Source: Natator depressus (lineage: Eukaryota). From it: a DNA stretch of 64,000 bases. This document shows, in pieces, positions 1 to 64,000 of the stretch. A program made the translations under genes and the position numbers. Below the pieces are notes generated by a model. The model saw nothing but the letters and a program-made list of their open reading frames with translations, searched no databases and was not told where the DNA came from. The number at the start of each line of letters is the position of its first letter. Within the stretch, counting starts at the first letter, position 1. The DNA is taken from NCBI RefSeq assembly GCF_965152275.1, contig NC_134234.1, forward strand, positions 39,458,920-39,522,919, in the 5' to 3' direction.

Positions 1-250
1 CGAGATGTGTTGTTCATGTCCATTCCACAACCCGCCCTTCTTCCCCACTGTTGGAACTGGGGGTGGGTGGGGGGAGCCAGCAGCATCCCTTATACCATGC
101 CATGTGGGTGCCACTCCAGAGGGCGCTAGAGCCGGTCCCCTACAGATACTGCTGAGGGAAAAACTTCTGGCACCGGTGCATGTGGCGAGCACACACACCT
201 GATATGGAATGGACATGAGCAACACATCTGGAAGAACACCAGTTATAGAA
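1..250. repeat. Partial hairpin repeat of the same family as 62946-63255
   Basis: cgagatgtgttgttcatgtccattcc ... ggaatggacatgagcaacacatctggaagaac are inverted arms. Confidence 0.75.
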
Positions 251-1485
251 CAGGTAACTGTCTTTTGCTGTTCCAGCCCTTGGAGTTATGGATCCTTTTA
301 AGCCGTGGGGGAAAGTAATAAAGAAAAGAACAAAACAGTTCTTTAGTTTGTTTTCCTTGTGGGGAGTTCAGTCTCTCATTTTTTTCCCTTTTTATCAGGG
401 TTGCTTAGTTTAAACTAACAATTAGTCAATCAAGATTTGCCTCTTAAGTGGTGGCCACATACTCCCAGTCTTCCCTTAAGTGGGGAGGAAATGAGAGTGC
501 CCTATTTCCTTCTCCGGGCTCCAATCCTCTCCTCTCTGTTTGAAAGTCATCTCTACTCTTCCATCTCCTTGCACTGAGCACCTCCTTGTCCCACTGAAAG
601 CCTTAGGGTTGTCCTGATTGGCTATACCTGATTAACTCCCTGGGTGGATCCTCTTATTCTAGAATTCTGAACTTATTTAGTTTTGGAACAGAAGTTGATT
701 AAGCAAATTCAGAATAATTCATCCACACAAAGAATTAATCAGGAATAGCTATTTCGCTAGAATTGTACTTCAGACCTTAATTCGAATTAACTTCTACTGT
801 AGACAAGCCCTTAGCTTTTTATAGTCTCTCTGTTCATAAGACACAGCTGGTGGTTTCACCTTTCCATTACCTAAAAGGCCACAGCTGTAGTCTCTCTCAA
901 GTCCTGGCATCAATCTCTCATGGTTCAGCTGAGGATGGAATACGCTTATCTCACCACACCATAGATGGTAACCCATGATCATACTGGAGGGAGGGATTCC
1001 ACTATGTGAGAAAATTTTAAAACAATATATACAATCTTTTGTATAACAAAGTAGCTACCTGCTGTAATAAACTTGTATTGAATTCATGGGTTTCTTTTCT
1101 GTATTTCCACTCTATAAGCTTAGAGAATGCAGGTTTTTGAACTTTTTAACCAATCACAAGTGCAAGGCAATACAGTGCACGCTTGTTCTCCTGTTTTCTT
1201 CAGGAAAAACATTGTACTTTTAAATAAATCTATTTTTAAAATTTTAGGACTTCTCATGAAGTGACGATGGTGTTGATGATTTTAAAAAAATAAGGCTGTT
1301 TCTTATTTCCGAGAAACAACTCCATTCTGATTGCAGAAAAGTAAAATAGATGGAACAGAAAACACTTGCAAACTTCCCACTGAGTTTCTTACCCACACGG
1401 GATGAGCTAGGGATACAGGACAGGGAGAGCTACTCTCGTCAAGATTTAACACAAACAAACAAAAACCCCACTTGCTCACCTCTAG

Positions 1486-1618
1486 ACCAGTGGTTTTCAA
1501 CCTTTTTCCATTTGTGGACCCCTAAAAAATTTCAAATGGAGGTGCGGACTCCTTTGGAAATACTAGACCGTCTGCAGACTCTCCGGGGTCCACAGACCAC
1601 AGGTTGAAAACCACTGCC
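1486..1618. repeat. Palindromic interspersed repeat
   Basis: gaccagtggttttcaacc ... ggttgaaaaccactg. Related copies lie at 60460-60560 and 38425-38460. Confidence 0.7.
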
Positions 1619-1778
1619 TGAGACATTTGGCTTTATAATGTTCAGATGCCACAATAATGGGTGACCTTATGAAAACCTAGAAACATATAGTGATCTTTGT
1701 AAAATGTTTAGCACCCTTTTGGCACTATATAAATAACAGTGGTGCATTGTGTTGATTATCAAACTCTTCTTTCTTCAG

Positions 1779-1974
1779 GCATGCATGCTTGTATTTCAAC
1801 CAAAGTTTGAAACAAAGTTTAAAGGAATCCAGCTGTCTGGAGAAATTATTATTTGTCTAGATTGCTCCAATTCCATGGAGGGTTCAACACTGCAACAAGC
1901 AAAGAAGATTGCTCTCCATGTTCTACAAATGTCTTGTTTTAGACAGAGAGTGAATGTTATCAGATTTGGCACAA
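1779..1974 (+). CDS. PARP4: Exon of a PARP4-like (VIT/vWA family) gene: N-terminal part of the vWA domain with the MIDAS motif
   Basis: Acceptor ttcttcag|GCATGC and donor ACAA|gtaagt. Open frame ACMLVFQPKFETKFKGIQLSGEIIICLDCSNSMEGSTLQQAKKIALHVLQMSCFRQRVNVIRFGT. DCSNSM is a DxSxS MIDAS motif. Gene identity is inferred from domain order and length, not from sequence recall. Confidence 0.7.
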
Positions 1975-2224
1975 GTAAGTTTTCTTTTGTTGGATGCTGA
2001 CTTTTATTACTTTCTTGTCATCCTTATCTTTATGCTCATCAAGCAGTAATATATTAAACTGGAAACATGACGGTCTCTATTATTTAGTAGTAGAGAATAC
2101 TTTTATTGTGGTTTTTCTAATAGTAAAAATGAAACCATTCACTGCATAATGTCACCATTCCTAAGTTAATGAAATATAACTTAATGTTGAAAGGAAGAAC
2201 TTAATTTCAGTTTTCACGCCACAG

Positions 2225-2295
2225 ATTTCACAGAATTTTCTTCATATTCAAAGGATATCAAAAGCGATCTTGCAGCAGTGAAGGAGTTTATTATC
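2225..2295 (+). CDS. PARP4: vWA-domain exon (phase 1 to 0)
   Basis: Acceptor cacgccacag|ATTTCA and donor ATTATC|gtaagt. It continues the frame of the previous exon as (N)FTEFSSYSKDIKSDLAAVKEFII. The other frames contain stops. Confidence 0.6.
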
Positions 2296-3250
2296 GTAAG
2301 TAAAATTGTTTTTCTCTGCATGCTACTGAGTGTTTCTTTGCCCGCAGGGATTCCATGTAACGTCCACCATCATGTTGTTTTGTGGCTTTATTTGAGGCCA
2401 CCTTCTAAATTTCTTCCATGGCTTAGTTTGAGTAGTATCCAAGAGCCCATTGTCCCTGGTAACAGGTGCATCATCTCTGTTGTATGTCCTGTTATAGCTC
2501 AGTGAAAATTTAAGGTAACTCATGGTAGGTGTTAGTCATAGGACAATAAAAGTTGGAGATGGGAGAGTCATATTGGATCATCCAGTTGATTTTCCTGAAA
2601 TTTAGGATTATTCTCTATTTATGATCTTGTACAGTCTGGTTTTAAATGATTCCTCAAGTGATGGAGCTTCCACTCCTTCCTTTGGAAAACTTCTCTGCAG
2701 CATAATAAATCTGACTACCAGGAAATCTTCCTGATGTTCCTCCTAAATTGTACCTTTTAAAATGTCATGTCCCCTCCCTTTGCCCTCTGGTGACTTTGTA
2801 GCAGGACAGGAACAGGTACAGACATCCATGTGAACCTCCCTGCTCTCACAGCACCATCTTTCTGGCAGTGAAGACAGCACTTGAATATGCCAGTGCACTT
2901 GGTCATCCCAATGAAAGGCAAATTCAATTGGCACTATCTTAGAAGGAAGATTAGATTGTAAATTCTGGAGTGAAGGGATTGTCTTTTTGCTCTGTGTTTG
3001 TACAACTTCTAGCACAGTGGGGTTCTGGTCCATGACTGGGACTCATAGGCACTGTCACAATACAGATAACTACTACAGGATGGCAGAAGGCAAGCTCAGA
3101 TGTAAGAAGTGAGCAATCACTTGTACTTGGAAACCAGGAGAAATTTACCATGGGAAGGAAAACTTAACTCTTCACTATAGTTTATTCTGGGGAAAGTTAG
3201 AAATAAAATCCAAACTTTCAGATAATCATTTTATTATTTTTTCTCTTTAG

Positions 3251-3438
3251 TCTGCTACACCTACAATGGGAAATACTGACTTATGGAAAACCTTACGTTA
3301 TTTAAGTTTGTTGTATCCTTCTCAAAGAGAGCGTAACATTCTTCTTCTATCCGATGGGCACATTCAGAATGAGAGCATGACCATCCAAATTGTGAAAGAG
3401 AATGTCAGACACACCAGGTTATTTACATGTGGTTTTGG
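3251..3438 (+). CDS. PARP4: vWA-domain exon with the GNT and LLLSDG MIDAS residues
   Basis: Acceptor ttctctttag|TCTGCT and donor TTTGG|gtaagt. Frame SATPTMGNTDLWKTLRYLSLLYPSQRERNILLLSDGHIQNESMTIQIVKENVRHTRLFTCGFG. Confidence 0.75.
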
Positions 3439-5526
3439 GTAAGTACAAAATGAATGAACAGTTGTACTGTGCTGTGCTTCAGACTTAAAAATCACTGATC
3501 ATTTTACTTGAAATGAAATGTCAATGTGTTGAGGATCATAAGGTTTGTGAATGTGTTGTCTTTATCATGTACATATAGATGGAATGCAAAAAAGTGAATG
3601 CCACATTCTACAATTAAAATAAAAAATTCCAGGAAATTCAAATTTGAGATTCCCTCAGTAGAATTTACTTTGCACATATGTAGTTTTGTCTATTCCTCTC
3701 ATTCTTCTGAAATGTGTAATTTTAATATATTCCTGTTTAATGTGCAAAGCATGCCTTAGAATGGGAAATAGTTAAAATTGTTGAAACTTTAACTTTTAAC
3801 ATTTCCTGACTCCATAACTTTAATAGTGCAGTAACATCGTTTTCTGCATTGATTTTTTTTTTAAATAAAGATTTAAAAAGAAATTACCACTGCTTTCTAA
3901 AATAAGCACTTAATTGGTTCTAATTAGGCTTTGTCTAGACTAGGATTTAAAGATGTGTTAAAAGATGTTAGCTAACATGTTCTGACTAACATGTTGCAAG
4001 AGTCTAGTGTAGATTTTTGAGGGCTTGTCTACATTAGAAAGTTATACCACTTTTACTCTATTGGTACAACCCCCCCTAGTGCGGCTGCAGTTATATTGGT
4101 ATTAAAGTACTTTACACTGGTATAGTATTCCCACATGGGTAAGGGAATAACGAAACCATTACAAGTTACCTTTATACCGGTATAACTGAATCCATGCTCG
4201 GGCTCTTATGGTATAAGTATTTCAGTAAAAAAATTACACCCATCATACTTATACTGGTGTAGCTTTTAAGCATAGACCAGACCTCAAAGTATACTGTTAA
4301 CATATTAAACTGGTTGAGTTAAAGTAATAATGGTGAATGAGACATAACAGAGATAAGTTCACACCTTTCCTGATGCTGTTGATTGGATAGAGACAGTTTT
4401 ATGCAAAGCTGAATTAACAGAGAAGCAGTGCATCTTTTTATATTGTGATGGTTGTATATCGGCAACTGAAGAAAATAGATTTTTTTTTTTAAATGAAAGG
4501 TTAGAATTTTTAGAATATTGCAAAATGCAATAACGGTTGTAAAGAGACTTTAAAATTGTGCATGCCACGCTTTCTCTCAGGCCTGTGAATTTTGTCCTAT
4601 TTTTGAGGTAAATGCAGTTTTATTCCTTCATTTTTATTGTTTTTTTTTTTTTCAATTAATTTTCACCCTGTCAATGGTGTAACATTTTTTTAGCAGTAAG
4701 TCCTTTATCTTGAGAAAATGGGTTTATCAGATCCTATTTTCTTTTTTTGCTACTGCCACCTCACTTAAAGTTACAGATTATTTGAGACTTGTCATCCATT
4801 TTGTTAGGCAGTCTCTTTATTTTATACATTCATTGCCCTTCCCCTTCGCATTACTTAATTACAGTAGCTTCCGTCCTTTGTAAATAGATCACACAAAATT
4901 CTGCATTAGTTAAAAACTCTTGTCTATTAAGCAATTTTGGCCCCACAATCTTGATTTAAGATCACCCATTTCCAGAAAAAATTGCTTGACAGTTCAAAAT
5001 GAAATGCCGATGGAAGTAGGGCGTCTATTTAATGTAGGCCCCTTTGAAAACCCCTGCCTCAAAGATCTTACATCTGTTATGGAGAAACTCAAGAATGCAT
5101 TTTCCTTAAAACCCTGTGAACATGTACTTCATCCCTCATTTCACTACTTCCTGTGGGAAACCAATGAGTTGGCTTTTCTCTGTGTGTGATTTGCACTAAT
5201 TGAATGCTGAATTTTCAGAGCTAAGACATGGGTTTTAAACCTATATGCTCTGGGGATGAACATGGGAAATGCTGCTGCTCTTGTTGGTTTTCACTCTTGA
5301 TAGTGTTAGAATAGTGATAAATATAGGCAGCCCTCTGTCAGGATGGAGCATGCGTTGGATCTTGCCAGTTCTGAGCTTTGTTTAATGTAAATGTGAATGA
5401 AAGAGGGGGATTTAAAGAAATTGGAGAACTTGCTAGACTATTAAAAAATTAAAATGTTTGGAATCAATTTCAGATTATCAGTTTTTACTTAAAAAACAAA
5501 AAACAAATCTTTTAAAATGTGGTTAG

Positions 5527-5626
5527 TTCCACAGCAAATCATCACATGCTGAGATCTTTGTCTCAATATGGCGCTGGAGCATATGAATATTTTGACCCAA
5601 AATCGAAGTATAACTGGCTAAAAAAG
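5527..5626 (+). CDS. PARP4: vWA-domain exon (C-terminal part)
   Basis: Acceptor ggttag|TTCC and donor AAAAAG|gtaagt. With the GG carried from the previous exon it reads G-STANHHMLRSLSQYGAGAYEYFDPKSKYNWLKK. The nearby acag acceptor at 5534 would give an immediate stop. Confidence 0.6.
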
Positions 5627-7139
5627 GTAAGTTTTATCAATCCTGAATATATTTTTTCTGAATTTTACATTATTGGCAGCTGATTTGGGTGGAACTCTTT
5701 GGGAGCCTCAAAGTTTCAAATTGGGAGGAGCATGTTCTCGGGATTGCGGGGTCTTTTTGTTTCAAACAGGAATCTCTTGGTGTTTTAACAGACAGAGGAC
5801 TGCTTTATATTGGGGAATGGGGCCTTTGTGTCTCAAAGAGCAGTTCCCCCTTAAGTGAGATGTTGGACTCCACCTGAAAAGCAACTCCCTCTAACTTTCA
5901 GATACCACACCAGTTTCAGACCAGGGACCTCACGAAAAGGAGAAGCTTCTGAAATATCTTTCCACCGCCCTTCCTCTTTGACGCCTCTGATTTTTAAAAT
6001 ATAAGTTCACCTGGGTGAAAAGTGGTACTTCTCTCTTGCGGGATATGTACACTCCATCCCATATGCCGGGTCACATATGGTGAGAAGAAAGGAAAAAACT
6101 TTATAGGAGCCAGTTGGGTCCTGTGTTCATGACCCTGACTATAAAACGTGGCAGTACAGCCTAGTGGCTGGAGTCAATAAAGTGGCCCTTCTACTCAGGG
6201 CAGCGCGGCCTAATGGCCAGAGTCAATAAAGGCGCCCACTTCTGGGGTACTGTATGGCCTACTGGCTCGCTGGGGATGCGGGGCTCCACCTAGGGTGTGT
6301 GGTGCCCAGGATAAGGGGACTCAGGTCTTCCTTGCTCCTTTGAGTCCTAGCCCAGGGCCCTGGCAGTGATGGAGGTGCTCACCCCCAAGTCAGCAGGGGT
6401 CCTCCCAAAACATCTTGATTGGTTCCCTGTTTCGCTCACTGGAGAAAAGTCTAAGTCCCCTGGGCTGCTTTCTACTCTTTCTCCCTCAGCGATGCTCCAT
6501 GGTTCCCAAGGGTCTCTAGGGTCCTAAAGTCTCTTCTCAGGGCTCATCAGGCAGCGTGGAGTCTGTCTGGAGCTCTGTGTGCCATGGCTCTGTAGTGGGG
6601 GCATGTAGCAATTCCCTGGAGAAAGCCTGTAGTCTGCGTCCTCCCCCTTCAGCTGCCTGTCCAGACTGAGTTGGGCAGGCTGCTTCCTTTTATACTCTGC
6701 CTCCAGGCAGAACATTCCCAGCAGGGTTGGAGGGGCGGGGCTTCCTCAGCCTGCAAAGCACAGTTAACCCTTTTGGGGCTGGCATACGGTAGGTACACCC
6801 CATCACATTCTCATTTTAGGAACTTGGTGGGACTATCTCAGTAGTTTATGATGCTGAGGTGATGTTGGCTGCTACTCTTTGAGTGACCTCTGCTGGAAAG
6901 TTGCAGCAGTGTTCTCTTTCAACCAGAAACTTGTCAGTTTTCACCATTGTCTCTCCTTGTTTGAACATAATTTACATTATAAGGGAAGAGGAGATGGTAT
7001 TTGGTGTGAATAAGAACCAAATTTCAGTTTTGTTCCTTGTTTACAACACTGAGAGAATAAAATAAAATGAAAAGATTCCATGAATTATTTATTTATTTTA
7101 GTGTCAGATTCTGTTGTACTCCTCTTGATTAGGGCTTGG

Positions 7140-9096
7140 TCTATACTTAAAACTTAGGTCAATGAAGCTACAGCATGCAGGGGTATGAAGGCCAAAAAAG
7201 AATTTGAAGAACAGCTAGCCAAAGACTCAAAAAGTAATAGCAAAATTTTGTTTAAGTACATCAGAAGCAGGAAACCTGCTAAACAACCAGTGGGGCCACT
7301 GGACAATCAAGATGCTAAAGGAGCACTGAAGGATAAGACCATTGTGGAGAAACTAAATGAATTCTTTGCATCAGTCTTCACGGCTGTGGATGTGAGGGAG
7401 ATTCCCAAACCTGAACCATTCTTTTTAGGTGACAAATCTGAGGAATTGTCCCAGATTGAGGTGTCATTAGAGGAGGTTTTGGAACAGATTGATAAACTAA
7501 ACAGTAATAAGTCACTAGGACCAGATGGTATTCACCCAAGAGTTCTGAAGGAACTCAAATGTGAAATTGCAGAACTACTAACTGTAGTCTATAACCTATC
7601 ATTTAAATCAGCCTCCGTACCAAATGACTGGAGGGTAGCTAATGTGATGCCAATTTTTAAAAAGGTTTCCAGAGGTGATCCCAGCAGTTACAGACTGGTA
7701 AGCCTGACTTCAGTACTGGACAAACTGGTTGAAACTGTAGTAAAGAACAAAATTGTCAGGCACATAGATGAAGATAATTTGTTGGGGAAGAGTCAACATA
7801 GTTTTTGTAAAGGAAAATCATGCCTCACCTATCTACTAGAATTCTTTGAGGGGATCAACAAGCATGTGGACAAGGGGGATCCAGTGGATATAGTATACTT
7901 ACATTTTCAGAAAGCCTTTGACAAGGTCCCTCACCAAAGTCTCTTAAGCAAAGTAAGCTGTCATTGGGTAAGAGGGAAGGTTCTCTCATGGATTGGTAAT
8001 TGGTTAAAAGATAGGAAAGAAAGGGTAAGAATAAATGGTCAGGTCTCAGAATGGAGAGAGGTAATAGTAGTGGGCCCCATCGATTTCAACATATTCATAA
8101 ATGATCTGGAAAAAGGGGTAAATAGTGAGGTGGCAAAATTTGCAGATGATACAAAACTACTCAAGATAGTTAAGTCCCGGGCAGACTGCAAACAGCTACA
8201 AAAAGATCTGTCAAAACTGGGTGACTGGGCAACAAAATGGCAGATGAAATTCATTGTTGGTAAAAGCAAAGTAATACAGATTGGAAAACATAATCCCAAC
8301 TATACATATAAAATGATGGAGTCTAAATTAGCTGTTTCCACTCAAGAAAGAGATCTTGGAGTCATTGTGGATAGTTCTCTGAAAACATCCACTCAATGTG
8401 CAGAATGTTGGGAATCATTAAGAAAGGGATAGACAATAAGAAAATATTGCCTCTATAGAAATCCAGGGTATGCCCACATCTTGAATAGTGTGTGCAGATG
8501 TGGTGGCCCCATCTCAAAAAAGATATATTGGAATTGGAAAAGATTCAGAAAAGGACAACAAAAATGATTAAGGGTATGGAATGGCTTCCGTATGAGAAGA
8601 GATTAATAAGACTGGGACTTTTCAGCTTGGAAAAGAGATGACTAAGGGGGGGAATATGATAGAGGTCTATAAAATCATGACTGGTGTGGAGAAAGTAAAT
8701 GAGGAAGTGTTATTTACTCTTTCTCATAACACAAGAACTAAGGGTCACCAAATGAAATGAATAGGCAGCAGGTTTAAAACAAACAAAAGGAAGTATTTTT
8801 TCACACAACGCATAGTCAGTCTGTGGAACTCTTTGCCAGAGGATGTTGTGAAGGCCAAGACTATAACAGGGTTCAAAAAAGAACTAGGTAAGTTCATGGA
8901 GGATAGGTCCATCAATGGCTATTAGCCAGGATGGGCAGGGATGGTGTCCCTATCCTTTGTTTCCCAGAAGCTGGGAATGGGCAACAAGGGATGGATCACT
9001 TGATGATTACCTGTTCTGTTCATTCCCTTGGGGGCACCTAGCATTGGCCACTGTCAGAAGAGAGGATACTGGGCTAGATGGACTGTTGGCCTGACC
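7140..9096 (+). mobile_element. CR1-family LINE, 5'-truncated copy (RT domain and 3' UTR)
   Basis: ORF 7185-8432 shows CR1 ORF2 reverse-transcriptase motifs (FADDTKL, NPNYTYKM). The CR1 3' region follows in shifted frames and ends ...ggatactgggctagatggactgttggcctgacc. Confidence 0.8.
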
Positions 9097-11560
9097 CATA
9101 GAATCATAGAATATCATGGTTGGAAGGGACCTCAGGAGGTCATCTAGCCCAACCCCCTGCTCAAAGCAGGACCAATCCCTGATTAAATCATCCCAGCCAG
9201 GGCTTTGTCAAGCCTGACCTTAAAAACTTCTCGGGAAGGAGATTCCACCACCTCCCTAGGTAACGCATTCCAGTGTTTCACCACCCGCATAACGAAAAAG
9301 TTTTTCCTAATATCCAACCTAAATCTCCCCCACTGCAACTTGAGACCATTACTCCTTGTTCTGTCATCTGCTACCACTGAGAACAGTCTAGATCCATCCT
9401 CTTTGGAACCCCCTTTCAGGTAGTTGAAAGCAGCTATCAAATCCCCCCTCATTCTTCTCTTCCGTAGACTAAACATCCCCAGTTCCCTCAGCCTCTCCTC
9501 ATAAGTCATGTGTTCCAGTCCCCTAATCATTTTTGTTGCCCTCCGCTGGACTCTTTCCAATTTTTCCAAATCCTTCTTGTAGTGTAGGGCCCAAAACTGG
9601 ACACAGTACTCCAGATGAGGCCTCACCAATGTCGAATAGAGGGGAACGATCACGTCCCTCAATCTGCTGGCAATGCCCCTACTTATACATCCCAAAATGC
9701 CATTGGCCTTCTTGGCAACAAGGGCACACTGTTGACTCATATCCAACTTCTTGTCCACTGTAACCCCTAGGTCTTTTTCTGCAGAACTGCTGCCGAGCCA
9801 TTTGGTCCCTAGTCTGTAGCGGTGCATGGGATTCTTCCGTCCTAACTGCAGGACTCTGCACTCATCCTTGTTGAACCTCATCAGATTTTTTTTGGCCCAA
9901 TCCTTCAATTTGTCTAGGTCCCTCTGTATCCTATCCCTACCCTCCAGCATATCTACCACTCCTCCCAGTTTAGTGTCATCTGCAAACTTGCTGAGGGTGC
10001 AATCCACACCATCCTCCAGATCATTTATGAAGATATTGAACAAAACCGGCCCCAGGACCGACCTCTGGGGCACTCCACTTGATACCGGCTGCCAACTAGA
10101 CATGGAGCCATTGATCACTACCTGTTGAGCCCCACAATCTAGCCAGCTTTCTATCCACCTTATAGTCCATTCATCCAGCTCATACTTCTTTAACTTGCTG
10201 GCAAGAATACTGTGGGAGACCGTGTCAAAAGCTTTGCTAAAGTCAAGGAACAACACGTCCAGTGCTTTCCCTTCATCCACAGAGCCAGTTATCTCGTCAT
10301 AGAAGGCAATTAGATTAGTCAGGCATGACTTGCCCTTGCTGAATCCATGCTGACTGTTCCTGATCACTTTCCTCTCCTCTAAGTGCTTCCGAATTGATTC
10401 CTTGAGGACCTGCTCCATGATTTTTCCAGGGACTGAGGTGAGGCTGACTGGCCTGTAGTTCCCAGGATCCTCCTTCTTCCCTTTTTTAAAGATGGGCACT
10501 ACATTAGCCTTTTTCCAGTCGTCCAGGACCTCCCCCGATCGCCATGAGTTTTCAAAGATAATGGCCAATGGCTCTGCAATCACATCCGCCAACTCCTTTA
10601 GCACTCTCGGATGCAACGCATCCAGCTTCATGGACTTGTGCTCGTCCAGCTTTTCTAAATAATCCTGAACCACTTCTTTCTCCACAGAGGGCTGGTCACC
10701 TTCTCCCCATGCTGTGCTGCCCAGTGCAGTAGTCTGGGAACTGACCTTGTTCGTGAAGACAGAGGCAAAAAAAGCATTGAGTACATTAGCTTTTTCCACA
10801 TCCTCTGTCACTAGGTTGCCTCCCTCATTCAGTAAGGGGCCCACACTTTCCTTGACTTTCTTCTTGTTGCCAACATACCTGAAGAAACCCTTCTTGTTAC
10901 TCTTAACATCTCTTGCTAGCTGCAACTCCAGATGTGATTTGGCCTTCCTGATTTCACTCCTGCAAGCCCGAGCAATATTTTATACTCATCCCTGGTCATT
11001 TGTCCAATCTTCCACTTCTTTTAAGCTTCTTTTTTGTATTTAAAAGCAGCAAGGATTTCACTGTTAAGCCAAGCTGGTCGCCTGCCATATTTACTATTCT
11101 TTCTACACATCAGGATGGTTTGTACCTGTAACCTCAATAAGGATTCTTTAAAATACAGCCAGCTCTCCTGGACTCCTTTCCCCCTCATGTTATTCTCCCA
11201 GGGGATCTTGCCCATCAGTTCCCTGAGGGAGTCAAAGTCTGCTTTTCTGAAGTCCAGGGTCTGTATTCTGCTGCTCTCCTTTCTTCCTTGTGTTAGGATC
11301 CTGAACTCGACCATTTCATGGTCACTGCCTCCCAGGTTCCCATCCACTTTTGCTTCCCCTACTAAGTCTTCCCGGTTTGTGAGCAGCAGGTCAAGAAGAG
11401 CTCTGCCCCTAGTTGGTTCCTCCAGCACTTGCACCAGGAAATTGTCCCCTACATTTTCCAAAAACTTCCTGGATTGCCTGTGCACCGCTGTATTGCTCAG
11501 TATGGATGCTCTTATGATCTTATGAAGAATCCACGCCCCTGAGCACTGCAGTTATGCCAA
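9097..11560 (-). mobile_element. CR1-family LINE, minus strand, tail-to-tail with the previous copy
   Basis: The 580-aa ORF 9183-10925 (-) is a complete CR1 RT domain (FADDTKL...YLEYCVQFW...). ORF 11021-11485 (-) is the upstream ORF2 linker. The 3' UTR at 9097-9182 carries the ...gggctagatgacctcctgaggtcccttccaacc... tail motif. Confidence 0.8.
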
Positions 11561-11718
11561 CCTAATCCCCTGGTGTAGACACAGCTAGGTCAACAGAAGA
11601 ATACTTCCGTCAACCTAGTTACTATCGCTCAGGGAAGTGCAGCGACAAGAAAACTTCTTCTTGTGATATTTTTCCTATTAGAGTAATGTATTTAACTCAT
11701 TTGCATCTTTTTTCACAG

Positions 11719-11889
11719 ATAGAAAGCCAGAGATCCAGAATATTTTCTCCAGGATGCAGTTCTGTCTCTATTAAATGGCAACAGTTTGATGCAAATGCAC
11801 CAGAGCCATTGCAGGCTCCTGCTCAAATACAGTCTTTATTTAACAACGAAAGACTTCTTGTCTATGGATTTATCCCACATTGTACTCAG
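11719..11889 (+). CDS. PARP4: Coding exon after the vWA domain
   Basis: Acceptor tttttcacag|ATAGAA and donor ACTCAG|gtaagg. Frame IESQRSRIFSPGCSSVSIKWQQFDANAPEPLQAPAQIQSLFNNERLLVYGFIPHCTQ. Phase 0 to 0. Confidence 0.7.
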
Positions 11890-11945
11890 GTAAGGAATGA
11901 TACAAAGAAGCATCTTCTTTTTTGGGTGAGTAAAAATTAATATAT

Positions 11946-14297
11946 ACAGTGGAGTCGCATCTTACGCGGAGGTTAGGTTCTAAAGTCAGCACGTAAGGCG
12001 AAAATCACGTATAGTCAAAATTACCCTTAAAAATCCCTTAAATCTCCCATAAAGTACAGTATACTGTACATGGTTTTGTGTACACAATCCTTTACAGTAA
12101 TATGTATAAATGTATAATGTATACAGTAATGTACAGTATATAATAAAGAGTACATATGCAAAATATAATTTTACGGTACTGTATTTTTAATTACAGGGGG
12201 GTAATTACAGGGGGTTGTCAGGGCTTGATGTCGATCCAGGAGACAGAGATGATGGAGAGCTTGGGTGACTGAGAGCGAGTCGTAGACCAAGTGGTTGGCT
12301 CTGGTTCAGCTTGAGAAGTTGATTGCGTAGGCTCATCTGCTGCTGGTTGTTTTTCCTTGAAAAACATGGTGATCGGCAACTGTCGCTGTTGTCTCTTGAG
12401 CTGCTCAAACGTTTCTTGATGCGGTCTCAAATCATCCGTAATACTACATGTGATCCCTCGTTCCATAGAGGGATCGTATTCAGAAATCAAATCATTCAGG
12501 TGTTTCGCTGCTTGGAACACTTCAGCAAATGTATGACGATTCCAACTTGCTGGCTCTTCCTGTTCATCGTCATCATCTTAGTCTTCTGTAGACGATTTTA
12601 TCAGTTCCTCTAACTCTTCGTTAGTCAATGTTTCTCTATGGCTCTCAGTTAATTCTTCAATTTCTTCCTCAAGGATGTCAACGAAGCCATCACCACCCAC
12701 TTGCCTGGCCACCTGAACAATGCGTTTCACTTCTTTGTCAATGGTCGGGAAACGCTTAAAATCATTCACACATTCTTTCCATAGGTTTTGCCAACATGCA
12801 TTGACTGTTTCGGGCTTGATTATATCCATTGCCTGTTTAACATAAGTGATGCAATTGGCAATGTTGAAGGACTTCCAACACTCCATCACATTAAGATTAG
12901 GATCAGCATCCATAGCACTACGTATCCGTGAGATCGCAAGCCTCGTGTACGTGGCCTTGAAACAGCGAATCACGCCTTGGTCAAGAGGTTGGAGAATGGA
13001 GGTGGTATTGGGGGGGAGAAAGATGACATCAACGTCATTATGCGCAAACTGGAGTGCCACAGGGTGGCCAGGAGCATTGTCTATGATCAGCAACACTTTA
13101 AAGTCAAGTCCTTTCTCTTCGAGGTACCGCTTGACCTCCGGAATGAAACACTTGTGGAACCAATCCAGAAATAATGCTGCCGTCACCCAGCCTTTTTATT
13201 TGATTGCCAGAACACAGGCAGGAGATTTTTGTTCTTGCCTTTTAGGGCACGGGGATTTGCAGCCCTGTAGAGCAAGCCCGGCTTTATTAAATGCCCAGCC
13301 ACATTGCCACAAAACAACACAGTCACACGGTCTTTAGCTGCTTTGAAGCCAGGGTCTTGTCTTTCTGATTTCGAAATTTAAGTGTGGTTGGGCATTTTTT
13401 CTAGAAGAGCCCAGTCTGGTCAGCATTAAAAATTTGTTCCGGAAGATAGCCCTTTTCTTCTATGATTTTCTTTAATTGTTCAGGGTAGGCTTTTGCTGCC
13501 TCTTCGTTGGCAGATGCAGCTTCACCAGTAGTCTGAACTTTTTTGAGGTTGAAGCGGTTCCTAAAACTGTTAAGCCAACCTTGGCTGGCTTTGAATTCCT
13601 TCTCATCAGAAGGCTGTCCCTCTTCGGCGGGAAGTTTGAACAGCACGTAGAGGCTAAGAGCTTTTTCTCGCAACGTGTTGCCATCGATAAGCACACGTTT
13701 ACAGTTCATGCCTTCCAGCCATAAGTTTAATGCCTTTTCAGTCTTCACTAAAGTCTTATCACGCACCTGGCTTGTAACCTTAGCAGTTATTGGAGCACTT
13801 GATGCCGTGGCTTGATGAATTTCTCTCTCTCAAATCTTGATGGCACGGATGCTAGATTTGTTGCAGCCATATTTACATGCCACATTGGAGACCAACATAC
13901 CATCTCTTAATAAGTCCAACACAGCCAGTTTTTCCTCCAGCATTGGAACAGATCGCTGTTTCTTTGATTGAGCACCAGATGAAGTAGTTGGCTTGCGTTT
14001 AGGGGCCATGTTGTATGAAAAATACGTATCTTTAAACACTAGAATCACACTCAGGGCGGCGAGATGCTCACACCTCTGAGAGGCATGCAGGAACTGAGAC
14101 TGACTCAGGGAAGAGCAGATTCACGTCTCCCATCTCACACTCACTCCAGGGCATACGCTTATTGAGTGGAATGGTGGGCAGAATCGCCCGCACTATTTAC
14201 AGGTATCTTGTTATGTTTCCCTTTTTTTGCTGAGCACGTACAGTTGAATTCGCATAAGATAAGTGCGCGTATGATGCGACTCACCTATAATGCACTG
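11946..14297 (-). mobile_element. Tigger/pogo-like DNA transposon with TIRs (CENP-B-like transposase, degenerate)
   Basis: Left end cagtggagtcgcatcttacgcg and right end cgcgtatgatgcgactcacc...gcactg form terminal inverted repeats. Internal minus-strand ORFs are 13830-14048 and 13401-13766 (CENP-B/psq HTH N-terminus) and 12578-13186 (DDE_1 domain, LLIIDNAPGHP). The frame is broken between these ORFs. Confidence 0.75.
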
Positions 14298-15455
14298 CAA
14301 AGCTTCCTATATATTGATTGCTGGGATAAATTTTGTGTGACTTTCTTACACTGGCTTAAAAATGTTGTTTAAAAGCCTCACTGTGCCTGACCTGTAAGAA
14401 ATATGGAGAAATAGGTGGTCCCTGCCCCAAGGAATGTACAGTCTTACCAACAGTCTGTACTAGGCGAACAACCAATTATTGACAATGATCCTCTTATCTG
14501 TCTTAGGTACTTACATGGTCTCCATTACCAGAGTGCATCACTGTCTTTCATATATTTATCCTCACAACACCCCTATAATGCAGGGAAGTACAATCACCTG
14601 CATTTTACAAATTAAGAACGAAGTGTCTTGTAGAACAGGGACTTGAACCCAGATCTCCTAACCTAGTACCATAACCACTAGACCATCTATCCTTCCATAG
14701 GATCATCCTTTCCCCCAATTTTTCTCAACTGGCATTGAAAATGGCTCAGCTGCTAGTGTGAATGAGACAAAACTGTTTTCAGTACAGTTACAGAAAGTAC
14801 TATTGACACTTGTGTTCCCTGTAAGCTGTGCGCTTGAATGGCGGCACAGGAGAGATTTAAGTGCCACCCAGCTGATTAGGAGAGTGCGCACTGCCGGCAG
14901 CATGTGTTCAGGTGCCCCTCCCCCCACATTGCTCTATCCTGCAGCTGCTCCCAGGACCCTCCTGCTGGCTGTGCAGAGTGTCGGGGGGAGGGTGCTGATG
15001 TCAGGGTGTCCCCCTTTACCCCGCCCCTGTACCCCATCTCCACAGAGCAGGGGACACAGCTTGGCTCAGGACTCAGAGTTGCTGCCAGGAAGGGTGAGTG
15101 ACTGAGTGCCTTTCTTAAAGAGACAGTGCACTGTTTCTGAGATTTCCCATCCAGCAGCCAGCTCACACAGTCTCTCTCTGACCCCCCCCACACACACACA
15201 CTCGCGCTCTCTCTCTCTCTCTCACCCCCCCCCACCCATGTACCCCATCTCTGCAGAGTGGGGGAGGGAAGACAACAGAGGTCAGGACAGAGCAGGAGAG
15301 CTTTCAGTGAGTTTCTTAAAGAGACAGCGCAGGACGTCTGTCAGAAACTTTCCCAGCAGCCAGCACACACACTGTCTCTGTGTCGAACACACACACTGTT
15401 TCTCTCTCACACAGATGTGCAGGTGAACAAGCCTCTGAAAGTGTGGCTGATGTAA

Positions 15456-15770
15456 TGTGATTAGGTCCTATGATGGTGTCTCTTGAATAGATATGTGGAC
15501 AGAGTTAGCAACAGGCTTTTTTGCAAGGATAGGTTCCTGGGTTAGTGTTTTTGTTGTGTGGTGTATGGTTGCTGGTGAGTATATGCTTCAGGTTGGGGGG
15601 CTGTCTGTAAGCAAGGACTGGCCTGTCTCCCAAAATCTGTAAGAGTGAGGGATCGTCCTTCAGGATAGGATGTAGATCCTTGATGATGCGCTGGAGAGGT
15701 TTTAGTTGGGGGCTGAAGGTGACGGCTAGTGGTGTTTTGTTACTTTCTTTGTTGGGCCTGTCCTGTCATA
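15456..15770 (-). mobile_element. Penelope-like element (PLE) fragment, inverted 5' segment
   Basis: The minus strand encodes ...TPLAVTFSPQLKPLQRIIKDLHPILKDDPSLLQILGDRPVLAYRQPPNLKHILTSNHTPHNKNTNPGTYPCKKACC*LCPHIYSRDTIIGPNHI. This is the PLE RT C-terminus and the Zn linker that precedes the GIY-YIG domain. Confidence 0.65.
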
Positions 15771-15771
15771 G

Positions 15772-16420
15772 GTGACTTCTACCAATGTGATATATGCCCC
15801 TCTGCCATATACATTGGCCAAACCGGACAGTCTACGCAAAAGAATAAATGGACACAAATCAGATGTTAAGAATTATAACATTCAAAAACCAGTCGGAGAA
15901 CACTTCAACCTCCCTGGACACTCAATTACAGACCTAAAAGTCTCAATTATTCAACAAAAAAACTTCGAAAACAGACTCCAACGAGAAACTGCAGAACTGG
16001 AATTAATTTGCAAACTGGACACCATTAAATTAGGCTTGAATAAAGACTGGGAGTAGATGAGTCATTACACAAACTAAAAACTATTTCCCCATGCTAATTT
16101 TCCCCCTACTGTTACTCACACCTTCTTCTCAACTGTTTGAAATGGACCATCCTGATTATCACTACAAAAGTGTTTTTTTTCTCCTGCTGATAATAGCCCA
16201 CCTTAATCGATTAGTCTCGTTAGAGTTGGTATGGCAATCCCATTTTTTCATGTTCTCTGCATATCTATCTATCTATCTATCTATCTTCTGACTGTATTTT
16301 CCACTGCATGCATCTGATGAAGTGGGCTTTAGCCCATGAAAGCTTATGCGCAAATAAATTTGTTAGTCTCTAAGGTACCACAAGTACTCCTCGTTCTTTT
16401 TGCTGACACAGACTAATGTG
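15772..16420 (+). mobile_element. PLE fragment: GIY-YIG endonuclease region and 3' tail
   Basis: The plus strand encodes CDICPSAIYIGQTGQS (GIY-YIG core), then a frameshift, then LRKRINGHKSDVKNYNIQKPVGEHFNLPGHSITDLKVSII...LGLNKDWE. The characteristic PLE 3' tail follows: ...catctgatgaagtgggctttagcccatgaaagcttatgcgcaaataaatttgttagtctctaaggtaccacaagtactcc... Confidence 0.7.
16263..16286. repeat. (ATCT)n microsatellite
   Basis: atctatctatctatctatctatct. Confidence 0.95.
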
Positions 16421-17052
16421 GCTACCACTCTGAAACATATATTCTCTGTAATTTTATTCTTTCAAAGTGTGTTATTTTAGTGTTTTGACTGGTCTATGCA
16501 TTTCATAATTTTTATTTCTCTTACACTTAAATTGAATTCTTTGAGTAGTGAGTTCTATAATGCCTATAATGTTCTGTCCTGGCTGGAGTAATTATCCCTA
16601 TTTAACTTTTTTAAAATATATATTATATCTAGGTTTTTTGTTTCTACTGGTGGCATACATCCGCACATACCTTGGTGCACATAACAAAATTTATTCTGCA
16701 CATGGATGGAAAAAATTAGAGGGAACATTTGATTGACACACTTTTTGTTAGCCACCAACCTTTATCATACAAGTTGTAGAGGGAATCAAACTTTAATAGA
16801 AACCATCCTCTCAACAAAATGTCGTATGTGATGTTCCTGTCATTGTGCTTAAATACATTTAGGATTCCTTTTTTGTGGGTCTTCTGTATAGATTCTTTTG
16901 TGTACCAGGGAACATGTTTTTAAAGATATGCATCTGATTACTCACAACTCCAATTCTGTTTGCATTTCTGAAAACGGAGCATCACTGAAGAAGTACTGAC
17001 AGCACGGAATGATAGGGAAAAATGAGAGGAATACATTTCTTATTTCTTTCAG

Positions 17053-17133
17053 GCAACCTTAAATGCACTAATAAATGACCAAGAATTGCAAGCAATGGTA
17101 TCAACCACTGAATTACAGAAGACAACAGGAACA
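17053..17133 (+). CDS. PARP4: Coding exon
   Basis: Acceptor tatttctttcag|GCAACC and donor GGAACA|gtgagt. Frame ATLNALINDQELQAMVSTTELQKTTGT. 81 nt. Confidence 0.65.
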
Positions 17134-17357
17134 GTGAGTTAGGCCAATGTTATTTATACATACCATATGTTAGGGGGCTTATTCCTTCACCCACTTACTT
17201 CCCTGGTCCTTCTCGCATGAACAGAGAGCAAAAATACCCGAAGTCCAAAGGTGCAAACAATTCGATGTTTATTGGGGTAAACTTCCAGCAAGCATGATTC
17301 CAGTTTCCTTTCTTAGTGTCCCCCTTTCCAGCTCTGACACCACAGAGCCTTACCTGT

Positions 17358-17470
17358 GTCCCTGTTCCCATTCCCTCCCTTAGCAAAACATGATTCCAAT
17401 TCCCCACCCCCATTCCGTTCCCATTCCCTCCCTTAGCAAAACATGATTCCAATTCCCCATCCCCATTCTC
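17358..17470. repeat. Two-copy tandem repeat, unit about 55 bp
   Basis: cccattccctcccttagcaaaacatgattccaattcccca(c/t)ccccattc appears twice head to tail. Confidence 0.8.
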
Positions 17471-18526
17471 TGTTCCCTTCCCCCCACCCACCCTACTCAC
17501 TTCCTGATTGACTGCAGACTATATAGTAAAACTTGAGTTCTGCTTAGCTATACCTTAACCAATCATTTTACTGAAATTTAACTAACCAATCCTAACATAC
17601 TGTAACATGATTATTTAACCAATTATATCCCACCACCTTAATTAGTTTACACCCAGCAAAATTAATTATACAGCAGACAGAAACAATCACAGAACCAGAC
17701 AGAGATTATACAGACAACAATAGGGAAATGGGGACTACAGTGATAGAACAAACACAGAAATGAGGATTTCACATCCCAGCTATTGATAAGTGAGTTCTTG
17801 CCAGACAGGATGCTATCAAACTAAGTTTCCTTTTACATCTTTTAGGCACTTCCCTTTCTGTGGAGGCAGTAGGCATTATCAGGACAGGATTGTATTCCTA
17901 ACAGCCCAATAGCACCTTATTTCAATGTGACTAGTTCGGAATGTGAGGATGTGACCGTTCACTTCCCAGCTTATGGCTGCCTCTGCTGCTTAGCCAAAGG
18001 CCTTAGCCTAAGAACAGGGCCTCAGACTGTCACAGTAAGAGAAAGCTCTTACACTGGCAGACAGTGATTCTGATTCTTTCTTTTATACCTCTATAACTAG
18101 CTAAGTGATAAGAATACACCTAAATTCTTAGAGTATAGGCCTTTACAGACAGGCCTGAATATCTATATCCTAACACCATATACATGTTGTTTTAAAATAG
18201 CACATACCCTTGTTTTCAGCATTTTTGCTGTTTTAATAAAGAACCTCAGCCTCATTTGAAGGAAGCTTTTAAAAAGGCAGCTGACCTATGTGGGATAAGT
18301 GAGCACATTTCCGACATGCTTGATGGCCCAGACTGATTTGTAAAATATAAACTTACCTGGGTGGAAGGTGGTTCTTCTCATTTTAGGAATTTGTTGGGGC
18401 TACCTCTGTAGTTTCTGACGTTGAGGTGATGTTAGCTGACCTCTGCTGGGGATGATGCAGCAGCGTTCTCTTTCAATACTTAAGCCATTGCTTTTTGGAA
18501 AAATTCTAAAAGAACTGAGGCCTGGT

Positions 18527-19113
18527 CTACACTACATAGTGAGGTCGACGTAAGGCCGCTAGTTATGACCTAATTATATCAGTGTACACACTAAAGCCTT
18601 GTCCCGCCGATGTAAGTGCCCAACTACATCGACATACTAACTCCACATCCACAAGAGGCATAGGGCTTATGTCAGTATAGTTAGGGCAATGCAGCATCTG
18701 TGTAGACACCTCATTACTTACACTGGCTGTTGGCCATTTCAGGGCTCCATGCTGGATCCATGAAATTGATGAAAAAACTCAGGGAGGTGAGAAGCCCGGG
18801 TGGCTCACTCCCGCTCCCAGTGGGGAGGCGAGAAGCTGAGAATCCGGTGGGCAGCTGGCCTCAGCTCCCAGTTGGGAGGCAAGAAGCCAAGCTGGCTCCT
18901 GGCGGGGAGCTGCACCTGGCTCTCAGTCCTGGCTCTCGGTCCCCAACACTATCCCTCTTCAGTCTCTGGAAGTGTTCCTGGTGAGGATGTGCACCATTGA
19001 CAGGAGAGTAGTGTGGACATCAGTGACTGCAGTAATTGCTGAGGTGGCTGTAAGTCAACCTAACAGGTCAACTTAAGTCTGTAGTGTAGACTGTAGTGTA
19101 GATTCCCTGAGAG
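18527..19113. mobile_element. Non-autonomous Harbinger-type MITE
   Basis: Ends ggtctacactacatag ... ctgtagtgtagactgtagtgtagat. This is the same GGTCTACACTAC terminal repeat as Harbinger copy 1. The interior is GC-rich and non-coding. Confidence 0.5.
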
Positions 19114-20417
19114 AGGAGGAATCGTAAAAGGCAGCACTATCCAGTGTGACCAAAGGTTGTGACTGTTTCAGTTAATATTGAAAAAACTGCAAATCCACTC
19201 CCTATGGGAAAGCACGGCAGCAGTCCTAAATAACTTCCTAAACTGAAAAGAGGAAAATGGCTAAAAGAGGCATTTATTTACTTTTCAGAGCTTGTCTACT
19301 CCTGGAAATTCACCTAAATAACTATTCCAGAATAATTATTTATTAATAATTATTTTGAAATCGTTACTTTGGTGTAAATTCATGTGTGAGCATTTTTATT
19401 TATTAATGAGTGCATCTTTGCTGTTTATCTTAATCCACATTGGAAGCTATTTCAGTAAATTTCCAAGCTCTCATACAGACAAACTGGGTTGGTGCGAATG
19501 GGGAAGGTACTCACCTAATGAGTCAGGTACTCTTTAAACTACTGTCCTGAGAGGTTCAAATGCTCATCTGGGCTTCAGATAAGTATTCCTCTTCATGGGT
19601 CAAGTTTTTAGTTTGTACCTCCACAAATCACACTCCTTCTTTTGACCCCACAACTAATCAAAGGTGCAGAAAGGACAAATGCAATTTTGACAGGTGCAAA
19701 TTGTGATTGCAAAAAGAGAAGCTGCCTTATGAAAATCTGGGCCAAATTTCGAAGATGAGTGTTATTTTTCTATGCCTCAGATAGAATCTGAGAATTCCCA
19801 CCATTTTTTCCTTTCCCCCGTATCCAGAAAGATCCCTTTGTTTTGGCTACCAACATCTGGCCAAAAAGGACTCACCAGGGGTTCCCTTCTGAGTCAGTCA
19901 ATGTTTTTTTTAAAAATGGACCTGTGGAGATGATTGGATGACACATTGCTCCATGTCCTTACTGGGCTGGGTTTAACAGTCCTCAGTACTCCCACTCCTT
20001 GTTGGCTTTAACATTTTACAGATGTACAGATTATTTTCCTCCTCTTGGCTAGAGTGGTGCAGTTGAAACAGAAATTACATCACCAGTTTGCACAGTTCAC
20101 TGTCCCCCAGAGCAGGAATTTAGTTGATGGTATAAAGGTATGATGACTTTTAAAAGTTAGAAAAATGCGCACTAATCATAAAAATACAAAATTATTTCAA
20201 ACAAGGTGTGGGATGTAATGCTCCTCTATGGAAAATACTGCCTTGAAACTTTTAACATTCAATAAAATGTAACTTCAGATGCCAGTTATCCTGAAACTGA
20301 ATCCTCATTGATCAGAAGACTTCAAAAATCAGAAAACCTTATACATAAAATGGAGATTTTTAAATACAAGGTTTTAAATTGGTGATCATTTGAACTTGTC
20401 TCTTTTCCTTAATGTAG

Positions 20418-20498
20418 CTTCTCCACAAACTCACAGCAAGAGCCCTCATTAGGGATTATGAAGATGGGATACTTCATGAAAATGAAACAGAACATGAG
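20418..20498 (+). CDS. PARP4: Coding exon
   Basis: Acceptor ttttccttaatgtag|CTTCTC and donor CATGAG|gtttgt. Frame LLHKLTARALIRDYEDGILHENETEHE. 81 nt. Confidence 0.65.
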
Positions 20499-22450
20499 GT
20501 TTGTCATTCTAAAGATAAGAATATGAACTAGGAACCACTATTTTATCTCAGTTTATGCTTAAAACAAGAACTGTTAAAGGGGTTCAGTGAAATGGGGATA
20601 GGAAGAGGAGAGGTGGAGAGAATGTTTGACTTGGGAATGGAAATTGGAAGGTTGCAGTATGAATTCCATAGATTTTAAGGCTGAAATGGACCATTATGAT
20701 CATCTAGTCTGATGTCCTGGATAACACAAGCCAAAAGAACATGCCCAGTAACTTCTGCATCAAGCCCAGAACTTCTGTTTGAGCTATAGAATATCTTTTA
20801 GAAAGAGAGATAGTCTTGATTGAAAACCTTCAGGTGATGGTGAACCCATCACATCCCCAGATAAGTTCCACTTAGTTTCTGTTCAAGAATTGTCTGCTGT
20901 CGGAAATCTTTACCTCATGTAGGTACTTGTAGACTGTGATCAAGTCACTTCTTAACCTTCTGTTGGATAAACCAAATAAATTGAACTTCTTAAGTCTCTC
21001 ACTAGAAGGCATGTTTTCCACATCTCAAATCATTCTTGTAGCTCTTTTCTGAACATCCTATTTTTCAACATTCAGTTTCAGATATGTTTATAGACATGAG
21101 GGCATAATCCTGTAAACCTTTACTTGCTTGTATGTGTGAGGACCTGATTGTGCAAACTTTATTCACCTGAGTAGTCCCACTAGAAGTCAGAGTTTTAGAA
21201 GCCAGTAGGACCCTCATGTGAGAAAAGTTTGCAGGAGTGGGTCCCAAGCTTTGGGGTCAGATTGGGGGGAAATATAGTAGTGGTACTTTTCACAGCTCTG
21301 CCTACAAAATAAGCTCTATCCATGTGAGTTGGGTGTAATGCTGCATCACAGTAAATCATGCAGATGTTTAAAATATGATGGTGCATGTTTTCAGAGCTCT
21401 ACTATTTCCTTGAGCTTGTCTCCCCCTCACTGGGACTTGATTATGCCCATGTGCTCTTCTAGGCAAATTGGGGTTGATTGGGGGGAATAAATAAGTGATG
21501 GTACCTTCCAAATGCCATCCTCTTGAGGCACCAAAGTGAGACAGTTAATTCACAGATAGTAAATTTTGCAAATCTGTGACACCCCCATACTGGTTTCTTA
21601 CAAATAGTTAACATTGTTGACATTTAAATGATCGTTATTGGGCATTTGAGGTAACACCTCACTAAAATGAGTGGGCGGGGGGGTCAGTCACACATTTCAG
21701 AGCTACTGGTCCATGCTCTGCATACCAACAGAAATCTCCGCACCACTTACACTCAGTTCACATTTTTGAGATTTTCTTCACAGCCATGACAGCTAGAGGC
21801 TTACTTTATTTTCATTAAATGAAAGCTGAGATTCTGGAGAACATGATTGTTTGTTTGTTTTCAGAGAGGTCTCAGTATATCGTATGTCTGTGTACAGGAT
21901 GTTTCTGAGTCCTGAACAGGCTTGAGCATTGCCATTCCTGACTTGACACAAATTGTGTCCGATAGGTGCAAGGTGTTTTGCTTTAGTTGTGCAGCTGACA
22001 TGCTGCCCTTTAGGTTTCAGTAATGACTGTCATTGATCCAGAATCTGATAAGGAGTCATATGCTTGCACTGGAAGGAGCTGGAAGCCCAATGGAGCCCTG
22101 ATTGACTTGTGACAAGACCATTTCAGTGCAGTTTCTCTGTAAGAATTACCAATTCCAGTTTCCTCTCCCCCAGCACAAGTGGATAAATCTGCAAGTAGCT
22201 GAGAGGGTTAGGATTAGCCCCTCTCCCTTCAGAACGCTTCTAAACAGGAAGCAGGAAATTGGGTACACAAACATAACCACATTTGCACTGCTTAGAAATA
22301 GCTGCAAGATGAGCTAGCTTACTTATATCCATAGTGCATAAGAACATATTATGTATATTCAGTTTTGACATTGACACTTATTCTAGTGAATATTGTTTTC
22401 ACCTGTATGTTTTGTTTTTAAACATATTTTGTCATTATATAACAACCTAG

Positions 22451-22546
22451 ATGAAGAAACATACTTTGAAAGTCCTGATTATTAACCTCAGCATGGAGAA
22501 CTCCATCATAACCCAGTTTACAAGCTTTGTGGCAGTAGAAAAAAGG
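22451..22546 (+). CDS. PARP4: Coding exon carrying the VIT/vWA-family motif SFVAVEKR
   Basis: Acceptor aacaacctag|ATGAAG and donor AAAAGG|gtatgt. Frame MKKHTLKVLIINLSMENSIITQFTSFVAVEKR. Confidence 0.7.
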
Positions 22547-24070
22547 GTATGTGTTTCCATTAAAATATCTCATTACTGTCTATATGTCTCTAAAAATTCT
22601 TTAGAAAATAACTGAAAAGAAAAACAATTACTGTAATCTTGTAAGAATTAAAGCACATATTGCTTAATATTATCACAGTGAACAATTTTAGTTCTTTTAC
22701 AGAAGAACTAAAATTATTTTTGCAAAAGCTTGTGTTCTTTGATGCTTTTTGAATTATATGTTACTTTCCTTATGAAGCTTCTTTTATATCATACGTTGTT
22801 GGAGTACCTAGGCATCCAAACAAAGTCTGTTTCTATCCCATCCACTACCCAGACTGGATGTTTGCAAGTGAACCAACAGAGAGGCATAATCTCTGTGTTT
22901 ATTTTGGAGATACTTGCTTTTTTAATGATTTAGAAACTGCAATTTTCTTTTTGTATCTGTGTATGCATGTGGCAGAGTTCAGAACTGTGCAAGTGTTCTG
23001 ACTTTGGGACTATATCTGTAGGCACAACTCCTATAAAGGCACCATCTCTGGTCCAGAAAGAACTTTTTAATCTAGAAGAACAATACTTTTACCCTGTAGT
23101 GCTGCAACTGTAATTGAAAGAAACTGTTTGGATTGCAGGCAGCAAGTACTGTGTCTTCCCATATGTCTGTACAGCATCTAGCACGTTAGGAACTATTATA
23201 GTATAAGTAATACTAATAGTTATTAATTATTATTTATTTAGGATTATAAGTATACTAAAGGAAAATAATCAATTCCCTATTACGGTATAATTATCTGAAT
23301 GTCATGGAGGGCATTGAGTAAGTTGGGATAACTTAAGGAACAGGAGACGTCCATATTTTGGACCATTACATTGTACTGCATTTAAAACTAAAAATAGGCT
23401 GGCACAGATTTTGTTCATAGAAATAAATATTGTTTTGTTTGTGCCTTTTAAGAATATAACTTATACATTTGACAGATGTCATCGCATGTATAATATCCCA
23501 GCAATCCTATGTAATAGTTATTGGTGGAATTATTGTCCCTTTCTTGTAAATAGGGCTCCTTAATCAGCCAAAGATTTACTGTTAAGCTCTGTGTGGCACC
23601 CCTCCACACTTGGCCACTACCTCCCTAGCAAAAATCTAGTCAGAGCTTTCACTCTTCTGGCAGTTCTTGCTCTGATTTTCAGACAATGTAATCATCTGTT
23701 TTGTTACCTCCTGGTAATGATCTTTATATAATACAAATTTTATAAATAAAGTGCCATTCTACTCAGGCTCTCTGATTACTGTGAAATATCATAAACAACA
23801 GTTAAACGTAAACAGTATAAACTTGGCAGTATAAAAATCAGATAACCTGCTAAAAAGCATACTGGTTCCAATACATTGGAAAACATCTTTATCATATACA
23901 TGTATAATAAATCAGGTCATGTGTCTTGTACATATATCAGAAAAAAGGAAATTTAAACATCATCTTTGTATATTAGGATTCTGTACATTCATCTACCATA
24001 TTCCAGACCTCTGCATTATACTCACAGAAGAAATACTCTTTTCTTTTCGTAATCTACAATATGTTGGTGT

Positions 24071-25020
24071 GTTTGGTTGCTCTTAACCATTGACTTATAT
24101 ACGGGAGTTGTGATGGGGAAGTGACACATGAGTAACAGCTGACATCCAAAATTAAAAACTGTCTGATTGATCTGCCCGCTGAAAGCAAGTGAGAGGGTAA
24201 TTTCTGAACTGAAGTTACATAAGATACAGAAGAGGTTTCTCAAAATACTTGGAGGTGCACTGCCAGTGTTGTGTGCCAGTCCATTTACTACCAATAGTGT
24301 GTTATGATACGACAACCCTTAATGCAGTCAGGCATTATAAAGTTACATTTACTCCGTGTTTGTGTATACTGAGCATCTTTTGTATACTGAATGCACCTCC
24401 TCTCTATATTTCCTCGCAAGTTTCACCCAGCATTTGACTCTCAACCTTACATTGTCTGATAGAGAAGGAATCTCTGGCATAACAAGCATCACTTTTAAGG
24501 ATTATAATAAAATTAAAGACAGTTCTCTAGTTTGTAATTCTGTTGCGTTTTAATTTAGGATGTTAATGAAGTTCAGCATGCTGGTCTTCCAAACATTCTT
24601 GAACTTATAGCTGAGGAAGATATAGACTTTTTACCCTACATGGACTGGGAACATGAGACATCTGGACATGGATACCTGTCTTCTAATAGAGGAGTGGGAT
24701 TTGGCAGATGTGAATCGGTAAATATGCTTTATGTGTTCTTGTTTTTAACATTTTTTGTGTATTACCCAGTTGTGGTAGTAGATGGTTTATAAGGTAGCAG
24801 TTGGTAGTTGTTTATAAAGTCTGCACCATTTCTTATTATTCTGGATGCAATTAATTTCATAAATGTTTGTGTGAAGTGCAAAAAATCAGAGTACTCTCTC
24901 CCAAAGAAAGGCAAGGTACATAAAAGGTGGTGTGGCATCAGGCCCCATTGCAGCAGAGATCTTTGAGAGAGAAGAGGATTCTAGTGGCCCTTTACTCTCT
25001 TCCAGGATAAATTCTTCCCT
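24071..25020 (+). repeat. Segmental tandem duplication, unit 1 (intron plus exon 24560-24718)
   Basis: Nearly identical to 26884-27822 from gtttggttgctcttaaccattgac through ...ccaggataaattcttccct. Spacing is about 2.8 kb. Confidence 0.85.
24560..24718 (+). CDS. PARP4: Coding exon, copy 1 of a tandemly duplicated exon
   Basis: Acceptor ttttaatttag|GATGTT and donor GAATCG|gtaaat. Frame DVNEVQHAGLPNILELIAEEDIDFLPYMDWEHETSGHGYLSSNRGVGFGRCES. 159 nt, phase 0 to 0. Confidence 0.65.
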
Positions 25021-26883
25021 TTCCATCCAGGGTCTTATACCATGCTTTCATGCTGCTGTTTCCCTCTCTTGGGAATATATACTTTATATATACTGCGCAT
25101 ATATATATATGCTTACTTATTAACAAGGAATGTACAGAAAACAAAAAATAGTTTCTTTGCTTATAGCCCCAAGCCTCTTTGGGTCTAGTGCTAGCTAAAG
25201 ATCTCTCTCCCTTGCTTTTTCAGGGTTTTATACCATACTTACATTACAGGCTGCTGCTTCACTTTTTTGTGCCATGTCTACACTACCAATTTGTGTCAAC
25301 AGAAGTGATGCTGACATAATAAAAATCATAATTTCGTGTTCATTCTTGCTCCCTCTGTTGGCAGATCATGTCCACGGTGTGGCCTCCCTCCGATCCACAG
25401 GGGGAGGAACCACTTTATGTGCCTGGGTGGGTGGAGTCAGGCCGGGTTCACCCTTCTCACTGGAAATTGAGAGACAGGACGGGAAGTACAAAAAGAGGAA
25501 CCTTCAGCTCAGTTGGAGCCGAGCCAGGGCAGGAGACAGGCGAATATTGCTCGCTGCTGGCCTCTTACTCTGCTGCTGAACCAAGCGGTGCCCTGACCCC
25601 AGAGGAGACCAAGTCCAAGGAGGAGCTGCTGATGGCTGTGTACCCCCAGGAGATGGACGACACCTACAGAGCCCAGGTACCAAACAAAGAGGTAGTAGAA
25701 AGTGGCCCAGGGACACTAGACCATAGTCTGGTTGCATGGTTGCCTGAATCCAGGTCTGTGTGTTTCAGGCGGATCCCCACTGACCCACTGACAGAACATT
25801 CTGCCACTTATAGCCTGGGGCTGAGAACCAGTGGAGTAGGGAGGGCCTGGGTTCCCCTACCCCCTGGTGTTAAACCTACCCCAGGGGTGGCAGCCTCCCC
25901 ACCATAGGTGAAAAGGCCTGTGTTTGTCTGCTGTCTGCCAGATCTGAGACAACAATCTGTGTAGTGCTCTGCCCTGCACGAGGGCCAGAGCCTATAGCCT
26001 GCTTGTTAGCTCTGCTGTGCTGGAGAGCCAGAGCCCACAGACGGTTTGGTGTGCCACCCCACCGAGAGGGTCAGGGCATTAGCACCTGATTTGCTAATTC
26101 CCCTGATGTTAAGCAGTGACCCCAGTGACATAATGAGGCAGTGTGGCTTCTCTCCGACCCAGATGGGGAGGGACAACCACCACCGCACTACATACCCCTT
26201 TTTGACCCAAGCAGCTAATCAAAATTTGAGGCCCTGGTATTCCAGTTGGGGGTAGAAATTGATGAAAGACTCTGCATCAAAAAATATCCTGATCTTGCTT
26301 ATTAACAAGGAATGTATGAGGTCCTGGGTCCCCGAAGGTAGGAGGAACCAGGAAACAACAAACAGTTTCTTTGCTTATAGCCCCAAGCCTCCTTGGGTCT
26401 AGTGCTAGCTAAAGAGCTCTCTCCCTAGTTTTTTCCATGGTCTTATACCATGCTTTCAGGCTGCTGCTTCCCTTTCTTGCTGTTTGTCTCTTTGGGATTG
26501 GGTATGAACGCACCCTACAATTAACATAACTGGCAGGATATGTCAAGCAGGAGCCCCTGCCCACCCAAGACAAAAGCATCTGTGAACCCACCCAGGGAAC
26601 ATGCATACACTCCTTGCCGAAACCCCATTCACCACTCAGTCCAAAACTCCTGGATGGGTTCACAACCCCTTATGGCTTAGGTGAGGAGGTCGTGCTTAAC
26701 TTACCCTGACAGTCATGTTAATTGTAAGAGCGCAGTCACATCTAATTTCAAAGATGTTTTAACTAAGCCCATAACAATACCTTCCCTTCCACCCTGCTAT
26801 ACACATCCTCACCCAAGATCCCACTATGGATAAGGTCCTGTGTAAATCATGATTTCATGGATTACATGGAAATCCATGAAACA

Positions 26884-27822
26884 TGTTTGGTTGCTCTTAA
26901 CCATTGACTTATATACGGGAGTTGTGATGGGGAAGTGACACATGAGTAACAGCTGACATCCAAAATTAAAAACTGTCTGATTGATCTGCCCGCTGAAAGC
27001 AAGTGAGAGGGTAATTTCTGAACTGAAGTTACATAAGATACAGAAGAGGTTTCTCAAAATACTTGGAGGTGCACTGCCAGTGTTGTGTGCCAGTCCATTT
27101 ACTACCAATAGTGTGTTATGATACGAAACCCTTAATGCAGTCGGGCATTATAAAGTTACATTTACTCCGTGTTTGTGTATACTGAGCATCTTTTATATAC
27201 TGAATACACCTCCTCTCTATATTTCCTTGCAAGTTTCACCCAGCATTTGACTCTCAACCTTATATTGTCTGATAGAGAGGGAATCTCTGGCATAACAAGC
27301 ATCACTTTTAAGGATTACAATAAACTTGAAGACAGTTCTCTAGTTTGTAATTCTGTTGTGTTTTAATTTAGGATGTTAATGAAGTTCAGCATGCTGGTCT
27401 TCCAAACATTCCAATGGCTCCAGAACATTTAGACTTTTTACCCTACAAGAACTGGGAGCATGATACATCTGGATACCTGTCTTCTAATAGAGGAGTGGGA
27501 TTCGGCAGAAGTGAATCGGTAAATACGCTTAATGTATTCTTGTTTTTAACATTTTTTGTGTATTACCCAGTTGTGGTAGTAGATGATTTATAAGTTAGCA
27601 GTTGGTAGTTGTTTATAAAGTCTGCACCATTTCTTATTATTCTGGATGTAATTAATTACATAAATGTTTGTGTGAAGTGCAAAAAATCAGAGTACTCTCT
27701 CCCAAAGAAAGGCAAGGTACATAAAAGGTGGTGTGGCATTAGGCCCCATTGCAGCAGAGATCTTTGAGAGAGAAGAGGATGCTAGTGGCCCTCTACTCTC
27801 TTCCAGGATAAATTCTTCCCTG
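26884..27822 (+). repeat. Segmental tandem duplication, unit 2 (intron plus exon 27372-27518)
   Basis: Paralog of 24071-25020. Identity is high in the intronic parts, with divergence concentrated in the exon. Confidence 0.85.
27372..27518 (+). CDS. PARP4: Coding exon, copy 2 of the duplicated exon (in-frame paralogous exon)
   Basis: Same splice signals as copy 1, inside a duplicated block. Frame DVNEVQHAGLPNIPMAPEHLDFLPYKNWEHDTSGYLSSNRGVGFGRSES. 147 nt, phase 0 to 0. The sequence cannot show whether it is spliced in. Confidence 0.45.
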
Positions 27823-28059
27823 TCTGTCTAGTCCAAGGCCTTGTTTTCTTTAGAGTACTCAGATGGTGGTACTTCTGTCAGTTGTATTGCACTGATTGAC
27901 GTACCATTAACTGTCCAGTGTAGCCACCCTGAATCAGGGTAAGGCTTGTCCTTGCTTAGATCGATTTAGATGTGGGATGTCATATATCCCTCAGCTGGTA
28001 AACCTCCTTCGTTTGCTGGCGGAGTCCTCCTCTCTTACATCCACCATGCCTCATTCAGC

Positions 28060-28270
28060 ACCCACAATATACTGTACTTGTGGCACCTTAGAGACTAACC
28101 AATTTATTTGAGCATAAGCTTTCATGAGCTACAGCTCACTTCATCGGATGAAGTGAGCTGTAGCTCACGAAAGCTTATGCTCAAATAAATTGGTTAGTCT
28201 CTAAGGTGCCACAAGTACTTCTTTTCTTTTTGCGAATACAGACTAACACGGCTATTACTCACAATATACT
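28060..28270. repeat. Perfect palindrome made of two inverted PLE 3' tails
   Basis: ggcaccttagagactaaccaatttatttgagcataagctttcatgagctacagctcacttcatcggatgaagtgagctgtagctcacgaaagcttatgctcaaataaattggttagtctctaaggtgcc. The centre is near 28144. Confidence 0.85.
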
Positions 28271-28909
28271 GCTACCCCTTGTTGACCCAAACAGCCAGTA
28301 AAAGTTTGAGGCCTTGGGGATGTTCTGGTTGGGGGTAGAAATTGATGAAAGAGTCTGGTATATTTGTTAATGCAGTCTTGCTTATTAACAAGGAATGTTC
28401 AAGGTCCTGTGTCTCCAAAGGCAGGAGGAACCAGAACACAAAAAATAGTTTCTTTGATTATAGCCCCAAGGCTCTTTGGGTCTAGTGCTAGCTAAAGATC
28501 TCTCTCCCTTGCTTTTTCAGGGTCTTATACCATACTTACATTACAGGCTGCTGTTTCACTCTTTTGGGCCATGTCTACACTACCAATTTGTGTCGACAAA
28601 AGTGATGTCGACACAATAAAAATCACAATTCCATGTTCACACTTGCTCCCTCTGTCGCCAGATCATGTCCACAGTGGGGGCACCATCATCGACAGTGTGA
28701 ATAATGCACTGTGAGTACCTATCCCACAGTCCTTCTGTCACTAGGTGTTGTGGGATGACGGAGTGAATCATGGCACATCTTGGGACGTGTTAAATATCCC
28801 GTGATGCATTGCTTTCTGTCCCAGCACTCCATGAGCTTCCGACTTCCTTTTGCGGCGTTTTTTCAACGGCCCTTCTTTGCTGTGAACCCGGGCATTTTTG
28901 TGAGAAGGG

Positions 28910-30160
28910 TTGGATCCCGCACTGCTCTCCTATGCTCTGTTAACTGTCATGAAGACATTGCGGATGGCAGTGCAGTTAATCGTGAAGTTTCTAACTGAGG
29001 AAGACTCACAGGTGCCTGACGTTCTGCGTGATATGAATAGGAGCAACTTTAGATTGCTTTTGGCATTCACTGAGCAGGTGCATAGGATAGACCGTCACTT
29101 TTGGGCTCATGAAACAAGCACTGAATGGTGGGATCGCATCCTCATGCAGGTGTGGGATGATGAGCAGTGGCTATAGAACTTTCGGGTGCAGAAAGCCAGC
29201 TTCCTGGAACTATGCTTGGAGCTTGTCCCAGACATGCGGCTCAAGGACACCAGAATGAGAGCTGCCGTCTTGGTAGAAAAGCGTGTGGCAATTGCTGTGT
29301 GGAAGCTGGCAACTCCAGACTGCTACCAGTCAGTCATGAATCAATTTGGAGTGGGGAAGTTGACCGTTGGGGCTGCGTTAATGCAAGTGTGCAGGGCAAT
29401 AAATTGCATCCTGCTACGAAGGACTGTGACTCTGGGAAATGTGTGTGAAATAGTGGACAGCTTTGCAGAAATGGGGTTCCCTAACTGTGGAGGGGCGATA
29501 GATGGCACACGTATTCCAATTTTGGCACCAGACCACCTTGCGACGGAGTACATCAATAGGAAGGGATACTTCTCCATGGTGTTGCAAGCGTTTGTGGATC
29601 ACCATGGGCATTTCACTGACATCAGCATAGGGTGGTCTGGGAAGGTGCATGATGCACACATCTTCAGAAACAGCGGCCTCTACAGAAAGCTGCAAGCAGG
29701 GACTTTCTTTCCTAACCAGAAGATTGGGGGGGGAGGAGGGGGTGTTGAAATGCGCATAGTGATCCTGCGGGACTCTGCGTACCCCTTGCAGCTGTGGCTC
29801 ATGAAACCTTACACGGGACACTTGGACAGCAGTAAGGAGCAGTTCAACAACAGGCTCAATAGGTGCCGGATGACAACTGAATGTGCCTTTGGCAGATTAA
29901 AGGCACACTGGCGATGCCTTCATGGTGGGTTGGACCTCACTGAGGATAATATTCCTGTGGTCATAGCCATGTGCTGTATGTTGCATAATCTCTGTGAAGC
30001 TAAGGGTGACAGGTTTGCTCAGGAGTGGAGTGCTAAGGCAGACCGCTTGGCCGCTCATTTTGAGCAGCCAGATACCAGGGCTGTCAGAGGTGCACAGAGG
30101 GGAGCTATTCGAATCAGGGAGGCTGTGAGGCAGCACTTTGACAATGACCACCATTAATAT
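28910..30160 (+). pseudogene. Harbinger (HARBI1-like DDE_Tnp_4) transposase with a single in-frame TAG
   Basis: ORFs 28910-29176 and 29186-30157 are in the same frame and separated only by TAG at 29177-29179 (..DDEQWL*NFRVQKASF..). The second ORF has the HARBI1-like motifs GAIDGTHIPI, DAYPL and LHNLC. Total length is about 416 codons. Confidence 0.75.
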
Positions 30161-31727
30161 ATATCTGTGTCTGAGTTGCTTCAATGTTACATGCCATGTA
30201 GTTTTCTAGGGGGCAATAGTGACATTTGGAGCCTTATATTCCTGTAATAAAGTGATCAAAATGCCTGTGCATGTATTAGCAGTGCCTGCAATCTCACCTT
30301 GTAGAAAAAAATTAAAGATGATTTACCATTATAAAAGTTTGCTTTTATTGCACAAGAAACAGCGCGCACACAAACACACAGATGCTTGCCAGGAAAGGAG
30401 GAACCAGGGAAGGGCAGACTTTCACAGCTGCGTGGAGGTCCAGCTATCATTGTGAAAGTTGTCTGAGGAGGTGAAGTAAAGGGGAAACGAAGAATCCTGG
30501 AAGGTAGAAAGGAATGTGTGGGCGGAACTTGGGGGGCAGGGAAGAGAGTTCTGAATGTACTGCAGTGGAGATTGAGCACTGATCTGCTCAGTCTGCAGCA
30601 TTATTAAGGACTTCATCATCTGCATTTTCTCCTCCATTACTTTAATCATCAGCTCAGTAGCGTCCTTAACAAATGTGTAATTCTCTTTTCTGTCCTGCCC
30701 TTCAGCTTCACAGCATTCCTTTCATTCCCTTTTTTCTGCATTGGATCACTGCAGGACCTCCCGGAACATGTCTTCTTTGCTGCATCTTGAGCGCTTTCTT
30801 ATCTGGTGGAGACTCTCGGCCGGGGTGCGTGGGGCCTGAAGGCCACGTCTGGTGAAGCACAGGGTTACAATGCACAGAAGCAAGATTATTAAATTCACGC
30901 ACAGAATTGAAACATTTCTGTTAAATACACCTTTTACAACATTGCAATCACTTTCTCACTGACCCTAGCCAGGCACACATCTCTGCAAACACCCAAAGCA
31001 TTCTGAGTGTTGGTGTGGGGGCGGGGGGTCCACATGGAGAAAAGAGCACACACTCTTTGCAAGGGTCATGGTGCAGCATACTAGGGAACAAATTCTAAAA
31101 TTCTCCCACACTTTTCCACAGGCGGGAGTCATTCTAGCAGATATCTCACTGCTAAGGGTAAGCAGGGAAACGAGGATACTCCATGCTTGTGGCTTCTGCC
31201 CTGCTCCCTATGCTGCTCGCCTGTGTGCTGCTTTGGTCCCTGCACAAGTGATTGCCGAATGGTGCAGAAAAGTTTCCTACAATGGGGAAGGAACAAAGCT
31301 GCTCTGCCACGGAACCTTCAGCAGAGGATTACCGAGTACCTCTAGGAAACTTTTCTGGAGATCTCTCTGCAGGATTCCCATGAGATCTCAGCGTGCATCA
31401 ACACCCTGTTCCGCTGTACTGATTAGCTACACAGGGAAATGTCCATCTCACAGAAACACAGTCAGGCTCCCACATTTCTATGCCCTGAACCCACGTCTCC
31501 ACGACACAGGCCACAGCCACTTACCAGGAGTTTCATCTCCTGCTTCTTGCTCACCAGAGAGCAACTGCTGAGACTGGCTAGACACCTCTGGAGTGGAGAA
31601 CCGTTCCTGGCTGCCTGCCCCACCGGACGACCCAGCTGGGAGCTGCACATCCTCATCTAACTCCACCTCTTTATCAATAACTTCGTCCTTGGGTTAGGTC
31701 CTCTTTCTGCCACCACAGGGCTCTTGG

Positions 31728-32078
31728 CTATCCACCAAGGTTAGCGTCCAGCTCCTTATAGACCCAGCAGATCTTAGGTGCAGCACCAGAGCGACGGTTT
31801 GCCTCCCTCGCCTTATGGTACGCCTGCCTCAGCTCCTTTATTTTCGCTCTGTACTGCAGCGTGCCCTGATCACAGCCCTTTTCGCACAAGTCTCGAGAAA
31901 TGTGCCCATAGGTATCCCATTTCCTATGGCTTAAGGCAGCTGTGACTGCACAGCCTCCTCTCCCCATATGTTGATCAGATCCAACAGCTCTGCAGTGGTC
32001 CAAGCAGGAGAGCTTTTGCTGCGATAACCCACCATGGTCACCTGGGAAGATGCGGTGAGACCTCTTCACTCTGAGCAA
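31728..32078 (-). pseudogene. Myb/SANT-like (Harbinger partner protein) ORF fragment of copy 1
   Basis: KIKELRQAYHKAREANRRSGAAPKICWVYKELDANLG matches the Myb-like DNA-binding domain of Harbinger-associated proteins. It is homologous to the intact-looking gene at 41555-43202. The downstream part (30420-31700, -) is frameshifted. Confidence 0.55.
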
Positions 32079-32890
32079 ACAGGAAATGGAATTTCAAAAA
32101 TTCCCAGGGCTTCTAATGGGCAGGGGCGGATGGTTGTTTACCTGGCTGCGGGGCAGTGGAGTTCAAACTGCTGACCAGAGCAGTCAGAATGGGCATTGTG
32201 GGACACTTCCTGGAGGCCAATTAAAGAGATGAAATGAAGCATGGTGTCTACACTTGCATTTTGTCAACCAAAATTTAGAGGAAAAAGACATAAATCTCTC
32301 ATGAGGGTGGATGTATTTTGTCGCCAAAACCAGGCATTTTCCCTGACAAAAGTCACCTTGCAGTGTCTACACTGTTTGGGTCGACAAACAGCAATTTTGG
32401 TGACAAAACTTGGTAGTGTAGGCAAGGCCTTGCTGTTTGCCTCTTTGAGATTGGGTATGAATGCACTCTACAATTAACATGACTGTCATGATAAGTTAAG
32501 CAGGACCCACCCCTCATAAAACAAAAGCAGTTGTGAACCCACCCAGGGAACATACATATCAAAACAACATTCAGAATAACCCCATTAACCACTCAGTCCA
32601 AAACTTCTGGGTAGGTTCACACTCCTTTTGTCTTTGGGGGGCATTCTGCCAACCTTATCCTGACAGTCATGTTAATTGTAGAGTCCATTCACACCCAATT
32701 TCAAAGATGTTTTAATTTAGCCCATAACAAGGTTTCACCCAGCTCATAAGAATACCTTCCCTTTCACCCTGTTCTACAGGTCCTCAGCCAAGATCCCACA
32801 ATGGGTAAGATCCTGTATAAATCATGAGTTCATGAATTGCATTGAAATTGTGAAATACCTCACTATTAAAAATGTGCACCTTATTTCTAG

Positions 32891-33807
32891 TCCGAATTTG
32901 CCTGGCTTCAGCTGCAAGGAAAGAAGTTGCTTGTTTAATTGACAAGAAGAATAGGCTTTGTGTTGAGCATGATGATCATTGGATTGATACTGAGTCTAAT
33001 GAAAATATGGTCTTAATCACAAAAAAAAAAGTTGGTTTAAACTCCAGAAATATTTTGTTTTCTTATAATTTTACTCGACAGGTTCCTTTTCATGCAGTAA
33101 CTAGTGGTTTTTCTGACCATTTCCTAACTGGAGGAGATAAACAGCTGAAAAGTCTCCAATTTCGAAGTGACAAAGAAGTTCCCTTGGTTGAAGAGTGCAT
33201 TTTACCAGATTCTACTGAATTGAGTTTTATAAAGGCTGCTAAAGTTAAATATGATCCTGGTGCCGCTGGAGTTGGACTATTTGGGTCTATCTCTGTGCCA
33301 CAACCAAAATTCAGCCTGCATGGTCAATCACTTTTAAACATCAGGCTTCCCAAGCCTCCAGCTAGTAAGCCTTTTTCTTTTCAAGTTTCTATACCTCCTC
33401 CTTGCCCTCTTCCTGGTGCTGCTTCTTGCCCTCCTCGCCCTCCTCCTTGCGCTCCTCCTTGCCATCCTCCTTTCCCTCCTCCTTTCCCTCATGAATTCAC
33501 TCAGGGGCTTTGTTCAGATTTAAAGAGTTCATTTACTCCTGTGGGCAGAACCCTGAAGAAGGCAAATTTTGAAACACAAGTTACTCCTGAAGTTCTTACT
33601 TCATCAGCTAGGTTCAGACTAGGATCACCAATGCTACAAACTGCACCAAAGTGTGGAGAAAAACTTCATCGTGAGCTCAGCAAGGTTAGTAGAAATCTGA
33701 ATTATGCTTTGCCTTTCTCTGATGTTGAACATGCAGCCAAAACAAACAGGAGTAGTTGCTCTCGATCGCATTGGACTTCTGCATCAAGGGATACTGAAGA
33801 AGAGGAG
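32891..33807 (+). CDS. PARP4: Large proline-rich coding exon (305 codons)
   Basis: Strong acceptor ccttatttctag|TCCGAA and donor GAGGAG|gtaaat. There is a single long open frame, RICLASAARKEVAC...SIPPPCPLPGAASCPPRPPPCAPPCHPPFPPPFPHEF...DTEEEE. It needs 1 nt from the upstream exon (phase 1), which does not match the phase-0 end of the preceding exons (see findings). Confidence 0.55.
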
Positions 33808-34045
33808 GTAAATTCTGCTCTTTTATAGTGATTTATATTTTGGAGGTTTAATTAACTTTTAATGGAGTGATATAAACTTAGATCTTGTTTCTTCCACCCT
33901 TATTCATGTTGATTAATCTTACTTTACTACACTAGTAGTCTCATAGATCTCAGTGGAATTAGTTGTGTGATGAAGTACTATTTAATATGAATAAGGCAGA
34001 ATCAGGTTCTTAGTGACTATTTCTGGTTTTGTTTTGTTTTTAAAG

Positions 34046-34165
34046 GATCTTTTCTTAACAGCAATGAGGAAAAAACAGCTTGGTAAAACATCACCACAGA
34101 TGAGGATTCAACAAAGCAAACCAAGTGCTGTAACCTGGACTCAGATTTTTGAGCTCCAAAATCAG
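34046..34165 (+). CDS. PARP4: Coding exon
   Basis: Acceptor gttttgtttttaaag|GATCTT and donor AATCAG|gtacag. Frame DLFLTAMRKKQLGKTSPQMRIQQSKPSAVTWTQIFELQNQ. Phase 0 to 0. Confidence 0.6.
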
Positions 34166-35379
34166 GTACAGTGCCCTTGTTTCCATATCTGCTTTACTTA
34201 AAAGCAAGATACAAGGAATAACTTTTTTTAAATTATTTTTATTACAAACAGTGTACTTTGGGTTCTTCTGTTGGCATCTAAAAGTAAATCTACATCTAGC
34301 AAAGAGTTCTGCCGGGTCCTACAGGAGAATTTACTTAGTATTCCTCATGGTTCCTCAATATAAATAACAATATTGTTATCTCTGATAGGGTGCGCTCACC
34401 ACTCTGGCACCTCCTGCTGGCTGTCTTGGGAATTAGCTCTGCATGTTAGTGTGCCCTCTTTGGGTAGTGCCTCGCCGCCGTCACTCCTGCTCTAGGACCC
34501 ACATCTCTTCAAGGACCGTGGCATCCTCTTTAATGACACAGCCCTCCAGCTGTGCCACACGCTGTGCTCCCCCCTTCCAGGGGACCTGCAGTCCACTGTT
34601 CAGCCACTTCCTTTAGTGGCTACTGCAGTGAATTGTCTGGCCACTTCCTCATAGCCCCAGCATTCTCTTTGCCCTTGCCTGAGGGCCTTAGCCTGCAAAC
34701 CGCAGTAGCCAGCCAGGAGCTGTCTTCCGCTCCCCCAGTCCCTGCTAGCAGCACTGCTCTGTTCAGGGTGCTGGCAGTTGTCTCAGCCCTCCAGGGACAC
34801 AGTCCTTCCTCCTTGGGCTCCCAGCAGAGAACTGCACTCTCTGCCATGCAGCTCCCTTTTTATATGGGCCTGATTGGCTGCTCCCTACAGCCCTTCTCTG
34901 ATTGGCTGCCTCCGGCACAGCCTCCCTACGGCTGCTTTTAACCCCTTTTTTGCCAGTGAGGGGCAGCCACCACATCACACAATCTAATTTATACTGTGGA
35001 TTTACTCAGAAAGAAATCAATTTCCCATATGTTGCCTTTTTGAAAGCCAGTTTGTTCAAAAAGCAGTTGCACTTTCAGACAATTCAGTCCTGCCATCATA
35101 TAAGCAGGTTTGCATTGTGCAAATTCATCTTTCTTATTTGTTTATAATCTAATTTTGTAAGATGCACGATGAGGCAAAATCTTGGATGAGTTTGTTGATT
35201 TCATTGGCAGCTCCAGTGATCCGACTAGGAATCCTCAAAATAGCCTCCTCATAACCAAGAGATGTGTCTCAATATTTTTGAGATGCTGAAATTATAAGAT
35301 AAATTTTCAACTCAGTATTCTGGTACAATTAATAAGTCAGAATCTTTAGTATTGTATTAATGGGAGCTAGAGTGAGAAC

Positions 35380-37100
35380 ATGGAACAGCCATACTGGATC
35401 AGACCAATGGTACATATAGCCTGCTATTCTGTCTTCTGACAGTGCCTGAGCCCAAATGCTTCAGAGGGAATGAACAGAACAGAGCAATTATTTACAGATC
35501 CGTCTCCCGTCATCCAGTCCCAACTTCTGGCAGTCTGAGTCTTAGGACACCCAGAGCATGGGGTTGCATCCCTGACCATCTTGGCTAATAGCCATTGATG
35601 GACTTGTCCTCCATGAACTTATCTAATTCTTTTTTGAACCCAGTTATATTTTTGGCCTTCACATCATCCCTGGTAATGAGTTCTACAGGTTGACAGCGTT
35701 GTTTGAGGAAGTACTTCATTTTGTTTGCTTTGTTTACAATAATTTAATCAGGTGACCCTTCATTCTTTTGTTATGTGAAGAGGTAAATAACACACTTCCT
35801 TATTCACTTTCTCCACACCATTCATGATTTTATAGGCCTTTTTCATATCCCCCTTAGTCGTCTCTTTTCTAAGCTGAACAGTTCCAGTCTTTTTAATTTT
35901 TCCTCATATGGAAGCTGTTCCATACCCCTAATCAATTTTGCTTCCCTTCTCTGTATTTTTTTTCAATTATAACATATATTTTTTTGAGATGGGTCAACCA
36001 AAACTGCACACAGTATTCAAGGTGTGAGTTTACGATGGATTTATATAGTGCATGATGATATTTACTGTCTTATTATCTATCCCTTTCCTAATGGTTTCTA
36101 ACATACTATTATCTTTTTTATCTGCCTCTGCACATTGAACAAATGTTTTCAGAGAACTATCCACAATGACTCCACAATCTCTTTTTTGCGTGGTAACAGC
36201 TAATTTAGACCCCTACATTTTGTATGTATAGTTGGGATTATGTTTTCCCATGTGCATTTCTTTGCCTTTATCAACATTGAATTTCATCTGGCATTTTGTT
36301 GCCCAGTCATCCAGTTTTATGAGATCTCTTTGTAACTCTTCACAGTCAGTTTTGGACTTAACTATCTTAAGCAATTTTGTATTATCTGCAAACTTTGCCA
36401 CCTCACTGCTTACCCCTTTTTCCAAATCGTTTATGAATATGTTGAACAGCACTGGTACCAATACAAACCCATGGGGGACCCCGCTATTTACCTCTCTCCA
36501 CTATGAAATCTGACCATTTATTCCTACCCTTTGTTTCCTGTCTTTTAAGCAATTACTGATCCATGAGAGGACCTTCCGTCTTATCCCATGACTCCTTACT
36601 TTGCTTAAGAGCCTTTGGTGAAGTATCTTGTTAAAGGCTTTCTGAAAGTCCAAGTACATTATATCTCCTGGAGCTCCCTTGTCCACATGTTTGTTTATCC
36701 CCACAAAGTATTATAATAGATTGGTGAGGCATGATTTCTCTTTACAAAAGCCATGCTGACTCTTCCCCAGAAATAGTGTTCATCTATGTGTCTGATAATT
36801 CTGTTGTTTACTATAGTTTCAACCAGTTTGCCTGGTACTGAAGTTAGTCCTATTGGCCCGTAATTACCAAGATAGCTTCTGGAGCCTTTTTTTAAAAATC
36901 AGCATTACGTTAGCTATCCTCTAGTCATCTGGTACAGAGGCTGATTTTAGGTGATAAGTTATATACCACAGTTAGTAGTTCTGCAATTTCATATTTGAGT
37001 TATTTCGGAACTCTTGGATGAACACCATCTGGACCTGGTGACTTATTACAATGACTGTCAATTAATCGCAGTTAAACAAGTGATTAACACAAAACAAATT
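35380..37100 (-). mobile_element. CR1-family LINE fragment (minus strand)
   Basis: Minus-strand ORFs 36213-36461 and 36501-36704 carry CR1 RT motifs (FADNTKL, NPNYTYKM). The reverse-complemented CR1 3' end lies at 35390-35640 (..ggctattagccaagatgg..). Confidence 0.75.
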
Positions 37101-38058
37101 AACTAGATTTTTTAAAAATCATGATTAACCACAGTTTCAATTTACATTTATTATAAATATTTTTGGATGTTTTCTACATTTTCAAATATTGATTTCAGTC
37201 ACAACACAGAATACAAAGTGTACAGTGATTACTTTATATTATTTTTATTACAAATATTTGCACTATAAAAAGATAAACCAAAAAATTAGTATTTTTCAAT
37301 CCATCTCATACAAGTACTGTAGTGCAATCTCTTTATTGTGAAAGTGAAACTTATAAGCGTATAATAATTTTTTAACATAACTGCACTTAAAACAATGTAA
37401 AACTTTAGTGTGTACAAGTCCACTCAGTTCTACTTCTTGTTCACCCAGTTGCTAAGACAAACAAGTTTGTTTACATTTATGAGAGAGAAGGTGTGGGAAT
37501 CTCTCTCACATCTTCTGTAGTGAAGTCTGATGTGAAGAATTTATTTAGCTTTTCCACAGTGGCCTTGTGTTCCTTGAGTGCTCCTTTAGCAACTCGATTG
37601 GTAGCCCATTGATAGTCTTCCTACTTCTGATATACTTACAAAAATTTTGCTGTTAGTGCTTGTGTCTTTTCCTAATTGCTCTTTAAATTCTTTTTTTGGC
37701 CTGCCTAATTATACTTTTACAGTTAACTTGCCAGAGTTTATGTTCCTTTCTATTTTCCGCAGTAGGATTTTATTTCCAGTTTTTAAAGGGATGCCTTTTT
37801 GCCTCTAACTGCCTCTGTTGTTTTGCCATGGTGGCATATTTTTGGTCCTGACCTACTCTGTCATTTCTACATATTTTATACCCTAGTATTACCATGTGCG
37901 CCTTTGCACCTGTTGGCTTTCCCTCATCCCTTAGTTTAAAAACTCCTCTACAACTTCTTTAATTTTACATGCCAGCAATCTGGTTCCTTTTTGGTTTAGA
38001 TGGAGCCCATCCTTCCTGTATAAGCTCCACCTTTCCCAAAACCCTCCTCCAAAAACCA

Positions 38059-38277
38059 TCATCTCATCCATGCTTTGAGACCCAGCAATTCTGCCTGTCT
38101 AACTGCGTCTGTGCATGGAACTGGAAGTATTTCAGAGAATGCTACCGTCGGGTTCCTGGACTTTAATCTCTTACTTAGCAGCCTAAATTTGGCCTCCAGG
38201 ACTTCTCGCCTACCTTTTCCTATGTCATTGGTACCTACATGTACCATGACCACCAGCTCATCCCCAGCATTGCACAT
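38059..38277 (-). mobile_element. SGNH/GDSL esterase-like ORF fragment, as found in ORF1 of CR1/L2-clade LINEs
   Basis: MCNAGDELVVMVHVGTNDIGKGRREVLEAKFRLL contains the GTND block of SGNH hydrolases. It is an isolated fragment. Confidence 0.35.
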
Positions 38278-40006
38278 AAGTCAGTCTAGATATCTCAAGA
38301 GATTCACAACGTTTGCGCCTGGCAGGCAATTCACCATGTGGTTCTCCTGGTCATCACAAACGCAACTATATTTCTAATAATTGAATCCTCCATTACTATT
38401 ACCAGTCTGTAACATACCAAGGCACAATCTAGACCAGTGGTCACCAACCGGTTGTTCTTCTTTGAGTAGTGTCCCTATGAGTGCTCCGCTGTAGGTGTAT
38501 GTGCGCTCTTGCGCCTCTAATCAGAGATTTTTGGTAGCAGTGTCCGTTGAGCCCATGCATGTGCTCTCCTTCCCTCCTGGTCTGGCACTGCAGGGGCGAA
38601 GCCCCCTCACTTCCTTCTCAACCGCCTTTGGCCTCAAACAGAGCGAGCAGTCATCCCTTCCTTATCTGTGTCATTAGCATAAGTAGTAGTCGTGTTTTTG
38701 TTTCTTTTGGTCTCCTTAATCGTTAGTGTTTCATTTTTATTTACTCCTTTGGGATTAAAGGAGAAAAAAAGAGAAAGAAAGAAAAAGAACTTTAGTTTCC
38801 TGCCCCGTCTGAGGGCACCCCCACCTCCCAGGCATTTAGTAGACTCTAAGTTTTTCAGTTTATTTTTTAAAAAAAAAGAAAATAAAAAGGAAAAGAAGAG
38901 AAGGAGTAAAGAAGACCTTTTTCTGCATTCCCCACTGCTAGAGGATGATAGCCCCCTGCCAAGGGGCATGCCTGGTTCTCCCTGCTCCAAGAGGTGCCTC
39001 TCCTACAAGGAGTCAATTCCTGTAATGGCCAGACACTCTTACTGTGTCTGGTACCTGGGAGAGCCTCACGGAAGTGCTTCACCTGCCACAGCTAAAACAG
39101 CAGTCTCGCAGGAACTGGGACCTGAAGTTAAAACTCCTCCTTATGGAGAAGGTACTTCAGTCTCCAGGGGACTCCGGGGTTGACCCCGGATCATCCCTGG
39201 AGCCTCTAAAGGTACGTCTACAGTACGAAATTATTTCGAAATTATTCTATTCAAATTTTTGGAAGCAATTTTATACATTTGGTCTTGTGTGTCCCCACTA
39301 AAGCACGTGAATTCGGTGGAGTGCATTCACAGTACCGAGGCTAGCATCGAATGTCAGAGCGGTGCACTGTGAGTAGCTATCCCACAGTTCCCGCAGTCCC
39401 CGCCGCCCATTTGAATTCTGGGTTAAGCTCCCAGTGCATGATGGGGCAAAAACATTCTCGCAGGTGTTTCTGGGTGTGTGTCATCAGTTGCTCCTCCCTC
39501 CGTGAAAGCTACGGCAGACAATCGTTTTGCGCCTTTTTGGTGTGCAGACACCATACTGCTTTCAGTAGATGGTGCAGTACGGTGCACTGCTTCTCTCCTA
39601 GTACTTTGAATCCACCTCGCATTTCCTCTTGTCTTTCTATGTAATCTCTATAAGTATCTACTCTTTCTATTCCTCATCAACCGCTTCCACTGCCAACTCT
39701 GCTTGGCCATCATGAACCGAGCAGCAGAGCTTCCACCGCCAGCTCTGCTCTCCCGCTCTTGCCGCGCTACCGAGCTTCTCCATGTTGTCTGTCTTGGATC
39801 CCGCCTCCGTGAAAGCTACAGAAGACAACCATTTCCCACCTTTTTTTGTTTATCGTGAACCAAACAGCACCTCTTCCGCTGCCACTCTGCTCTCCTACAT
39901 TTCATGCCCTTTTTCCAGGATTACCCGTGCAGGCGCCTTAGCGCAGCAAGCCGTGGAGCCGCTATAGTTTTGACCATTGTAAATACCTCGCCCATTATCC
40001 AGCAGT

Positions 40007-41408
40007 ATGTGCAGTACCTGCAAAACCAGGCGAGGAAGCAACAATAGCACGATTACTATACTGCTGAGGACATGGATCCAGACATTCTTAGAAGCACAGC
40101 ATGTGGCAATTGGGAGATCATGGTGGCGTTGGGCCAGGTTCATGCCGTGGAACGCTGATTCTGGGCCCGAGAAACAAGCACAGACTGGTGGGACCGCAAA
40201 GTGTTGCAGGTATGGGATGATTCCCATGGCTGCGAAACTTTCGTATGCATAGGGCCACTTTCATGGAACTTTGTGACTTGCTGTCCCCTGCCCTCAAGCA
40301 CAAAGACACCAAACTGAGAGCAGCCATCACAGTTGAGAAGCAAGTGGCCATAGCCCTGTGGAAGCTTGCAACGTCCAACAGCTACCGGTCAGTCGGGAAT
40401 CAGTTTGGAGTGGGCAAATGAGGGGAGAGGGATAGCTCAGTGGTTTGAGCATTGGCCTGCTAAACCCAGGGTTGTGAGTTCAATCGCTGAGGGGCCATTT
40501 AGGGATCTGGGGCAAAAAAAATTGGGGATTGGTCCTGCTTTGAGCAGGGGGTTGGACTAGATGACCTCCTGAGGTCCCTTCCAACTCTGATATTCTATGA
40601 TTCTATGAAATCTACTGTGGGGGCTGCTGTGCTGCAAGTAGCCAATGCAGTCATTGACCAGCTGCTATCAAGGGTAGTGACTTTGGGAAATGTGCAGATC
40701 ATCGTGGATGGCTTTAATGCACTGAGGTTCCCTAACTATGGCGGGGCGATAGGTGGAACGCATATCCCTATCTTGGCCCCAGAGCATCGGGGTGGCCAGT
40801 GTGTAAACTGCAAGGGGTACCTTTCCATGGTGCTGCAAGCACTGGTGGATCACAAGGGACGTTTCACCGACATCAACGTGGGATGGCCGGGAAAGGTGCA
40901 TGACGCTCGCATCTTCAAGAACTCTAGTCTGTTTGAACAGCTGCAGGAGGGGACTTACTTCCCAGACCAGAAAATTACTGTTGGGGATGTTGAAATGCCT
41001 ATAATTATCCTCGGGGACCCAGCCTACCCCTTAATGCCATGGCTCATGAAGCCGTACACAGACACCCTGGACAGTAGTAAGGAGCAGTTCAACTATAGGC
41101 TGAGCAAGTGCGGAATGGAGTTAGAATGTGCTTTTGGATGTTTGAAAGTGCACTGGTGCAGTCTACTGACTTGGTTAGATCTCAGCACAACCAATATTCC
41201 AATCGTAATTGCTGCTTGTTGTGTGCTCCATAATATCTGTGAGAGTATGGGGGAGACGTTTATGGTGGGGTGGGAGGTTGAGACAACTCGCCTGGCAGCC
41301 AATTTCGCACAGCCAGACAACAGGGCAATTAGAAGAGCGCAGCAGGGCGCACTGCACATCAGAGAAGCTTTGAAAGCCAGTTTCATGACTGGCTGGGGTA
41401 CGGTGTGA
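40007..41408 (+). pseudogene. Harbinger transposase, copy 2, disrupted
   Basis: It is homologous to 28910-30160 (..FWARETSTDWWDRKVLQVWDDS.., ..PWLRNFRMHRATFMELC.., GAIGGTHIPILAPEHRG..). It has a stop near 40140, a frameshift near 40225, and a SINE insertion at 40414-40608 that splits the ORF. Confidence 0.8.
40414..40608 (+). mobile_element. tRNA-derived SINE with a CR1-type tail, inserted in the transposase ORF
   Basis: tRNA-like head gggatagctcagtggtttgagcattggcctgctaaacccagggttgtgagttcaatc (A and B boxes). The tail ggttggactagatgacctcctgaggtcccttccaactctgatattctatgattctatg is shared with the CR1 3' UTRs at 9097-9182. Confidence 0.8.
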
Positions 41409-41554
41409 CAGTTGTGTTTGTTTCTCTTGAAGTTACCCGCCCCCTATATATATGAAGGGAAATAAAGTCACAATTGTTTAAAAAACGTTCTTTATTATTT
41501 GTTGCACAACACATTGAGAGAAATCAGAAGATAGACCCGGGGGCGGTAATTGGG

Positions 41555-43202
41555 TTAAGGGGGTGGAGCAGGAGGGAAGGACAAGTCCAGAAACCAAATC
41601 AAAATTTCGGATATGCCAGCTTTCTGCTGCTTGTGCAATCGTCTGGGGTGGAGTGTGTGGGTCCCTGTAGCCTTCCCGCCGCCCCCCCGTGTTCTTGGGC
41701 GCCTGGTTGAAGAGGCTATGGAACTTGGGGAGGAGGGAGGGCGGTTATACAGGGGCTGCAGCAGCAGTCTGTGGGCTTGCTGCCTTTTCCGCATTAGATC
41801 CACCATATAGCGGAGCATGTCAGTTTGCTCCCCCATGAGCTTGACCATAGCATCCTGCCTGCTCTCATCGCATGCACCCCTCCTCTCTTCCTGTTCTTTT
41901 AACACTTTACAGGACTCTGCAATTGTTTGCCTCCACACATTCAGCTGGGCCCTATCAGTGTGGGAGGACTGCATGAGCTCGGCGAACATGTCGTCCCGAG
42001 TTTGTTTTTTCCACCTTCTAATCTGGACCAGCCTCTGGGACGGAGTAGATAGGGGCCGCATTGAAATATTTGCACCTGCGGGAGGAGAAAAAGGGAGGGT
42101 AGTATTTTAAAAGATTAATTTTAGAGAACAAAGGTGACACTCTTTCCCAGTGAAACAGGCAATTCATAGTACACAGCACATGTTCTTTCTGTACAAGGTC
42201 ACATTTTGCCTCTTACACTGAAGTGCCTGCCACTTTGGTGTGAGTAAGCCATCACACATGGCCGGGCAACAGAATTCAGCTTGCAGGCAGCCATGTTAAG
42301 CCCTAGGGGCACACAGGTTCTGCTTCTTCCAAATTCATTTCAATGCTTTCAAACTGCCGGGCCCCCTTTCCCATAGCAAGCAATTCCTGGTGGGTTTGCC
42401 ATATAAAAGGAGGGCCTGTGGGCTTTCTGGGATGATTGCTTCACACAACACACACCCTCACCCACTGCATGGCTCCGATGAGGCTCTGAGCAGGGATGAG
42501 CCATTTAAACTAAACGCGAACAGCCCCGTGCGGCTGGGTTTTCCCCCACCCCTCACCGCGTGGCTCCATTCAGGCTCTCACTCACCAGAAATGCCTTCTC
42601 CAGGGTCATGGTCTGGGAGCCCACCTTGGGAGTCGGGGGAGGCTATTGGGTCCAGCGTTAAGAATAATTCCTGGCTAGGGTTGGGAAACGGATTCCCCAC
42701 TTGCCACCTGTGCACTGTCATCCTCCTCCTCCTCCTCCAATAACTCATCCTCCTCGCTCTGTGCAACTCCCCCCTTGCAGGTGTCCATGGACAGTGGTGG
42801 GGTAGTGGTGGCATCACCCCCCATAATAGCATGCAGTTCACGATAGAAGCGACATATATGGGGCTGTGACCCAGAGTGCCTGTTCACCTCCCTGGCTTTT
42901 TGGTATGCTTGCCTGAGCTCCTTGATTTTTGTACGACATTGCTCTGTGTCCCTGGAGTAGCCTCTTTCCGTCATGGCCCTGGAGACTTTAGTGTACGTAT
43001 TTGCGTTTCTTTTTTTGGAACATAGTTCTGCCATAACAGATTCATATCCCCAACATGCAATGAGATCCAGTACCTCCCGTTCAGACCATGCTGGAGCTCT
43101 TCTGCGAATCCGGGACTGCATGGTCTCTTGTGATGGTGGAGTCTGTATGGTCACCTGTGATGGTGGACTGTGCTGATGGTCACCTGTGCTGATGGTGACC
43201 AA
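41555..43202 (-). CDS. Harbinger-associated Myb/SANT-like DNA-binding protein gene, apparently two exons
   Basis: ORF 42675-43202 (-) includes WSEREVLDLIACWG...CRTKIKELRQAYQKAREVNRHSGSQPHICRFYRELHAIMG (Myb-like) and an acidic tail. ORF 41555-42061 (-) encodes the C-terminal part. Putative intron: donor CAA|gtgggg near 42650 and acceptor tttctcctcccgcag near 42060. Confidence 0.5.
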
Positions 43203-46200
43203 ACAGGAAATTAAATTAAAAAGTTCCCTGAGCTTTTACTGCCTACCTGGCTAGTGCATCAGAGTTGAGAGTGTTGTCCAGAGCGGTCACAAGGGAGCAT
43301 TCTGGGATATCTCCCTGAAGCCAATATCGTTGAATTGCGTCCACAGTACCTGTAACCCAGAACTGCGATCTCGATTTTAGCGCTACTCCACTTGCCAAGG
43401 TGGAGTACAGAAATCGGATTAAAGAGCCCTTTAAATCAAAAACACCGGTTTGGTTGTGTGGACGGAATCCATTTTATTTCAAATTAACTCGGCTAATTCC
43501 GAAATAACCATGTACTGTAGACCAGGCCTAACTTCAAAGGGGATAAAGTCATGAAAAAACACAGCAGACCCCCTGTAAAGGCTCATAAAAAGAGGCTCCG
43601 AGTTGTTGGTCAGCCAGAGGGACTCCCCAATGCAGTCACCTCAGTACCAACTGCACCAGCAACTCTGAAGCACGGTACCGAGAAGGGGGCCTTCACTATG
43701 AGCTCTGCTCTGCAGCACCAGAGTAGCCAGGGGCTTTGGCAGTCAGGCTCTAAGGCAAGGGTACCGCCCCCTAAGGAGACAGACAATTACTGTACCGTCT
43801 CTAAAAGAGCGGCACAGAGAAAACCTGTGGTACTAGGTATGACAAAACTCCTACCCTATGGAGTGCTCTGCACCTTCCCAACCATCAGTGCTGACAACAT
43901 ACCACAGAGTGAGCCCATGGTACCACATGAGCTCTGGTACGCTTGAGACCTGTTTCCCTGGTACCCAGGGAAAGACAATTACTGTACCATCTCTAAAAGA
44001 GTGGCACCAACACACCTTTCTGTACCGGGCGCAACAAAACTCTCATTTATGGAGTGCTCTGCACCTTCTCAACCATCGGTACCGACAAAGTACCATGGAC
44101 ACTCCTCCGCAGTACCCAGTGAGCCCAGGGTACTGCATGAGCTCTGTTACCCTGGAGACCTGATGGTTCGGGAAGTACTGCAATCCCCATTACTCGGTAC
44201 CAGGGCCCCGGTACCAAGCACATCCCGGCACCTGGAATCGCTCTTAGCACCAGGTCGTGTACCACCAATCTCCCAGTTAGTGCCGCGCTTACCCAGTGAC
44301 GAGTCTGACAGTGCCCAGGAGGAGGTCATTTCCCTGGCCTCTCATCGTGGCCCACCATCACAATACAAGGGCCCTCCCCAATTCCATCGAGCCAACTCAC
44401 AATTGTGATACGGGCCCCCTGGAGTAACCCCACCGCCCATGCCTGCCCTCCTCCCCACCACCCCGCCCCCATGGCCATATTGCAATCCTTGGGCAACATA
44501 CACACATGTTGCGGCTGTCCAGTGTCTCTCAGAGAGAGTCCACCAGATGGTCTGCTACAGCCTGGCTGTCCAGAGTCCCTGAGCCAGGGGAAGAGGAAGC
44601 TTTTTCAGAACAGGAAGAAAGACTCGAAGGTGAAGTTACCCGCTCCAGAAAACTTCTCCTCATCTCCACCAGATGAGGCTGCAATGCCTCCCCCGCCATC
44701 ACTAGGTGATGATTTTAAGAACTTTCTGTATCTTACCAAGAGGGTGGCAGATGAGCTGCAGAGTCCCCTACATGAGATGGCAGATACCCATCACAAGTTG
44801 GTGGATATTCTGCACACCTCTTCCTCATGCAGAGTTGCCTTCCCAGTTAATTCTAGATCCTACCAAAGTCATCCAGCAGACACCAGCCTCCATCACACCA
44901 ACCAGCAACAGAGCCAAAAATTAATTAAAAAAAAAATACTACATCCCTCCCAAAGAGGCAAACTTCCTGTTTCAACATCTGCAACCCAACTCCATCATAG
45001 TGGGTGTGGTTAATGCACAAAGCAAGCAACATAATGCCAAGTCGACCCCATACGCTCGGGCTTAGCAGGATGGCATGTTTGTCGGCGACATTACCGTTTA
45101 GAGTAATGAATTACCAAACTGTCATGGTCAAATAAAATTTTATTAATTATGGGAAACTCAATGCGTTTCTGGAGCATTTACTGGAGACAAAAAAGGAGCA
45201 GTTTCACACCATTCTTAGACAGGGTCAGTTAATAGCCAGACTGGTGCTAGAGACAGCACTGGATGTAGCTGATACAGCAGCCCGCCCAGTCTCCATGACA
45301 GTGGTACTGAGGCAGGCTTCTTGGCTACACCTTTCTGGATTTCCCAAAGAGCTGCAGAAGACTTCCTGTTTGAAGGGCCCAAACTCTTTGCAGAGAAGAC
45401 AGATTCTTCTCTCCACATCCTGAAGGATTCCCAGATCACATTACACTCCCTAGGAAACTACACTGTGGGACAGAAGAGAAGATATACCTCTCAGCCACAG
45501 CACAGATCACAATCTCCTCAATACCCACCATCTCAGTGCTGTTATTAGCCCTGGTGTAAGAGAACCAGAGCTCAAAAGCAGAAGCAGTCCACGACCTCTG
45601 AAACCGCCTCTTCTAAGCGCTTTTGACGGGTTGGTCAAGGGCCTGAACAATTATACCTTTCAACATCAGCTGCCACCTACACACTTGTCACCTTCAGAAG
45701 TCACCTGGCCCTATTTCACAGCAGTTGTGAGAATATCCCCTCTGACAGATGGATCCTGGAGATTATTTTGAAGAGTTACACCATTCAATTCATGTCCCTC
45801 CCCATTCCAACCCTCCTTCCCCGTCCCCCTTCAGGGACCCTTCTCATTAGAACCTACTTCATCTGGAAATATATCATTTGTTATGCCTAGGGGCCATTGA
45901 ACCAGTTCCGGTTCAACTCAGGAGCAAGGGGATTTACTCTCATTTTCTGATCCACAAGGCGAAGGGAGGTTGGAGGCCCATTCTAGATCTAAGGGCATTA
46001 AACAAATATGGGAAGGTGCAGACATTCAAGGTGGTGACACTAGCAGCCATTATTCCAGCTCTAGAGCAAGAAGATTTATCTCCAGCCCTCGACCTACAAG
46101 ATGTGTACTTCCATATCTCAATACAACCATCGTACAGGAGATTTTCTACGATTTACCTTTGGTGCAAGACCATTATCAGCACAGACTGCTCCACCCAGGG

Positions 46201-48939
46201 TATTCTCCAAGGTTCTCTTCATTGTAGCAGTGCACTAACCCCGGTACAGCAACTGGAGTTTATCAGCATCAACCTTGATACAGTACAAGCGAGAGCATTC
46301 CTCCCACTACACAGACTCGCCACCCTGGGACAAATGCTTCCCTAATAGGCTGGGGAGCTCACCTACACAACCACAAGGTTTAGGGCAAATGGCCATCCAC
46401 AGACGTCCATATCACTCTTTGGGAGCTAAGGGCTGTTAGGAATGCCTGTGCACACTTCCTGCCTTTCATCAAGAACACCCACATGAAAGGCATGATGGAC
46501 TTAACATGACCTGTATGTTTTACATAAATCGCCAAGGGTGTGCCAGATCTCTCTCCCTCTGCAAGGAAGCACTCAAACTTTGTAATTGATGCACCCATCA
46601 CAATGTGCTCATCTCAGCTGTCTATCTACCAGGGATACAGAACATGACAGCCAACTGTCTCAGTCAGAATTTTTGTCACGACCATGAGTGGGTACTAAAC
46701 TCAGAGGTGCTTCAAGATATATTCGCCCTTTGGGGAACTCTGACTATGGACCTCTTTGCTACTTCCCAGAACAAAAAAGGTGCTCATTACTGCTCCAGGG
46801 CTGGCCTGGGGAAACATTCACTGGGAGACACCCTCATCAGTTTCCTCTTCTATCCAAGGTCCTGTTAAACATTCAGCGAGACAAAGCAAGAGTTATCCTG
46901 ATTCCTCCTCCTTGCCATGACAAGTCTGGCTCCCTTACCTGACACAGATGGCAATATGCCCTCCTGTTCCTCTTTGGCCCATTCCTCACCTTCTCTCTCA
47001 AAACAATGGGCTGATCCTTCACCCCAGCCTGCGGATTCTCCACCTCCAAGCTTGGCTCCTTCTTAGTTCCAAGGCTTAGAGGCAGAATGCTCTGACGAGC
47101 TGAAAGACATGTTGCTACACAGCCAAAAGTTGACCACCCCACATACTTACTTACAAAATGGAAACGATTCCAAGTTTGTTGTCATTCTAAACACATAGAC
47201 CCAACCTCATCTTCCCTCCCTCTGATTTGACACTACATTTTAGACCTCAAGAGGTCAGCACTCTCTCACAGCTCCCTTAAGGTACATCTCACAGTGAAAA
47301 TGGCATTCCACTGCCAGGTAGACAGATTCTTGGTGTTTGCTCACCCGCTGATGTGTAGATTCCTTAAGGGCATTGGGAATCTCTTCCTGCATCAGCCTGG
47401 GATCTTAATCTAGTTCTCAGGGCTTTGACTAGACCTCCCTTTGAGTCCATGGCAACTTGCTCTCTCTTACATCTGTCCATGAAAACAGCATTTCCAATTG
47501 CCATTACCTCAGCTAGGCACATAGGAGAAAAAGCGGTCCTGATGGCATACCCACCATTCACGGCCTTTTTTAAAGACAAAGTAACCCTAAGGCCATATCC
47601 CAAGTTTCTCCCTACTTTCTCTGCACTTTCCATATGAATCAACAGATTCATCTCCCTGTTTTTTCCCAAAACCGCATTGTGATAACAGGAAGACAATTCT
47701 GCATATGCTGCATGTTAGAAGGACATTAGCATTGTGCTTGGACAGAACTAAGGACTTTAGGAAATCCCCTAAATTCTTCCTTTCGTCCACAGAAAGATCC
47801 AAAAGCTCTGTGAGATTGGCTCAAAGACTATCCAAATGGGTCTCTGGTTGCATTAATCACTGTTATCAAGGGTGGAATCTGCTTCCATCCAGAGTCCATG
47901 CGCACTCCACAAGGTCAATTTCTACCTCAGTCACATTACTTAAAGATATCCCTATCGCAGTAATCTGTAGAGCAACGACTTGGGCCTCTGCCCATACTTT
48001 TGCAGAACATTATGCAATCACTTAAGATTTGGCCCCCAACGCCATCTTTGACTCCACAGTACTCTCTGTAGTGACAGACTCCACTCCGAAGTCCCAGACT
48101 CCAGTGGTGGGTACTGCTCGGGAGTCACCTATAGTGGAGCACCCATAGGGATATTACTCGAAGAAGAAGAGGAAGTTTCTCACTTTGTGCAGTAATAATG
48201 GTTCTTCGAGATGTCTGTCCCTGTGGGTGCTCCACAACCAGCCCTCCTCCCCAATATTTTGGAGTTCTCTATAGGGCTCTGCAGTGGAAAGAGAAGTGAG
48301 GGGACTTCGCCCGCGCAACGCTAGATAGCCTCGAGGCAGACCACGAGGGAGGGAGAGCACATATGTGGGCTCAACTGACACTGCTACCAAAAATCTCCAA
48401 TTAGAGGCACAGGGGCACACATACACCTACAGTGGAGCACCCTTAGGGACAGACATCTCGAAGAACCATCGTTACTGCACAAAGTGAGTAATTTCCTCAT
48501 TGCAATTGACTGGTCGATCCTGGAGACTCTCCCAGTCGATCACGATCTCTAGGCGCTAAAAGCCTGGTGGTGTAGCGGGGCTGCCGCTAAGGCAGGCTCT
48601 CTGCCTGCCCCGGCCCCATGCCGCTCCCGGAAGTGGCCAGCACACCCCCACAGCCCGGGGAAGGGGAAGGTGGGCACGGGTCTCTGCACACTGCCCCTAT
48701 TTGCAGGCACCGCCCCTGCAGCTCCCATTGACCAGGAATGTGGAACGGTAGCCAGTGGGAGCTGCAGTGGCAGTGTCTGCAGACGGGCAGTATGCGTACC
48801 CACGTGCCCCCCACCCCAGGGGCCGCAGGGGCGCACTGGCCCCTTCCGGGAGCAGCATGGGGCCAGGGCAGGGAGGGAGTCTGCCTTAGCCCCGCTGCAC
48901 CACCGACCGGGAGCCACCCGAGGTAAGTGCCACCCGGTG

Positions 48940-49260
48940 GGAGCCCACACCCCAACCCTCCTCCTGGAGCCAGCACCCCATACCGCCTCCTGCAACCAAA
49001 CCCCCTCCTGCACCCCAAGCCTCGGCCCCAGCCCTGAGCCCTGTCTCAGAGCCAGCAGGCCATACCCCCTCCTGCACCCCAACACTCTGCCCCAGTCAGG
49101 AGCCCCCTCCTGCACCCAAACTCTCTGCCAGAGCTTGTACCCCTCACTCCCTCCTGCACCCCAATCCCCTGCTCCAGGCTCAGCCTGGAGCCCCCTTCCA
49201 CACCACAAACCCCTTGGCTCCAGCCCAGACCCCGCACCCCCTCCCGAACCCTAACCCCCT
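48940..49260. repeat. GC-rich minisatellite, unit about 50-60 bp
   Basis: cccctcctgcaccccaa(c/t)(c/a)c(t/c)ctgcccca-type units are repeated. The overlapping long ORFs on both strands are artefacts of low complexity. Confidence 0.75.
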
Positions 49261-49734
49261 GCCCCAGCCCAGTGAAAGTGAGCGAGCAACGGAGAGAGGG
49301 GGAGATGGAGTGAGCCGGATGGGGCTTTGGGGAAGGGCTGGAGCCTCAGGGAAGGAGCAGGATAGATCCTGGGTTGCCATTTAAATTCAAAAAGTGATCT
49401 TGTGCATAAAAAGGTTGGAGACCACTGCTCTAGACTAAAGAGTAGCTGTGCCACCCTTGCCCTGCAATCTTGGGTGCCTTACGATGCCATGCTGAAGGAG
49501 TTCCCACCTGGCTTGCTCACAAACAGCCTTCCAGCGTGCAAGCCATACCCTGAGTATTTGTGTGTAACTGCAGCCTGCCAACCAGATTTGGGTTACACTC
49601 CAGTTCTCACCAGCCTTGGTTATACTGCAGCGTGACCCCAACATACCCCCAGTCTTAGATTTCCCCCCAGAAATGTATGTCCTTTACTGCCCAGCCCTCT
49701 CCTGGACAACAGAAGTTATATAAAGTCTGTTTCA

Positions 49735-49865
49735 GAGTAACAGCCGTGTTAGTCTGTATTCGCAAAAAGAAAAGGAGTACTTGTGGCACCTTAGAGACTA
49801 ACCAATTTATCTGAGCATAAGCTTTCGTGAGCTACAGCTCACTTCATCGGATGCATACTGTGGAA
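49735..49865 (-). repeat. PLE 3' tail copy (reverse orientation)
   Basis: agtaacagccgtgttagtctgtattcgcaaaaagaaaaggagtacttgtggcaccttagagactaaccaatttatctgagcataagctttcgtgagctacagctcacttcatcggatgcat. Confidence 0.8.
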
Positions 49866-52800
49866 ACTGCAGAAGACATTATATACACAGAGACCATGAA
49901 ACAATACCTCCTCCCACCCCACTCTCCTGCTGGTAATAGCTTATCTAAAGTGATCACTCTCCTTACAATGTGTATGATAATCAAGTTGGGCCATTTCCAG
50001 CACAAATCCAGGTTTTCTCACCCCCCCCCCCAAAAACCACACACACAAACTCACTCTCCTGCTGGTAATAGCTTGTCCAAAGTGACCACTCTCCTTACAA
50101 TGTGTATGAAAATCAAGATAAGCTATTACCAGCAGGAGAGTGAGGTTGGGGGGGGGGGTGAGAGAACCTGGATTTGTGCTGGAAATTTGTGGACGGGTAG
50201 TGATCGATCCCCGAATCGACACCTGTACTCCACCTCAGCAGGAGGAGTAAGCGGGGTCGATGGGGGGAGCTGCCGCGGTCAGCTTGCCGCCGTGAGGACA
50301 GCCAGGTAAGTCGAACTAAGATACTTTGACTTCAGCTACGCGAATAGCGTGGCTGAAGTTGCGTATCTTAGTTCGAACACCCCCCTCCCACAGTGTAGCC
50401 CAGGCCTTAGTTACATTCAAAGCAAAGTTTTCTCACCACATGCTTTCAGCAGTCTTACTGACCAGACTTCTTAAGTCAGGACCTCTTTTCCCAGAGTCCA
50501 ATGAATGCTTTCTTTGTCGCTTCAGGTGCCGTTAGTGCGATGGGCAGGGAGAGGAGGTGTCATGGGGTGTGTCCCTTTTTTTTTTTATAGTTTCAGTTCC
50601 CCGCTTAAAAAACATTTCCAACTGGGTACCAAGAGACAAAAAGTCTATGGGGAAGGATGTTTCCTGCTGCTTTTTCCTCACCGGTTTCAGCTTTCTTTAT
50701 TTCCCTTTGTGCTTGATAACTCTGTTTACAGCTTAAACTCAAATTAAGCACACATTCCTTTGTTTGAGGTAGACCTGTTTGCCAACTTCTGCTTGGGTAG
50801 GGCTGTGGTTTGAAACATGTGTTAATAACATCATACAGCGAAATTTTATAACTTAACATACAATGTTGCCACACATATTTTATCAGGATAGTATTTACTA
50901 GCAAATTATGAATTTTCAAATGATACCTTACAAGACATGCTTTGTACAAAAAAAAATTACAATTGTGTGGACACGGATACATTCTGTCACACTGTCTCTT
51001 CCTAATAACTGGGGTCCCCTCCACTGGACAGGTATCCTCAGTGCAAGAGGATACCATGACATCATCTGAAAGGAGGGTCCCAACTATGGGATTATTTCCC
51101 TCTACTCCAGTTTGACGTTTTCCTTCCCCAAGTCTTTCAACCTCCTCAGCAGCACAGAGGCTGTCATACTGGGAGAGGGACTGTTTTACTGTGTCCTGGA
51201 AAATCTCCTTTACGTACATCTCTGTCTCTCTTAGCTCATCTAGTTCATTCACTCTGGTCTCAAAAGCCTGTACTTGGTATCTGAGGGCCGTGAGCTGCTT
51301 GCACTGAATGCACATGCATGCCACCTGCCCCTAAGGCAGGTAATCATACATGCTACATTCAGTGCAATAAACTGGATAGCCCCCACTTTGATGCTGGACG
51401 TCTGGCTGCATTATTTTTACACTTGTAGGGTTTTTTGGGTGCAGGGAGAGGGGAGCAGTGTTTATTGGCCTAAGTTTAGAGAATGTTTAGTGGGTATATC
51501 TGGCTTCATGTTCCCTCTTTAAACTCACTCTCATTTGCTTCTCCTGTTGCCTGTCTCCTCTGGTCATTGTAACAGCCTTCAGCTGTGTTGTCTATAGCAG
51601 TTGTTCTTCACTTTGGGGTCAAATCTAGTGAGTTGCAACATTATATAATTCCTGCAGGATTGCCAAACTTGAGCATTCATTAAAGAAAAAACGTTTCTAG
51701 TACAGTGTAATTTACTATTGTAATTAAGTTTAATGGGACAGATTTTCTAACACCTTGCCTCCATTTTAATGTTACTTTGTGTTTACCTGATTATGCCTTT
51801 AAATCAGATATTTAGTCATCTAAATTACCTTAATTGTGTCCGCAAGTAACTGTGGGCACAAAATTGCACTTGCAGTTTTTTGTTCTTGTAAAGCTGCAAG
51901 AACAAAAATGCAGTTCCAGTTCAGGCTAGGCTAAACATTTAGCCTATTGAATATTTAACATTAGAGAATCAATATTTTTAAAATTATGCAAAATCAGATT
52001 TGATTTCAAGATCATTATACTTATCAACTGGGACACATTTTGATTTGAATGTGAAAGTTCAAAGCTTTGTGTTCCACCTGTTTTGAGAGTAGCAAACTGT
52101 CTAGTGTGTGTCTTTTTCCTACTTATCAGCATTTCCAATCTCGTGTCAAATAAAATGGAATGGGATTTAATAAACTTCACATTGTATTTTACAATACAAA
52201 TAGCACATTTACTAATTTCATGGAGGCTGTTGTTTTCTCAGTGGAGCGGATCCTTTTCTGCTGAATTCAGTTGGAGAAGTACTCTACTTTGAGCATTATT
52301 TTTAGGGTAATTTTCAAATTATTTATTTTAAAACGTCTCGCAAGTTAATATTTTATTGTTTGGTTTGTATCTAAGTGAGTATCTGAAAACAAAGAACTTG
52401 CTGCTGGTGCCGCCACTGCTGCCCCACTTCCCTCTGAACAGGGCCGGCTCCCGGTACCAGCGTTCCAAGCAGGTGACTGGGGCAGCAGTCAGAAAGGGGC
52501 GGCAGAGTTTCCGCCGCGGCGGCTACTGGGCAGCAGCTTCTCCGTTCCGCCGGCCACGGCAGCAATTCGGCAGCAGCTTCTCTCTCTTGCTGTCCGCGGC
52601 GGCAATTCAGTGGCAGCAGGTTTTTTCACTGCTTGGGTCGGCAAAAATGGTAGAGCTGGCCCTGCCTCTGAAACTCAATGTTCCCACCTCTTGTGCTTTC
52701 TGATCCCCTGTCTCAACCTCCCTATCCCACAGAGCTTCACTTCCCACTCAGCATACCCCACTCATTATTCTAACCCACACATATCATTGCAAATAACACA

Positions 52801-53245
52801 CGTTACTGTACGTGGGATAAATAATGGAAAGAAGCTAATGGTTTGCATTCATCTTATTGGCTTGTTTTTAGTACTCCATTGATGTAGGACTGGTCAGATA
52901 ATTTATTCCAGAGGTTCTCCAACTGTGGTACATATGTCACTGTTAGTATGCCGGCTGCGGCCAGGTAGTATGTGGATTGGTTAAGGTATAGCCTCACAAT
53001 AAGAATCCATTTTAGCTACACTAGTTAATGTCGATACATCATGCTTTTGAATTTTAGATCTTAAAGTTTGAGGATCACTGACTAATTCACTAAAGTTCAT
53101 TATATTTTTTGCATAAGTCATTTGAACATTTTATTGTAATTACTTTCCTAGCTGTACTTTGATATTTCTAATGTGATTTTTGCAATGTCTTGAATGTTTT
53201 TAGGAAGACTTTTGTCTGTTTTTTTTTGTTTGGTTTATTTCACAG

Positions 53246-53348
53246 GATGGTTTTTGGAATCTCAGCCCAGAACTTGGGGTTATCTTGGATCTTGATGTGG
53301 ATTATTTAACCAATATTTTCCTTGCAAAAAAAGGCATTTGGTCCCTAG
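53246..53348 (+). CDS. PARP4: Coding exon (C-terminal region)
   Basis: Acceptor tggtttatttcacag|GATGGT and donor CCCTAG|gtaaat. Only this frame is open: DGFWNLSPELGVILDLDVDYLTNIFLAKKGIWSL(G). Phase 0 to 1. Confidence 0.6.
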
Positions 53349-54253
53349 GTAAATCAGTTGTTTTCTCATTCATTAAAAGTAGCTGGACAGTAGTACAGTT
53401 AATGTTTTGGTTTTTTTTTTAATGTACGTGTGTGCAGTAGAGCTTATATTAATGTATATTTTCCATATTACTAACAATGGCTTAAGATTGGCTCACCCTG
53501 AATTTTAAATAGACACTATCAATTTGAAGTGTTCTGAAGTAATTAATTTTTAAAAATTCAAGATTCTGCTAGAGCGTCCTTTCAGAGGTGTGTTCTGGCT
53601 GCTGTGTGCCTGTCCTATGGAGGCAGCACGTTATGGGCATCTGTGGAGGTTCTTTGTGTCCCGGTTATTATACATGCTAGATTAAGCAACTCTGAAATGT
53701 TTAATTGTATTAGCAAAAAAATCAGACTCAAATGTTCCCACTTTCATCCTCAGACGGGTGGGGTCCCTTCTACATAATGGGGAGGAAGGCAAAATGGGGC
53801 CCAGCTGAGGCCATCCCTCCCCCAGCACCCTGCTGGACCCAAAACTATGCAGGGGAGTCCCCCCTATATTCTGGGGGCAGTAGGACCCAGGTAGTGCTGC
53901 TCCTTCTCCCTCTTCCCTCCATGTGGGCTTGGAATTAAGCAGCAAAGAGGAGCCAGCCACTGTCTCCAGCCACTAGTGACAGAGGCATACAAAGCAGGGA
54001 TCTTGGAGAACTTTCTGTAGACTAGACTTTCTCTGCCCTGTGCTGAATGGCTGTTTGCTTCAAAACTCCCCTCCTCTCCTTCAGTTTCCTCACCTTAGCT
54101 TTACTCCAAACTTGTTGCCCCTTTTACCCTCTTCTCCCCACACCCTCTTCCCTTCACTTTCCATTTAGCTGACCTGCTACCTCTCCCCTTCATAAAAATG
54201 GAACTATCATGACATTTGGATGCCTATAGCCAATCGTCTGCTCAGCAGATTGG

Positions 54254-54830
54254 TTGAGGGTAGAAGTGAACAGGGACCAGCTGGATGCTTTCCACGCAAA
54301 ATGTCAACGTCATATACTGGGCATAAAGTGGAATGACTTCATCTGTAACGCAGATGTTTATGGTTGTTCAGGTCTACAGACTACTGGGGCCATTGCCTGT
54401 AGGCGGTGCCTGATGATTTTCAGACATGTCACTAGGATGCCACAAGACGTTCCAGTGAACGCTGTTCTCCGGGTGGCTTGTAACATCCGAGATAAAATTG
54501 CACCAACCGAGGGGTCGAGGCGGCCAGAGGCAGACCCCCTATTACATGGGTTCATCAAGTCTGTTCCAATGTTGGATTCTCAGGCTGTCAAGCCTTTGCG
54601 GTTGGGCAGGAATGGACCAAATGGCGAACAATTGCTATGGCCAACTGTCTGGCTAAGTGTTGAAGAAGCATGACATTTGCTTCCATCATATTGTTCACTC
54701 TGCTTGTGTGTATACCTTTCCCTCCACATCATGTGTTTGTGTTGTTTGTTTAGATTGTAAGCTCTTTGGGGCAGGGATTGTCTTTTTGTTCTGTCTGTAG
54801 AGTGTCTAGCACAATGGGATCCTGTCCATG
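54254..54830 (+). mobile_element. LINE ORF2 C-terminal fragment plus L2/MIR-like 3' tail
   Basis: The ORF reads ..HILGIKWNDFICNADVYGCSGLQTTGAIACRRCLMIFRHVTRMPQDVPVNAVL.., with the RLxxxGHVxRMPxDxxPK-type motif typical of LINE ORF2 C-termini. The tail gattgtaagctctttggggcagggattgtc...tctagcacaatggg is also seen at 2930-3060. Confidence 0.5.
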
Positions 54831-55528
54831 ATGGGGCTCCTGGGTGCTAACATAGTGCAAATAATAAATAATAGTACATTCTGTGTCATCTTCCAGCTCA
54901 CACATACATTCCAAACTACACTGATGTACTGCTTCTTCCCACCCTTTTCCATTATGTTGTTTACATCTTTCATGTACACATTTCCTTATTTCTTTTCAGC
55001 TATTGCTCTGTGCTGTTGGCAGGCAGAAAATTAACATGAACAAAGTTTGTCTTCTCTGAATCACTAGGGGACAGGCTTAAAGTGTGCATGGGGAGTGCAA
55101 ACTGGGCAAAAATAAAAATTGGGTTGAGGTATGCACTTTAATCACTGTCTTACCAAAGCTGCTGCTCCAGTGCTTCATCAGAGATCAGAAATCCTACAAG
55201 TTTCCCCTTGCTGCTTGCACAAAGACCTAAGTGGAACATGATGGAAGCAACCCCAAACCACAAAAACCCAGCAGGCAGCACACTGCCAGCCCTTGGGTTC
55301 TGACTCCAACGCAGGAGTGAACTATATGTCTCCGAAACTGCTTTTAAAAAAGCATGGATTACTGTGTATATTGGGTGATGAAACAAAATTAAACAGCATT
55401 AGGATAACCAGATTTTCTGAGCATGACTATTACTTTGCCAGCAAGTACTACAAAATATCAAATATTAACTTTCTATGTTGACAAGTAACAATTATACTAA
55501 GAATCACACCTTTCCCCCTCCTTTTTAG

Positions 55529-55658
55529 GTCCTAAAGGAAGAGAAGTATTGCAGTTGATTGCTACACTTTTGGTGCTGCAGTTCATACGTTATAAACAGC
55601 AATTGGAAGGGATAACCTTCAAATCTCTAATGAAACTGGATGATTCGCCCACTTCAAG
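55529..55658 (+). CDS. PARP4: Coding exon (C-terminal region)
   Basis: Acceptor ccccctcctttttag|GTCCTA and donor TTCAAG|gtgtgc. It continues the phase as G-PKGREVLQLIATLLVLQFIRYKQQLEGITFKSLMKLDDSPTS. Phase 1 to 2. Confidence 0.6.
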
Positions 55659-57318
55659 GTGTGCTTTAGATTCATGCATACATTAAATATTTAATGTATG
55701 AATGTAAACTGCTGAACATTTTAACATGTATAAAATGAATAGTTATTGGGTATTGGTAACTAATATACTACAGCATATGGATGTAGATGAAGAATGAAAA
55801 GTATAATTGACAGTGTCGATGCATTGCTTCTTACAACAAAATCTTTGTTTTGAAAATACGGTCTATAAAATTAAGAAATACATAAACAATGTCCTGCATC
55901 AGCAAAAAACCTTTATTTATATAGTAAATGGGAACAGAATTAATTTTAGGGCTCGATGAGGCTCTTAGATATATGGCACAGATCATCTACCCCTGATATC
56001 AACATCCTCCACACCACAGTCCCCACCCTGTCCATTAACCCTCCAAGTGGCCTGGGAAATGCAGATGCTCCCCACACAAGAACCCTCTGCAATGTAATAC
56101 AGCTGCATGCTATATTACGTTTTGCATGGACGATCTCTGCATCATGGAACTCCCCTTTACTGTGGGGTATAATGAACACCAGACAGCTGGGGAGCCTGTC
56201 AGCATCACTCCACCAAAGGGAAGAGGGAGAGCAGCAGAGATCTAGGAAAGCATGAAGGAACAGGAACACCATACAGATGGCTCTGGCCTCCAGCAGATTC
56301 CCCATGGTATGTGAATTCTGCGAGTTGAACCGCTGCATGTAGTGTGGGGGATTATACCCCACCTTCCTTCTCCTTCCACCCACCCCCAAAAAATTATAGG
56401 AACTTGCAGCAAGGAAAACCTTGCAAAATCTTCCTCTGCAGTCTCTCTGCCTCTGGTGTTTCTGTGGGAGATGTTATCTGGCTCTATATACCTAGGGTTT
56501 CTGTGACAAGTTACAAATAACACGATAGATGTGTCATGTTGCTTAATGCCCTACTGGAAGGCACACACCTACTACATGCTGAGTATGGTATAAAACCCTA
56601 AATAGACTAGAGAGATGCTTAAATTGGTTTTGTCCTGTAACCTCAATCAGGAATGCAGTACATAATAAAATGTAATGTTGGGTTAAAACACAGTAGGGAG
56701 AGAAGGAAAATGGGAGGAACTCTGCATAGATGTGAACACACTGAGAACCCAAAAGTTGAGAATCAAATCTGATATTACTGTCTTGATGAGATGTTTTTTA
56801 TGGACTAATTTCACGCCACCGAGATCACTGGAGTAGCTAGTGCACATTAGCTACTCTGCATTCTTACACTTTGGAAGTGTATTAAGCTAGAGTGCATAAA
56901 GGCACTCAGTGCGAATTAAGAGTGTCCACACAGGGAGTTTGTGTGAAGTAGACAGTGCACTTTCAAATCACTCCCTAGCTTATTCCACACTAAGTTCCCC
57001 ATGTAGACAAGCCCAGACATTTGTGAATTTGACCCTACATCTCTTCCTCCATGACAGCTGCTCAGGCTAGACTCTGTTTTTTCTTGAAATCTCTGCCTCA
57101 AATTATCATATATATATAAAGCGATCTTTTGTTAATGATTGGGTTGAAGTATTGTTGATATTTTCTCCACCAAGTGACTTTGTTGGCAAGGACAAGATTT
57201 TTTTCTTGTATGCTGTGGTGCATTTGATTGTACTTAGTTTGTAGACAGCTGCAGTAGCTGCTCGGTCAAGTCACTGTTCTCATATTTTAGTATCATCACA
57301 CTTTATTTCTATATACAG

Positions 57319-57493
57319 TGCTATTCACTGGGCTTTTGCTTCAGTAAAGAAAGCAGTGGAATGGGTAAGAAGAGTTGACAGACAATTTCCAGCCATCTGC
57401 CATCGACTTGAACTTGGGAAGGATTGGGACTCTGCCACTAAGAAGTTGTTGGGTATCGAGTTAATCAGCACCAACTTTCCTCCAAGTATTTAA
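57319..57493 (+). CDS. PARP4: Terminal coding exon with TAA stop
   Basis: Acceptor ctatatacag|TGCTAT. It continues the phase as S-AIHWAFASVKKAVEWVRRVDRQFPAICHRLELGKDWDSATKKLLGIELISTNFPPSI then TAA at 57491-57493. An AATAAA lies at about 57915. Confidence 0.5.
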
Positions 57494-59536
57494 TCACAGA
57501 AAACTTCTATAAGAGTTAACTACCTTACTTTACTCATTTTGCAATTATAAGACAAATTACAGGAGTTCACTGCATTAATAGATAATTTGATTTTATATCT
57601 GTATAAGGATTGGGTAGTTTTAATATCCAGGAAATTAACCAAGGACATGGAAATTTGGGGTCTTTTCTTATATTGTCATCAATAAGGACAGGGTAATTTT
57701 AAATTTAAATATAGTGTTTTACTAAGAGTAAACATATACTGCAATTCACTGTTTAAAACTCAATGTCTAGCTTCCATGTTAGATGATTTTTAATTGAAAT
57801 TAACCATTTTGCAGTGCTAATGCTTTTATAATATGTTTAATATAAACTTGATTTCTTCTATAAATCTTATCCACTTCTTTGGACCAGTAGCACTATATAA
57901 AAAAAACTGTAATATAATAAAGGAATTACATCAGCAAGGAAATACTTCAATCACTGATGTTGACAGGTATAAGAACCTGAATAATAAAAAGCGAATAAAC
58001 ATTCTTTATTACATTTCAAGGTTTTCACTTAGGTAGTTAGATAATTCATTCAGTTGAGTTTCTCATTGAAATGCAACCAGAAGAAACTGCGTATCTGTGA
58101 TAATCATTAGGGGCATATTACTCTCTCATCTCAGCAATCTGTGAATTATTAGATCCCTAACTGCTTCTGGATGTTCAGGTAGCAACCTTTTCTTTCCAAC
58201 ACAGACATTGCTACTTTTACCTGTGTCTTTGGCACCTTGTGGTTGGACTACTGCAATGTGTTTTAAATGGAACTGCATTTTAAGACAGTGTGGAAAATGC
58301 TGCAAATGCAGAAAATGGTTATCTGCTTATTCAGAGAGACAATATAATGCTAAAAATCTCACTTTGGTTTGAAAACTTATTATCTACTGTACAGTTGTTA
58401 CAATAAACACCTAATGACTAATCTCTGAAAGTCATTTAAAAAAGCATATTTTTCTGGCTTTTTGAGATTGTTTAACAGCATTTTGCGCATAGTCAAATTC
58501 CCTTGTTTGTGTGAGTCTTTTACACAAGGAGAGAGAGAGAGAGAGACACTCTTGAAAAATAGAAAATGTGATTGCAAAACCACAAAAATTGGCAGGGAAA
58601 CTTGGGGCCGATTTAGGCCTCTTCTACATAGACCACAGAGATTTGTCAACATACAGCAACTGCTTTAATTAAACCGCTGTTGCATGTCTACACTATGCTC
58701 CTAGTGTTGGCAGAGTGCATTCACACAAGCAGCTCTTGCATCGATACATAGAGCAGTGCACTGTGGGTAGCTATCTCACTGTGCAACTGGCCGCAGGGTG
58801 CTTTGGGAAGGGTTTGCAGTGCCTCATGGGGCAAGTACAGCATCATATGATGCACATTTCTCAATCCCATTGTTCCATGGGCATCCTACTAGATTGCCAG
58901 CCACTTTTCAACTGAAGTGGGGTGGGAGGAGAGTGTGTGGGTGTGGGAAGAGACAGAGTGTGTGGTGTTGGGGGAATGTGAGAGAGAGTGGGTGGGGGGA
59001 GTGTTGTGGGAGAGTGAGGGTGTCGGCATGCTGTCTTTTTAAGTTCAGACAACAGCCAGAACCAGCTAATCCTGAGGCAGGGGGAAGGAGACACACACCC
59101 CCCCCACACACATCAGGCCCCGCCTCCCTCCCTGGTTCTGTACAGCATACCAGTCTCTCCCCACCTCTCCCACTCGCAGCAGCAGCCTTCTCTGCCTGCC
59201 AATGTGTTCCTAGTGCGAGGGAGAGCAGGATTCCACATTAATGGTTCTGTGATTCCTCTGACTTTTCCCACTTCCCTCAGCCCACAGAGCAATGATCCAC
59301 CCTTCCCCTGTAGTCCAGGCAGGAGAGCATGTTGCTGTTTTCCTGCTGGGAGCTGCATGCTCAGCATATGAGCTCTCCACGTTGAGGAAATTAATGTCAA
59401 AACTTCCTGGAGCTTTGAAAGGGGAAGGGCGCATGCCTGCAGAGAAGCAGAGTTCAAAACAGGGAGCAGAATGGTCCCAGCAGGCATTGTGGAATATTGG
59501 GGGAGGCCAGTTACGGCGATATAACGAATGGCGGCG

Positions 59537-59722
59537 TCTACACTGATGCTTTGTCGCTTTAACTTTGCTGCAAAAAACTCTAAGCCTCTCATTGAGGTGG
59601 TTTTATTTTGTCAGCAAAACAGGAGAATTTTGCCACAAAAAGTAGCATTGTATGGACACCTCCACTGTTTTGTCAGCAAAAGCTGCCTTTTGCTGACAAA
59701 ACTGTGTAGTGTAGATAAGGCT
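59537..59722. mobile_element. Harbinger-related MITE
   Basis: Ends cgtctacactgatg ... ctgtgtagtgtagataagg, with internal ttttgtcagcaaaa / gctgacaaaa subterminal repeats like those at the ends of Harbinger copy 1. Confidence 0.5.
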
Positions 59723-61332
59723 TTAGTTACTGAACCTACCTTTAACTCTTCTTTAAAAATTACATTTCAAGCTAACATTGTCCTATTAAGGATTATTTCT
59801 CACAGAAATTCATTGATTCCAAAGCCAGAAGGGACCATTATGATCATCTAGTCTGCCCTTCTGTATAACACAGGCCATAGAATTTCCCCAATAATTAATT
59901 CCCAGAGCATATCTTTTAGAAAATCATCCAATCTTGATTTTAAAATTGCCAGTAATGGAGAATTACCATGATCCATGATAATTTGTTCCAATGGTTAATT
60001 ACCCTCACTGTTATTTCCAGTCTGAATTTGTCTAGCTTCAACTTCCAGCCACTGGATCTTATTATACCATATCTGCTAGACTGAAGAGCCCATTAACAAA
60101 TATTTGTTCCCCACGTAGGTAATTTTAAACAGTGATCAAGTCACTCCTTAACCTTCTCTTTGTTAAGCTTCAATAAATTGAGCTCCTGGGATCTCTCACT
60201 ATAAGACATGTTTTCTACTCTTTTAATCAGTCTCCTTGCTCTTCTCTGAACCCTCTCAATTTATCAACATCCTTCTTGAATTGTGCACAGTATTCTAGCA
60301 GCAGTTGCACCAGTGCGAAATACAGTGGTAAAATAACTTCTCTCTGCCTATTTGAGATTCTCCTGTTTGGGGATCCAAGGATTGCATTAGCAGAGCCAGT
60401 GTCTGGGCCCCCTAATGAGCACAGCTGGCCTGTAGTAGGCTGCCTGATTGGCTATGCCAGTGGGTCTCAACCAGGGGTACATGTATGCCTGGGGGCACGC
60501 ACAGGCATATATTCCGGGGGAGGGTACATCAACTCATCTAGATATTTGCCTAGTTTTACAACAGTCTACATAAAAAGCACTAGCAAAGTCCGTACAAACT
60601 AAAATTTCATACAGACAATGACTTGTTTATACTGCTCTATATAATATGCACTGAAATGCAAGTACAATATTTATATTTCAATTGATTTATTTTATAATTA
60701 TATGGTAAAAATGAAAAGCAATTTTTCAGTAATAGTGTGCTGCGACACTTCTGTATTTTTATGTCTGATTTTGTAAGCAAGTCATTTTTAAGTGAGGAGA
60801 AACTTGGGAGTATGCAAGACAAAGACTCCTGAAAGTAGTCTGGAAAGGTTGCGAGCCGCTTGGCTATGCTACCAAGTTGGAAGAGTCAGCACACCAGCTC
60901 TTAAACCCAGCAGCAACATCAGTTGCTCAAAGCATTTGACCATGGCTGTGATAGCTCCTGCACTTGCTTGTTTTCAGTCCTGCTCCTGCCTTGTTCCAGG
61001 CCTGCTCCTGCCTTGCCTTACTCCAGGTAACCTGGCTCTGACCCTTGGCCCTGGCATCTGGCCTCTGACTCCAGTTCTGACCCTGTGCTCTGATTCCTTA
61101 CTCAGGCTCTGACACTGGGCTCCATGGGTGGTGGGTGGAGCCCTCCTCTGGGGAGACTAGCCCCAAGCTCTGCCCCTTCCACCTGTGCCCTTCCCATGGC
61201 AGGAGCCCTGAGACCCCCCTACACCTCCCACCCAGAGAGCCTCCCCCAGCCACAGGAGTCCCGGGCTGGCTGAAGGCCTGAGTCCCTCCCTCCACATGCC
61301 CGGAGGAGCCCCGGGCCAGCCGCAGCCTGGAG

Positions 61333-61355
61333 CACACACACACACACACACACAC
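61333..61355. repeat. (CA)n microsatellite inside a GC-rich block
   Basis: acacacacacacacacacacacac. Confidence 0.9.
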
Positions 61356-62945
61356 GGCTGGAGGAGCCCCAAGTTGGCCGAAGCCCCACCTGGGGGAGCC
61401 CAGGGCTGGCCGAAGCCACGCTGTGCCTCCCCTCCCCGGACCCAACCACGCAGGGAAAAGCGTCTGTTAGAAGACACTTTTGATATGCCCCATGCAGATT
61501 CCAGGGCAGCTGCACAGGCGGTATGGGCCTCCTCAGCCACCCTGGAACCTGCCTGGGGCATGATAAAGCAAAAACTTTGCTGCGAAACCCTGCAACTGGG
61601 GGACCGGCGGCCATGGCAGCACCAGGGGAGGCAGAATTTCCCCCGGTCTATTATACCCGCCACCCATGCTGGGCTCCTAGCCCTGGCTACCAATTCCTGC
61701 TCTAACCATTAGAAATAGGGTGACCAGATAGCAACTGTGAAAGAATGGGATGGGGGGTGGGGGTAATAGGTGCCTATACCTATTACCCCCCAAAAATAGG
61801 ACTGTCCCTTTAAAAATGGGACATCTGGTCACCCTAATTAGAAAGAACCAGCCATGTCCTGGGTACTGACAGTCTGAGCAGCGCAAATAGAAACTCTAAG
61901 AGAACTACAGCTGATACATGAAACATGAATTCTAGAAAGGCCAATTTCTCTCTGATGAACATAGTGGGAGCCCTACAGACCTTGCAGGCCCAGGCTGCCA
62001 CCCTGCAGGTACAGAATGTGGTCCTACAAGCTCAAGCCATGCCACCTTCAGCTCCAACCCCACTCCCTGCAAGCCCAAGCTTCCTGCCTGGCAAATTTAA
62101 TAGCAATCATGACAAATTTTGTGGGTTTTTCAATCAGTCATAGCCCAGTGACCAAGCCCGAGTAGTTACCTGACTGATTATCAGCCTACTTACGGGGGGA
62201 GGCCCTAGCTTGGGTGTCTCTGCTCCTAGAACAATCAAGCCTGCTTCTAAGACAATTTGAGGACATTTTTAGAGTTATGATGATCTTTGATGATTCAGGT
62301 TGTGAACGTATGGCCAAAGCTATGCTTCACCTGTTGCAGCAGGGACCCCAGCCAGTGCTAAATATGCAGCAGAGTTCTGACACTTTGGTAGTAGACACTA
62401 GGTGGACTGCGGGCACCCAGAGTTATCATTTCTGACTTGACCTCAACAATGATAGATGAACTGGCACAGGTGGAATCCCCATCCAGCCTTAATGCTATAG
62501 TCGACCCATGCATCAAGATCGATGACTGCCTGACCAAATGTCGCTGAGAAAAAAAGATAGTCCTCCTGGCTCCTGCCAGCCCTTCCGGCTCCAGCCTCCC
62601 ATATCACCAGTCCTTCCTCTGTTGCTCAAATGCATGCAAGTCAATCAGGTCTGGCCCCACCTCTCTGACATGGAGAAGAATCAGTGCTGGGAACCAGGAC
62701 ACTTTGCATCAAGCTGCCCTGTGAAGGTCCAGGCTGCACCCTGATCAGAAAACACCAACCTTCAGCCCTGATAGGGGGAGTCCAGGCTGGGTTGGTGCTA
62801 TTCCCCTTTCCCCAGCAGGCTACTCGAACACGCTGGTTTTGGTAGAGTGGTGTTACAAGCTGCACGTCTGTGAACTCTGAGCCCACCTCCAGGGATACTG
62901 CTTGAGAGTCACCTAGAATGGAATCGACATGAGCAAGTGCTCAAA

Positions 62946-63255
62946 GAAGAAAAAACGATTACCTACCTTTCGTAACTGTTGTTCTTCGAAATGTGTTGCT
63001 CGTGTCCATTCCATTACCCGCCCTCCTGCCCCTCTGTCAGAGTTGCCGGCATGAAGGAACTGAGAGGGTGTAGGGCCGGTGGCGCCTGATATACTGACGC
63101 ATGAGTGCAGCCCTCAAGGGGGTGCCACAGCCAGCCCTAGGGATATATTGCTAAGGCAAAAGTCTCTGACAACTTTGCATATGGGCGCGCACACACCTAG
63201 GATGGAATGGACATGAGCAACACATCTCGAAGAACAACAGTTACAAAAGGTAGGT
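62946..63255. repeat. Hairpin: 55-bp inverted arms around a loop of about 200 bp, related to DIRS-like terminal repeats
   Basis: 62946-62996 cgattacctacctttcgtaactgttgttcttcgaaatgtgttgctcgtgtccattcc is the reverse complement of 63199-63255. The same family occurs at 1-250. Confidence 0.85.
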
Positions 63256-64000
63256 AACCATTTTATCTGAAGCCCCAGTCCTGCAAAGATGTATACTTGC
63301 TTAAATTTAAGCATGTGAGTAATCCTTTCAATGAAACCATGCATGTGCTTAGAGTTATACCTCATCAAAGCCCAGCTCTCACTCCCATTGACTTAATTAG
63401 AAGCAAGCCCTATACTATTAATGCTATAATTTATTACTGTTGCCAGATTTTCTGTTACTATTTGATTATGAGTGAGCTATTTATTTATTTTGCTAATTTT
63501 CTTGCATATATTAGTAGGTTCAAGCTGAATCCATACTGTGAGTGGAAAGTTAAAAAAAACACTGACTTTGAATCTTCCATAGATTTTGTAGATTGTAGAT
63601 TTTTAAAATGATTTAAATAGGCATTTTAAAATTAACAAATGTTGATATGTAATCTGCAAGTGGTATCAAATTGATCAACTTCTACCCTGGAATGATAACC
63701 TTGAGAGATCAGTTACAACAACATCTCTCTCCCATGCAGTCCAAAATCCAAGGAGAGGAGTTAAAGACTTGTTAAAATGGAGAAGAAAAAGACCATGTGT
63801 GTATTCCTGGTTCCATTTTAGTCAATGACAAAACTCCCATGGATTTTAATGAGGCCAGAATTTTACCCCATATTGTCCGAAACTTACAATTCATAACCCG
63901 ATGAAAGAAGGAAAAAAGGTACATTAACTGTGAAACCTGACTGAAAGTTGCAGCTACTGAAGAGTGAATAATTCACAACCATTAGTCCTAAGGCCTGATC

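What the first reader, a model, noticed from the sequence alone, without database searches (positions are those of the whole stretch)
24071..27822. In-frame tandem duplication of a coding exon; the exon copies differ more than their flanking intron copies
Two units about 950 bp long (24071-25020 and 26884-27822) lie about 2.8 kb apart and are nearly identical in their intronic parts. Each contains an exon with the same splice sites. The exon copies are 159 and 147 nt, both multiples of three and phase 0 to 0. They differ by a replaced central patch (ILELIAEEDID in one, PMAPEHLD in the other), a 6-nt deletion, and several nonsynonymous changes. Keeping the reading frame while diverging faster than the surrounding intron suggests both exons are coding. 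They could be included in tandem or used as mutually exclusive alternatives.
Basis: seen in the sequence. Interest (0 to 1): 0.7.

Follow-up and report, generated by a model that had tools for sequence, protein, structure and literature searches.

The report
Duplicated alternative exon in turtle PARP4
A sea-turtle copy of the vault-particle gene PARP4 carries a real tandem duplicate of one small coding exon; the altered second copy is used as a coding exon in a related turtle's RefSeq annotation, so this is an ordinary but clean example of new protein variants arising by exon duplication.

Summary
Two ~950-bp units (24070-25020 and 26884-27821) are 97.5% identical in their intronic parts. The gene is PARP4 (vault PARP) of a turtle close to Caretta. 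The exon is the one just upstream of PARP4's hypervariable largest exon. Copy A keeps the motif ELIA(K/E)ED(V/I)DFLPYM.W, conserved from fish to mammals. Copy B is the derived one. RefSeq PARP4 isoform X6 of Caretta caretta contains the B-type exon and no A-type exon, so B is an annotated coding exon. The next exon starts at 33082, not 32891. The excess exon divergence is statistically real, but it comes from one 25-nt patch. Synonymous divergence is raised too (dN/dS about 0.66). This fits a mosaic history (gene conversion of the flanks, a complex mutation, or both) better than positive selection. The same exon was duplicated independently in a coral snake and a tailed frog, and there both copies sit in the protein. 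This is a new member of a known kind and of moderate interest.

The parts
22451..22546 (+). Upstream constitutive PARP4 exon (MKKHTLKVLIINLSMENSIITQFTSFVAVEKR), ending in phase 0
   Evidence: tblastn with tuatara, human-like and Caretta proteins, 84-100% identity
24070..25020 (+). Duplicated unit A (intron - exon A - intron)
   Evidence: Direct repeat with 26884-27821. The leftmost 243-260 nt are identical between the copies
24559..24717 (+). Exon A, 159 nt, phase 0/0, ancestral-type copy (DVNEVQHAGLPNILELIAEEDIDFLPYMDWEHETSGHGYLSSNRGVGFGRCES)
   Evidence: Splice sites TTTAATTTAG| and |GTAAAT. Orthologous to single-copy exons in gecko L002 13572-13688 and tropicbird L003 17659-17808, with a near-identical acceptor. 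Keeps the motif conserved from fish to mammals
24598..24668 (+). Divergent core of the exon pair (A coordinates): 12 of the 14 substitutions and both 6-nt indels. They flank an unchanged 18-nt stretch (24623-24640) that covers most of the invariant D-F-L-P-Y codons
   Evidence: Position list, density profile, clustering permutation, invariant columns D55 L57 P58 Y59
25112..25424 (+). Second collinear repeat block downstream of unit A. It pairs with 28377-28720 at only 87-92% identity, and a third partial copy lies at 26193-26479
   Evidence: blastn. The block occurs nowhere else in the 64-kb window
26476..26873 (+). Interspersed repeat (internal inverted repeats) abutting the left edge of unit B. 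A sibling copy lies at 32429-32848, 78-88% identical
26884..27821 (+). Duplicated unit B
27372..27518 (+). Exon B, 147 nt, phase 0/0, derived copy (DVNEVQHAGLPNIPMAPEHLDFLPYKNWEHDTSGYLSSNRGVGFGRSES)
   Evidence: Same splice sites as A. 47/49 identical to the exon used in Caretta caretta PARP4 isoform X6. 9 of 11 polarisable substitutions and the patch-adjacent 6-nt deletion are on the B lineage
27411..27432 (+). Replaced patch in exon B (CCAATGGCTCCAGAACATTTAG), with no donor sequence elsewhere in the window
   Evidence: Pattern search with up to 3 mismatches finds only itself
28074..28218 (.). Perfect-palindrome MITE-like insertion downstream of unit B, absent at the corresponding place after unit A
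   Evidence: Inverted repeat I1, 72-nt arms, 99% complementary. Other copies at 16311-16416 and 49735-49853
33082..33807 (+). Next PARP4 exon: the large, Pro-rich, hypervariable exon (homologue of human exon 30), entered in phase 0
   Evidence: Acceptor ttttactcgacag|GTTCC opens a 248-codon frame. The acceptor is nearly identical to the tropicbird's annotated one. It is the junction used in Caretta X6...GRSEL|VPFHAVTSGF. The 3' end at 33807 is approximate (tblastn alignment end)
32891..32938 (+).
   Evidence: In phase 0 it reads SEFAWLQLQGKKLLV then a stop. It is not used by the Caretta model

Best explanation
The window holds the 3' part of PARP4 (vault PARP), from the VWA domain to the stop codon at about 57490, + strand. 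The source is a turtle very close to, but not the same as, Caretta caretta.

A ~0.95-kb piece of the gene was copied 2.8 kb downstream into the following intron. It contains the small phase-0/0 exon that follows the VWA domain and sits just upstream of the hypervariable largest exon. Because the B-type sequence is shared with Caretta, the copying most likely happened before the split from the Caretta lineage.

Copy A kept the ancestral sequence. Copy B took nearly all the changes: a 25-nt complex patch, two in-frame 6-nt deletions and a few point changes. B still keeps the invariant DFLPY core, the open frame and both splice sites.

Both copies have the same splice signals and both are 3n long. 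The spliceosome can therefore use either or both without breaking the frame. They behave as alternative cassette exons that give PARP4 variants differing in a ~50-residue segment. Use of B without A is shown by annotation in Caretta. Use in this species, and A+B tandem inclusion, are inferred.

The 'exon more diverged than intron' pattern is best explained by history and mutation rather than by positive selection on the peptide. The unit is a mosaic. Its flanks were probably kept similar by gene conversion, while the exon core escaped. That core may itself include one complex mutational event.
For: Gene identity:
- Named PARP4 homologues.
- The exon chain maps onto the window.

Duplication and exon anatomy.

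A is ancestral and B is derived:
- Motif alignment.
- Nucleotide polarisation: 9 B-derived, 2 A-derived, 3 ambiguous. The outgroups carry the two codons missing from B next to the patch.

B is a coding exon: Caretta RefSeq isoform X6 has ...VAVEKR|DVNEVQHAGLPNIPMAPEHLDFLPYKDWEHDTSGYLSSNRGVGFGRSEL|VPFHAV..., with no A-type exon.

Single copy in gecko and tropicbird.

Not simple positive selection: dN = 0.092, dS = 0.139, intron = 0.026.

Mosaic structure:
- 8 substitutions in 18 nt, p < 5e-5.
- A 260-nt identical run, p = 0.00055.
- A neighbouring collinear block at only 87-92% identity.
- Precedent for 'exons and synonymous sites more diverged than introns' arising from intronic gene conversion: gibbon L/M opsins, PMC3213168.

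Tandem inclusion of a duplicate of this very exon is tolerated elsewhere:
- Micrurus carvalhoi A0A2H6MVH8, two 65-aa units, 63/65 identical.
- Ascaphus truei RefSeq XP_075448424.1, with two genomic exon copies at L004 62894-63031 and 95373-95510.

Nothing enforces exclusivity:
- Both exons are 3n.
- The A-B intron is 2654 nt.
- Complementary arms are only at chance level.
Against: - There are no transcript data for the source species. The other Caretta isoforms (X1-X5) could not be retrieved, so A-only or A+B forms are unverified.
- Caretta might have lost exon A altogether.
- Gnomon isoforms can rest on thin evidence.
- With only ~2.5% divergence, an intact frame and intact splice sites in either copy are weak evidence of selection. 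P(no stop after 14 random substitutions) = 0.57, and the two deletions being multiples of 3 adds perhaps a further 1/9.
- The gene-conversion component is inferred from two sequences only.
- The 87-92% block could be independent insertions of a repeat family rather than part of an older duplication.
- B replaces residues that are conserved from fish to mammals (ELIA.ED) with prolines, which could equally indicate relaxed constraint.
Confidence: 0.7

Rival explanations
1. Adaptive diversification. After the duplication, exon B was remodelled by positive selection. It borders the pathogen-facing hypervariable region of PARP4, and selection now keeps the two exon cores distinct against gene conversion.
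For: - The exon sits immediately upstream of the largest exon, which is under recurrent positive selection and varies in length among vertebrates (PMC4038475).
- Nearly all B-specific changes are shared with Caretta. They therefore arose in the short interval between duplication and species split, with only one further amino-acid change afterwards in each lineage.
- The same exon was duplicated independently in a snake and a frog.
- In the frog, all 7 exon differences are non-synonymous and the exon is again more diverged than its flanks: 5.1% vs about 2.9%.
- An 18-nt stretch covering most of the invariant DFLPY codons is untouched in B.
Against: - dN/dS between A and B is about 0.66 overall and below 1 within the patch (6 N : 2 S changes; pN 0.36, pS 0.46).
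- Synonymous sites are raised as much as non-synonymous ones.
- Eight substitutions within 18 nt next to a 6-nt deletion look like one complex mutation.
- The counts are tiny. The frog's 7 N : 0 S has p about 0.13 under neutrality.
Confidence: 0.2
2. Exon B is a decaying pseudo-exon in this species. It is a neutral by-product of an intronic segmental duplication, rarely or never included, and its open frame is luck.
For: - B has lost residues conserved from fish to mammals and gained two prolines.
- dN/dS is not distinguishable from 1.
- The low divergence means that frame and splice sites could survive by chance.
Against: - A RefSeq isoform of a close relative uses the B-type exon as CDS, in place of A.
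- The B-type sequence has stayed almost unchanged since the split from Caretta (47/49).
- Both deletions are multiples of three and the splice sites are intact. The pyrimidine tract is even improved by C>T at -13.
Confidence: 0.1
3. Strictly mutually exclusive exon pair (a tandem duplicated exon substitution): one and only one of A or B is in every mRNA.
For: - The Caretta X6 isoform has B without A.
- Tandem exon duplications are the classic source of mutually exclusive exons (PMC9741552 and PMC9013439).
Against: - No known enforcing mechanism is evident. Both exons are 3n, so double inclusion stays in frame and escapes NMD.
- The intron between them is 2654 nt, so there is no steric block.
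- No shared selector/docking complementarity above chance.
- In the snake and the frog, both copies of the homologous exon are included together.
Confidence: 0.15
4. Assembly artefact: two haplotypes or a mis-expanded repeat placed in tandem.
For: None positive. This cannot be excluded formally without reads.
Against: - No gaps (N = 0).
- The copies differ by 34 substitutions and 3 indels.
- The sequence after unit A (25021-26883) is not homologous to that after unit B, apart from a diverged repeat block. B's flank also carries its own MITE insertion.
- The B-type exon exists independently in the Caretta RefSeq annotation, and the A-type matches the outgroups.
Confidence: 0.03

Closest known systems
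Tandem duplicated exon substitution / mutually exclusive exon pairs (e.g. the 236 human events analysed in PMC9741552; reviewed in PMC9013439)
   Same: - Adjacent homologous exons of nearly equal length and the same phase.
- They arose by tandem duplication of an exon plus flanking intron.
- One isoform carries the second copy instead of the first.
- Independent (convergent) duplication of the same exon in different lineages is also a reported feature of such events.
   Different: - Most known events are ancient, the changes are conservative, and exclusivity is enforced. Here the duplication is young (2.5% intronic divergence).
- The changes in B are drastic and hit conserved residues.
- The exons are 3n.
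- No enforcing mechanism was found.
- In two other lineages both copies are included together.
Primate L/M opsin genes: introns homogenised by gene conversion while central exons stay diverged (gibbons, PMC3213168)
   Same: - Duplicate copies whose exons, including synonymous sites, are more diverged than their introns.
- A mosaic of very similar and diverged tracts.
   Different: - Those are whole-gene duplicates studied with population and multi-species data and formal GENECONV tests.
- Here there is a single exon pair, one genome, and a divergence signal dominated by one 25-nt patch. Conversion is therefore inferred, not demonstrated.
Rapid evolution of PARP4's largest exon (human exon 30) under recurrent positive selection (Daugherty et al. 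2014, PMC4038475)
   Same: Same gene and the adjoining region. The duplicated exon's 3' half and the next exon form the disordered, length-variable segment between the VWA domain and the MVP-interaction domain.
   Different: That work concerns point substitutions in the largest exon in mammals. It does not report duplication of the upstream exon. I could not show positive selection here.
Independent duplications of the same PARP4 exon found here: Micrurus carvalhoi A0A2H6MVH8 and Ascaphus truei XP_075448424.1
   Same: - The same exon, starting at the same boundary after ...FVA(V/I)EKR, is present twice.
- In the frog the downstream copy is again the one that departs from the invariant LPY..W motif, and the exon is again more diverged than its flanks.
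   Different: - In both, the two copies are included together in the protein.
- The snake copies are almost identical (63/65).
- The frog copies are 32 kb apart with a small exon between them.
- In the turtle, the only isoform I could see has B alone.

Membership tests
PARP4 (vault poly-ADP-ribose polymerase) gene | Sequence orthology to named PARP4 proteins across the VWA-to-C-terminus region | tested here: met
   Hits named PARP4 from gecko, camel, birds, snakes and fish. Caretta RefSeq PARP4 isoform X6 maps exon by exon at 93-100% identity where the alignment is confined to exons, from 1776 to the stop at 57490
PARP4 (vault poly-ADP-ribose polymerase) gene | Domain order VIT - VWA - disordered region - PARP4_MVP-ID | tested here: met
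   Precomputed Pfam hits on homologues: VWA and PF26156 PARP4_MVP-ID. VWA on P0010. The VIT and catalytic parts lie upstream of the window and were not seen here
Tandem exon duplication | Two adjacent homologous exons in the same gene and strand, with duplicated flanking intron | tested here: met
   951-bp collinear repeat containing the exon, 2.8 kb apart
Tandem exon duplication | Same phase, and length compatible with the reading frame | tested here: met
   159 and 147 nt, phase 0/0, no stops, identical AG| and |GT contexts
Tandem exon duplication | Single copy in outgroups (lineage-specific origin) | tested here: met
   One copy in the Gekko kuhli and Phaethon lepturus loci even at permissive tblastn thresholds
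Mutually exclusive exon pair | Transcripts contain exactly one of the two exons | tested here: inconclusive
   The only retrievable close-relative isoform (Caretta X6) has B and not A. The other isoforms and all transcript data are inaccessible
Mutually exclusive exon pair | A mechanism that prevents double inclusion (frame shift with NMD, steric hindrance, or competing RNA structures) | tested here: not met
   Both exons are 3n. The intron between them is 2654 nt. Only three complementary matches of 11-13 nt to outside sequence, about 2 expected by chance
Concerted evolution by gene conversion with an unconverted exon island | Divergence is heterogeneous along the duplicate, with tracts of identity and an island of high divergence that includes synonymous sites | tested here: met
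   260-nt identical run, p = 0.00055. Core 12/59 diverged. dS = 0.139 vs intron 0.026
Concerted evolution by gene conversion with an unconverted exon island | Across species, intron sequences group by species while exon cores group by copy | not testable with these tools
   No genomic sequence of a second turtle could be fetched. Only the Caretta protein shows that the B-type core predates the species split

The most novel reading that the evidence does not exclude
The exon bordering PARP4's hypervariable, putatively pathogen-facing region is a recurrent target of tandem duplication in tetrapods (sea turtles, a coral snake, a tailed frog). In sea turtles, two sharply different versions of a motif conserved from fish to mammals are kept as alternative exons by selection against gene conversion. 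Exon duplication would then be a repeated evolutionary route for diversifying the vault PARP interface.
Probability: 0.2. Interest if true: 0.6.

Novelty: new member of a known kind. Interest (0 to 1): 0.4.

Why it matters
Young tandem exon duplications are rarely caught while both copies still have intact, identical splice signals. Most known duplicated-exon substitution events are ancient.

This one offers a dated, natural example in a gene thought to be involved in host-pathogen conflict. It lies right next to the exon known to evolve under positive selection, and there are two independent parallels in other tetrapods. It gives a concrete, cheap test, by counting five splice junctions in turtle RNA-seq, of how a newly duplicated symmetric exon is handled: both, either, or neither.

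It also shows that 'exon more diverged than intron' should not be read as positive selection without looking at synonymous sites and at clustering.

For annotation, it corrects the exon chain: the next exon starts at 33082.

Tried and rejected
1. Rejected: a stop after 15 codons, not used in Caretta, and the bird orthologue supports 33082.

2. Donor for the B patch elsewhere in the window (micro-conversion or template switch). None found with up to 3 mismatches.

3. Positive selection as the cause of excess exon divergence. Not supported by Nei-Gojobori counts.

4. Competing RNA-structure (selector/docking) model for exclusivity. Only chance-level complementarity.

5. A functional RNA inside the duplicated intron as the reason for retention. 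No Rfam family anywhere in the window.

6. Simple tandem duplication of a 2.8-kb unit. Rejected: the sequence after unit A is not homologous to that after unit B except for a diverged repeat block, and I could not resolve the full local history.

7. Fetching orthologous turtle or tuatara loci:
   - Tuatara fragment and Caretta X6 are not on record.
   - The Micrurus protein has no genomic record.
   - The frog RefSeq gene is too long for DNA retrieval. The shorter GenBank model worked.

8. The word-indexed protein search did not return full-length PARP4s. All hits were 845 aa or shorter. Only the exhaustive representative search found the Caretta protein.

9. P0080, with 6 matched stretches, is an unrelated repetitive protein and a false lead. 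P0106, P0127 and P0151 have two stretches because of retained intron sequence, not duplication.

10. Pfam gives no domain for the exon A/B segment itself.
Full report
**1. Observation**

A self-comparison of 22-34 kb finds one long collinear direct repeat, 24070-25020 vs 26884-27821. The repeat finder splits it into three segments because of small indels. Similarity begins abruptly at 24070/26884: 4/20 matches just outside, then 243 identical bases.

Inside each unit lies an open, phase-0/0 exon flanked by TTTAATTTAG| and |GTAAATA:
- Exon A is 24559-24717 (159 nt).
- Exon B is 27372-27518 (147 nt).

The intronic parts differ at 20 of 791 aligned sites, plus a 1-nt indel. The exons differ at 14 of 147 sites, plus two 6-nt deletions in B. 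Fisher p = 2.4e-4.

**2. The gene**

The upstream exon plus exon A retrieves a tuatara fragment and human-like fragments. One of the latter clusters with a macaque UniRef entry named 'PARP4 MVP-ID C-terminal domain-containing protein'. A longer query built from well-defined exons retrieves many proteins named PARP4, from gecko, camel, birds, snakes and fish.

The exhaustive representative search returns a 1766-aa protein, 90% identical to the 85-aa query. It is RefSeq XP_074983372.1, PARP4 isoform X6 of the loggerhead turtle Caretta caretta.

Mapped on the window, it uses these exons:
- 1776-1976
- 2185-2295
- about 3200-3451
- about 5438-5629
- 11710-11892
- 17032-17136
- 20418-20501
- 22451-22546
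- 27372-27518
- 33082-33807
- 34046-34165
- 53243-53350
- 55528-55659
- 57317-57490 (stop)

Conserved exons are identical. The large exon differs by about ten residues and a 15-residue indel. I infer that the window comes from a close relative of Caretta, probably another cheloniid, and not from Caretta itself.

**3. The neighbouring exons**

The acceptor ttttactcgacag|GTTCC at 33081/33082 opens a 248-codon, proline-rich frame. It is almost base-for-base the acceptor of the tropicbird's annotated next exon. It is also the junction in the Caretta protein...GRSEL|VPFHAVTSGF.

This large exon is the homologue of human exon 30. Daugherty et al. showed that exon to be disordered, variable in length among vertebrates and under recurrent positive selection (PMC4038475). 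The duplicated exon is therefore the one immediately upstream of PARP4's hypervariable region.

**4. Which copy is ancestral**

The segment (L)ELIA(K/E)ED(V/I)D(F/I)LPY(M/I).W is conserved from fish to mammals. D, L, P and Y are invariant in my alignment.
- Copy A keeps the motif: LELIAEEDIDFLPYMDW.
- Copy B reads PMAPEHLDFLPYKNW.

With tropicbird and gecko exon DNA as outgroups, 9 substitutions are B-derived, 2 are A-derived and 3 are ambiguous. The outgroups also carry the two codons missing from B next to the patch. Gecko and tropicbird have a single copy of the exon with the same boundaries. The tuatara fragment reads through the same GTAAAT donor.

**5. Is B a coding exon?**

Yes, by annotation in a close relative. 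Caretta isoform X6 contains DVNEVQHAGLPNIPMAPEHLDFLPYKDWEHDTSGYLSSNRGVGFGRSEL between ...VAVEKR and VPFHAV.... This matches window exon B at 47/49 residues, and there is no A-type exon.

It follows that the patch, both deletions and the M>K, E>D and C>S changes predate the split of the two turtles. Only D>N (window) and S>L (Caretta) came later.

I could not retrieve isoforms X1-X5 or the Caretta locus. I therefore cannot say whether Caretta also has exon A, or whether A-only or A+B isoforms are annotated.

**6. Why the exon is more diverged than the intron**

The excess is real, but it does not show the signature of positive selection.
- Nei-Gojobori counts give 10 non-synonymous and 4 synonymous differences: dN = 0.092, dS = 0.139, ratio about 0.66.
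- Both values lie far above the intronic 0.026.
- Within the patch, pN = 0.36 and pS = 0.46.
- Eight substitutions fall within 18 nt next to a 6-nt deletion. This occurred in 0 of 20,000 permutations.
- With the patch counted as one event, exon and intron no longer differ (p = 0.17).

The unit is also a mosaic:
- The leftmost 243-260 nt are identical (p = 0.00055).
- Divergence rises towards the exon core, 24598-24668 (12/59 substitutions plus both deletions), and falls again.
- Just beyond the right end, a second collinear block (25112-25424 vs 28377-28720) is only 87-92% identical. This block occurs nowhere else in the window apart from a third local copy.

Two non-exclusive explanations fit:
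- (a) The duplication is older than the 2.5% suggests. Gene conversion has kept the flanks similar while the exon core escaped. This signature is documented for gibbon L/M opsins, where exons and synonymous sites are more diverged than introns (PMC3213168).
- (b) A one-off complex mutation created the patch. No donor for it exists in the window.

I cannot separate these two with a single genome.

**7. How the pair is likely to work**

- Both exons have the same acceptor and donor. B's pyrimidine tract is slightly better (C>T at -13).
- Both are multiples of three.
- The intron between them is 2654 nt.
- I found no complementarity above chance that could act as a selector/docking system: three matches of 11-13 nt, about two expected.

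Nothing visible forces mutual exclusivity. The default expectation is independent cassette behaviour: A, B or A+B, all in frame. The Caretta isoform shows B without A.

**8. Parallels**

The same exon has been duplicated independently at least twice more.
- In the coral snake Micrurus carvalhoi (UniRef A0A2H6MVH8), a 65-residue unit starting exactly at the exon boundary (...VAIEKR|EADEDQ...) is present twice, head to tail, 63/65 identical. The public data for this species are Trinity transcript assemblies (PMC6368836), so I infer the protein is transcript-derived.
- In the tailed frog Ascaphus truei, the RefSeq protein XP_075448424.1 and a GenBank model carry two copies. The genome has two 138-nt exons with identical splice contexts at L004 62894-63031 and 95373-95510, inside a 654-bp, 96%-identical block.
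- In the frog, too, the exon (7/138 differences, all non-synonymous) is more diverged than its flanks (about 2.9%). The downstream copy is the one that departs from the invariant motif (LLPYMDW > LFPLMDC).

**9. Comparison with what is known, and novelty**

Tandem exon duplication giving alternative or mutually exclusive exons is a well-described class (PMC9741552 and PMC9013439). Intron homogenisation around diverged exons is also known. The full-text library holds nothing on exon duplication in PARP4 or on PARP4 in sea turtles, and PMC9741552 does not mention PARP4.

This is therefore a new member of a known kind. It is noteworthy for three reasons: it is young, it lies next to the positively selected exon, and it recurs in three tetrapod lineages.

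**10. Verdict**

- Observation: confirmed, with small coordinate corrections.
- Interpretation: supported in substance. B is an annotated coding exon in a close relative and A is the conserved orthologue.
- The 'faster than the intron, hence selected' argument does not hold.
- Actual exon usage in the source species remains to be measured.

Noticed in passing
window 33370-33505 (within the large PARP4 exon 33082-33807): A 12-nt-periodic CCT/CTC-rich repeat encodes the proline-rich stretch PPPCPLPGAASCPPRPPPCAPPCHPPFPPPFP. Caretta's protein is 15 residues shorter exactly here. The hypervariable exon therefore changes length by repeat slippage between close turtle relatives.
   Followed up: partly
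window 29177-30154 (+) and 40503-41405 (+): Two long open frames with a DDE_Tnp_4 (PIF/Harbinger-type) transposase domain (E = 4e-33 and 2.5e-29) sit inside PARP4 introns.
   Followed up: partly
window 28074-28218; also 16311-16416 and 49735-49853: A near-perfect 145-nt palindrome (72-nt arms, 99% complementary), MITE-like, is present in three copies in the window. One is inserted just downstream of unit B and absent after unit A.
   Followed up: partly
window 7158-8429 (+) and 9186-10979 (-): Two LINE-type reverse-transcriptase open frames (RVT_1, E = 4e-18 and 3e-32) lie in opposite orientation in the intron between the VWA-domain exons.
   Followed up: partly
window 12581-13829 (-): Tigger/pogo-like DNA transposon remnant: a DDE_1 endonuclease (E = 2e-28) and an HTH_Tnp_Tc5 DNA-binding domain (E = 2e-12).
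   Followed up: partly
L004 (Ascaphus truei) 62859-63510 vs 95340-95991, and 60463-61311 vs 94500-95352: The frog's independent duplication of the same PARP4 exon lies in a 654-bp block at 96% identity. It is preceded by an 865-bp block at only 87%. This two-tier identity pattern resembles the turtle's (97.5% unit next to an 87-92% block).
   Followed up: partly
P0034 (Caretta caretta XP_074983372.1) residues 1-107: Isoform X6 starts 107 residues upstream of the conserved PARP4 start (MTVGIFANCVFFLK...), with a low-complexity, Cys/Leu/Arg-rich extension. This looks like translated 5' UTR or an alternative first exon, so this isoform model may be atypical.
   Followed up: no
window 26476-26873 and 32429-32848: Two copies (78-88% identical) of a repeat with internal inverted repeats. 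One abuts the left edge of unit B. The other lies about 230 nt upstream of the large exon's acceptor at 33082. Whether this element played a part in the duplication is unknown.
   Followed up: no

Follow-up and report, generated by a model that had tools for sequence, protein, structure and literature searches.

A Harbinger transposon and its empty-site paralog in the tandem exon array of turtle PARP4

The window and its PARP4 exons

The DNA analyzed here, referred to as the window, is a 64-kb stretch from the flatback turtle, Natator depressus. It is the flatback PARP4 gene, as follows from the identity of the N. depressus PARP4 protein (P0006) to every exon translation of the window, including that of the open reading frame in segment Y. 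A homolog search retrieved PARP4 homologs from many turtles, and an exhaustive HMMER search with the exon at 33082-33684 returned one protein, the PARP4 of Caretta caretta (95% identity). This exon is long and proline-rich, and turtle species differ greatly in its length and in the number of its repeats. Its position and composition make it the probable counterpart of the largest PARP4 exon of mammals, in which positive selection has been described (Daugherty et al. 2014, PMC4038475). The part of the gene treated below is built from the following segments.

24066-25021, forward strand: D_A, the proximal repeat block with PARP4 exon E_A (24559-24717); 95% identical to D_B
25391-26192, forward strand: Y, unit sequence between a fragment of the Harbinger element H1 and segment X, with PARP4 exon E_Y (25557-25676), located by tblastn
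26878-27821, forward strand: D_B, the distal repeat block with PARP4 exon E_B (27372-27518); begins 1-5 bp past the end of X
27822-28272, forward strand: Z, unit sequence between D_B and X'; aligns to all three units of Chelydra serpentina

Exons E_A and E_B comprise 53 and 49 codons, respectively, and have intact splice sites and reading frames; E_A is identical to the corresponding part of P0006. The two exons differ at 9.5% of their sites and by two in-frame 6-bp indels, and almost all of the differences are non-synonymous. The A-type exon (24559-24717) reads ...NILELIAEEDIDFLPYMDWEHETSGHGY... with the core NILELIAEEDID..., and the B-type exon (27372-27518) reads ...NIPMAPEHLDFLPYKNWEHDTSGY... 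with the core NIPMAPEHLD.... Because both types recur in several cryptodire families, the exon duplication in turtle PARP4 is ancient. Y is homologous to positions 50019-50515 and 54634-55129 of the Chelydra locus.

Segment Z is interrupted by a 185-bp hairpin element (28075-28259) that is flanked by the 12-bp target-site duplication (TSD) cacaatatactg, with 28063-28074 repeated at 28260-28271. The element is missing from the orthologous Chelydra site and is 97% identical to the copy near 49.8 kb (49735-49853), so it is a young insertion. Another hairpin copy lies in the window at 16311-16430, and related copies occur at the Chelydra locus and at that of Emydura macquarii. A scan of 23000-34000 against Rfam gave sub-threshold chance matches only, on the hairpin element. 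Elsewhere in the window, two copies of a 1.6-kb LINE-like repeat (7504-9098 and 35395-37049) stand in inverted orientation with 78% identity, and at their 3' ends they carry a ...ctgggctagatggac... motif that we take to be CR1-like.

The Harbinger element H1

28567-32429, forward strand: Harbinger-1 (H1), a decayed autonomous PIF/Harbinger element of 3,863 bp, recognized by its terminal inverted repeats (TIRs); its Chelydra ortholog is L001 59564-64598
28910-30157, forward strand: transposase pseudogene of H1 with one in-frame stop; Pfam DDE_Tnp_4 (PF13359)
31728-32035, reverse strand: remnant of the second H1 gene, Myb/SANT-like, with a frameshift and stops; Pfam Myb_DNA-bind_4

An inverted-repeat search delimited the TIRs of H1 at 28567-28608 and 32388-32429 as 42-nt arms that are 81% complementary. 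The transposase is of the DDE_Tnp_4 / Plant_tran type and matches PF13359 (DDE_Tnp_4) over its full length (1-158 of 158, E=6.6e-33) and PF04827 with E=9.8e-6, and after correction of one frameshift the translated second gene matches PF13837 (Myb_DNA-bind_4) with E=1.8e-12; a transposase gene paired with a Myb/SANT-like gene is the two-gene architecture of PIF/Harbinger elements (PMC4482050). The closest turtle homologs of the H1 transposase are 76% identical at best, with no orthologous annotated copy among them, and exact look-ups of the H1 ORF and of proteins P0001 and P0002 found nothing on record. Turtle Harbinger transposase homologs number more than 460 at E<=1e-60.

Other Harbinger sequences are present in the window. 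H2 (~39209-43529, ~4.3 kb) has a transposase region 68-73% identical to that of H1 and the TSD TAA, and its best match in a transposase homolog search is 86-89% identical; H3 (58631-59722) is a 1.09-kb non-autonomous relative with the TSD TTA; and a solitary Harbinger left end at 18519 is preceded by TGA. The TIRs of H2 and H3 share a GTCTACA core with those of H1, and their TSDs are canonical TWA. The TSD of H1 is TTG and falls outside TWA; TWA is a preference at the level of the family, and H1 is a single off-consensus insertion.

The empty paralog and the insertion site

26193-26877, forward strand: X, the empty-site paralog, with its left part at 26193-26479 and its right part at 26480-26873 (or 26877); matches both Harbinger flanks and is orthologous to the empty Chelydra copies X1 and X2
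26477-26479, no strand assigned: single TTG, the unoccupied target; also single in both empty Chelydra copies
26489-26756, no strand assigned: palindrome of ~270 bp in the right part of X, an inverted self-match
28273-28566, forward strand: X' left flank, with the left TSD as its last three bases; 91% identity to L001 59259-59563 of Chelydra
32430-32848, forward strand: X' right flank, starting with the right TSD (TTG, 32430-32432); BLASTN and alignment

When this region was compared with the window by BLASTN, 26193-26479 matched the left flank of H1 at 28273-28566 (80.7% identity, E=1.4e-71) and 26476-26873 matched the right flank at 32429-32848 (77.5% identity, E=9.7e-93), so that the two matches adjoin in the query but are separated by 3.86 kb in the subject. 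The flanks of the filled copy were then concatenated with one TTG and aligned globally to 26150-26900, which gave 577 matches, 163 mismatches and no gap at the junction. At that point the empty copy reads ...gctgcttccctttcTTGctgtttgtctc, also given as ...ccctttcTTGctgtttg, with its single TTG at 26477-26479. The filled copy reads ...tttcactcttTTG/GGCCATGTCTACAC at its left junction (...cactcttTTG/GGCCATGTCTACAC..., the slash marking the junction; TSD 28564-28566) and GTGTAGGCAAGGCC/TTGctgtttgcctc at its right junction (...GTGTAGGCAAGGCC/TTGctgtttg; TSD 32430-32432). H1 is accordingly bounded by a 3-bp TSD, with TTG on both sides in the filled copy and one TTG in the empty copies, and the base-level comparison found no excision footprint at the empty junction. 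The ends of the TIRs, obtained from the independent inverted-repeat search, coincide exactly with the junctions.

Junctions, TSD and element identity are therefore seen directly. Both flanks align contiguously to a single uninterrupted sequence that has the TSD once. In 26193-26873 the segment bearing the Harbinger has a paralog whose site is unfilled, and this paralog sets the ends of the element and its 3-bp TSD. An earlier note on this DNA had proposed that the flanks of Harbinger copy 1 match 26190-26880, that they join there directly with no transposon, and that this copy fixes the insertion boundaries; the flank identities (81% left, 77.5% right), the gapless single-TTG junction and the base-exact agreement with the TIR ends bear it out, and inspection of the aligned junction for a TSD or a footprint found the TTG duplication and no footprint. 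Because TTG also stands in the empty paralogs of both species, this trinucleotide is the real target of H1 rather than the product of later mutation. The palindrome at 26489-26756 begins ~10 bp to the right of the target site, has a predicted RNA fold of -118 kcal/mol (z = -4.9), and occurs in all X and X' copies of Natator, Chelydra and Emydura.

Orthologous loci in two other turtles

Comparison at the DNA level covered the loci of two other species, Chelydra serpentina (L001) and Emydura macquarii (L002); Caretta and Trachemys were represented by predicted proteins. In Natator the filled and empty copies lie inside an intron of PARP4, and in Chelydra that intron contains a tandem array with a period of 4,623 bp, in which units U1 (48753-53375) and U2 (53376-58031) are 96.7% identical and are followed by a partial unit U3 that consists of D and Z (58032-59276). 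Both full units have the order D-Z-Y-X-W, and the X of each (50515-51098 and 55129-55722) is without the element and has TTG once. After U3 come X'L (59259-59563), H1 (59564-64598) and X'R (64599-65040), and the Chelydra H1 has TTG on both sides and the same TIR as in Natator. At 5,035 bp, as against 3,863 bp in Natator, this ortholog is longer by ~1.2 kb. Of the additional sequence, ~870 bp (L001 59901-60770) follows element position ~340, and it was either inserted in Chelydra or deleted in Natator.

The 2.3-kb Chelydra segment W (L001 51100-53375 and 55740-58031) has an exon at 51632-51835 and 56286-56489. This exon (VVFPQANTAAFLSGQ...IRCLENEQ) is also found in PARP4 proteins of Caretta, Lepidochelys, Mauremys, Gopherus and Chrysemys. 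A match to the W exon or to the segment is lacking throughout the 64 kb of Natator DNA, in which X directly adjoins D_B.

At the locus of Emydura macquarii, the pleurodire outgroup, there is one D with one E_A-like exon and one X (58697-59470), that is, a single D+Z+X unit, and no Harbinger TIR or body was found there. About 190 bp around the Emydura target site have undergone rearrangement, with a poly-C run and another small insertion taking the place of part of the sequence, so that emptiness in this species means absence of the element, the TTG not being preserved at base level.

Since X or X' lies downstream of D+Z in all Chelydra units, adjoining it in U3 and separated from it by Y in U1 and U2, the two are positional paralogs and not dispersed repeats. 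The contrary reading takes X and X' to have been inserted independently, as copies of a dispersed repeat family such as a CR1-like retroposon, with Y+X bridging a young 1.3-kb tandem duplication. It would fit the sharp ends of X and X' and their unrelated flanks in the window, the weak octamer-like CATG repeat at the 3' end, the 5 CpG dinucleotides in X as against none in X', and the placement of Y+X exactly between two 95%-identical blocks, and an L1-bridged tandem duplication has a published precedent (PMC7058536). We nevertheless regard it as extremely improbable, given that Y holds a PARP4 exon conserved across turtle families and has neither a reverse-transcriptase nor any other Pfam domain, that Y and X stand downstream of D+Z in both full Chelydra units, that the Emydura X follows D+Z as a single copy, that both exon types are trans-specific, and that the 3' repeat is unconvincing (TRF 33).

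More specific proposals were rejected as well. The conserved PARP4 exon at 25557-25676 means that Y is not a recent insert, and together with the occurrence of X as a unit component elsewhere it rules out Y+X (25391-26877) as a retroposon-like insertion bridging the duplication. CR1 elements are characterized by a 3' hairpin, an octamer microsatellite and variable 5' truncation (PMC4316615). X has only a 2.2-copy 9-bp repeat with a TRF score of 33, the CR1 3' ends in the window differ from it, and in Emydura it is a single-copy unit component; a CR1-like identity was therefore dismissed. Searches for hidden homology between Y and Z, D and XL, Z and X, and the post-X' sequence and D gave nothing above shuffled controls, and an exact 21-mer of X had no match in JGI metagenome contigs.

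All X'-clade members contain H1, and no X-clade member does. The empty state is by parsimony ancestral and the filled state derived, given the lack of H1 in Emydura and the division of the other copies into an empty X clade and a filled X' clade. The clean TTG at 26477-26479 would look identical if H1 had been present before the duplication and had later been lost from the X copies, as PIF/Harbinger elements usually excise precisely and restore a single TSD (PMC4561436), and a clean site is in itself no bar to excision. We consider such a loss very improbable, since in two species the X clade is empty throughout, the X' clade is filled throughout and the unduplicated outgroup has no element; the proposal would require duplication of a unit ~4-5 kb larger, excision before the X clade diversified and an independent absence in Emydura. 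An old precise excision is thus unparsimonious. The first reading of the window had left the empty copy as either pre-insertion or excised; with element-free X-clade copies and an element-free Emydura locus, the former is favored and the latter disfavored. Its further expectation that the order of duplication and transposition could be read from these copies is borne out by the two empty and one filled copies in Chelydra and the single element-free unit of Emydura. In Trachemys, a predicted isoform ending in ...GES/IMSTVGVPSWTV reads into H1-like sequence after the B exon; to judge by this predicted protein, H1 may also have been in place before the split from emydids.

A third copy of the left flank

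25082-25269, forward strand: XL_A, the third left-flank copy, with a 32-bp deletion, ending in TTG at 25267-25269; groups with the X' clade
25270-25390, forward strand: first ~120 bp of H1 including the left TIR, duplicated with XL_A; one mismatch to the TIR probe

XL_A has the 'cttacatta' indel of the X' clade and differs from the filled left flank by a K2P distance of 0.046. At its junction (25267-25290) it reads ttttTTG/TGCCATGTCTACACTACCAA, and no Harbinger homology was found past ~25390. The copy near 25080-25380 had earlier been thought to stop at the equivalent of ~26420; it runs instead to the junction TTG and continues into ~120 bp of Harbinger. Because these first ~120 bp are included, 25082-25390 is a copy of the filled site, a fragment from a second, partial duplication later than the insertion. 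The Chelydra locus has no counterpart of the fragment. A predicted Caretta PARP4 peptide, ...CES/IMSTVWPPSDPQ, reads from the H1 fragment into Y, which as a predicted protein implies that the fragment is also present in Caretta.

The third copy is joined to Y across a 14-bp ambiguous overlap at 25377-25390. In predicted PARP4 isoforms of Natator and Caretta, 25366-25678 is an exon whose AG acceptor lies inside the duplicated Harbinger 5' fragment; its peptide starts IMSTV..., enters Y (...WPPSDPQGEE...DDTYRAQ) and is followed by a GT donor at 25679. The annotation raises the possibility that transposon sequence has been exonized here.

Several features close by fall outside the explanation that we favor. 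A fourth left-flank fragment (25012-25075), comprising 62 bp of the 3' end of the flank, directly follows D_A; it ends at the shared ...cTTG(gg) point, is about equally similar to all other copies (72-76% identity), is followed by a TA-rich stretch and is not accounted for by the best explanation. The same holds for a 37-nt direct repeat (25377-25413 and 26141-26177, 81% identical) that brackets Y, the second copy of which resembles the start of the Chelydra Y. Both full Chelydra units are missing a counterpart of 25884-26279, a stretch of 396 bp that includes the first 87 bp of X.

Divergence and probable gene conversion

The K2P distances separate the copies directly into two clades. Within the X clade (Natator X and Chelydra X1 and X2) they are 0.05-0.11, with one outlier in the left flank, where Natator X and Chelydra X1 differ by 0.196 in a poor alignment; within the X' clade (Natator X', Chelydra X' and the Natator A fragment) they are 0.056-0.096; and between the clades they are 0.15-0.26, rising to 0.35 for Chelydra X1. 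The X/X' split is thus about three times older than the Natator/Chelydra split, divergence being an unreliable clock in the array owing to gene conversion, and the H1 insertion is on the stem of the X' clade.

The D blocks behave differently. D_A and D_B are 95-96% identical (K2P 0.038) and their first 245 bp are the same, a fivefold contrast between the 0.04 of these blocks and the 0.20-0.22 that separates the empty from the filled copy. In Chelydra the paralogous D blocks are 93.6-96.7% identical, whereas orthologous D blocks are only 90-92.5% identical. Within D, the exon differs at 9.5% of sites as compared to 2.5-2.9% in the surrounding intron (Fisher p=7e-4). Because paralogs are more alike than orthologs, yet the exon cores are trans-specific, we infer gene conversion of the D blocks as the simplest reading, with the introns in concerted evolution and the exon cores escaping it. 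The duplication predates the divergence of Natator and Chelydra and the blocks have been homogenized, so that the 95-100% identity of 24066-25021 and 26878-27821 is no measure of the age of the duplication.

Taken at face value, the K2P of 0.038 between D_A and D_B and the nearly open transposase frame of H1 would suggest a young segmental duplication, with ~4% divergence between its D blocks, after which one of the copies would recently have received the Harbinger. There is scarcely any chance that this is so: Chelydra has the same insertion, X and X' are separated by the far larger distance given above, the proximal unit also contains an H1 fragment, the lower identity of orthologous than of paralogous D blocks points to gene conversion, and the nearest transposase homologs are only 76% identical. 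The contrast of 0.04 with 0.20 had also raised the idea that X is no partner in the duplication at all; it was set aside, as the cross-species data put the low value down to gene conversion.

A proposed history of the array

We consider it very probable that the locus arose by tandem duplication, insertion of H1 into a distal X before the Natator/Chelydra split, a partial re-duplication and conversion of the D blocks. The ancestral state would be a single unit, with block D and one coding exon followed by Z and then X, as in Emydura. In the hidden-necked (cryptodire) lineage this unit would have been tandemly duplicated, giving rise to exon types E_A and E_B and at least two X copies. Cut-and-paste transposition would then have brought a PIF/Harbinger element into the last unit, where it entered X at a TTG ~10 bp to the left of the 270-bp palindrome and duplicated this TTG, while the remaining X copies would never have been struck and their target would have stayed a single TTG (in 26193-26873). 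The insertion would precede the split of the flatback and snapping turtle lineages, after which the element would have decayed in place. Direct presence/absence data from the three species stand behind the succession of single unit, duplication, H1 insertion and Natator/Chelydra split, and parsimony gives the direction of the events.

In the sea-turtle lineage, the left flank and the first ~120 bp of H1 would subsequently have been duplicated upstream (25082-25390) and joined to Y, by a secondary duplication whose mechanism we infer from the copies. The insertion of the hairpin element at 28075-28259 is placed after this re-duplication, and the last step would be that by which segment W and its exon came to be missing in Natator. 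Throughout, gene conversion would have held the D blocks 95-100% identical within species, and X and X' would have drifted to ~20% divergence.

Significance and comparison with known systems

Taken alone, the finding is correct but ordinary, a piece of well-documented transposon biology that amounts to routine annotation: for one decayed Harbinger copy, the empty paralog establishes the ends, the TSD, the non-canonical landing in TTG and a relative date. The H1 site is also a well-anchored marker that, with Chelydra and Emydura, orders four events in turtle PARP4, namely unit duplication, Harbinger insertion, partial re-duplication and continuing gene conversion, and it cautions that blocks of 95-100% identity in the window are no evidence of recent duplication. 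The more interesting object is the PARP4 exon array itself. Tentatively, and with appreciable doubt, we suggest that the H1 site marks an old tandem array of PARP4 exons with converted introns and distinct exon cores, and that the 5' end of H1 (IMSTV...) may be spliced into some isoforms. If selection keeps the exon cores apart, a candidate gene of host-virus conflict would here have diversified through duplication of its exons. The long variable exon at 33082-33684 follows directly downstream of the array, a setting that would match the rapidly evolving PARP4 region described in mammals around the largest exon (PMC4038475). In that work the change consists of substitutions in one mammalian exon, whereas here it consists of tandem duplication of a small neighboring exon in turtles.

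As a transposon, H1 agrees with the PIF/Harbinger group of the PHIS superfamily (Han et al. 2015, PMC4482050) in its DDE_Tnp_4 transposase, Myb/SANT-like gene, TIRs, 3-bp TSD and length of ~4 kb, and differs from it in having landed in TTG rather than TWA and in being a decayed pseudogene. The empty-site record is a standard paralogous case for PIF/Harbinger, made unusually secure by the orthologous loci. As in the paralogous empty-site analysis used to establish the TSDs of PHIS elements (PMC4482050), an element-free copy of the flanks with one TSD fixes the ends of the element. Unlike in that analysis, the empty copy is a positional paralog within the tandem array of a gene and not a copy of a host repeat, and the case is further supported by orthologous filled and empty loci in other species.

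What the first reader, a model, noticed from the sequence alone, without database searches (positions are those of the whole stretch)
28573..32427. Harbinger copy 1 keeps a full-length transposase broken by a single TAG, plus a Myb-like partner ORF
The DDE_Tnp_4 transposase reading frame of about 416 codons (28910-30160) is interrupted only by one TAG at 29177-29179. Copy 2 carries a stop, a frameshift and a SINE insertion. Terminal repeats (GGTCTACACTACC...GGTAGTGTAGGC) and subterminal GTCGACAAA-type repeats are present. Several MITEs with the same ends occur in the window (18527-19113, 59537-59722, and a solo left end at 25270-25380). This points to a recently active Harbinger family in this genome, which is uncommon in amniotes.
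Basis: partly seen in the sequence, partly recalled or inferred. Interest (0 to 1): 0.6.

Follow-up and report, generated by a model that had tools for sequence, protein, structure and literature searches.

The report
Old, decayed Harbinger transposon in turtle DNA
This is a real but long-dead copy of a Harbinger "cut-and-paste" transposon in a turtle genome: one of its two genes looks almost intact only by luck, so it is an ordinary genomic fossil and not evidence that this family jumped recently.

Summary
Window 28567-32429 is a full-length PIF/Harbinger DNA transposon in a turtle genome. It has 18-bp terminal inverted repeats (16/18 matching), a 3-bp target-site duplication (TTG, not TWA) confirmed by a paralogous empty site, and subterminal TTTGTCRMC repeats. 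It carries a DDE_Tnp_4 transposase frame and a convergent two-exon Myb/SANT-like gene.

The "nearly intact" reading does not hold:
- The transposase has lost its ATG (TTG at 28910) and has a TAG at 29174-29176, 3 nt from the stated position.
- Of 39 substitutions private to this copy, 31 are nonsynonymous and 8 synonymous, the neutral ratio.
- It has lost 21 of 41 consensus CpGs and lies about 8% from a five-copy consensus.
- The Myb-like gene has at least 4 frameshifts and 2 stops.
- The insertion predates a local segmental duplication that is itself about 5% diverged.
- The nearest copies in other turtles are only 77-84% identical.

The "MITEs" are a segmental duplicate, a right-end fragment and a member of another family. 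Copy 2 (39211-43530) is a different Harbinger family.

Separately, Chrysemys picta bellii holds six 5.5-kb Harbingers that are 99.0-99.6% identical with both genes intact. Young Harbingers therefore exist in turtles, but in another family. Whether the window's species has them is unknown.

The parts
28564..28566 (.). Left target-site duplication, TTG
   Evidence: Read directly from the sequence. The same TTG follows the right end. The paralogous empty site has a single TTG at 26477-26479.
28567..28584 (+). Left terminal inverted repeat, GGCCATGTCTACACTACC. Imperfect inverted similarity to the right end extends to about 42 bp.
   Evidence: (28567-28608 versus 32429-32388, 81%).
28589..28615 (.). 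Left subterminal GTCGACA(A/C)A repeats, the presumed binding sites for the Myb-like protein
   Evidence: The binding function is inferred from Harbinger3_DR biology as summarised in PMC9392472.
28910..30160 (+). Transposase pseudogene, single exon, 416 codons. Lesions: start codon lost (TTG at 28910-28912); Q89 to TAG at 29174-29176; 6-bp in-frame G-run insertion at about 29726; G287R in the conserved GDxAYP motif. The acidic residues D198, D248 and E324 are retained.
   Evidence: (DDE_Tnp_4, 114 bits).
30422..30848 (-). Myb-like partner gene, exon 2 (C-terminal half) including the terminal stop. It has TGA stops at 30746-30748 and 30722-30724 and a frameshift at about 30834. Further possible frameshifts lie near 30498-30535.
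   Evidence: The AG acceptor at 30849-30850 was read from the sequence.
30849..31524 (-). Inferred GT...AG intron of the Myb-like gene (676 bp)
   Evidence: Homology breaks between aa 182 and 190 of P0121. The donor GGTAAG and acceptor CAG were read. The intron is inferred, with no transcript evidence.
31525..32035 (-). Myb-like partner gene, exon 1, holding the Myb_DNA-bind_4 domain. It starts at the ATG at 32033-32035. Three frameshifts lie at about 31936, 31730 and 31689, with in-frame deletions between them.
   Evidence: 27.2 bits on the uncorrected ORF; 45 bits, profile 2-88/89 after frame correction; P0121, 65% identity, E=6.8e-118.
32244..32411 (.). Right subterminal region with four TTTGTCRMC/GKYGACAAA-type motifs (starting at 32260, 32317, 32380 and 32399) and internal GTCTACACT motifs
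32412..32429 (-). Right terminal inverted repeat, GGTAGTGTAGGCAAGGCC
32430..32432 (.). Right target-site duplication, TTG
26193..26873 (+). Paralogous 'empty site': a copy of the host repeat that lacks the Harbinger. The left flank (81%) joins directly to the right flank (77%) at the TTG at 26477-26479.
25135..25400 (+). Segmental duplicate of the left flank plus the first ~130 bp of the element (element part 25270-25400). This is not an independent insertion. It belongs to a larger duplication (24070-25023 matches 26884-27824 at 95%).
   Evidence: The flank part is 4.4% diverged. The element part is about 13% diverged, mostly at CpG sites.

Best explanation
Window 28567-32429 is an old, inactive, full-length copy of a two-gene PIF/Harbinger DNA transposon in a turtle (Testudines) genome.

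How the element worked when active (inferred from the family, not tested here): the DDE transposase and the Myb/SANT-like protein were both needed. The Myb-like protein imports the transposase into the nucleus and binds the repeated GTCGACAAA-type motifs inside both ends. The transposase then cuts at the 18-bp inverted termini and pastes the element into a new site, duplicating 3 bp of target, here TTG.

History of this copy:
1. It inserted into another local repeat.
2. It was then partly copied by a segmental duplication.
3. It has since decayed neutrally. The transposase lost its ATG and gained one stop and many changes at conserved residues. The Myb-like gene gained at least 4 frameshifts and 2 stops.

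The long transposase frame is a chance survivor. It is not a sign of recent activity.
For: IDENTITY
- DDE_Tnp_4, 114 bits.
- Myb_DNA-bind_4, 45 bits after frame correction.
- 789 transposase homologues, with all 120 listed from turtles and the best 71-74% identical.
- The Myb-like reconstruction is 65% identical over 100% of its length to the 325-aa Chelonia mydas protein P0121.
- TIR 16/18 plus TTG/TTG plus the empty site.
- The related Emys copy in L002 has the same termini (GGCCTTGGCTACACTAC...GTAGACAAGGCC) flanked by TAA/TAA.

AGE AND NEUTRALITY
- Pairwise nucleotide identity of the transposase to four copies from other turtles is 77-84%.
- 97/1205 positions (8.0%) differ from the five-sequence majority consensus. 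39 substitutions are strictly private.
- Of the private changes, 31 are nonsynonymous and 8 synonymous, a fraction of 0.79. The simulated neutral expectation is 0.71. The probability of this result at dN/dS=0.2 is 2e-9. The control copy L001, which has an intact ORF, gives 0.46.
- 16 of 178 columns conserved at 90% or more are violated, ranking the copy 110th of 121.
- 21 of 41 consensus CpGs have changed to TpG/CpA.
- Myb-like gene lesions.
- The insertion predates a duplication whose arms differ by about 5%.
- Expected stops for 39-97 neutral substitutions are 1.3-3.3, so P(at most 1 stop) is 0.61-0.15.

MECHANISM
- Both genes are required for transposition. The Myb-like protein imports the transposase into the nucleus, binds the transposon ends (TIRs) and recruits the transposase (PMC9392472, citing Sinzelle et al. 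2008).
Against: - The source genome could not be searched, so family copy number and the divergence spectrum in this species are unknown.
- The five-copy 'consensus' mixes species and probably subfamilies. The 8% figure is therefore approximate, and 3.2% (strictly private changes) is the floor.
- The transposase has fewer disabling lesions (2 in 1251 bp) than the Myb-like gene (at least 6 in about 940 bp). This is a mild imbalance: my own binomial estimate, not a tool run, gives P about 0.06.
- The TIRs are still well matched, so trans-mobilisation by a related autonomous element cannot be formally excluded.
- The TSD TTG is not the canonical TWA.
Confidence: 0.9

Rival explanations
1. One reading: copy 1 is a very recently inactivated member of a Harbinger family that is, or was until recently, active in this genome, disabled by a single TAG.
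For: - A 416-codon frame with one internal stop and no frameshift.
- Good TIRs and an intact 3-bp TSD.
- Young Harbingers do exist in at least one turtle, C. picta bellii: six copies 99.0-99.6% identical with both ORFs intact.
Against: - The start codon is lost.
- The nonsynonymous-to-synonymous ratio is neutral, at 31:8.
- The copy is about 8% from the consensus, and 51% of consensus CpGs are lost.
- The Myb-like gene has at least 6 disabling lesions.
- The insertion is older than a duplication that has itself diverged by about 5%.
- The young C. picta family is only about 71% identical to copy 1.
- No protein closer than 74% was found among 5.8 billion clusters.
Confidence: 0.05
2. Copy 1 is coding-dead but still mobilisable in trans. 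Its TIRs and some subterminal motifs survive, so a related autonomous Harbinger elsewhere in the genome could still move it.
For: - TIR 16/18, and five subterminal motifs retained.
- Harbinger proteins act in trans on ends that carry their binding sites (PMC9392472).
- Potentially autonomous Harbingers exist in C. picta.
Against: - The subterminal CpG-containing GTCGAC motifs decay quickly: the duplicated left end differs at about 13% of positions, mostly CpGs.
- The young C. picta family has different subterminal sequence (GGGTTTAGGTCGAC.../...TTCGAACTAATTTCG) and only a similar outermost ~17 bp.
- The element has stayed at this site since before the local duplication.
Confidence: 0.04
3. The transposase frame is a domesticated host gene (HARBI1-like) rather than a transposon remnant.
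For: - A long frame.
- Homologues are often annotated 'putative nuclease HARBI1'.
Against: - It lies between TIRs with a TSD, next to a Myb-like pseudogene.
- It has an in-frame stop and no ATG.
- Its substitution pattern is neutral.
- Hundreds of paralogues exist per turtle genome.
Confidence: 0.01

Closest known systems
PIF/Harbinger group of the PHIS superfamily (for example zebrafish Harbinger3_DR), as defined in Kapitonov & Jurka 2004 and Han et al. 2015 (PMC4482050)
   Same: - Two genes: a DDE_Tnp_4 transposase and a Myb/SANT-like DNA-binding protein.
- Short TIRs, a 3-bp TSD and subterminal short repeats.
- Length of 3.9 kb, close to the ~4.1 kb average given for autonomous candidates in PMC4482050.
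   Different: - This copy's TSD is TTG rather than TWA. Related turtle copies show TAA and TTA, but also ATA and TAT.
- Both genes are pseudogenes here.
Turtle Harbinger families already present in repeat libraries and gene sets: 'Harbinger-1' in the Malaclemys/Trachemys repeat landscapes (bioRxiv 10.1101/2023.08.19.550906), and hundreds of NCBI/UniProt 'DDE Tnp4 domain-containing' or 'putative nuclease HARBI1' and 'ZSCAN20/29-like' or 'Myb/SANT-like' turtle proteins
   Same: - Same protein families.
- Same GGCC(W/T)GKCTACAC termini.
- Nearest copy is Emys orbicularis L002: 80% nucleotide identity across the element and 84% in the transposase.
   Different: - No copy or protein closer than 84% nucleotide or 74% amino-acid identity was found.
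- I could not check Repbase or Dfam directly, so the exact family name is unknown.
Young Chrysemys picta bellii Harbinger family (loci L006-L011; proteins P0019 and P0255)
   Same: - Same superfamily, gene pair and convergent gene arrangement.
- Similar outer TIR (GGCCTGGTCTACACTAC) and 3-bp TSDs.
   Different: - About 5.5 kb long.
- 0.2-0.55% from its consensus, with both ORFs intact and perfect TSDs.
- Copy 1 is only about 71% identical to it. Window copy 2 is 83-88% identical in the transposase.
HARBI1/NAIF1 domesticated gene pair of jawed vertebrates
   Same: Both derive from the same two Harbinger genes (PMC9392472).
   Different: HARBI1 and NAIF1 are host genes with no TIRs. Copy 1 has TIRs, a TSD, stops and frameshifts, and a neutral substitution pattern.

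Membership tests
PIF/Harbinger (PHIS superfamily) DNA transposon | Transposase with a DDE_Tnp_4-type catalytic domain | tested here: met
   Pfam PF13359, 114 bits (cutoff 24.8), covering profile 1-158/158. Acidic residues are retained in the IDGT (D198), KVHD (D248) and ECAFG (E324) motifs. Assigning these as the catalytic triad rests on prior knowledge, not on a test here.
PIF/Harbinger (PHIS superfamily) DNA transposon | Second gene encoding a Myb/SANT-trihelix DNA-binding protein | tested here: met
   PF13837 Myb_DNA-bind_4 scores 45 bits over profile 2-88/89 on the frame-corrected reconstruction. That reconstruction is 65% identical, at full coverage, to the 325-aa turtle protein P0121. 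The gene is present only as a pseudogene.
PIF/Harbinger (PHIS superfamily) DNA transposon | Terminal inverted repeats at both ends | tested here: met
   28567-28584 versus 32412-32429, 16/18 complementary. Inverted similarity is 81% over 42 bp.
PIF/Harbinger (PHIS superfamily) DNA transposon | 3-bp target-site duplication of sequence TWA | tested here: inconclusive
   The 3-bp length is met (TTG/TTG, with a single TTG in the paralogous empty site). The sequence is not TWA. Relatives give TAA (L002, copy 2) and TTA, TAA, ATA and TAT (C. picta copies), so this turtle lineage tolerates targets other than TWA.
Recently active / autonomous element | Both ORFs intact | tested here: not met
   Transposase: ATG changed to TTG, plus a TAG. 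Myb-like gene: at least 4 frameshifts and 2 stops.
Recently active / autonomous element | Low divergence from the family consensus, and near-identical sister copies | tested here: not met
   About 8% from the five-copy consensus, with 3.2% strictly private. Best sister copy is 84% identical. 51% of consensus CpGs are decayed. Caveat: the source genome itself could not be searched.
Recently active / autonomous element | Insertion younger than the neighbouring genomic events, or polymorphic or lineage-specific | tested here: not met
   The insertion predates a segmental duplication whose arms are 5% diverged over 954 bp and 4.4% diverged in the flank. Orthologous loci in other species could not be retrieved.
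   25270-25400 shares its flank with copy 1, so it is a duplication. 59440-59724 has only the right end. 18520-19100 has different subterminal sequence, no clean TSD, and a relative in Pangshura L001 at 75%.
Domesticated HARBI1-like host gene | Open frame under purifying selection, not flanked by TIRs or a TSD | tested here: not met
   There is an internal stop and no ATG. The nonsynonymous fraction of 0.79 matches the neutral 0.71. TIRs and a TSD are present.

The most novel reading that the evidence does not exclude
A different Harbinger lineage, to which window copy 2 is an old relative and copy 1 is not, may be young and possibly still transposing in emydid turtles, and the window's species might carry it.

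In Chrysemys picta bellii, six elements of about 5.5 kb on six chromosomes show the following:
- They are 99.0-99.6% identical to each other.
- Each has an uninterrupted 433-aa transposase ORF.
- All six encode an identical 336-aa Myb-like protein.
- Five of the six have perfect 3-bp TSDs.
- The Myb-like protein cluster has 321 distinct members.

If this lineage is active, it would be one of the few autonomous DNA transposons live in an amniote.
Probability: 0.3. Interest if true: 0.45.

Novelty: already known. Interest (0 to 1): 0.15.

Why it matters
For this finding, little. It is one more decayed Harbinger copy in a lineage (turtles and crocodilians) where such elements are abundant.

Its value is practical:
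- It shows that a long, almost open transposase frame is weak evidence of youth in a slowly evolving genome. The ratio of nonsynonymous to synonymous private changes, CpG decay, the state of the partner gene and nesting order give the real age.
- It gives a clean local chronology: Harbinger insertion, then segmental duplication, then insertion of a hairpin retroelement.

The side observation may matter more. Near-identical, two-ORF-intact Harbingers in the painted turtle would interest transposon biologists, because active cut-and-paste elements are rare in amniotes.

Tried and rejected
1. I spent the last homologous-protein search on the 318-aa ORF just right of the element (32872-33828). The aim was to find a host exon that would lead to orthologous loci. 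It returned no hit and has no Pfam domain.
2. Exact-protein look-ups of three window ORFs (29186-30157, 40605-41408, 7185-8432), meant to identify the source species or allelic contigs, found nothing on record. The species remains 'a turtle'.
3. A full-text search for Repbase names (Harbinger-1_CPB and similar) returned no papers. General literature searches found no paper dedicated to turtle Harbingers.
4. The first BLAST against 'L002' was really against a file holding L002, L003 and L004 together. I redid and re-attributed the hits.
5. I considered and rejected a 4-bp TSD (CTTG) or shifted element ends. These would misalign the TIRs by one base.
6. I considered the NuwaI (CWG) and NuwaII (C|TNA|G) PHIS groups because of the odd TSD. 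I rejected them because sister copies have TAA/TTA, and TTG fits neither pattern.
7. I considered domestication and rejected it on the neutral substitution pattern.
8. Structure prediction, Rfam, and the phage, plasmid and E. coli collections were not used. They do not bear on a vertebrate transposon.
Full report
WHAT IS THERE

Reading 28400-32600 and listing ORFs shows an element bounded by GGCCATGTCTACACTACC (28567-28584) and its imperfect inverse GGTAGTGTAGGCAAGGCC (32412-32429), matching at 16/18. Each end is flanked by TTG (28564-28566 and 32430-32432). A self-BLAST of the window shows that the two flanks belong to a local repeat. A third copy of that repeat, at 26193-26873, runs straight from the left flank into the right flank across a single TTG (26477-26479). 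This is a paralogous empty site, and it fixes both the element ends and a 3-bp target-site duplication. The terminal 12-mer is over-represented in the window (6 matches against 0.73 expected). A TTTGTCRMC/GKYGACAAA motif occurs five times in the terminal 2x200 bp, against 0.19 per kb elsewhere.

THE TRANSPOSASE FRAME

Frame 28910-30160 translates to 416 codons with one internal stop and no frameshift. It matches Pfam DDE_Tnp_4 over the whole profile (114 bits, E=6.6e-33). Two corrections apply:
- The TAG is at 29174-29176 (ORF end), not 29177-29179.
- Codon 1 is TTG where all full-length homologues begin MDP/MEP, so the initiator ATG is lost.

A protein search found 789 relatives. All 120 listed hits are from turtles, and the best are only 71-74% identical. 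The window is therefore from a turtle genome. The species could not be determined.

IS THE COPY YOUNG?

I fetched four loci that encode the nearest annotated proteins: Pangshura L001, Emys L002, Malaclemys L003 and Macrochelys L004.
- Transposase nucleotide identity to copy 1 is 77-84%. The five sequences are roughly equidistant from one another.
- Copy 1 differs from the five-way majority consensus at 97 of 1205 sites (8.0%). It has 39 substitutions where all four others agree.
- Of those 39 private changes, 31 are nonsynonymous and 8 synonymous, a fraction of 0.79. A simulation on the consensus gives 0.71 for neutral change. At dN/dS=0.2 the probability of the observed split is 2e-9. The control L001, which has an intact ORF, gives 0.46.
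- At 178 amino-acid columns conserved in at least 90% of 120 turtle homologues, copy 1 deviates 16 times, ranking 110th of 121. The deviations include G287R in the GDxAYP motif and H201R next to the first catalytic Asp.
- 21 of 41 consensus CpGs have become TpG/CpA.
- The only indel is a 6-bp in-frame G-run.
- With 39-97 neutral substitutions, 1.3-3.3 stops are expected, so seeing at most one has P=0.61-0.15.

The near-open frame is therefore unremarkable.

THE PARTNER GENE

The 116-aa minus-strand ORF (31728-32078) barely reaches the Myb_DNA-bind_4 threshold (27.2 bits against a cutoff of 27), and only for the C-terminal two-thirds of the domain. Three-frame translation shows the N-terminal third (MVGYRSKSSPAWTTAELLDLINIWGEEAVQSQL) in another frame.
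- A reconstruction stitched across frames matches the whole domain (45 bits, profile 2-88/89).
- It is 65% identical over its full length to a 325-aa Chelonia mydas protein (P0121, E=6.8e-118).
- tblastn and a frameshift-aware alignment give two exons, 32035-31525 and 30848-30422, separated by a GT...AG intron.
- Frameshifts lie near 31936, 31730, 31689 and 30834. TGA stops are at 30746-30748 and 30722-30724.

The partner is thus a badly damaged pseudogene, not an ORF. Harbinger transposition needs both proteins (PMC9392472, citing Sinzelle et al. 2008), so the copy cannot be autonomous.

RELATIVE AGE FROM THE NEIGHBOURHOOD

- Segment 25135-25400 is 89.9% identical to 28432-28695. It spans the left flank, the TTG and the first ~130 bp of the element.
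- Upstream, 24070-25023 matches 26884-27824 at 95%.
- In the pairwise alignment the flank part differs by 4.4% and the element part by about 13%, mostly at CpGs in the GTCGAC motifs.

The 'solo left end' is therefore a segmental duplicate. The Harbinger insertion is older than a duplication that has itself diverged by about 5%. Turtle genomes evolve at roughly one-third of the human rate (PMC4054807). Assuming about 0.5-1e-9 substitutions per site per year (my assumption), 3-8% decay corresponds to tens of millions to more than 100 million years. This is an order-of-magnitude inference only.

A hairpin-forming repeat at 28075-28259 has a 12-bp TSD (cacaatatactg) and a 96-97% identical copy at 49735-49853. 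It is absent from the other duplication arm, so it is younger.

THE OTHER PIECES IN THE FINDING

Copy 2 spans 39211-43530.
- Its ends are AGGTACGTCTACAGTAC... and ...GTACTGTAGACCAGGCC, with TAA/TAA TSDs.
- It carries a transposase (39958-41405) with two stops, a frameshift and a tRNA-derived SINE with a CR1-type tail at 40419-40608.
- It also carries a two-exon Myb-like gene (43115-41605).
- It is only 68-73% identical to copy 1 and has different subterminal motifs, so it is a different family.

59440-59724 aligns only to the right ~240-285 bp of copy 1, at 68%, and to the right ends of L001-L004. It is an end fragment, not a MITE.

18520-19100 has GGCCTGGTCTACACTACA at the left and a duplicated, truncated motif at the right. 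It has no clean TSD and has unrelated internal sequence. A 75% relative sits in Pangshura L001. It is a non-autonomous element of another Harbinger family.

COMPARISON WITH WHAT IS KNOWN

The element meets the defining features of PIF/Harbinger: DDE_Tnp_4 transposase, Myb/SANT partner, TIRs and a 3-bp TSD (PMC4482050). The exception is that the TSD reads TTG rather than TWA.
- The Emys sister copy has TAA/TAA with the same termini.
- Young C. picta copies show TTA, TAA, ATA and TAT.

Relaxed target choice is therefore a property of the lineage rather than a reason to reclassify. The NuwaI (CWG) and NuwaII (C|TNA|G) groups do not fit.

Harbingers are reported as absent from mammals and birds but present in non-avian reptiles (PMC4350176). 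hAT and PIF/Harbinger elements together are reported as about 7% of crocodilian genomes (PMC7397244). A 'Harbinger-1' family is used as a vertically inherited comparator in Malaclemys and Trachemys (bioRxiv 10.1101/2023.08.19.550906). Hundreds of turtle proteins annotated 'HARBI1-like', 'DDE Tnp4' or 'ZSCAN20/29-like' are plainly these two genes. The finding is a known kind of object in a lineage where it is common.

A SIDE RESULT

While checking whether any turtle Harbinger is young, I found that the Myb-like cluster represented by P0207 has 321 distinct members. One 336-aa member, P0255, is encoded identically on six Chrysemys picta bellii chromosomes. The six loci (L006-L011) contain elements of 5473-5499 bp, with one at 4514 bp because of an internal deletion.
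- They are 99.0-99.6% identical pairwise and 0.2-0.55% from their consensus.
- Each has an uninterrupted 433-aa transposase ORF.
- The TIRs are GGCCTGGTCTACACTACGGG.../...CGTAGTGTAGACATACCC.
- Five of the six have perfect 3-bp TSDs.

This family is about 71% identical to copy 1 and 83-88% identical to the copy 2 transposase. A Natator copy from another large cluster (L005) has an intact transposase but a stop in its Myb-like gene. Recently active Harbingers do appear to exist in at least one turtle. However, copy 1 is not evidence for them, and the window contains no member of the young family.

VERDICT

The classification as Harbinger is correct. The inference of recent activity from this copy is not supported. 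The element is an ordinary, old, non-autonomous transposon fossil.

Noticed in passing
L006-L011 (Chrysemys picta bellii GCA_011386835.2; elements at about 5616-11114 in each locus): A young, apparently autonomous Harbinger family. Six copies on six chromosomes are 99.0-99.6% identical. Each has an intact 433-aa transposase ORF, and all encode an identical 336-aa Myb-like protein. Five of the six have perfect 3-bp TSDs (TTA, TAA, ATA, TAT, TTA). The Myb-like protein cluster has 321 members. This is a different family from copy 1.
   Followed up: partly
window 24070-25400 versus 26884-28695: A local segmental duplication. The 954-bp arms are 95% identical, and the duplication also includes the flank plus the Harbinger left end. 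The first arm breaks off at about 25400 into 790 bp of unrelated sequence (25401-26192) with no Pfam match.
   Followed up: partly
window 28075-28259 (also 16311-16430 and 49735-49853): A hairpin-forming repeat: an inverted dimer, 97.9% self-complementary over 145 bp. It is flanked by a 12-bp TSD, cacaatatactg (28063-28074 and 28260-28271). The copy at 49.7 kb is 96-97% identical, and related copies occur in Macrochelys locus L004. It looks like a relatively young retroelement-type insertion (possibly Penelope-like, from memory). It is absent from the other duplication arm.
   Followed up: partly
window 39211-43530: Copy 2 is a full-length Harbinger of a different family, with TIR ...GGTCTACAGTAC, TSD TAA and ATTTCGAAAT-type subterminal repeats. 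Its Myb-like exon 1 is still an open 175-aa ORF (70.8 bits to Myb_DNA-bind_4). It is an older relative of the young C. picta family.
   Followed up: yes
window 40419-40608: A tRNA-derived SINE, with a tRNA-like head (gggatagctcagtggtttgagcattggcctgctaaacccagggttgtgagttcaatc) and a CR1-type 3' tail that is 96% identical to 9097-9179. It is inserted in the copy 2 transposase.
   Followed up: partly
window 32872-33828 (+): A 318-aa ATG-initiated ORF with a proline-rich stretch, immediately right of the duplicated flank. It has no homologue in the 5.8-billion-cluster protein database and no Pfam domain. It is probably spurious but remains unexplained.
   Followed up: partly
window 7185-8432 (+), 9183-10925 (-), 12578-13766 (-): Other transposon coding remnants. 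Two are reverse-transcriptase (RVT_1) ORFs, CR1-like by eye. One is a pogo/Tigger-type pair (DDE_1 plus HTH_Tnp_Tc5). The window is dense in transposable elements.
   Followed up: partly
window 26489-26596 versus 26649-26754, and 32442-32547 versus 32607-32707: The host repeat into which copy 1 inserted contains an internal inverted repeat of about 105 bp (73-80% matching). This suggests it is itself a mobile element or foldback repeat. It was not found in the other turtle loci fetched.
   Followed up: no

Follow-up and report, generated by a model that had tools for sequence, protein, structure and literature searches.

A dead PIF/Harbinger copy within a turtle DIRS-like element, with a Myb-like gene that probably combines a family intron with a private frameshift

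The window (the whole stretch of 64,000 nucleotides of Natator depressus analysed in this work) very probably contains an old, dead turtle PIF/Harbinger copy lodged in a DIRS-like element, the Myb-like gene of which carries both an intron at 42585-42076 and a private frameshift. The Harbinger nature of the region is clear from its content, as it holds a DDE_Tnp_4 remnant, a Myb/SANT-like gene, TIRs and a 3-bp TSD. That turtles carry Harbingers, that Harbinger partner genes can contain introns and that TEs insert into one another is already known, and the locus is an ordinary finding, a dead member of a familiar class of elements. Its biological weight is small and its practical value lies in annotation: the Myb-like gene of this family should be given one phase-1 intron after ...GEGTS, and the window copy should be entered as a pseudogene and not as a candidate expressed gene. 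The element and its parts are as follows.

39210-43528, no strand assigned: Harbinger element of the PIF/Harbinger superfamily, 4319 bp with the 188 bp of a SINE that inserted later
39207-39209, no strand assigned: left TSD copy, TAA, directly before the point (39210) where similarity to six paralogues ends; TAA recurs past the right end
43529-43531, no strand assigned: right TSD copy, TAA (3 bp), after the right end of the element
39210-39257, plus strand: left (transposase-side) TIR, with the perfect core GTCTACAGTAC at 39216-39226
43481-43528, minus strand: right (Myb-side) TIR, with the core GTACTGTAGAC at 43512-43522 and the minus-strand terminus GGCCTGGTCTACAGTAC
39953-41408, plus strand: transposase pseudogene (DDE_Tnp_4), from the Pfam match (E 1.8e-29) and tblastn with the transposase of subfamily L003
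40420-40607, plus strand: SINE-like insertion inside the transposase gene, 188 bp, with the TSD AAAT at 40416-40419 and 40608-40611

An earlier note on this DNA, made from its letters alone, had called a Harbinger at 39213-43526 from its TIR cores and genes. Both cores are indeed present, together with the transposase domain, the Myb-like gene and the TSD, and the call holds, but its limits have to be moved slightly, as similarity to the six paralogous copies ends at 39210 and 43528. These copies (L001, L002, L004, L005, L006, and L007) match the element at 84-90% identity, and the subfamily L003 matches it at 70-86%. In an inverted-repeat comparison the TIRs showed an 11-bp perfect core inside 42-nt arms that are 74% identical, whereas the outer 6 nt are unlike (AGGTAC on the left vs GGCCTG on the right), an asymmetry equally seen in the paralogues; the termini are common to the six paralogues, as expected for the multi-copy TIRs of PIF/Harbinger elements. 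The TAA on both sides fits the 3-bp TSD (TWA) of the superfamily. Four paralogous copies have both ends; their TSDs read TTA, TCA (TCA/TCA, in L005), TGA/TTA, and TAA/TTA, with a one-base mismatch in two of the four (L004 and L003). Both genes of a PIF/Harbinger element are recognizable: the region 40605-41408 matches PF13359 (DDE_Tnp_4, E 1.8e-29) and PF04827 (E 4.2e-08), and the Myb/SANT-like partner matches PF13837 (Myb_DNA-bind_4, E 1.3e-19) and PF10545 (E 2.6e-05). The search for relatives found 880, the 120 listed being all turtle proteins, and the best among these listed matches was 83% identical.

The transposase gene is clearly beyond function. Its start codon is GTG, and the intact 429-aa transposase of L003 aligned to it by tblastn in three pieces, in two frames and with two in-frame stops, the remnant being 78% identical to that protein over 266 aa. 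There is a frameshift near 40227-40242, and the first catalytic Asp has become Gly (GGT at 40752-40754, turning AIDGTH into AIGGTH). The SINE is missing at that site from every paralogous copy compared, and SINE copies 90-97% identical were found at window positions 9097-9179 and at other turtle loci; neither ARAGORN nor Rfam (E <= 0.1) gave a match for a tRNA-like origin of the SINE on 39000-44000. With its stops, frameshift, SINE and Asp loss, the gene lacks the open transposase ORF with an intact DDE triad that a functional Harbinger has.

The Myb-like gene lies on the minus strand and shows the following features, exon junctions being marked with a slash.

42586-43148, minus strand: Myb-like exon 1 (pseudogene), encoding Myb_DNA-bind_4; its end is set by annotated paralogues and by a tblastn HSP ending at 42584
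42076-42585, minus strand: Myb-like intron, phase-1 GT-AG, 510 nt, donor CTG/GTGAGT, acceptor ttctcctcccgcag/GT
41555-42075, minus strand: Myb-like exon 2, with the conserved C-terminal region SPSQRLVQIRR..RTRDDMF..TDRAQLN.WRQ
42675-42682, minus strand: lesion that disables the gene, an extra A at 42682 (+1 insertion) and the premature TAG it creates (42677-42675), from paralogue alignments
42699-42701, minus strand: donor CAA/GT proposed earlier, rejected as exonic in paralogues and with 4/7 of the consensus

The two ORF blocks described in the earlier note, 42675-43202 (175 aa) and 41555-42061 (168 aa), were found exactly as given; the first carries the Myb_DNA-bind_4 domain, and the solved structure nearest to it in sequence is that of the GT-1 trihelix domain (E 3e-4). 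Reconstruction of the exons of four annotated sea-turtle paralogues (P0001, P0002, P0003, and P0027, the first three being Caretta caretta LOC142072635, LOC142069348, and LOC125643196) gave one phase-1 GT-AG intron in each, and in these genes, which belong to two subfamilies, the intron site is ...GEGTS/G..., with the donor TCTG/gtgagtg and the acceptor ...ctcccgcag/, a position that is common even to a subfamily in which protein identity falls to 54%. The splice signals are conserved at identical positions in each of the eight copies compared, namely GT..AG, a strong GTGAGT donor and an extended polypyrimidine tract. In the window, GT...AG stands at the position of the annotated relatives with the phase kept (42585-42076): the donor at 42586/42585, in the string CTGGTGAGT, matches 6/7 variable consensus positions, and the acceptor tttctcctcccgcag/GT is present with its AG at 42077-42076. 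Furthermore, between subfamilies the exons are conserved as coding sequence (dN/dS of 0.37 and 0.49 for exons 1 and 2, respectively) and the intron is not, as it is 48% identical, measures 516 vs 587 nt and contains 3-11 stops per frame. We infer that the Myb-like gene of the family has a spliceosomal phase-1 intron, its splicing being suggested by the computational gene models of other turtles and by these selection patterns. Of the spliceosomal intron that had been proposed from the letters, the intron itself and the acceptor, which is the one used in the annotated paralogues, are retained, but the donor is not.

The intron is not the only thing that separates the two blocks. The A at 42682 was found in none of the six paralogues in the alignment, and the tblastn alignment switches frame there, residues 158-191 of P0001 aligning to 42688-42584 in another frame than residues 1-174. 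This insertion causes the premature TAG, which lies 89 nt upstream of the true exon junction; both the family intron and this frameshift thus lie between the two blocks. The earlier note had offered a frameshift in place of an intron as one of the results that would overturn its proposal; the frameshift was found, yet the intron is also real. Canonical splicing thus fails to give the open Myb-like ORF of a functional Harbinger, since the +1 insertion leads into the TAG; moreover, ATA replaces the family start codon (43148-43146), the next ATG being at 43121-43119. The C-terminal tail after ~41690 is also read in different frames in different copies, the change falling at a poly-G run (41684-41688); this was considered as a lesion and dropped because copies and subfamilies disagree on the frame there, which makes the ancestral frame ambiguous.

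The window copy of the Myb-like gene decays neutrally. Compared with the consensus of seven copies, its exon 1 has diverged by 5.4%, its intron by 6.0% and the other aligned columns (flanks and exon 2) by 5.4%, so that the exons are not evolving more slowly than intron and flanks, and its private changes comprise 38 nonsynonymous vs 18 synonymous ones. The suggestion that this gene may still be expressed therefore finds no support, as its exons decay like the intron and flanks, its start is ATA and the accompanying transposase is wrecked. We also considered a domesticated host gene, which was ruled out because the locus has TIRs, a TSD, an adjacent transposase, a multicopy family and neutral decay.

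According to the original proposal, the gene would be an intact two-exon Myb-like gene spliced from 42701/42700 to 42076/42075 (a 625-nt intron), with a product of ~314 aa that may be expressed. The string CAA/gtgggg is in fact present, with the exon end at 42701, and the phase-correct GT at 42700-42699, joined to an acceptor that is genuine and used in annotated paralogues, does give an open frame. However, this reopening is no better than chance, as the first ORF block holds 22 GT dinucleotides of which nine are in the required phase 1, and the frame is restored only because the splice jumps over the A insertion at 42682. The CAAGTGGGG string at this donor is coding sequence in the annotated paralogues, and the intron so defined would drop 38 codons kept by all relatives (SGESVFP-PSQELFLTLEPIASP.SQG.LPDHDPGEGTS-GANVSM). 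In addition, the site matches 4/7 variable consensus positions, compared to 6/7 for the retained donor downstream; the copy evolves neutrally, and the best protein match to the product of the locus is 83% among the matches listed from a collection of 5.8 billion proteins. We consider this model very unlikely. The donor had been placed 115 nt away from the true one (42586/42585) and is an artefact of seeking a GT that skips the frameshift, which calls for caution, since towards the end of an ORF a GT that restores the frame is easily found by chance and can mask a frameshift.

A reading without any intron, in which frameshifts disrupted an ancestral continuous ORF and the blocks are set apart by ~510 bp of inserted or degenerate sequence, could appeal to the fact that the gene models of the paralogues are computational, but it is extremely improbable given the splice signals kept at the same two points in eight copies. 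In the young L003 subfamily, of which Lepidochelys kempii OZ223595.1 (59267544-59279249) holds a copy and where the element is otherwise intact (with the 429-aa transposase ORF), only splicing gives an open Myb ORF; purifying selection between subfamilies acts on exon 2, in contrast to the intervening segment with its low identity, unequal length and stops in every frame, and introns in partner genes have precedents in Ping ORF1 (PMC4055405) and in a MADF gene of C. inopinata (bioRxiv 10.64898/2026.05.26.728016). We give as little credit to the expression of the truncated exon-1 ORF (148 aa from the ATG at 43121), either as a DNA-binding-only protein that would compete or repress at the ends of Harbingers, or as a nascent domesticated gene. 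This ORF retains a complete Myb_DNA-bind_4 domain, and Harbinger Myb-like genes have been repeatedly domesticated in vertebrates (PMC9392472), but exon 1 diverges as much as intron and flanks, the 38:18 ratio of private changes resembles that of other dead copies, and an exact-product look-up of the 148-aa ORF returned no gene or record with that product. Its stop, 89 nt before the junction, would also be expected to trigger nonsense-mediated decay under the 50-55-nt rule. Taken together, it is very unlikely that the broken copy yields a product at all, be it through a cryptic donor at 42700 that bypasses the frameshift or through the 148-aa Myb-only ORF; if it did, the product would be a DNA-binding protein on Harbinger ends without transposase recruitment, that is, a self-encoded repressor or a first step of domestication.

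The Harbinger sits within an older element, as the earlier note had recognized, between two inverted terminal repeats that bracket it.

38470-38625, no strand assigned: left ITR of the host DIRS-like element, two repeat pairs 87% and 76% complementary to 48281-48451
48281-48451, no strand assigned: right ITR of the host DIRS-like element, the same two repeat pairs

As in DIRS elements, these ITRs flank an RT/RNase H region, the relatives of which (39-41% identical) carry RVT_1 and RT_RNaseH; this region is related to Pelodiscus RVT_1 proteins. The C-terminal piece of the host is 41% identical (E 1e-44) to the Pogona protein P0126 and shows HSTRS...HY motifs, P0126 and P0125 matching Phage_integrase below the Pfam cut-off (E 0.0077 and 5e-4, respectively), and the gag has a LAP2alpha-like relative. 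The host has decayed strongly: it contains many stops, its RT seems to carry a deletion, and Pfam returned no domain at threshold for the DIRS fragments of the window itself, including the recombinase-like piece; the DIRS assignment rests on the relatives and the ITRs. A protein search with the conceptual gag translation across the junction yielded no more than a Chelonia relative at 40% and a single weak match, and with the RT/RNase H/recombinase pieces long matches did not exceed 39-41%, only short fragments being higher. When the rejoined DIRS was compared by blastn with all retrieved turtle loci, neither a DIRS copy nor an empty site was found, and no close intact or uninterrupted DIRS paralogue emerged from these two protein searches and the retrieved loci. 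The empty site would have read ..GAGCCTC TAA CTTCAAAGG...

These data are consistent with a layered history, from DIRS-like element to Harbinger to SINE, in which the Harbinger would have inserted at a TAA site of an already resident DIRS-like retroelement and the SINE would have come later. Transposition of the active ancestor was probably driven by two convergent genes, an intronless one for the DDE transposase and a two-exon one for a Myb/SANT (trihelix) DNA-binding partner, with its single phase-1 intron presumably spliced out by the spliceosome. In Harbinger3_DR the Myb-like partner recruits the transposase, and by analogy the partner may have done so here. The intron and both splice signals survive in the window copy (42585-42076), but the premature stop, the lost family start codon and the wrecked transposase mean that this copy can make neither protein.

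Regarding known systems, the host element shares with DIRS1-like retroelements, which use a tyrosine recombinase in place of a DDE integrase, the ITRs, the RT/RNase H relatives, the LAP2alpha-like gag relative and perhaps the recombinase-like C-terminal piece, and differs from intact ones in its heavy degradation, its stops, the apparent RT deletion and the failure of its own fragments to reach the Pfam threshold. The Harbinger resembles classical PIF/Harbinger elements (zebrafish Harbinger3_DR and rice Ping/Pong) in its DDE transposase, Myb/SANT-like partner, TIRs and 3-bp TWA-type TSD, although it belongs to a different, sauropsid lineage. The TSD rule for PIF/Harbinger is set out in PMC4482050; across the four copies the TSDs read TNA, often C/G-flanked, and are nearer to the 'NuwaII' C/TNA/G group (PMC4482050) than to strict TWA, four copies being too few for an assignment. 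As in Ping ORF1, the partner gene may be intron-bearing (PMC4055405); the idea that an intron is expected in animal Harbingers has its precedents in rice Ping (PMC4055405) and C. inopinata (bioRxiv 10.64898/2026.05.26.728016), and as a general expectation it reaches no further than these. With NAIF1, MSANTD1-4, and ZSCAN20/29-type Myb_DNA-bind_4 proteins the gene has in common the trihelix Myb/SANT-like domain (PF13837), and these are multi-exon genes that derive from Harbinger partners (PMC9392472). These domesticated genes are single-copy host genes under purifying selection that lack TIRs and TSDs, whereas the window locus has TIRs, a TSD, an adjacent transposase remnant, a multi-copy family and neutral decay. 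The nearest counterparts are the annotated turtle Harbinger copies ('uncharacterized protein LOC...' or 'myb/SANT-like DNA-binding domain-containing protein 2'), which belong to the same family (84-90% DNA identity) and resemble the window copy in their termini, in the convergent arrangement of their genes and in a single phase-1 intron, the donor and acceptor of which are also shared; they keep an open spliced Myb ORF, whereas in the window copy a +1 insertion is private, the family start codon has been lost and a SINE interrupts the transposase.

The earlier note proposed that the Myb-like gene of this Harbinger copy (copy 2) is spliced, and the two minus-strand ORFs on which it relied are present exactly as described, together with the following features:

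39216-39226, TIR core GTCTACAGTAC
40420-40607, SINE-like insertion, 188 bp, target-site duplication AAAT, in the transposase gene
40605-41408, plus strand, ORF, transposase fragment (DDE_Tnp_4, E 1.8e-29)
41555-42061, minus strand, Myb-like ORF block 2, 168 aa
42075, minus strand, start of Myb-like exon 2
42585-42076, minus strand, Myb-like intron, 510 nt
42586, minus strand, end of Myb-like exon 1, by paralogue exon reconstruction
42675-43202, minus strand, Myb-like ORF block 1, 175 aa (Myb_DNA-bind_4, E 1.3e-19)
43512-43522, TIR core GTACTGTAGAC

All aligned relatives share the protein segment SGESVFP-PSQELFLTLEPIASP.SQG.LPDHDPGEGTS-GANVSM.PLSTPSQRL, whose FP..SQELF to GEGTS part corresponds to 42688-42586 of the window, in a frame different from that of block 1 and inside the intron as first proposed. 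We have compared the gene with its annotated relatives by exon reconstruction from the genomic loci of four annotated genes (P0001, P0002 and P0003 from Caretta, of the same family, and P0027 from Lepidochelys, whose subfamily has 54% protein identity), and in all four the sole GT-AG solution was one intron in phase 1, 512-587 nt long and bounded by donor TCTG/gtgagtg and acceptor ...ctcc(c/t)gcag/ or ccaccag/. The window retains both splice signals, and the acceptor chosen in the earlier note agrees with this exon structure. Furthermore, dN/dS between the subfamilies is 0.37 in exon 1 and 0.49 in exon 2, whereas the intervening sequence (516 vs 587 nt) reaches 48% identity when alignment is forced, and each of its frames contains 3-11 stops; this coding constraint on the exons, set against a diverged and stop-filled intervening sequence, gives independent support to the intron, whose existence is confirmed at the sequence level. 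In L003, a young sister-subfamily copy from Lepidochelys kempii, the Myb ORF is open only if spliced, though the copy is otherwise intact.

The donor, on the other hand, had been misplaced. Both the donor and acceptor strings of the earlier note were located in the window, but the former, CAAGTGGGG, is present and exonic in annotated paralogues, and 42701/42700 was rejected as lying 115 nt upstream of the paralogue donor (42586/42585). At the variable donor positions it matches the consensus at 4/7, and the retained family donor at 6/7. The window reads GTTTCCCAACCCTAG where six paralogues have GTTTTCC-CCCCTAG; the net gain of one base (+1, A at 42682) is seen in none of the six and brings TAG 42677-42675 in frame. 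The intron was therefore not alone in setting the frame between the blocks: the rejected donor restores it because any phase-1 GT upstream of the lesion (block 1 has 22 GTs, nine of them phase 1) does so when joined to the true acceptor. With a family intron and a private insertion, the two blocks are thus parted by both an intron and a frameshift, so that the alternative of a frameshift rather than an intron holds for the frameshift and fails for the absence of an intron.

The suggestion that the gene may still be expressed found no support. Measured against a seven-copy consensus, divergence is even: exon 1 differs by 5.4%, the intron by 6.0% and the other columns, which hold the flanks and exon 2, by 5.4%. 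The private coding changes (38 nonsynonymous, 18 synonymous) are like those of other copies, and the window copy is in neutral decay. At the position of the family start codon it has ATA (43148-43146; next ATG at 43121-43119), and canonical splicing would leave a premature stop 89 nt before the two exons join, so that any transcript would be expected to undergo nonsense-mediated decay under the 50-55-nt rule. Alignment of the transposase with the intact L003 protein breaks into three pieces in two frames; the gene has a frameshift near 40227-40242, two stops in frame and the first catalytic Asp changed to Gly (AIDGTH to AIGGTH, 40752-40754). The window is turtle DNA, and the conceptual Myb-like protein has 880 relatives; the 120 listed are all from turtles (Caretta, Chrysemys, Natator, Lepidochelys and others), the closest of these at 83% identity. 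No protein above 83% identity was found in the collection searched, and no recorded gene corresponds to the truncated ORF.

Seven paralogous loci taken from annotated turtle genomes were used to place the ends. The window copy is 84-90% identical to same-family copies and 70-86% to the sister subfamily, and this similarity stops at 39210 and 43528, so that the element spans 39210-43528; the copy proposed at 39213-43526 stands, with ends a few bases wider. TAA lies directly outside both ends (39207-39209 and 43529-43531), the 3-bp target-site duplication expected of PIF/Harbinger (PMC4482050); other copies have TCA/TCA, TGA/TTA and TAA/TTA. TIR arms of 42 nt each, 74% complementary, enclose the cores. 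A 47-nt subterminal direct repeat inside the transposase-side end (39492-39538 / 39799-39845, 81% identity) could be a binding-site repeat for the Myb-like protein. The SINE-like insertion is missing from every paralogue compared at this site. The window has a second copy of the SINE-like repeat (9097-9179, 96% identity over 83 nt) and other turtle loci have several more; neither ARAGORN nor Rfam recognised a tRNA in it.

The nesting of the Harbinger in a DIRS-like element was borne out. It is enclosed by inverted repeats of 115-155 nt (38470-38625 and 48281-48451), and to its right, within these repeats, lie degraded coding remnants: those of RT/RNase H share 39-41% identity with Pelodiscus RVT_1 proteins, and a further piece has its match (41% identity, E 1e-44) in a Pogona protein whose own tyrosine-recombinase matches are sub-threshold. 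Together with a LAP2alpha-like gag relative, these data support a DIRS-like host. The empty site is inferred, because no uninterrupted DIRS paralogue was found by protein searches or in the fetched turtle loci. The gag-side region also has a tandem duplication of ~192 bp (43778-43952 / 43970-44162), and the right end a 67-nt inverted pair (48169-48235 / 48432-48498, 91%) that might correspond to the internal complementary region which DIRS1-type elements typically have. Just past this end, a GC-rich stretch (48549-49254) has long ORFs, of 143-219 aa, on each strand.

The ancestor was most likely a PIF/Harbinger element that moved by cut and paste and carried two convergent genes, an intronless transposase and a spliced Myb/trihelix partner; the AATAAA signals, at 41461 on the plus strand and ~41496-41491 on the minus strand, point towards each other. 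In characterised Harbingers such as Harbinger3_DR, the Myb-like partner recruits the transposase by binding at subterminal sites, and by analogy the partner here would do likewise. From the nesting it follows that the DIRS-like element inserted before the Harbinger and the SINE last, an order that relative decay fits (inverted-repeat arms 76-87% alike, Harbinger ~5.5% from consensus, SINE 96% like its second copy).

Other copies were also observed. Positions 4641-9031 of locus L003 (from OZ223595.1) hold a complete sister-subfamily copy in which both genes are intact: the transposase is a 429-aa ORF free of introns (DDE_Tnp_4, E 1.9e-38), and the Myb gene has two exons. The protein of the latter, P0027, falls in a 90%-identity cluster of 782 member sequences. 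The subfamily seems to have been active recently in sea turtles, which for a DNA transposon would be unusual among amniotes. The window also contains a second, more diverged Harbinger (copy 1, 29099-32221), with a transposase remnant (29099-30139, 61% amino acid identity to copy 2) and Myb-like pieces (32221-31731 and 30826-30503). Left-end motifs similar to each other, GCCATGTCTACACTACC, occur at 25276 and 28573. There is also a MITE-like element of ~590 bp (18519-19107) with Harbinger-type ends GGCCTGGTCTACACTAC ... GTAGTGTAGATTCCC, whose target duplication TGA/TGA (18516-18518, 19108-19110) is another example of TNA and not strict TWA. Many decayed Harbinger Myb-like ORFs are listed as protein-coding genes in turtle genomes, some fused to host genes (names include RAD51 homolog 2, AP-1 sigma-3 and NGLY1 isoforms), and their C-terminal tails vary between copies through frameshifts, which suggests widespread TE-derived mis-annotation.

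Two precedents exist for introns in Harbinger partner genes: ORF1 of rice Ping (PMC4055405) and the MADF gene of a C. inopinata Harbinger (bioRxiv 10.64898/2026.05.26.728016). The window copy is a pseudogenised member of an already known kind of element, with close relatives in sea turtles and pond turtles that are already annotated with the same intron.

What the first reader, a model, noticed from the sequence alone, without database searches (positions are those of the whole stretch)
38405..48480. DIRS-like tyrosine-recombinase retroelement of about 5.8 kb (excluding the nested Harbinger) with inverted terminal repeats
Inverted terminal repeats (38440-38680 against 48230-48480), the motif DLQDVYFHI in the RT region, DLFATSQNKK in the RNase H-like region, and a tyrosine-recombinase C-terminus (HSTRS...AHTFAEHY at 47705-48025) are hallmarks of DIRS elements. 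Short hairpins with related arms at 1-250 and 62946-63255 look like solo terminal-repeat derivatives. DIRS elements are patchily distributed in amniotes.
Basis: partly seen in the sequence, partly recalled or inferred. Interest (0 to 1): 0.5.

Follow-up and report, generated by a model that had tools for sequence, protein, structure and literature searches.

The report
Dead DIRS1-like retrotransposon, Harbinger inside
This is a decayed, immobile copy of a DIRS1-like tyrosine-recombinase retrotransposon in what is almost certainly a turtle genome, split by a later Harbinger DNA transposon; such elements are already known to be abundant in turtles, so it is ordinary.

Summary
Window 38455-48498 is one DIRS1-like retrotransposon, 5,722 bp once a nested Harbinger (39210-43528, TAA target duplication) is removed. 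It has the defining DIRS1 layout:
- Inverted terminal repeats at 38455-38628 and 48280-48466, with an 87% core (blastn E 1.5e-35).
- A 32-nt right extension.
Its halves abut exactly: 48126-48168 pairs with the outer end of the left repeat, and 48169-48235 with the outer end of the right repeat.

The coding order is ORF1 (zinc-finger-like plus LAP2alpha-like gag), RT, RNase H, methyltransferase-like domain, tyrosine recombinase. This is collinear with an apparently intact 6.1-kb element in Pelodiscus sinensis. A structural model of a recombinase homologue matches Cre, XerH and lambda integrase (E down to 1.8e-7).

The copy is dead. It has many stops and at least nine frameshifts, the RT YxDD box is deleted, and the first catalytic arginine of the recombinase is now histidine.

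Two corrections. DLFAT lies in the methyltransferase-like domain, not in RNase H. The "hairpins" at 1-258 and 62893-63268 are 3' ends (ICR plus right repeat) of a second DIRS1-like family, not solo repeats.

DIRS1-like elements with inverted repeats are already documented in turtles (PMC4495291). Interest is low.

The parts
38455..38628 (+). Left inverted terminal repeat (lITR). Its outer 43 nt (38455-38497) pair with ICR-L.
38969..39206 (+). ORF1 N-terminus: a decayed zinc-finger-like (Cys/His) region beginning MPGSPCSKRC. It is interrupted by the Harbinger.
   Evidence: BLASTP to the Pelodiscus ORF1 N-terminus gives E 6e-8 and 32% identity; sequence
39210..43528 (+). Nested PIF/Harbinger DNA transposon, a later insertion and not part of the DIRS. 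TAA target-site duplication at 39207-39209 and 43529-43531. DDE transposase ORF at 40605-41408 (+). Myb/SANT ORF at 42675-43202 (-).
   Evidence: Pfam: DDE_Tnp_4 1.8e-29, Myb_DNA-bind_4 1.3e-19. TIR (I5). Limits and TSD from comparison with a Natator depressus copy that is 85-91% identical.
43532..44641 (+). ORF1 linker region, Pro/Ser/Thr-rich and decayed. It contains a two-copy tandem duplication of about 192 nt at 43778-44162.
   Evidence: (D2, D3, D5)
44642..45509 (+). ORF1 gag-like remnant (LAP2alpha-like), read across three frameshifts.
   Evidence: tblastn with Pelodiscus ORF1 gives E 2.8e-27. That ORF hits Pfam LAP2alpha at 5.4e-10.
45573..46318 (+). Reverse transcriptase remnant with its core at 45830-46235. 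The segment carrying the YxDD box (Pelodiscus pol residues 272-318) is deleted.
   Evidence: tblastn: 60% identity, E about 1e-34. RVT_1 in 16 of 16 homologues. Weak RVT_1 on the copy itself, E 0.043.
46303..46620 (+). RNase H remnant (GWGAH...ELRAV...YINRQG). About 93 residues upstream of it (pol residues 349-441) are deleted.
   Evidence: RT_RNaseH in 15 of 16 homologues.
46690..47061 (+). Methyltransferase-like (Dam-like) domain remnant containing the invariant DLFA motif.
   Evidence: tblastn: 54% and 49% identity to P0001 residues 476-587 and 627-675. Weak Pfam Dam hits in 11 of 16 homologues, covering DLFAT.
47156..48073 (+). Tyrosine recombinase remnant in three frame pieces. HxxR (HSTR), W and the terminal Y are kept. 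Arg I is now His (ARRxxE to ARHIGE), and there is a frameshift at the conserved LPK lysine.
   Evidence: Profile hmmsearch over positions 3-287 of 296, E 6e-15, 5e-35 and 5e-38. Alignment. Fold of the homologue matches Cre, XerH and lambda Int.
48126..48168 (+). ICR-L, the reverse complement of the outer end of the left ITR (38455-38497), 86% identical.
48169..48235 (+). ICR-R, the reverse complement of the outer end of the right ITR plus its extension (48432-48498), 91% identical. It abuts ICR-L at the circle junction.
   Evidence: (I2)
48280..48466 (+). Right inverted terminal repeat (rITR).
48467..48498 (+). Right extension (rE). It has no counterpart in the left ITR but is complementary to ICR-R. 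The element ends at 48498.
62893..63268 (+). 3' end (ICR-L, ICR-R, right ITR and extension) of a second, related DIRS1-like family. No recombinase coding lies upstream.
1..258 (+). Right-ITR end of the same second family, 69% identical to 62987-63258. It is cut by the window start.

Best explanation
Window 38455-48498 is a single, old, non-functional genomic copy of a DIRS1-like (order DIRS) tyrosine-recombinase retrotransposon in a turtle genome. A Harbinger DNA transposon later inserted into its ORF1.

How the family works rests on established knowledge, namely the Cappello model and the experiments in PMC7192593, summarised in PMC3266345. It was not tested here.
1. A sub-genomic transcript is reverse-transcribed by the element's RT/RNase H into single-stranded cDNA.
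2. The missing termini are rebuilt by annealing the ITR ends to the internal complementary region. The two abutting halves of that region template the right-end/left-end circle junction.
3. The resulting circular double-stranded DNA is inserted by the element's Cre-like tyrosine recombinase through site-specific recombination at a 3-nt sequence. No target-site duplication is made. The 3-nt sequence is TTC in this family, judged from the Pelodiscus copy.

Shown here: the ITR/ICR/extension anatomy, the domain order, the homology of each domain, the tyrosine-recombinase fold of the family, and the decay of this copy.

Inferred: that this copy arrived by the pathway above, and that it can no longer move or encode any protein.
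For: ITRs: blastn E 1.5e-35, 87% core.

ICR: the halves abut exactly at 48168|48169 and pair with the two outer ITR ends (E 6e-9 and 8e-22). A right extension is present. The flanks show no target-site duplication (GGTTG| versus |ATTGC).

Coding: the remnants run in the order ORF1, RT, RNase H, MT-like, YR on one strand.

Intact relative: Pelodiscus L002 5342-~11487 has the same terminal sequence and 95% ITRs. Its ICR halves overlap by GAA and it has TTC on both flanks. It scores LAP2alpha 5.4e-10, RVT_1 2.3e-20, RT_RNaseH 5.6e-6, weak Dam and weak Phage_integrase.

Recombinase fold: an AlphaFold model of family member P0035 (pLDDT 72) has tyrosine recombinases as its top 43 Foldseek PDB hits, best E 1.8e-7.

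Family size: 19,193 representatives at E<=1e-3.

Decay: 57 stops in one frame of 43523-48498, at least 9 frame changes, the YxDD segment and about 93 further pol residues deleted, and Arg I changed to His.

Host: the closest proteins are all from turtles.

Literature: PMC4495291, PMC3266345, PMC7192593.
Against: - Pfam scans of the decayed copy itself do not pass thresholds (RVT_1 E 0.043; no integrase hit).
- Sequence-only support for the recombinase assignment is sub-threshold even in intact homologues (Phage_integrase best E 0.0014; Tre recombinase E 0.82). The assignment rests on the fold search and conserved motifs.
- The methyltransferase-like assignment rests on sub-threshold Dam hits (best E 0.0013).
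- The expected flanking trinucleotide TTC is seen at the left end only; the right flank reads ATT.
- No comparison with Repbase or Dfam was possible, so the family name is unknown.
Confidence: 0.95

Rival explanations
1. An LTR retrotransposon (Ty3/Gypsy-like, whose RT/RNase H is the closest relative of DIRS RT) whose repeats were misread as inverted.
For: The RT/RNase H domains belong to the same Pfam families as those of LTR elements (RVT_1, RT_RNaseH).
Against: The terminal repeats are inverted, and no direct repeat longer than 73 nt exists in 37500-49500. No DDE integrase or protease was found in the copy or in the intact relative. A tyrosine recombinase and an ICR are present. There is no target-site duplication.
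Confidence: 0.01
2. A member of another tyrosine-recombinase retroelement superfamily (Ngaro or PAT-like) rather than DIRS1-like.
For: These superfamilies share the same protein classes (RT, RNase H, YR). PAT-like elements also carry the methyltransferase domain (PMC7192593).
Against: Ngaro and PAT have split direct repeats. Here the ends are inverted, with an ICR next to the right ITR. A Dam-like domain, which Ngaro lacks, is present in relatives and aligned in the copy.
Confidence: 0.02
3. The element is still functional, or partly so: able to move, or to supply RT or recombinase in trans.
For: The ITR/ICR cis-elements are still recognisable at 86-91%. RT can act in trans in Dictyostelium DIRS-1 (PMC7192593), so a copy with intact ends could in principle be mobilised by others.
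Against: All ORFs are broken by stops and frameshifts. The YxDD region is deleted. A 4.3-kb Harbinger interrupts ORF1. ITR/ICR complementarity is lower than in the intact Pelodiscus copy, 86-91% against 94-95%.
Confidence: 0.02

Closest known systems
DIRS1-like retrotransposons of turtles (reported in Pelodiscus sinensis and Chrysemys picta bellii, PMC4495291); concretely the apparently intact copy at Pelodiscus CM112014.1, locus L002 5342-~11487
   Same: The terminal sequence is the same (TTCTTC..GAGTAGTGTCCC) and so is the ITR + ICR-L/ICR-R + right-extension layout. The hairpin geometry also matches: 67-70-nt arms with 192-196 nt between them. The ORF order is the same: zinc-finger/LAP2alpha-like ORF1, RT-RNase H-MT pol, YR. 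Protein identity is 40-60% in conserved blocks.
   Different: DNA similarity is only patchy, 66-85% in short stretches, so it is a different subfamily. The window copy is decayed, internally deleted in pol and carries a nested Harbinger. The Pelodiscus copy has long open ORFs, 95% ITRs and TTC on both flanks.
DIRS-1 of Dictyostelium discoideum (founding member; PMC7192593, PMC3266345)
   Same: Both have non-identical ITRs and an ICR next to the right repeat. In each, the two ICR parts are complementary to the outer ends of the left and right repeats: 33+55 nt in DIRS-1, 43+67 nt here. Both have gag, RT/RNase H/MT and YR, and neither makes a target-site duplication.
   Different: The hosts are a vertebrate and an amoebozoan. 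Size is 5.7-6.1 kb against 4.8 kb. ORF1 is LAP2alpha-like with a zinc-finger-like N-terminus. There is no detectable DNA similarity. The mechanism has been tested experimentally only in Dictyostelium.
Cre / XerH / lambda integrase (tyrosine site-specific recombinases)
   Same: The model of the family's recombinase has the same two-domain fold (Foldseek E 1.8e-7 to 1e-3, probability 1.00). The HxxR ... W ... Y motif order in the C-terminus is conserved.
   Different: Sequence identity is 11-16%. TM-scores are only about 0.4 because the domain orientation differs and the C-terminus is poorly modelled. These enzymes are not retroelement-encoded. Catalytic activity of the DIRS enzyme was not tested here.

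Membership tests
DIRS1-like superfamily (order DIRS) | Inverted, not direct, terminal repeats | tested here: met
   38455-38628 against 48280-48466, 87% core, E 1.5e-35; no direct terminal repeats
DIRS1-like superfamily (order DIRS) | [quoted passage not shown] | tested here: met
   48126-48168 pairs with 38455-38497 (86%). 48169-48235 pairs with 48432-48498 (91%). The two halves abut.
DIRS1-like superfamily (order DIRS) | Right extension beyond the ITR homology that pairs with ICR-R | tested here: met
   48467-48498 has no left-ITR counterpart but is part of the ICR-R pairing
DIRS1-like superfamily (order DIRS) | No target-site duplication; a 3-nt junction sequence on both flanks | tested here: inconclusive
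   No TSD at the ends. TTC is present at the left end, but the right flank reads ATT. The Pelodiscus relative has TTC on both sides and a GAA overlap of its ICR halves.
DIRS1-like superfamily (order DIRS) | Reverse transcriptase + RNase H | tested here: met
   Homology is met: tblastn shows 54-60% identity to proteins carrying RVT_1 and RT_RNaseH. The copy itself scores only RVT_1 E 0.043, and its YxDD segment is deleted.
DIRS1-like superfamily (order DIRS) | Methyltransferase-like domain after RNase H (absent from Ngaro and VIPER) | tested here: inconclusive
   The region is present and aligned (46690-47061). Pfam Dam hits in homologues are all below the curated cut-off (11 of 16, best E 0.0013).
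DIRS1-like superfamily (order DIRS) | Tyrosine recombinase with the R..HxxR..(H/W)..Y signature | tested here: met
   Profile match E 5e-38. The family's fold matches Cre, Xer and lambda Int. HSTR, W and Y are kept in the window copy. Arg I is mutated to His and the Lys region is frameshifted, consistent with decay.
DIRS1-like superfamily (order DIRS) | Gag-like ORF1 upstream of pol (LAP2alpha-like in vertebrate DIRS1-like elements, PMC4495291) | tested here: met
   tblastn E 2.8e-27 to the Pelodiscus ORF1, which hits Pfam LAP2alpha at 5.4e-10. The stitched copy itself gives no Pfam hit.
Ngaro / PAT-like YR retrotransposons | Split direct repeats (A1...B1 A2 B2) at the ends | tested here: not met
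   Only inverted terminal repeats and an ICR were found
LTR retrotransposons (Ty3/Gypsy, BEL, Copia, ERV) | Direct LTRs, a DDE (rve) integrase and a 4-6-bp TSD | tested here: not met
   No direct LTRs. No rve hit in the copy or in the intact relative. No TSD.
PIF/Harbinger DNA transposons (the nested element) | DDE_Tnp_4 transposase plus a Myb/SANT-like second ORF, TIRs and a 3-bp TSD | tested here: met
   DDE_Tnp_4 1.8e-29 and Myb_DNA-bind_4 1.3e-19. TIR (I5). TAA on both sides once the limits are set from the Natator copy.

The most novel reading that the evidence does not exclude
The 'ICR + right ITR' units at 62893-63268 and 1-258 belong to a second DIRS1-like family and have no recombinase coding upstream. 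They might not be random truncation debris. They could be a class of short non-autonomous DIRS derivatives carrying only the cis-elements needed for end restoration, mobilised in trans by autonomous elements. RT acts in trans in Dictyostelium DIRS-1 (PMC7192593). Nothing here tests this: only one complete unit is in the window, and its 5' boundary could not be compared with other copies.
Probability: 0.07. Interest if true: 0.4.

Novelty: already known. Interest (0 to 1): 0.1.

Why it matters
It matters little beyond annotation. The locus is a clean textbook example of DIRS1 terminal anatomy (ITR, abutting ICR halves, right extension) in an amniote. It also shows a nested-insertion order: DIRS first, Harbinger later. 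It could serve as a teaching or benchmarking case for DIRS detectors, because standard Pfam scans fail on decayed copies and the recombinase is invisible to Pfam thresholds even when intact. No open question becomes testable because of it.

Tried and rejected
- Pfam on frame-stitched translations of the copy gave only RVT_1 at E 0.043 and nothing for gag or YR. Translating the raw DNA reference failed because of 57 stops.
- A profile of YR homologues against PDB sequences gave only Tre recombinase at E 0.82. Pfam on YR homologues gave sub-threshold Phage_integrase and SAM-like hits. A fold search was needed to settle the assignment.
- blastn of the ITRs against the whole window found no further copies of this family.
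- Similarity of the 1-258 and 62893-63268 hairpins to this element's ITRs is marginal by blastn. It became convincing only through the collinear alignment and the shared 14-mer.
- A six-frame search of the window with the YR profile found no second recombinase, so the 62893-63268 fragment is not attached to a coding body.
- I first set the Harbinger limits from the 42-nt TIR (39216-43522), which gave no TSD. Comparison with a Natator copy moved the limits to 39210-43528 and revealed the TAA duplication.
- I considered using ITR or ICR divergence as an insertion clock and rejected it. The apparently intact Pelodiscus copy also has only 94-95% complementarity, so the arms are not identical at insertion.
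- The Mauremys locus L001 (YR homologue P0030) showed only coding similarity and was not analysed further.

Full report
**Observation.**
The region holds a pair of inverted repeats. A 115-nt core, 38470-38584 against 48337-48451, is 87% complementary, with blastn E 1.5e-35 against the 64-kb window. A full alignment places the repeats at 38455-38628 and 48280-48466, about 78% identical overall with one 15-nt indel. No direct terminal repeats exist; the direct repeats found in 37500-49500 are 73 nt or less and internal.

Just inside the right repeat lies an internal complementary region (ICR).
- 48126-48168 is the reverse complement of the outermost 43 nt of the left repeat (38455-38497; 86%, E 6e-9).
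- The immediately adjacent 48169-48235 is the reverse complement of the outermost 67 nt at the right end (48432-48498; 91%, E 8e-22).
- The last 32 nt of the right end (48467-48498) have no partner in the left repeat and pair only with the ICR. This is the 'right extension'.

The layout lITR ... ICR-L|ICR-R - rITR - rE is the published definition of DIRS1-like elements (PMC3266345; PMC7192593, which gives 33+55 nt for Dictyostelium DIRS-1). The point where the ICR pairing stops fixes the element ends at 38455 and 48498. The flanks (GGTTG| and |ATTGC) show no target-site duplication.

**The nested element.**
39210-43528 is a PIF/Harbinger transposon.
- It has a DDE_Tnp_4 ORF at 40605-41408 (1.8e-29) and a Myb/SANT ORF at 42675-43202 on the minus strand (1.3e-19). 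Its terminal inverted repeats were found (I5).
- The TIR alone suggested limits of 39216-43522 with no duplication. A copy from Natator depressus that is 85-91% identical aligns from 39211 to 43529. The two end alignments show the termini RGGTAYGTCTACAG...CTGTAGACCAGGSC, flanked by TAA on both sides in the window (39207-39209 and 43529-43531).
- It sits inside DIRS ORF1, so it arrived later.

**Coding content.**
The copy is heavily decayed, with 57 stops in one reading frame of 43523-48498 and frame-hopping throughout. Direct Pfam scans of stitched translations give only RVT_1 at E 0.043 and nothing for gag or recombinase. I therefore worked through homologues.
- The stitched pol and recombinase found turtle and squamate proteins: Pelodiscus, Mauremys, Chelonia, Trachemys, Dermochelys, Rhineura and Varanus.
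- The locus of the best pol hit, Pelodiscus sinensis CM112014.1 (L002), contains an apparently intact relative at 5342-~11487 (about 6.1 kb).
  - It has the same terminal sequence (TTCTTCGTCGAGTAGTGTCCC) and 152-nt ITRs at 95%.
  - ICR-L is at 11113-11155 and ICR-R at 11153-11222, overlapping by GAA. TTC lies on both flanks.
  - It has long ORFs that score LAP2alpha 5.4e-10 (ORF1), RVT_1 2.3e-20, RT_RNaseH 5.6e-6, a weak Dam hit at E 0.011, and weak Phage_integrase/SAM hits.
- Mapping those proteins on the window gives:
  - gag at 44642-45509 (E 2.8e-27);
  - pol at 45573-47061, with the YLDD-containing residues 272-318 and residues 349-441 deleted;
  - recombinase at 47156-48073.
- The ORF1 N-terminal zinc-finger-like region survives at 38969-39206, left of the Harbinger (E 6e-8).
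- The invariant DLFA motif lies inside the Dam-like hit (DLFAT at pol residue 589, hit at residues 568-662).

**Is the last ORF a tyrosine recombinase?**
- Sequence methods alone are sub-threshold even for intact homologues: Phage_integrase best E 0.0014, SAM-like 0.00014, and PDB Tre recombinase E 0.82 with the HxxR..W box aligned.
- An AlphaFold2 model of homologue P0035 with an 11-sequence alignment has mean pLDDT 72 and pTM 0.61, with a poorly modelled C-terminus.
- Searched against the PDB, its top 43 hits are all tyrosine recombinases (Cre/Tre, XerH, lambda Int, XerD, Tn1549 Int), with E from 1.8e-7 and probability 1.00.
- The window remnant matches a profile of this family over positions 3-287 of 296, in three frame pieces (E 6e-15, 5e-35, 5e-38).
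- It keeps HSTR, the W and the terminal Y. The first catalytic Arg (ARRxxEL) reads ARHIGE, and the conserved LPK lysine lies at a frameshift (sequence).
- The family is very large, with 19,193 50%-identity representatives at E<=1e-3.

**The other two 'hairpins'.**
- 62893-63268 aligns collinearly with 48100-48498. It has an ICR-L-like segment, an ICR-R arm (62948-63014) and, 187 nt further on, the complementary right end (63202-63268; 91%). The same element in the main copy has 67-nt arms 196 nt apart.
- 1-258 is 69% identical to 62987-63258 and is cut by the window edge.
- A 14-mer shared by ICR-R and the right end (ACATCTCGAAGAAC, up to 2 mismatches) occurs five times in the window, against 0.22 expected. 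The hits are exactly at these three right ends, and the same 14-mer marks ICR-R and the right end of the Pelodiscus element.
- No recombinase coding lies upstream of 62893.
- They are therefore 3'-terminal fragments of a second, related DIRS1-like family, not solo ITRs of this element.

**Mechanism.**
The family mechanism comes from the literature and was not tested here. RT makes single-stranded cDNA from a sub-genomic transcript. The ICR templates restoration of both termini and defines the circle junction; it is experimentally essential in Dictyostelium (PMC7192593). The tyrosine recombinase then integrates the circular DNA at a short identical sequence without a target-site duplication (PMC3266345). 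The Pelodiscus copy suggests TTC as that sequence for this family. The window copy shows TTC only at the left end, which is inconclusive. This copy cannot encode any of the proteins, and its cis-elements have drifted to 86-91% complementarity against 94-95% in the intact relative. I consider it dead.

**Comparison with what is known, and novelty.**
DIRS1-like elements with ITRs, RT_DIRS1, RNase H, phage-integrase-like domains and a LAP2alpha-like ORF1 have been described in Pelodiscus sinensis and Chrysemys picta, with hundreds to thousands of LAP2alpha-like hits (PMC4495291). [quoted passage not shown] The nested Harbinger's transposase has more than 1,000 relatives at E<=1e-30; every named source among the 120 listed is a turtle, led by Caretta at 86% and Natator at 84%. 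The host is therefore almost certainly a turtle. All defining DIRS1-like features tested were met, or were inconclusive only because of decay or weak profiles. The rival classes (LTR, Ngaro/PAT) fail on repeat orientation.

**Limits.**
No Repbase/Dfam comparison and no search of eukaryotic genome assemblies by DNA was possible. The family name, copy number and age were therefore not determined.

Noticed in passing
window 62893-63268 and 1-258: These are 3'-terminal units (ICR-L + ICR-R + right ITR + extension) of a second DIRS1-like family, both on the + strand, with no recombinase coding upstream. They could be truncation debris or short non-autonomous derivatives.
   Followed up: partly
window 39207-43531; L003 4305-8659: The nested Harbinger has a TAA target-site duplication and is 85-91% identical over 4.3 kb to a copy in Natator depressus. 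Its transposase has more than 1,000 relatives at E<=1e-30, and every named source among the 120 listed is a turtle, so the family is large and fairly young in turtles.
   Followed up: partly
window 43778-44162: Two-copy tandem duplication of about 192 nt (75-88% identical blocks) inside the Pro/Ser/Thr-rich linker of DIRS ORF1.
   Followed up: no
window 38059-38277 (-): Short ORF just upstream of the DIRS with weak GDSL-lipase/OSK-like hits (E 0.005-0.023). From memory it resembles the esterase domain of CR1-type LINE ORF1, so it is probably a LINE fragment.
   Followed up: no
window 48586-49277: GC-rich stretch (56% GC) immediately downstream of the DIRS. It has a 71-nt inverted repeat (48586-48656 / 48820-48890, 83%) and seven degenerate copies of a 46-nt C-rich unit (48978-49277). 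Its nature was not determined.
   Followed up: no
L002 8762-11071 vs 7908-10049 (Pelodiscus): In the intact relative, the open frame that ends in the recombinase overlaps the pol ORF by about 1.3 kb in another frame. This fits the pol/YR overlap described for DIRS1-like elements (PMC3266345).
   Followed up: no
L002 3046-3156 (Pelodiscus): A perfect 47-nt inverted repeat with a 17-nt loop lies about 2.2 kb upstream of the intact DIRS. It is unrelated to the DIRS termini.
   Followed up: no
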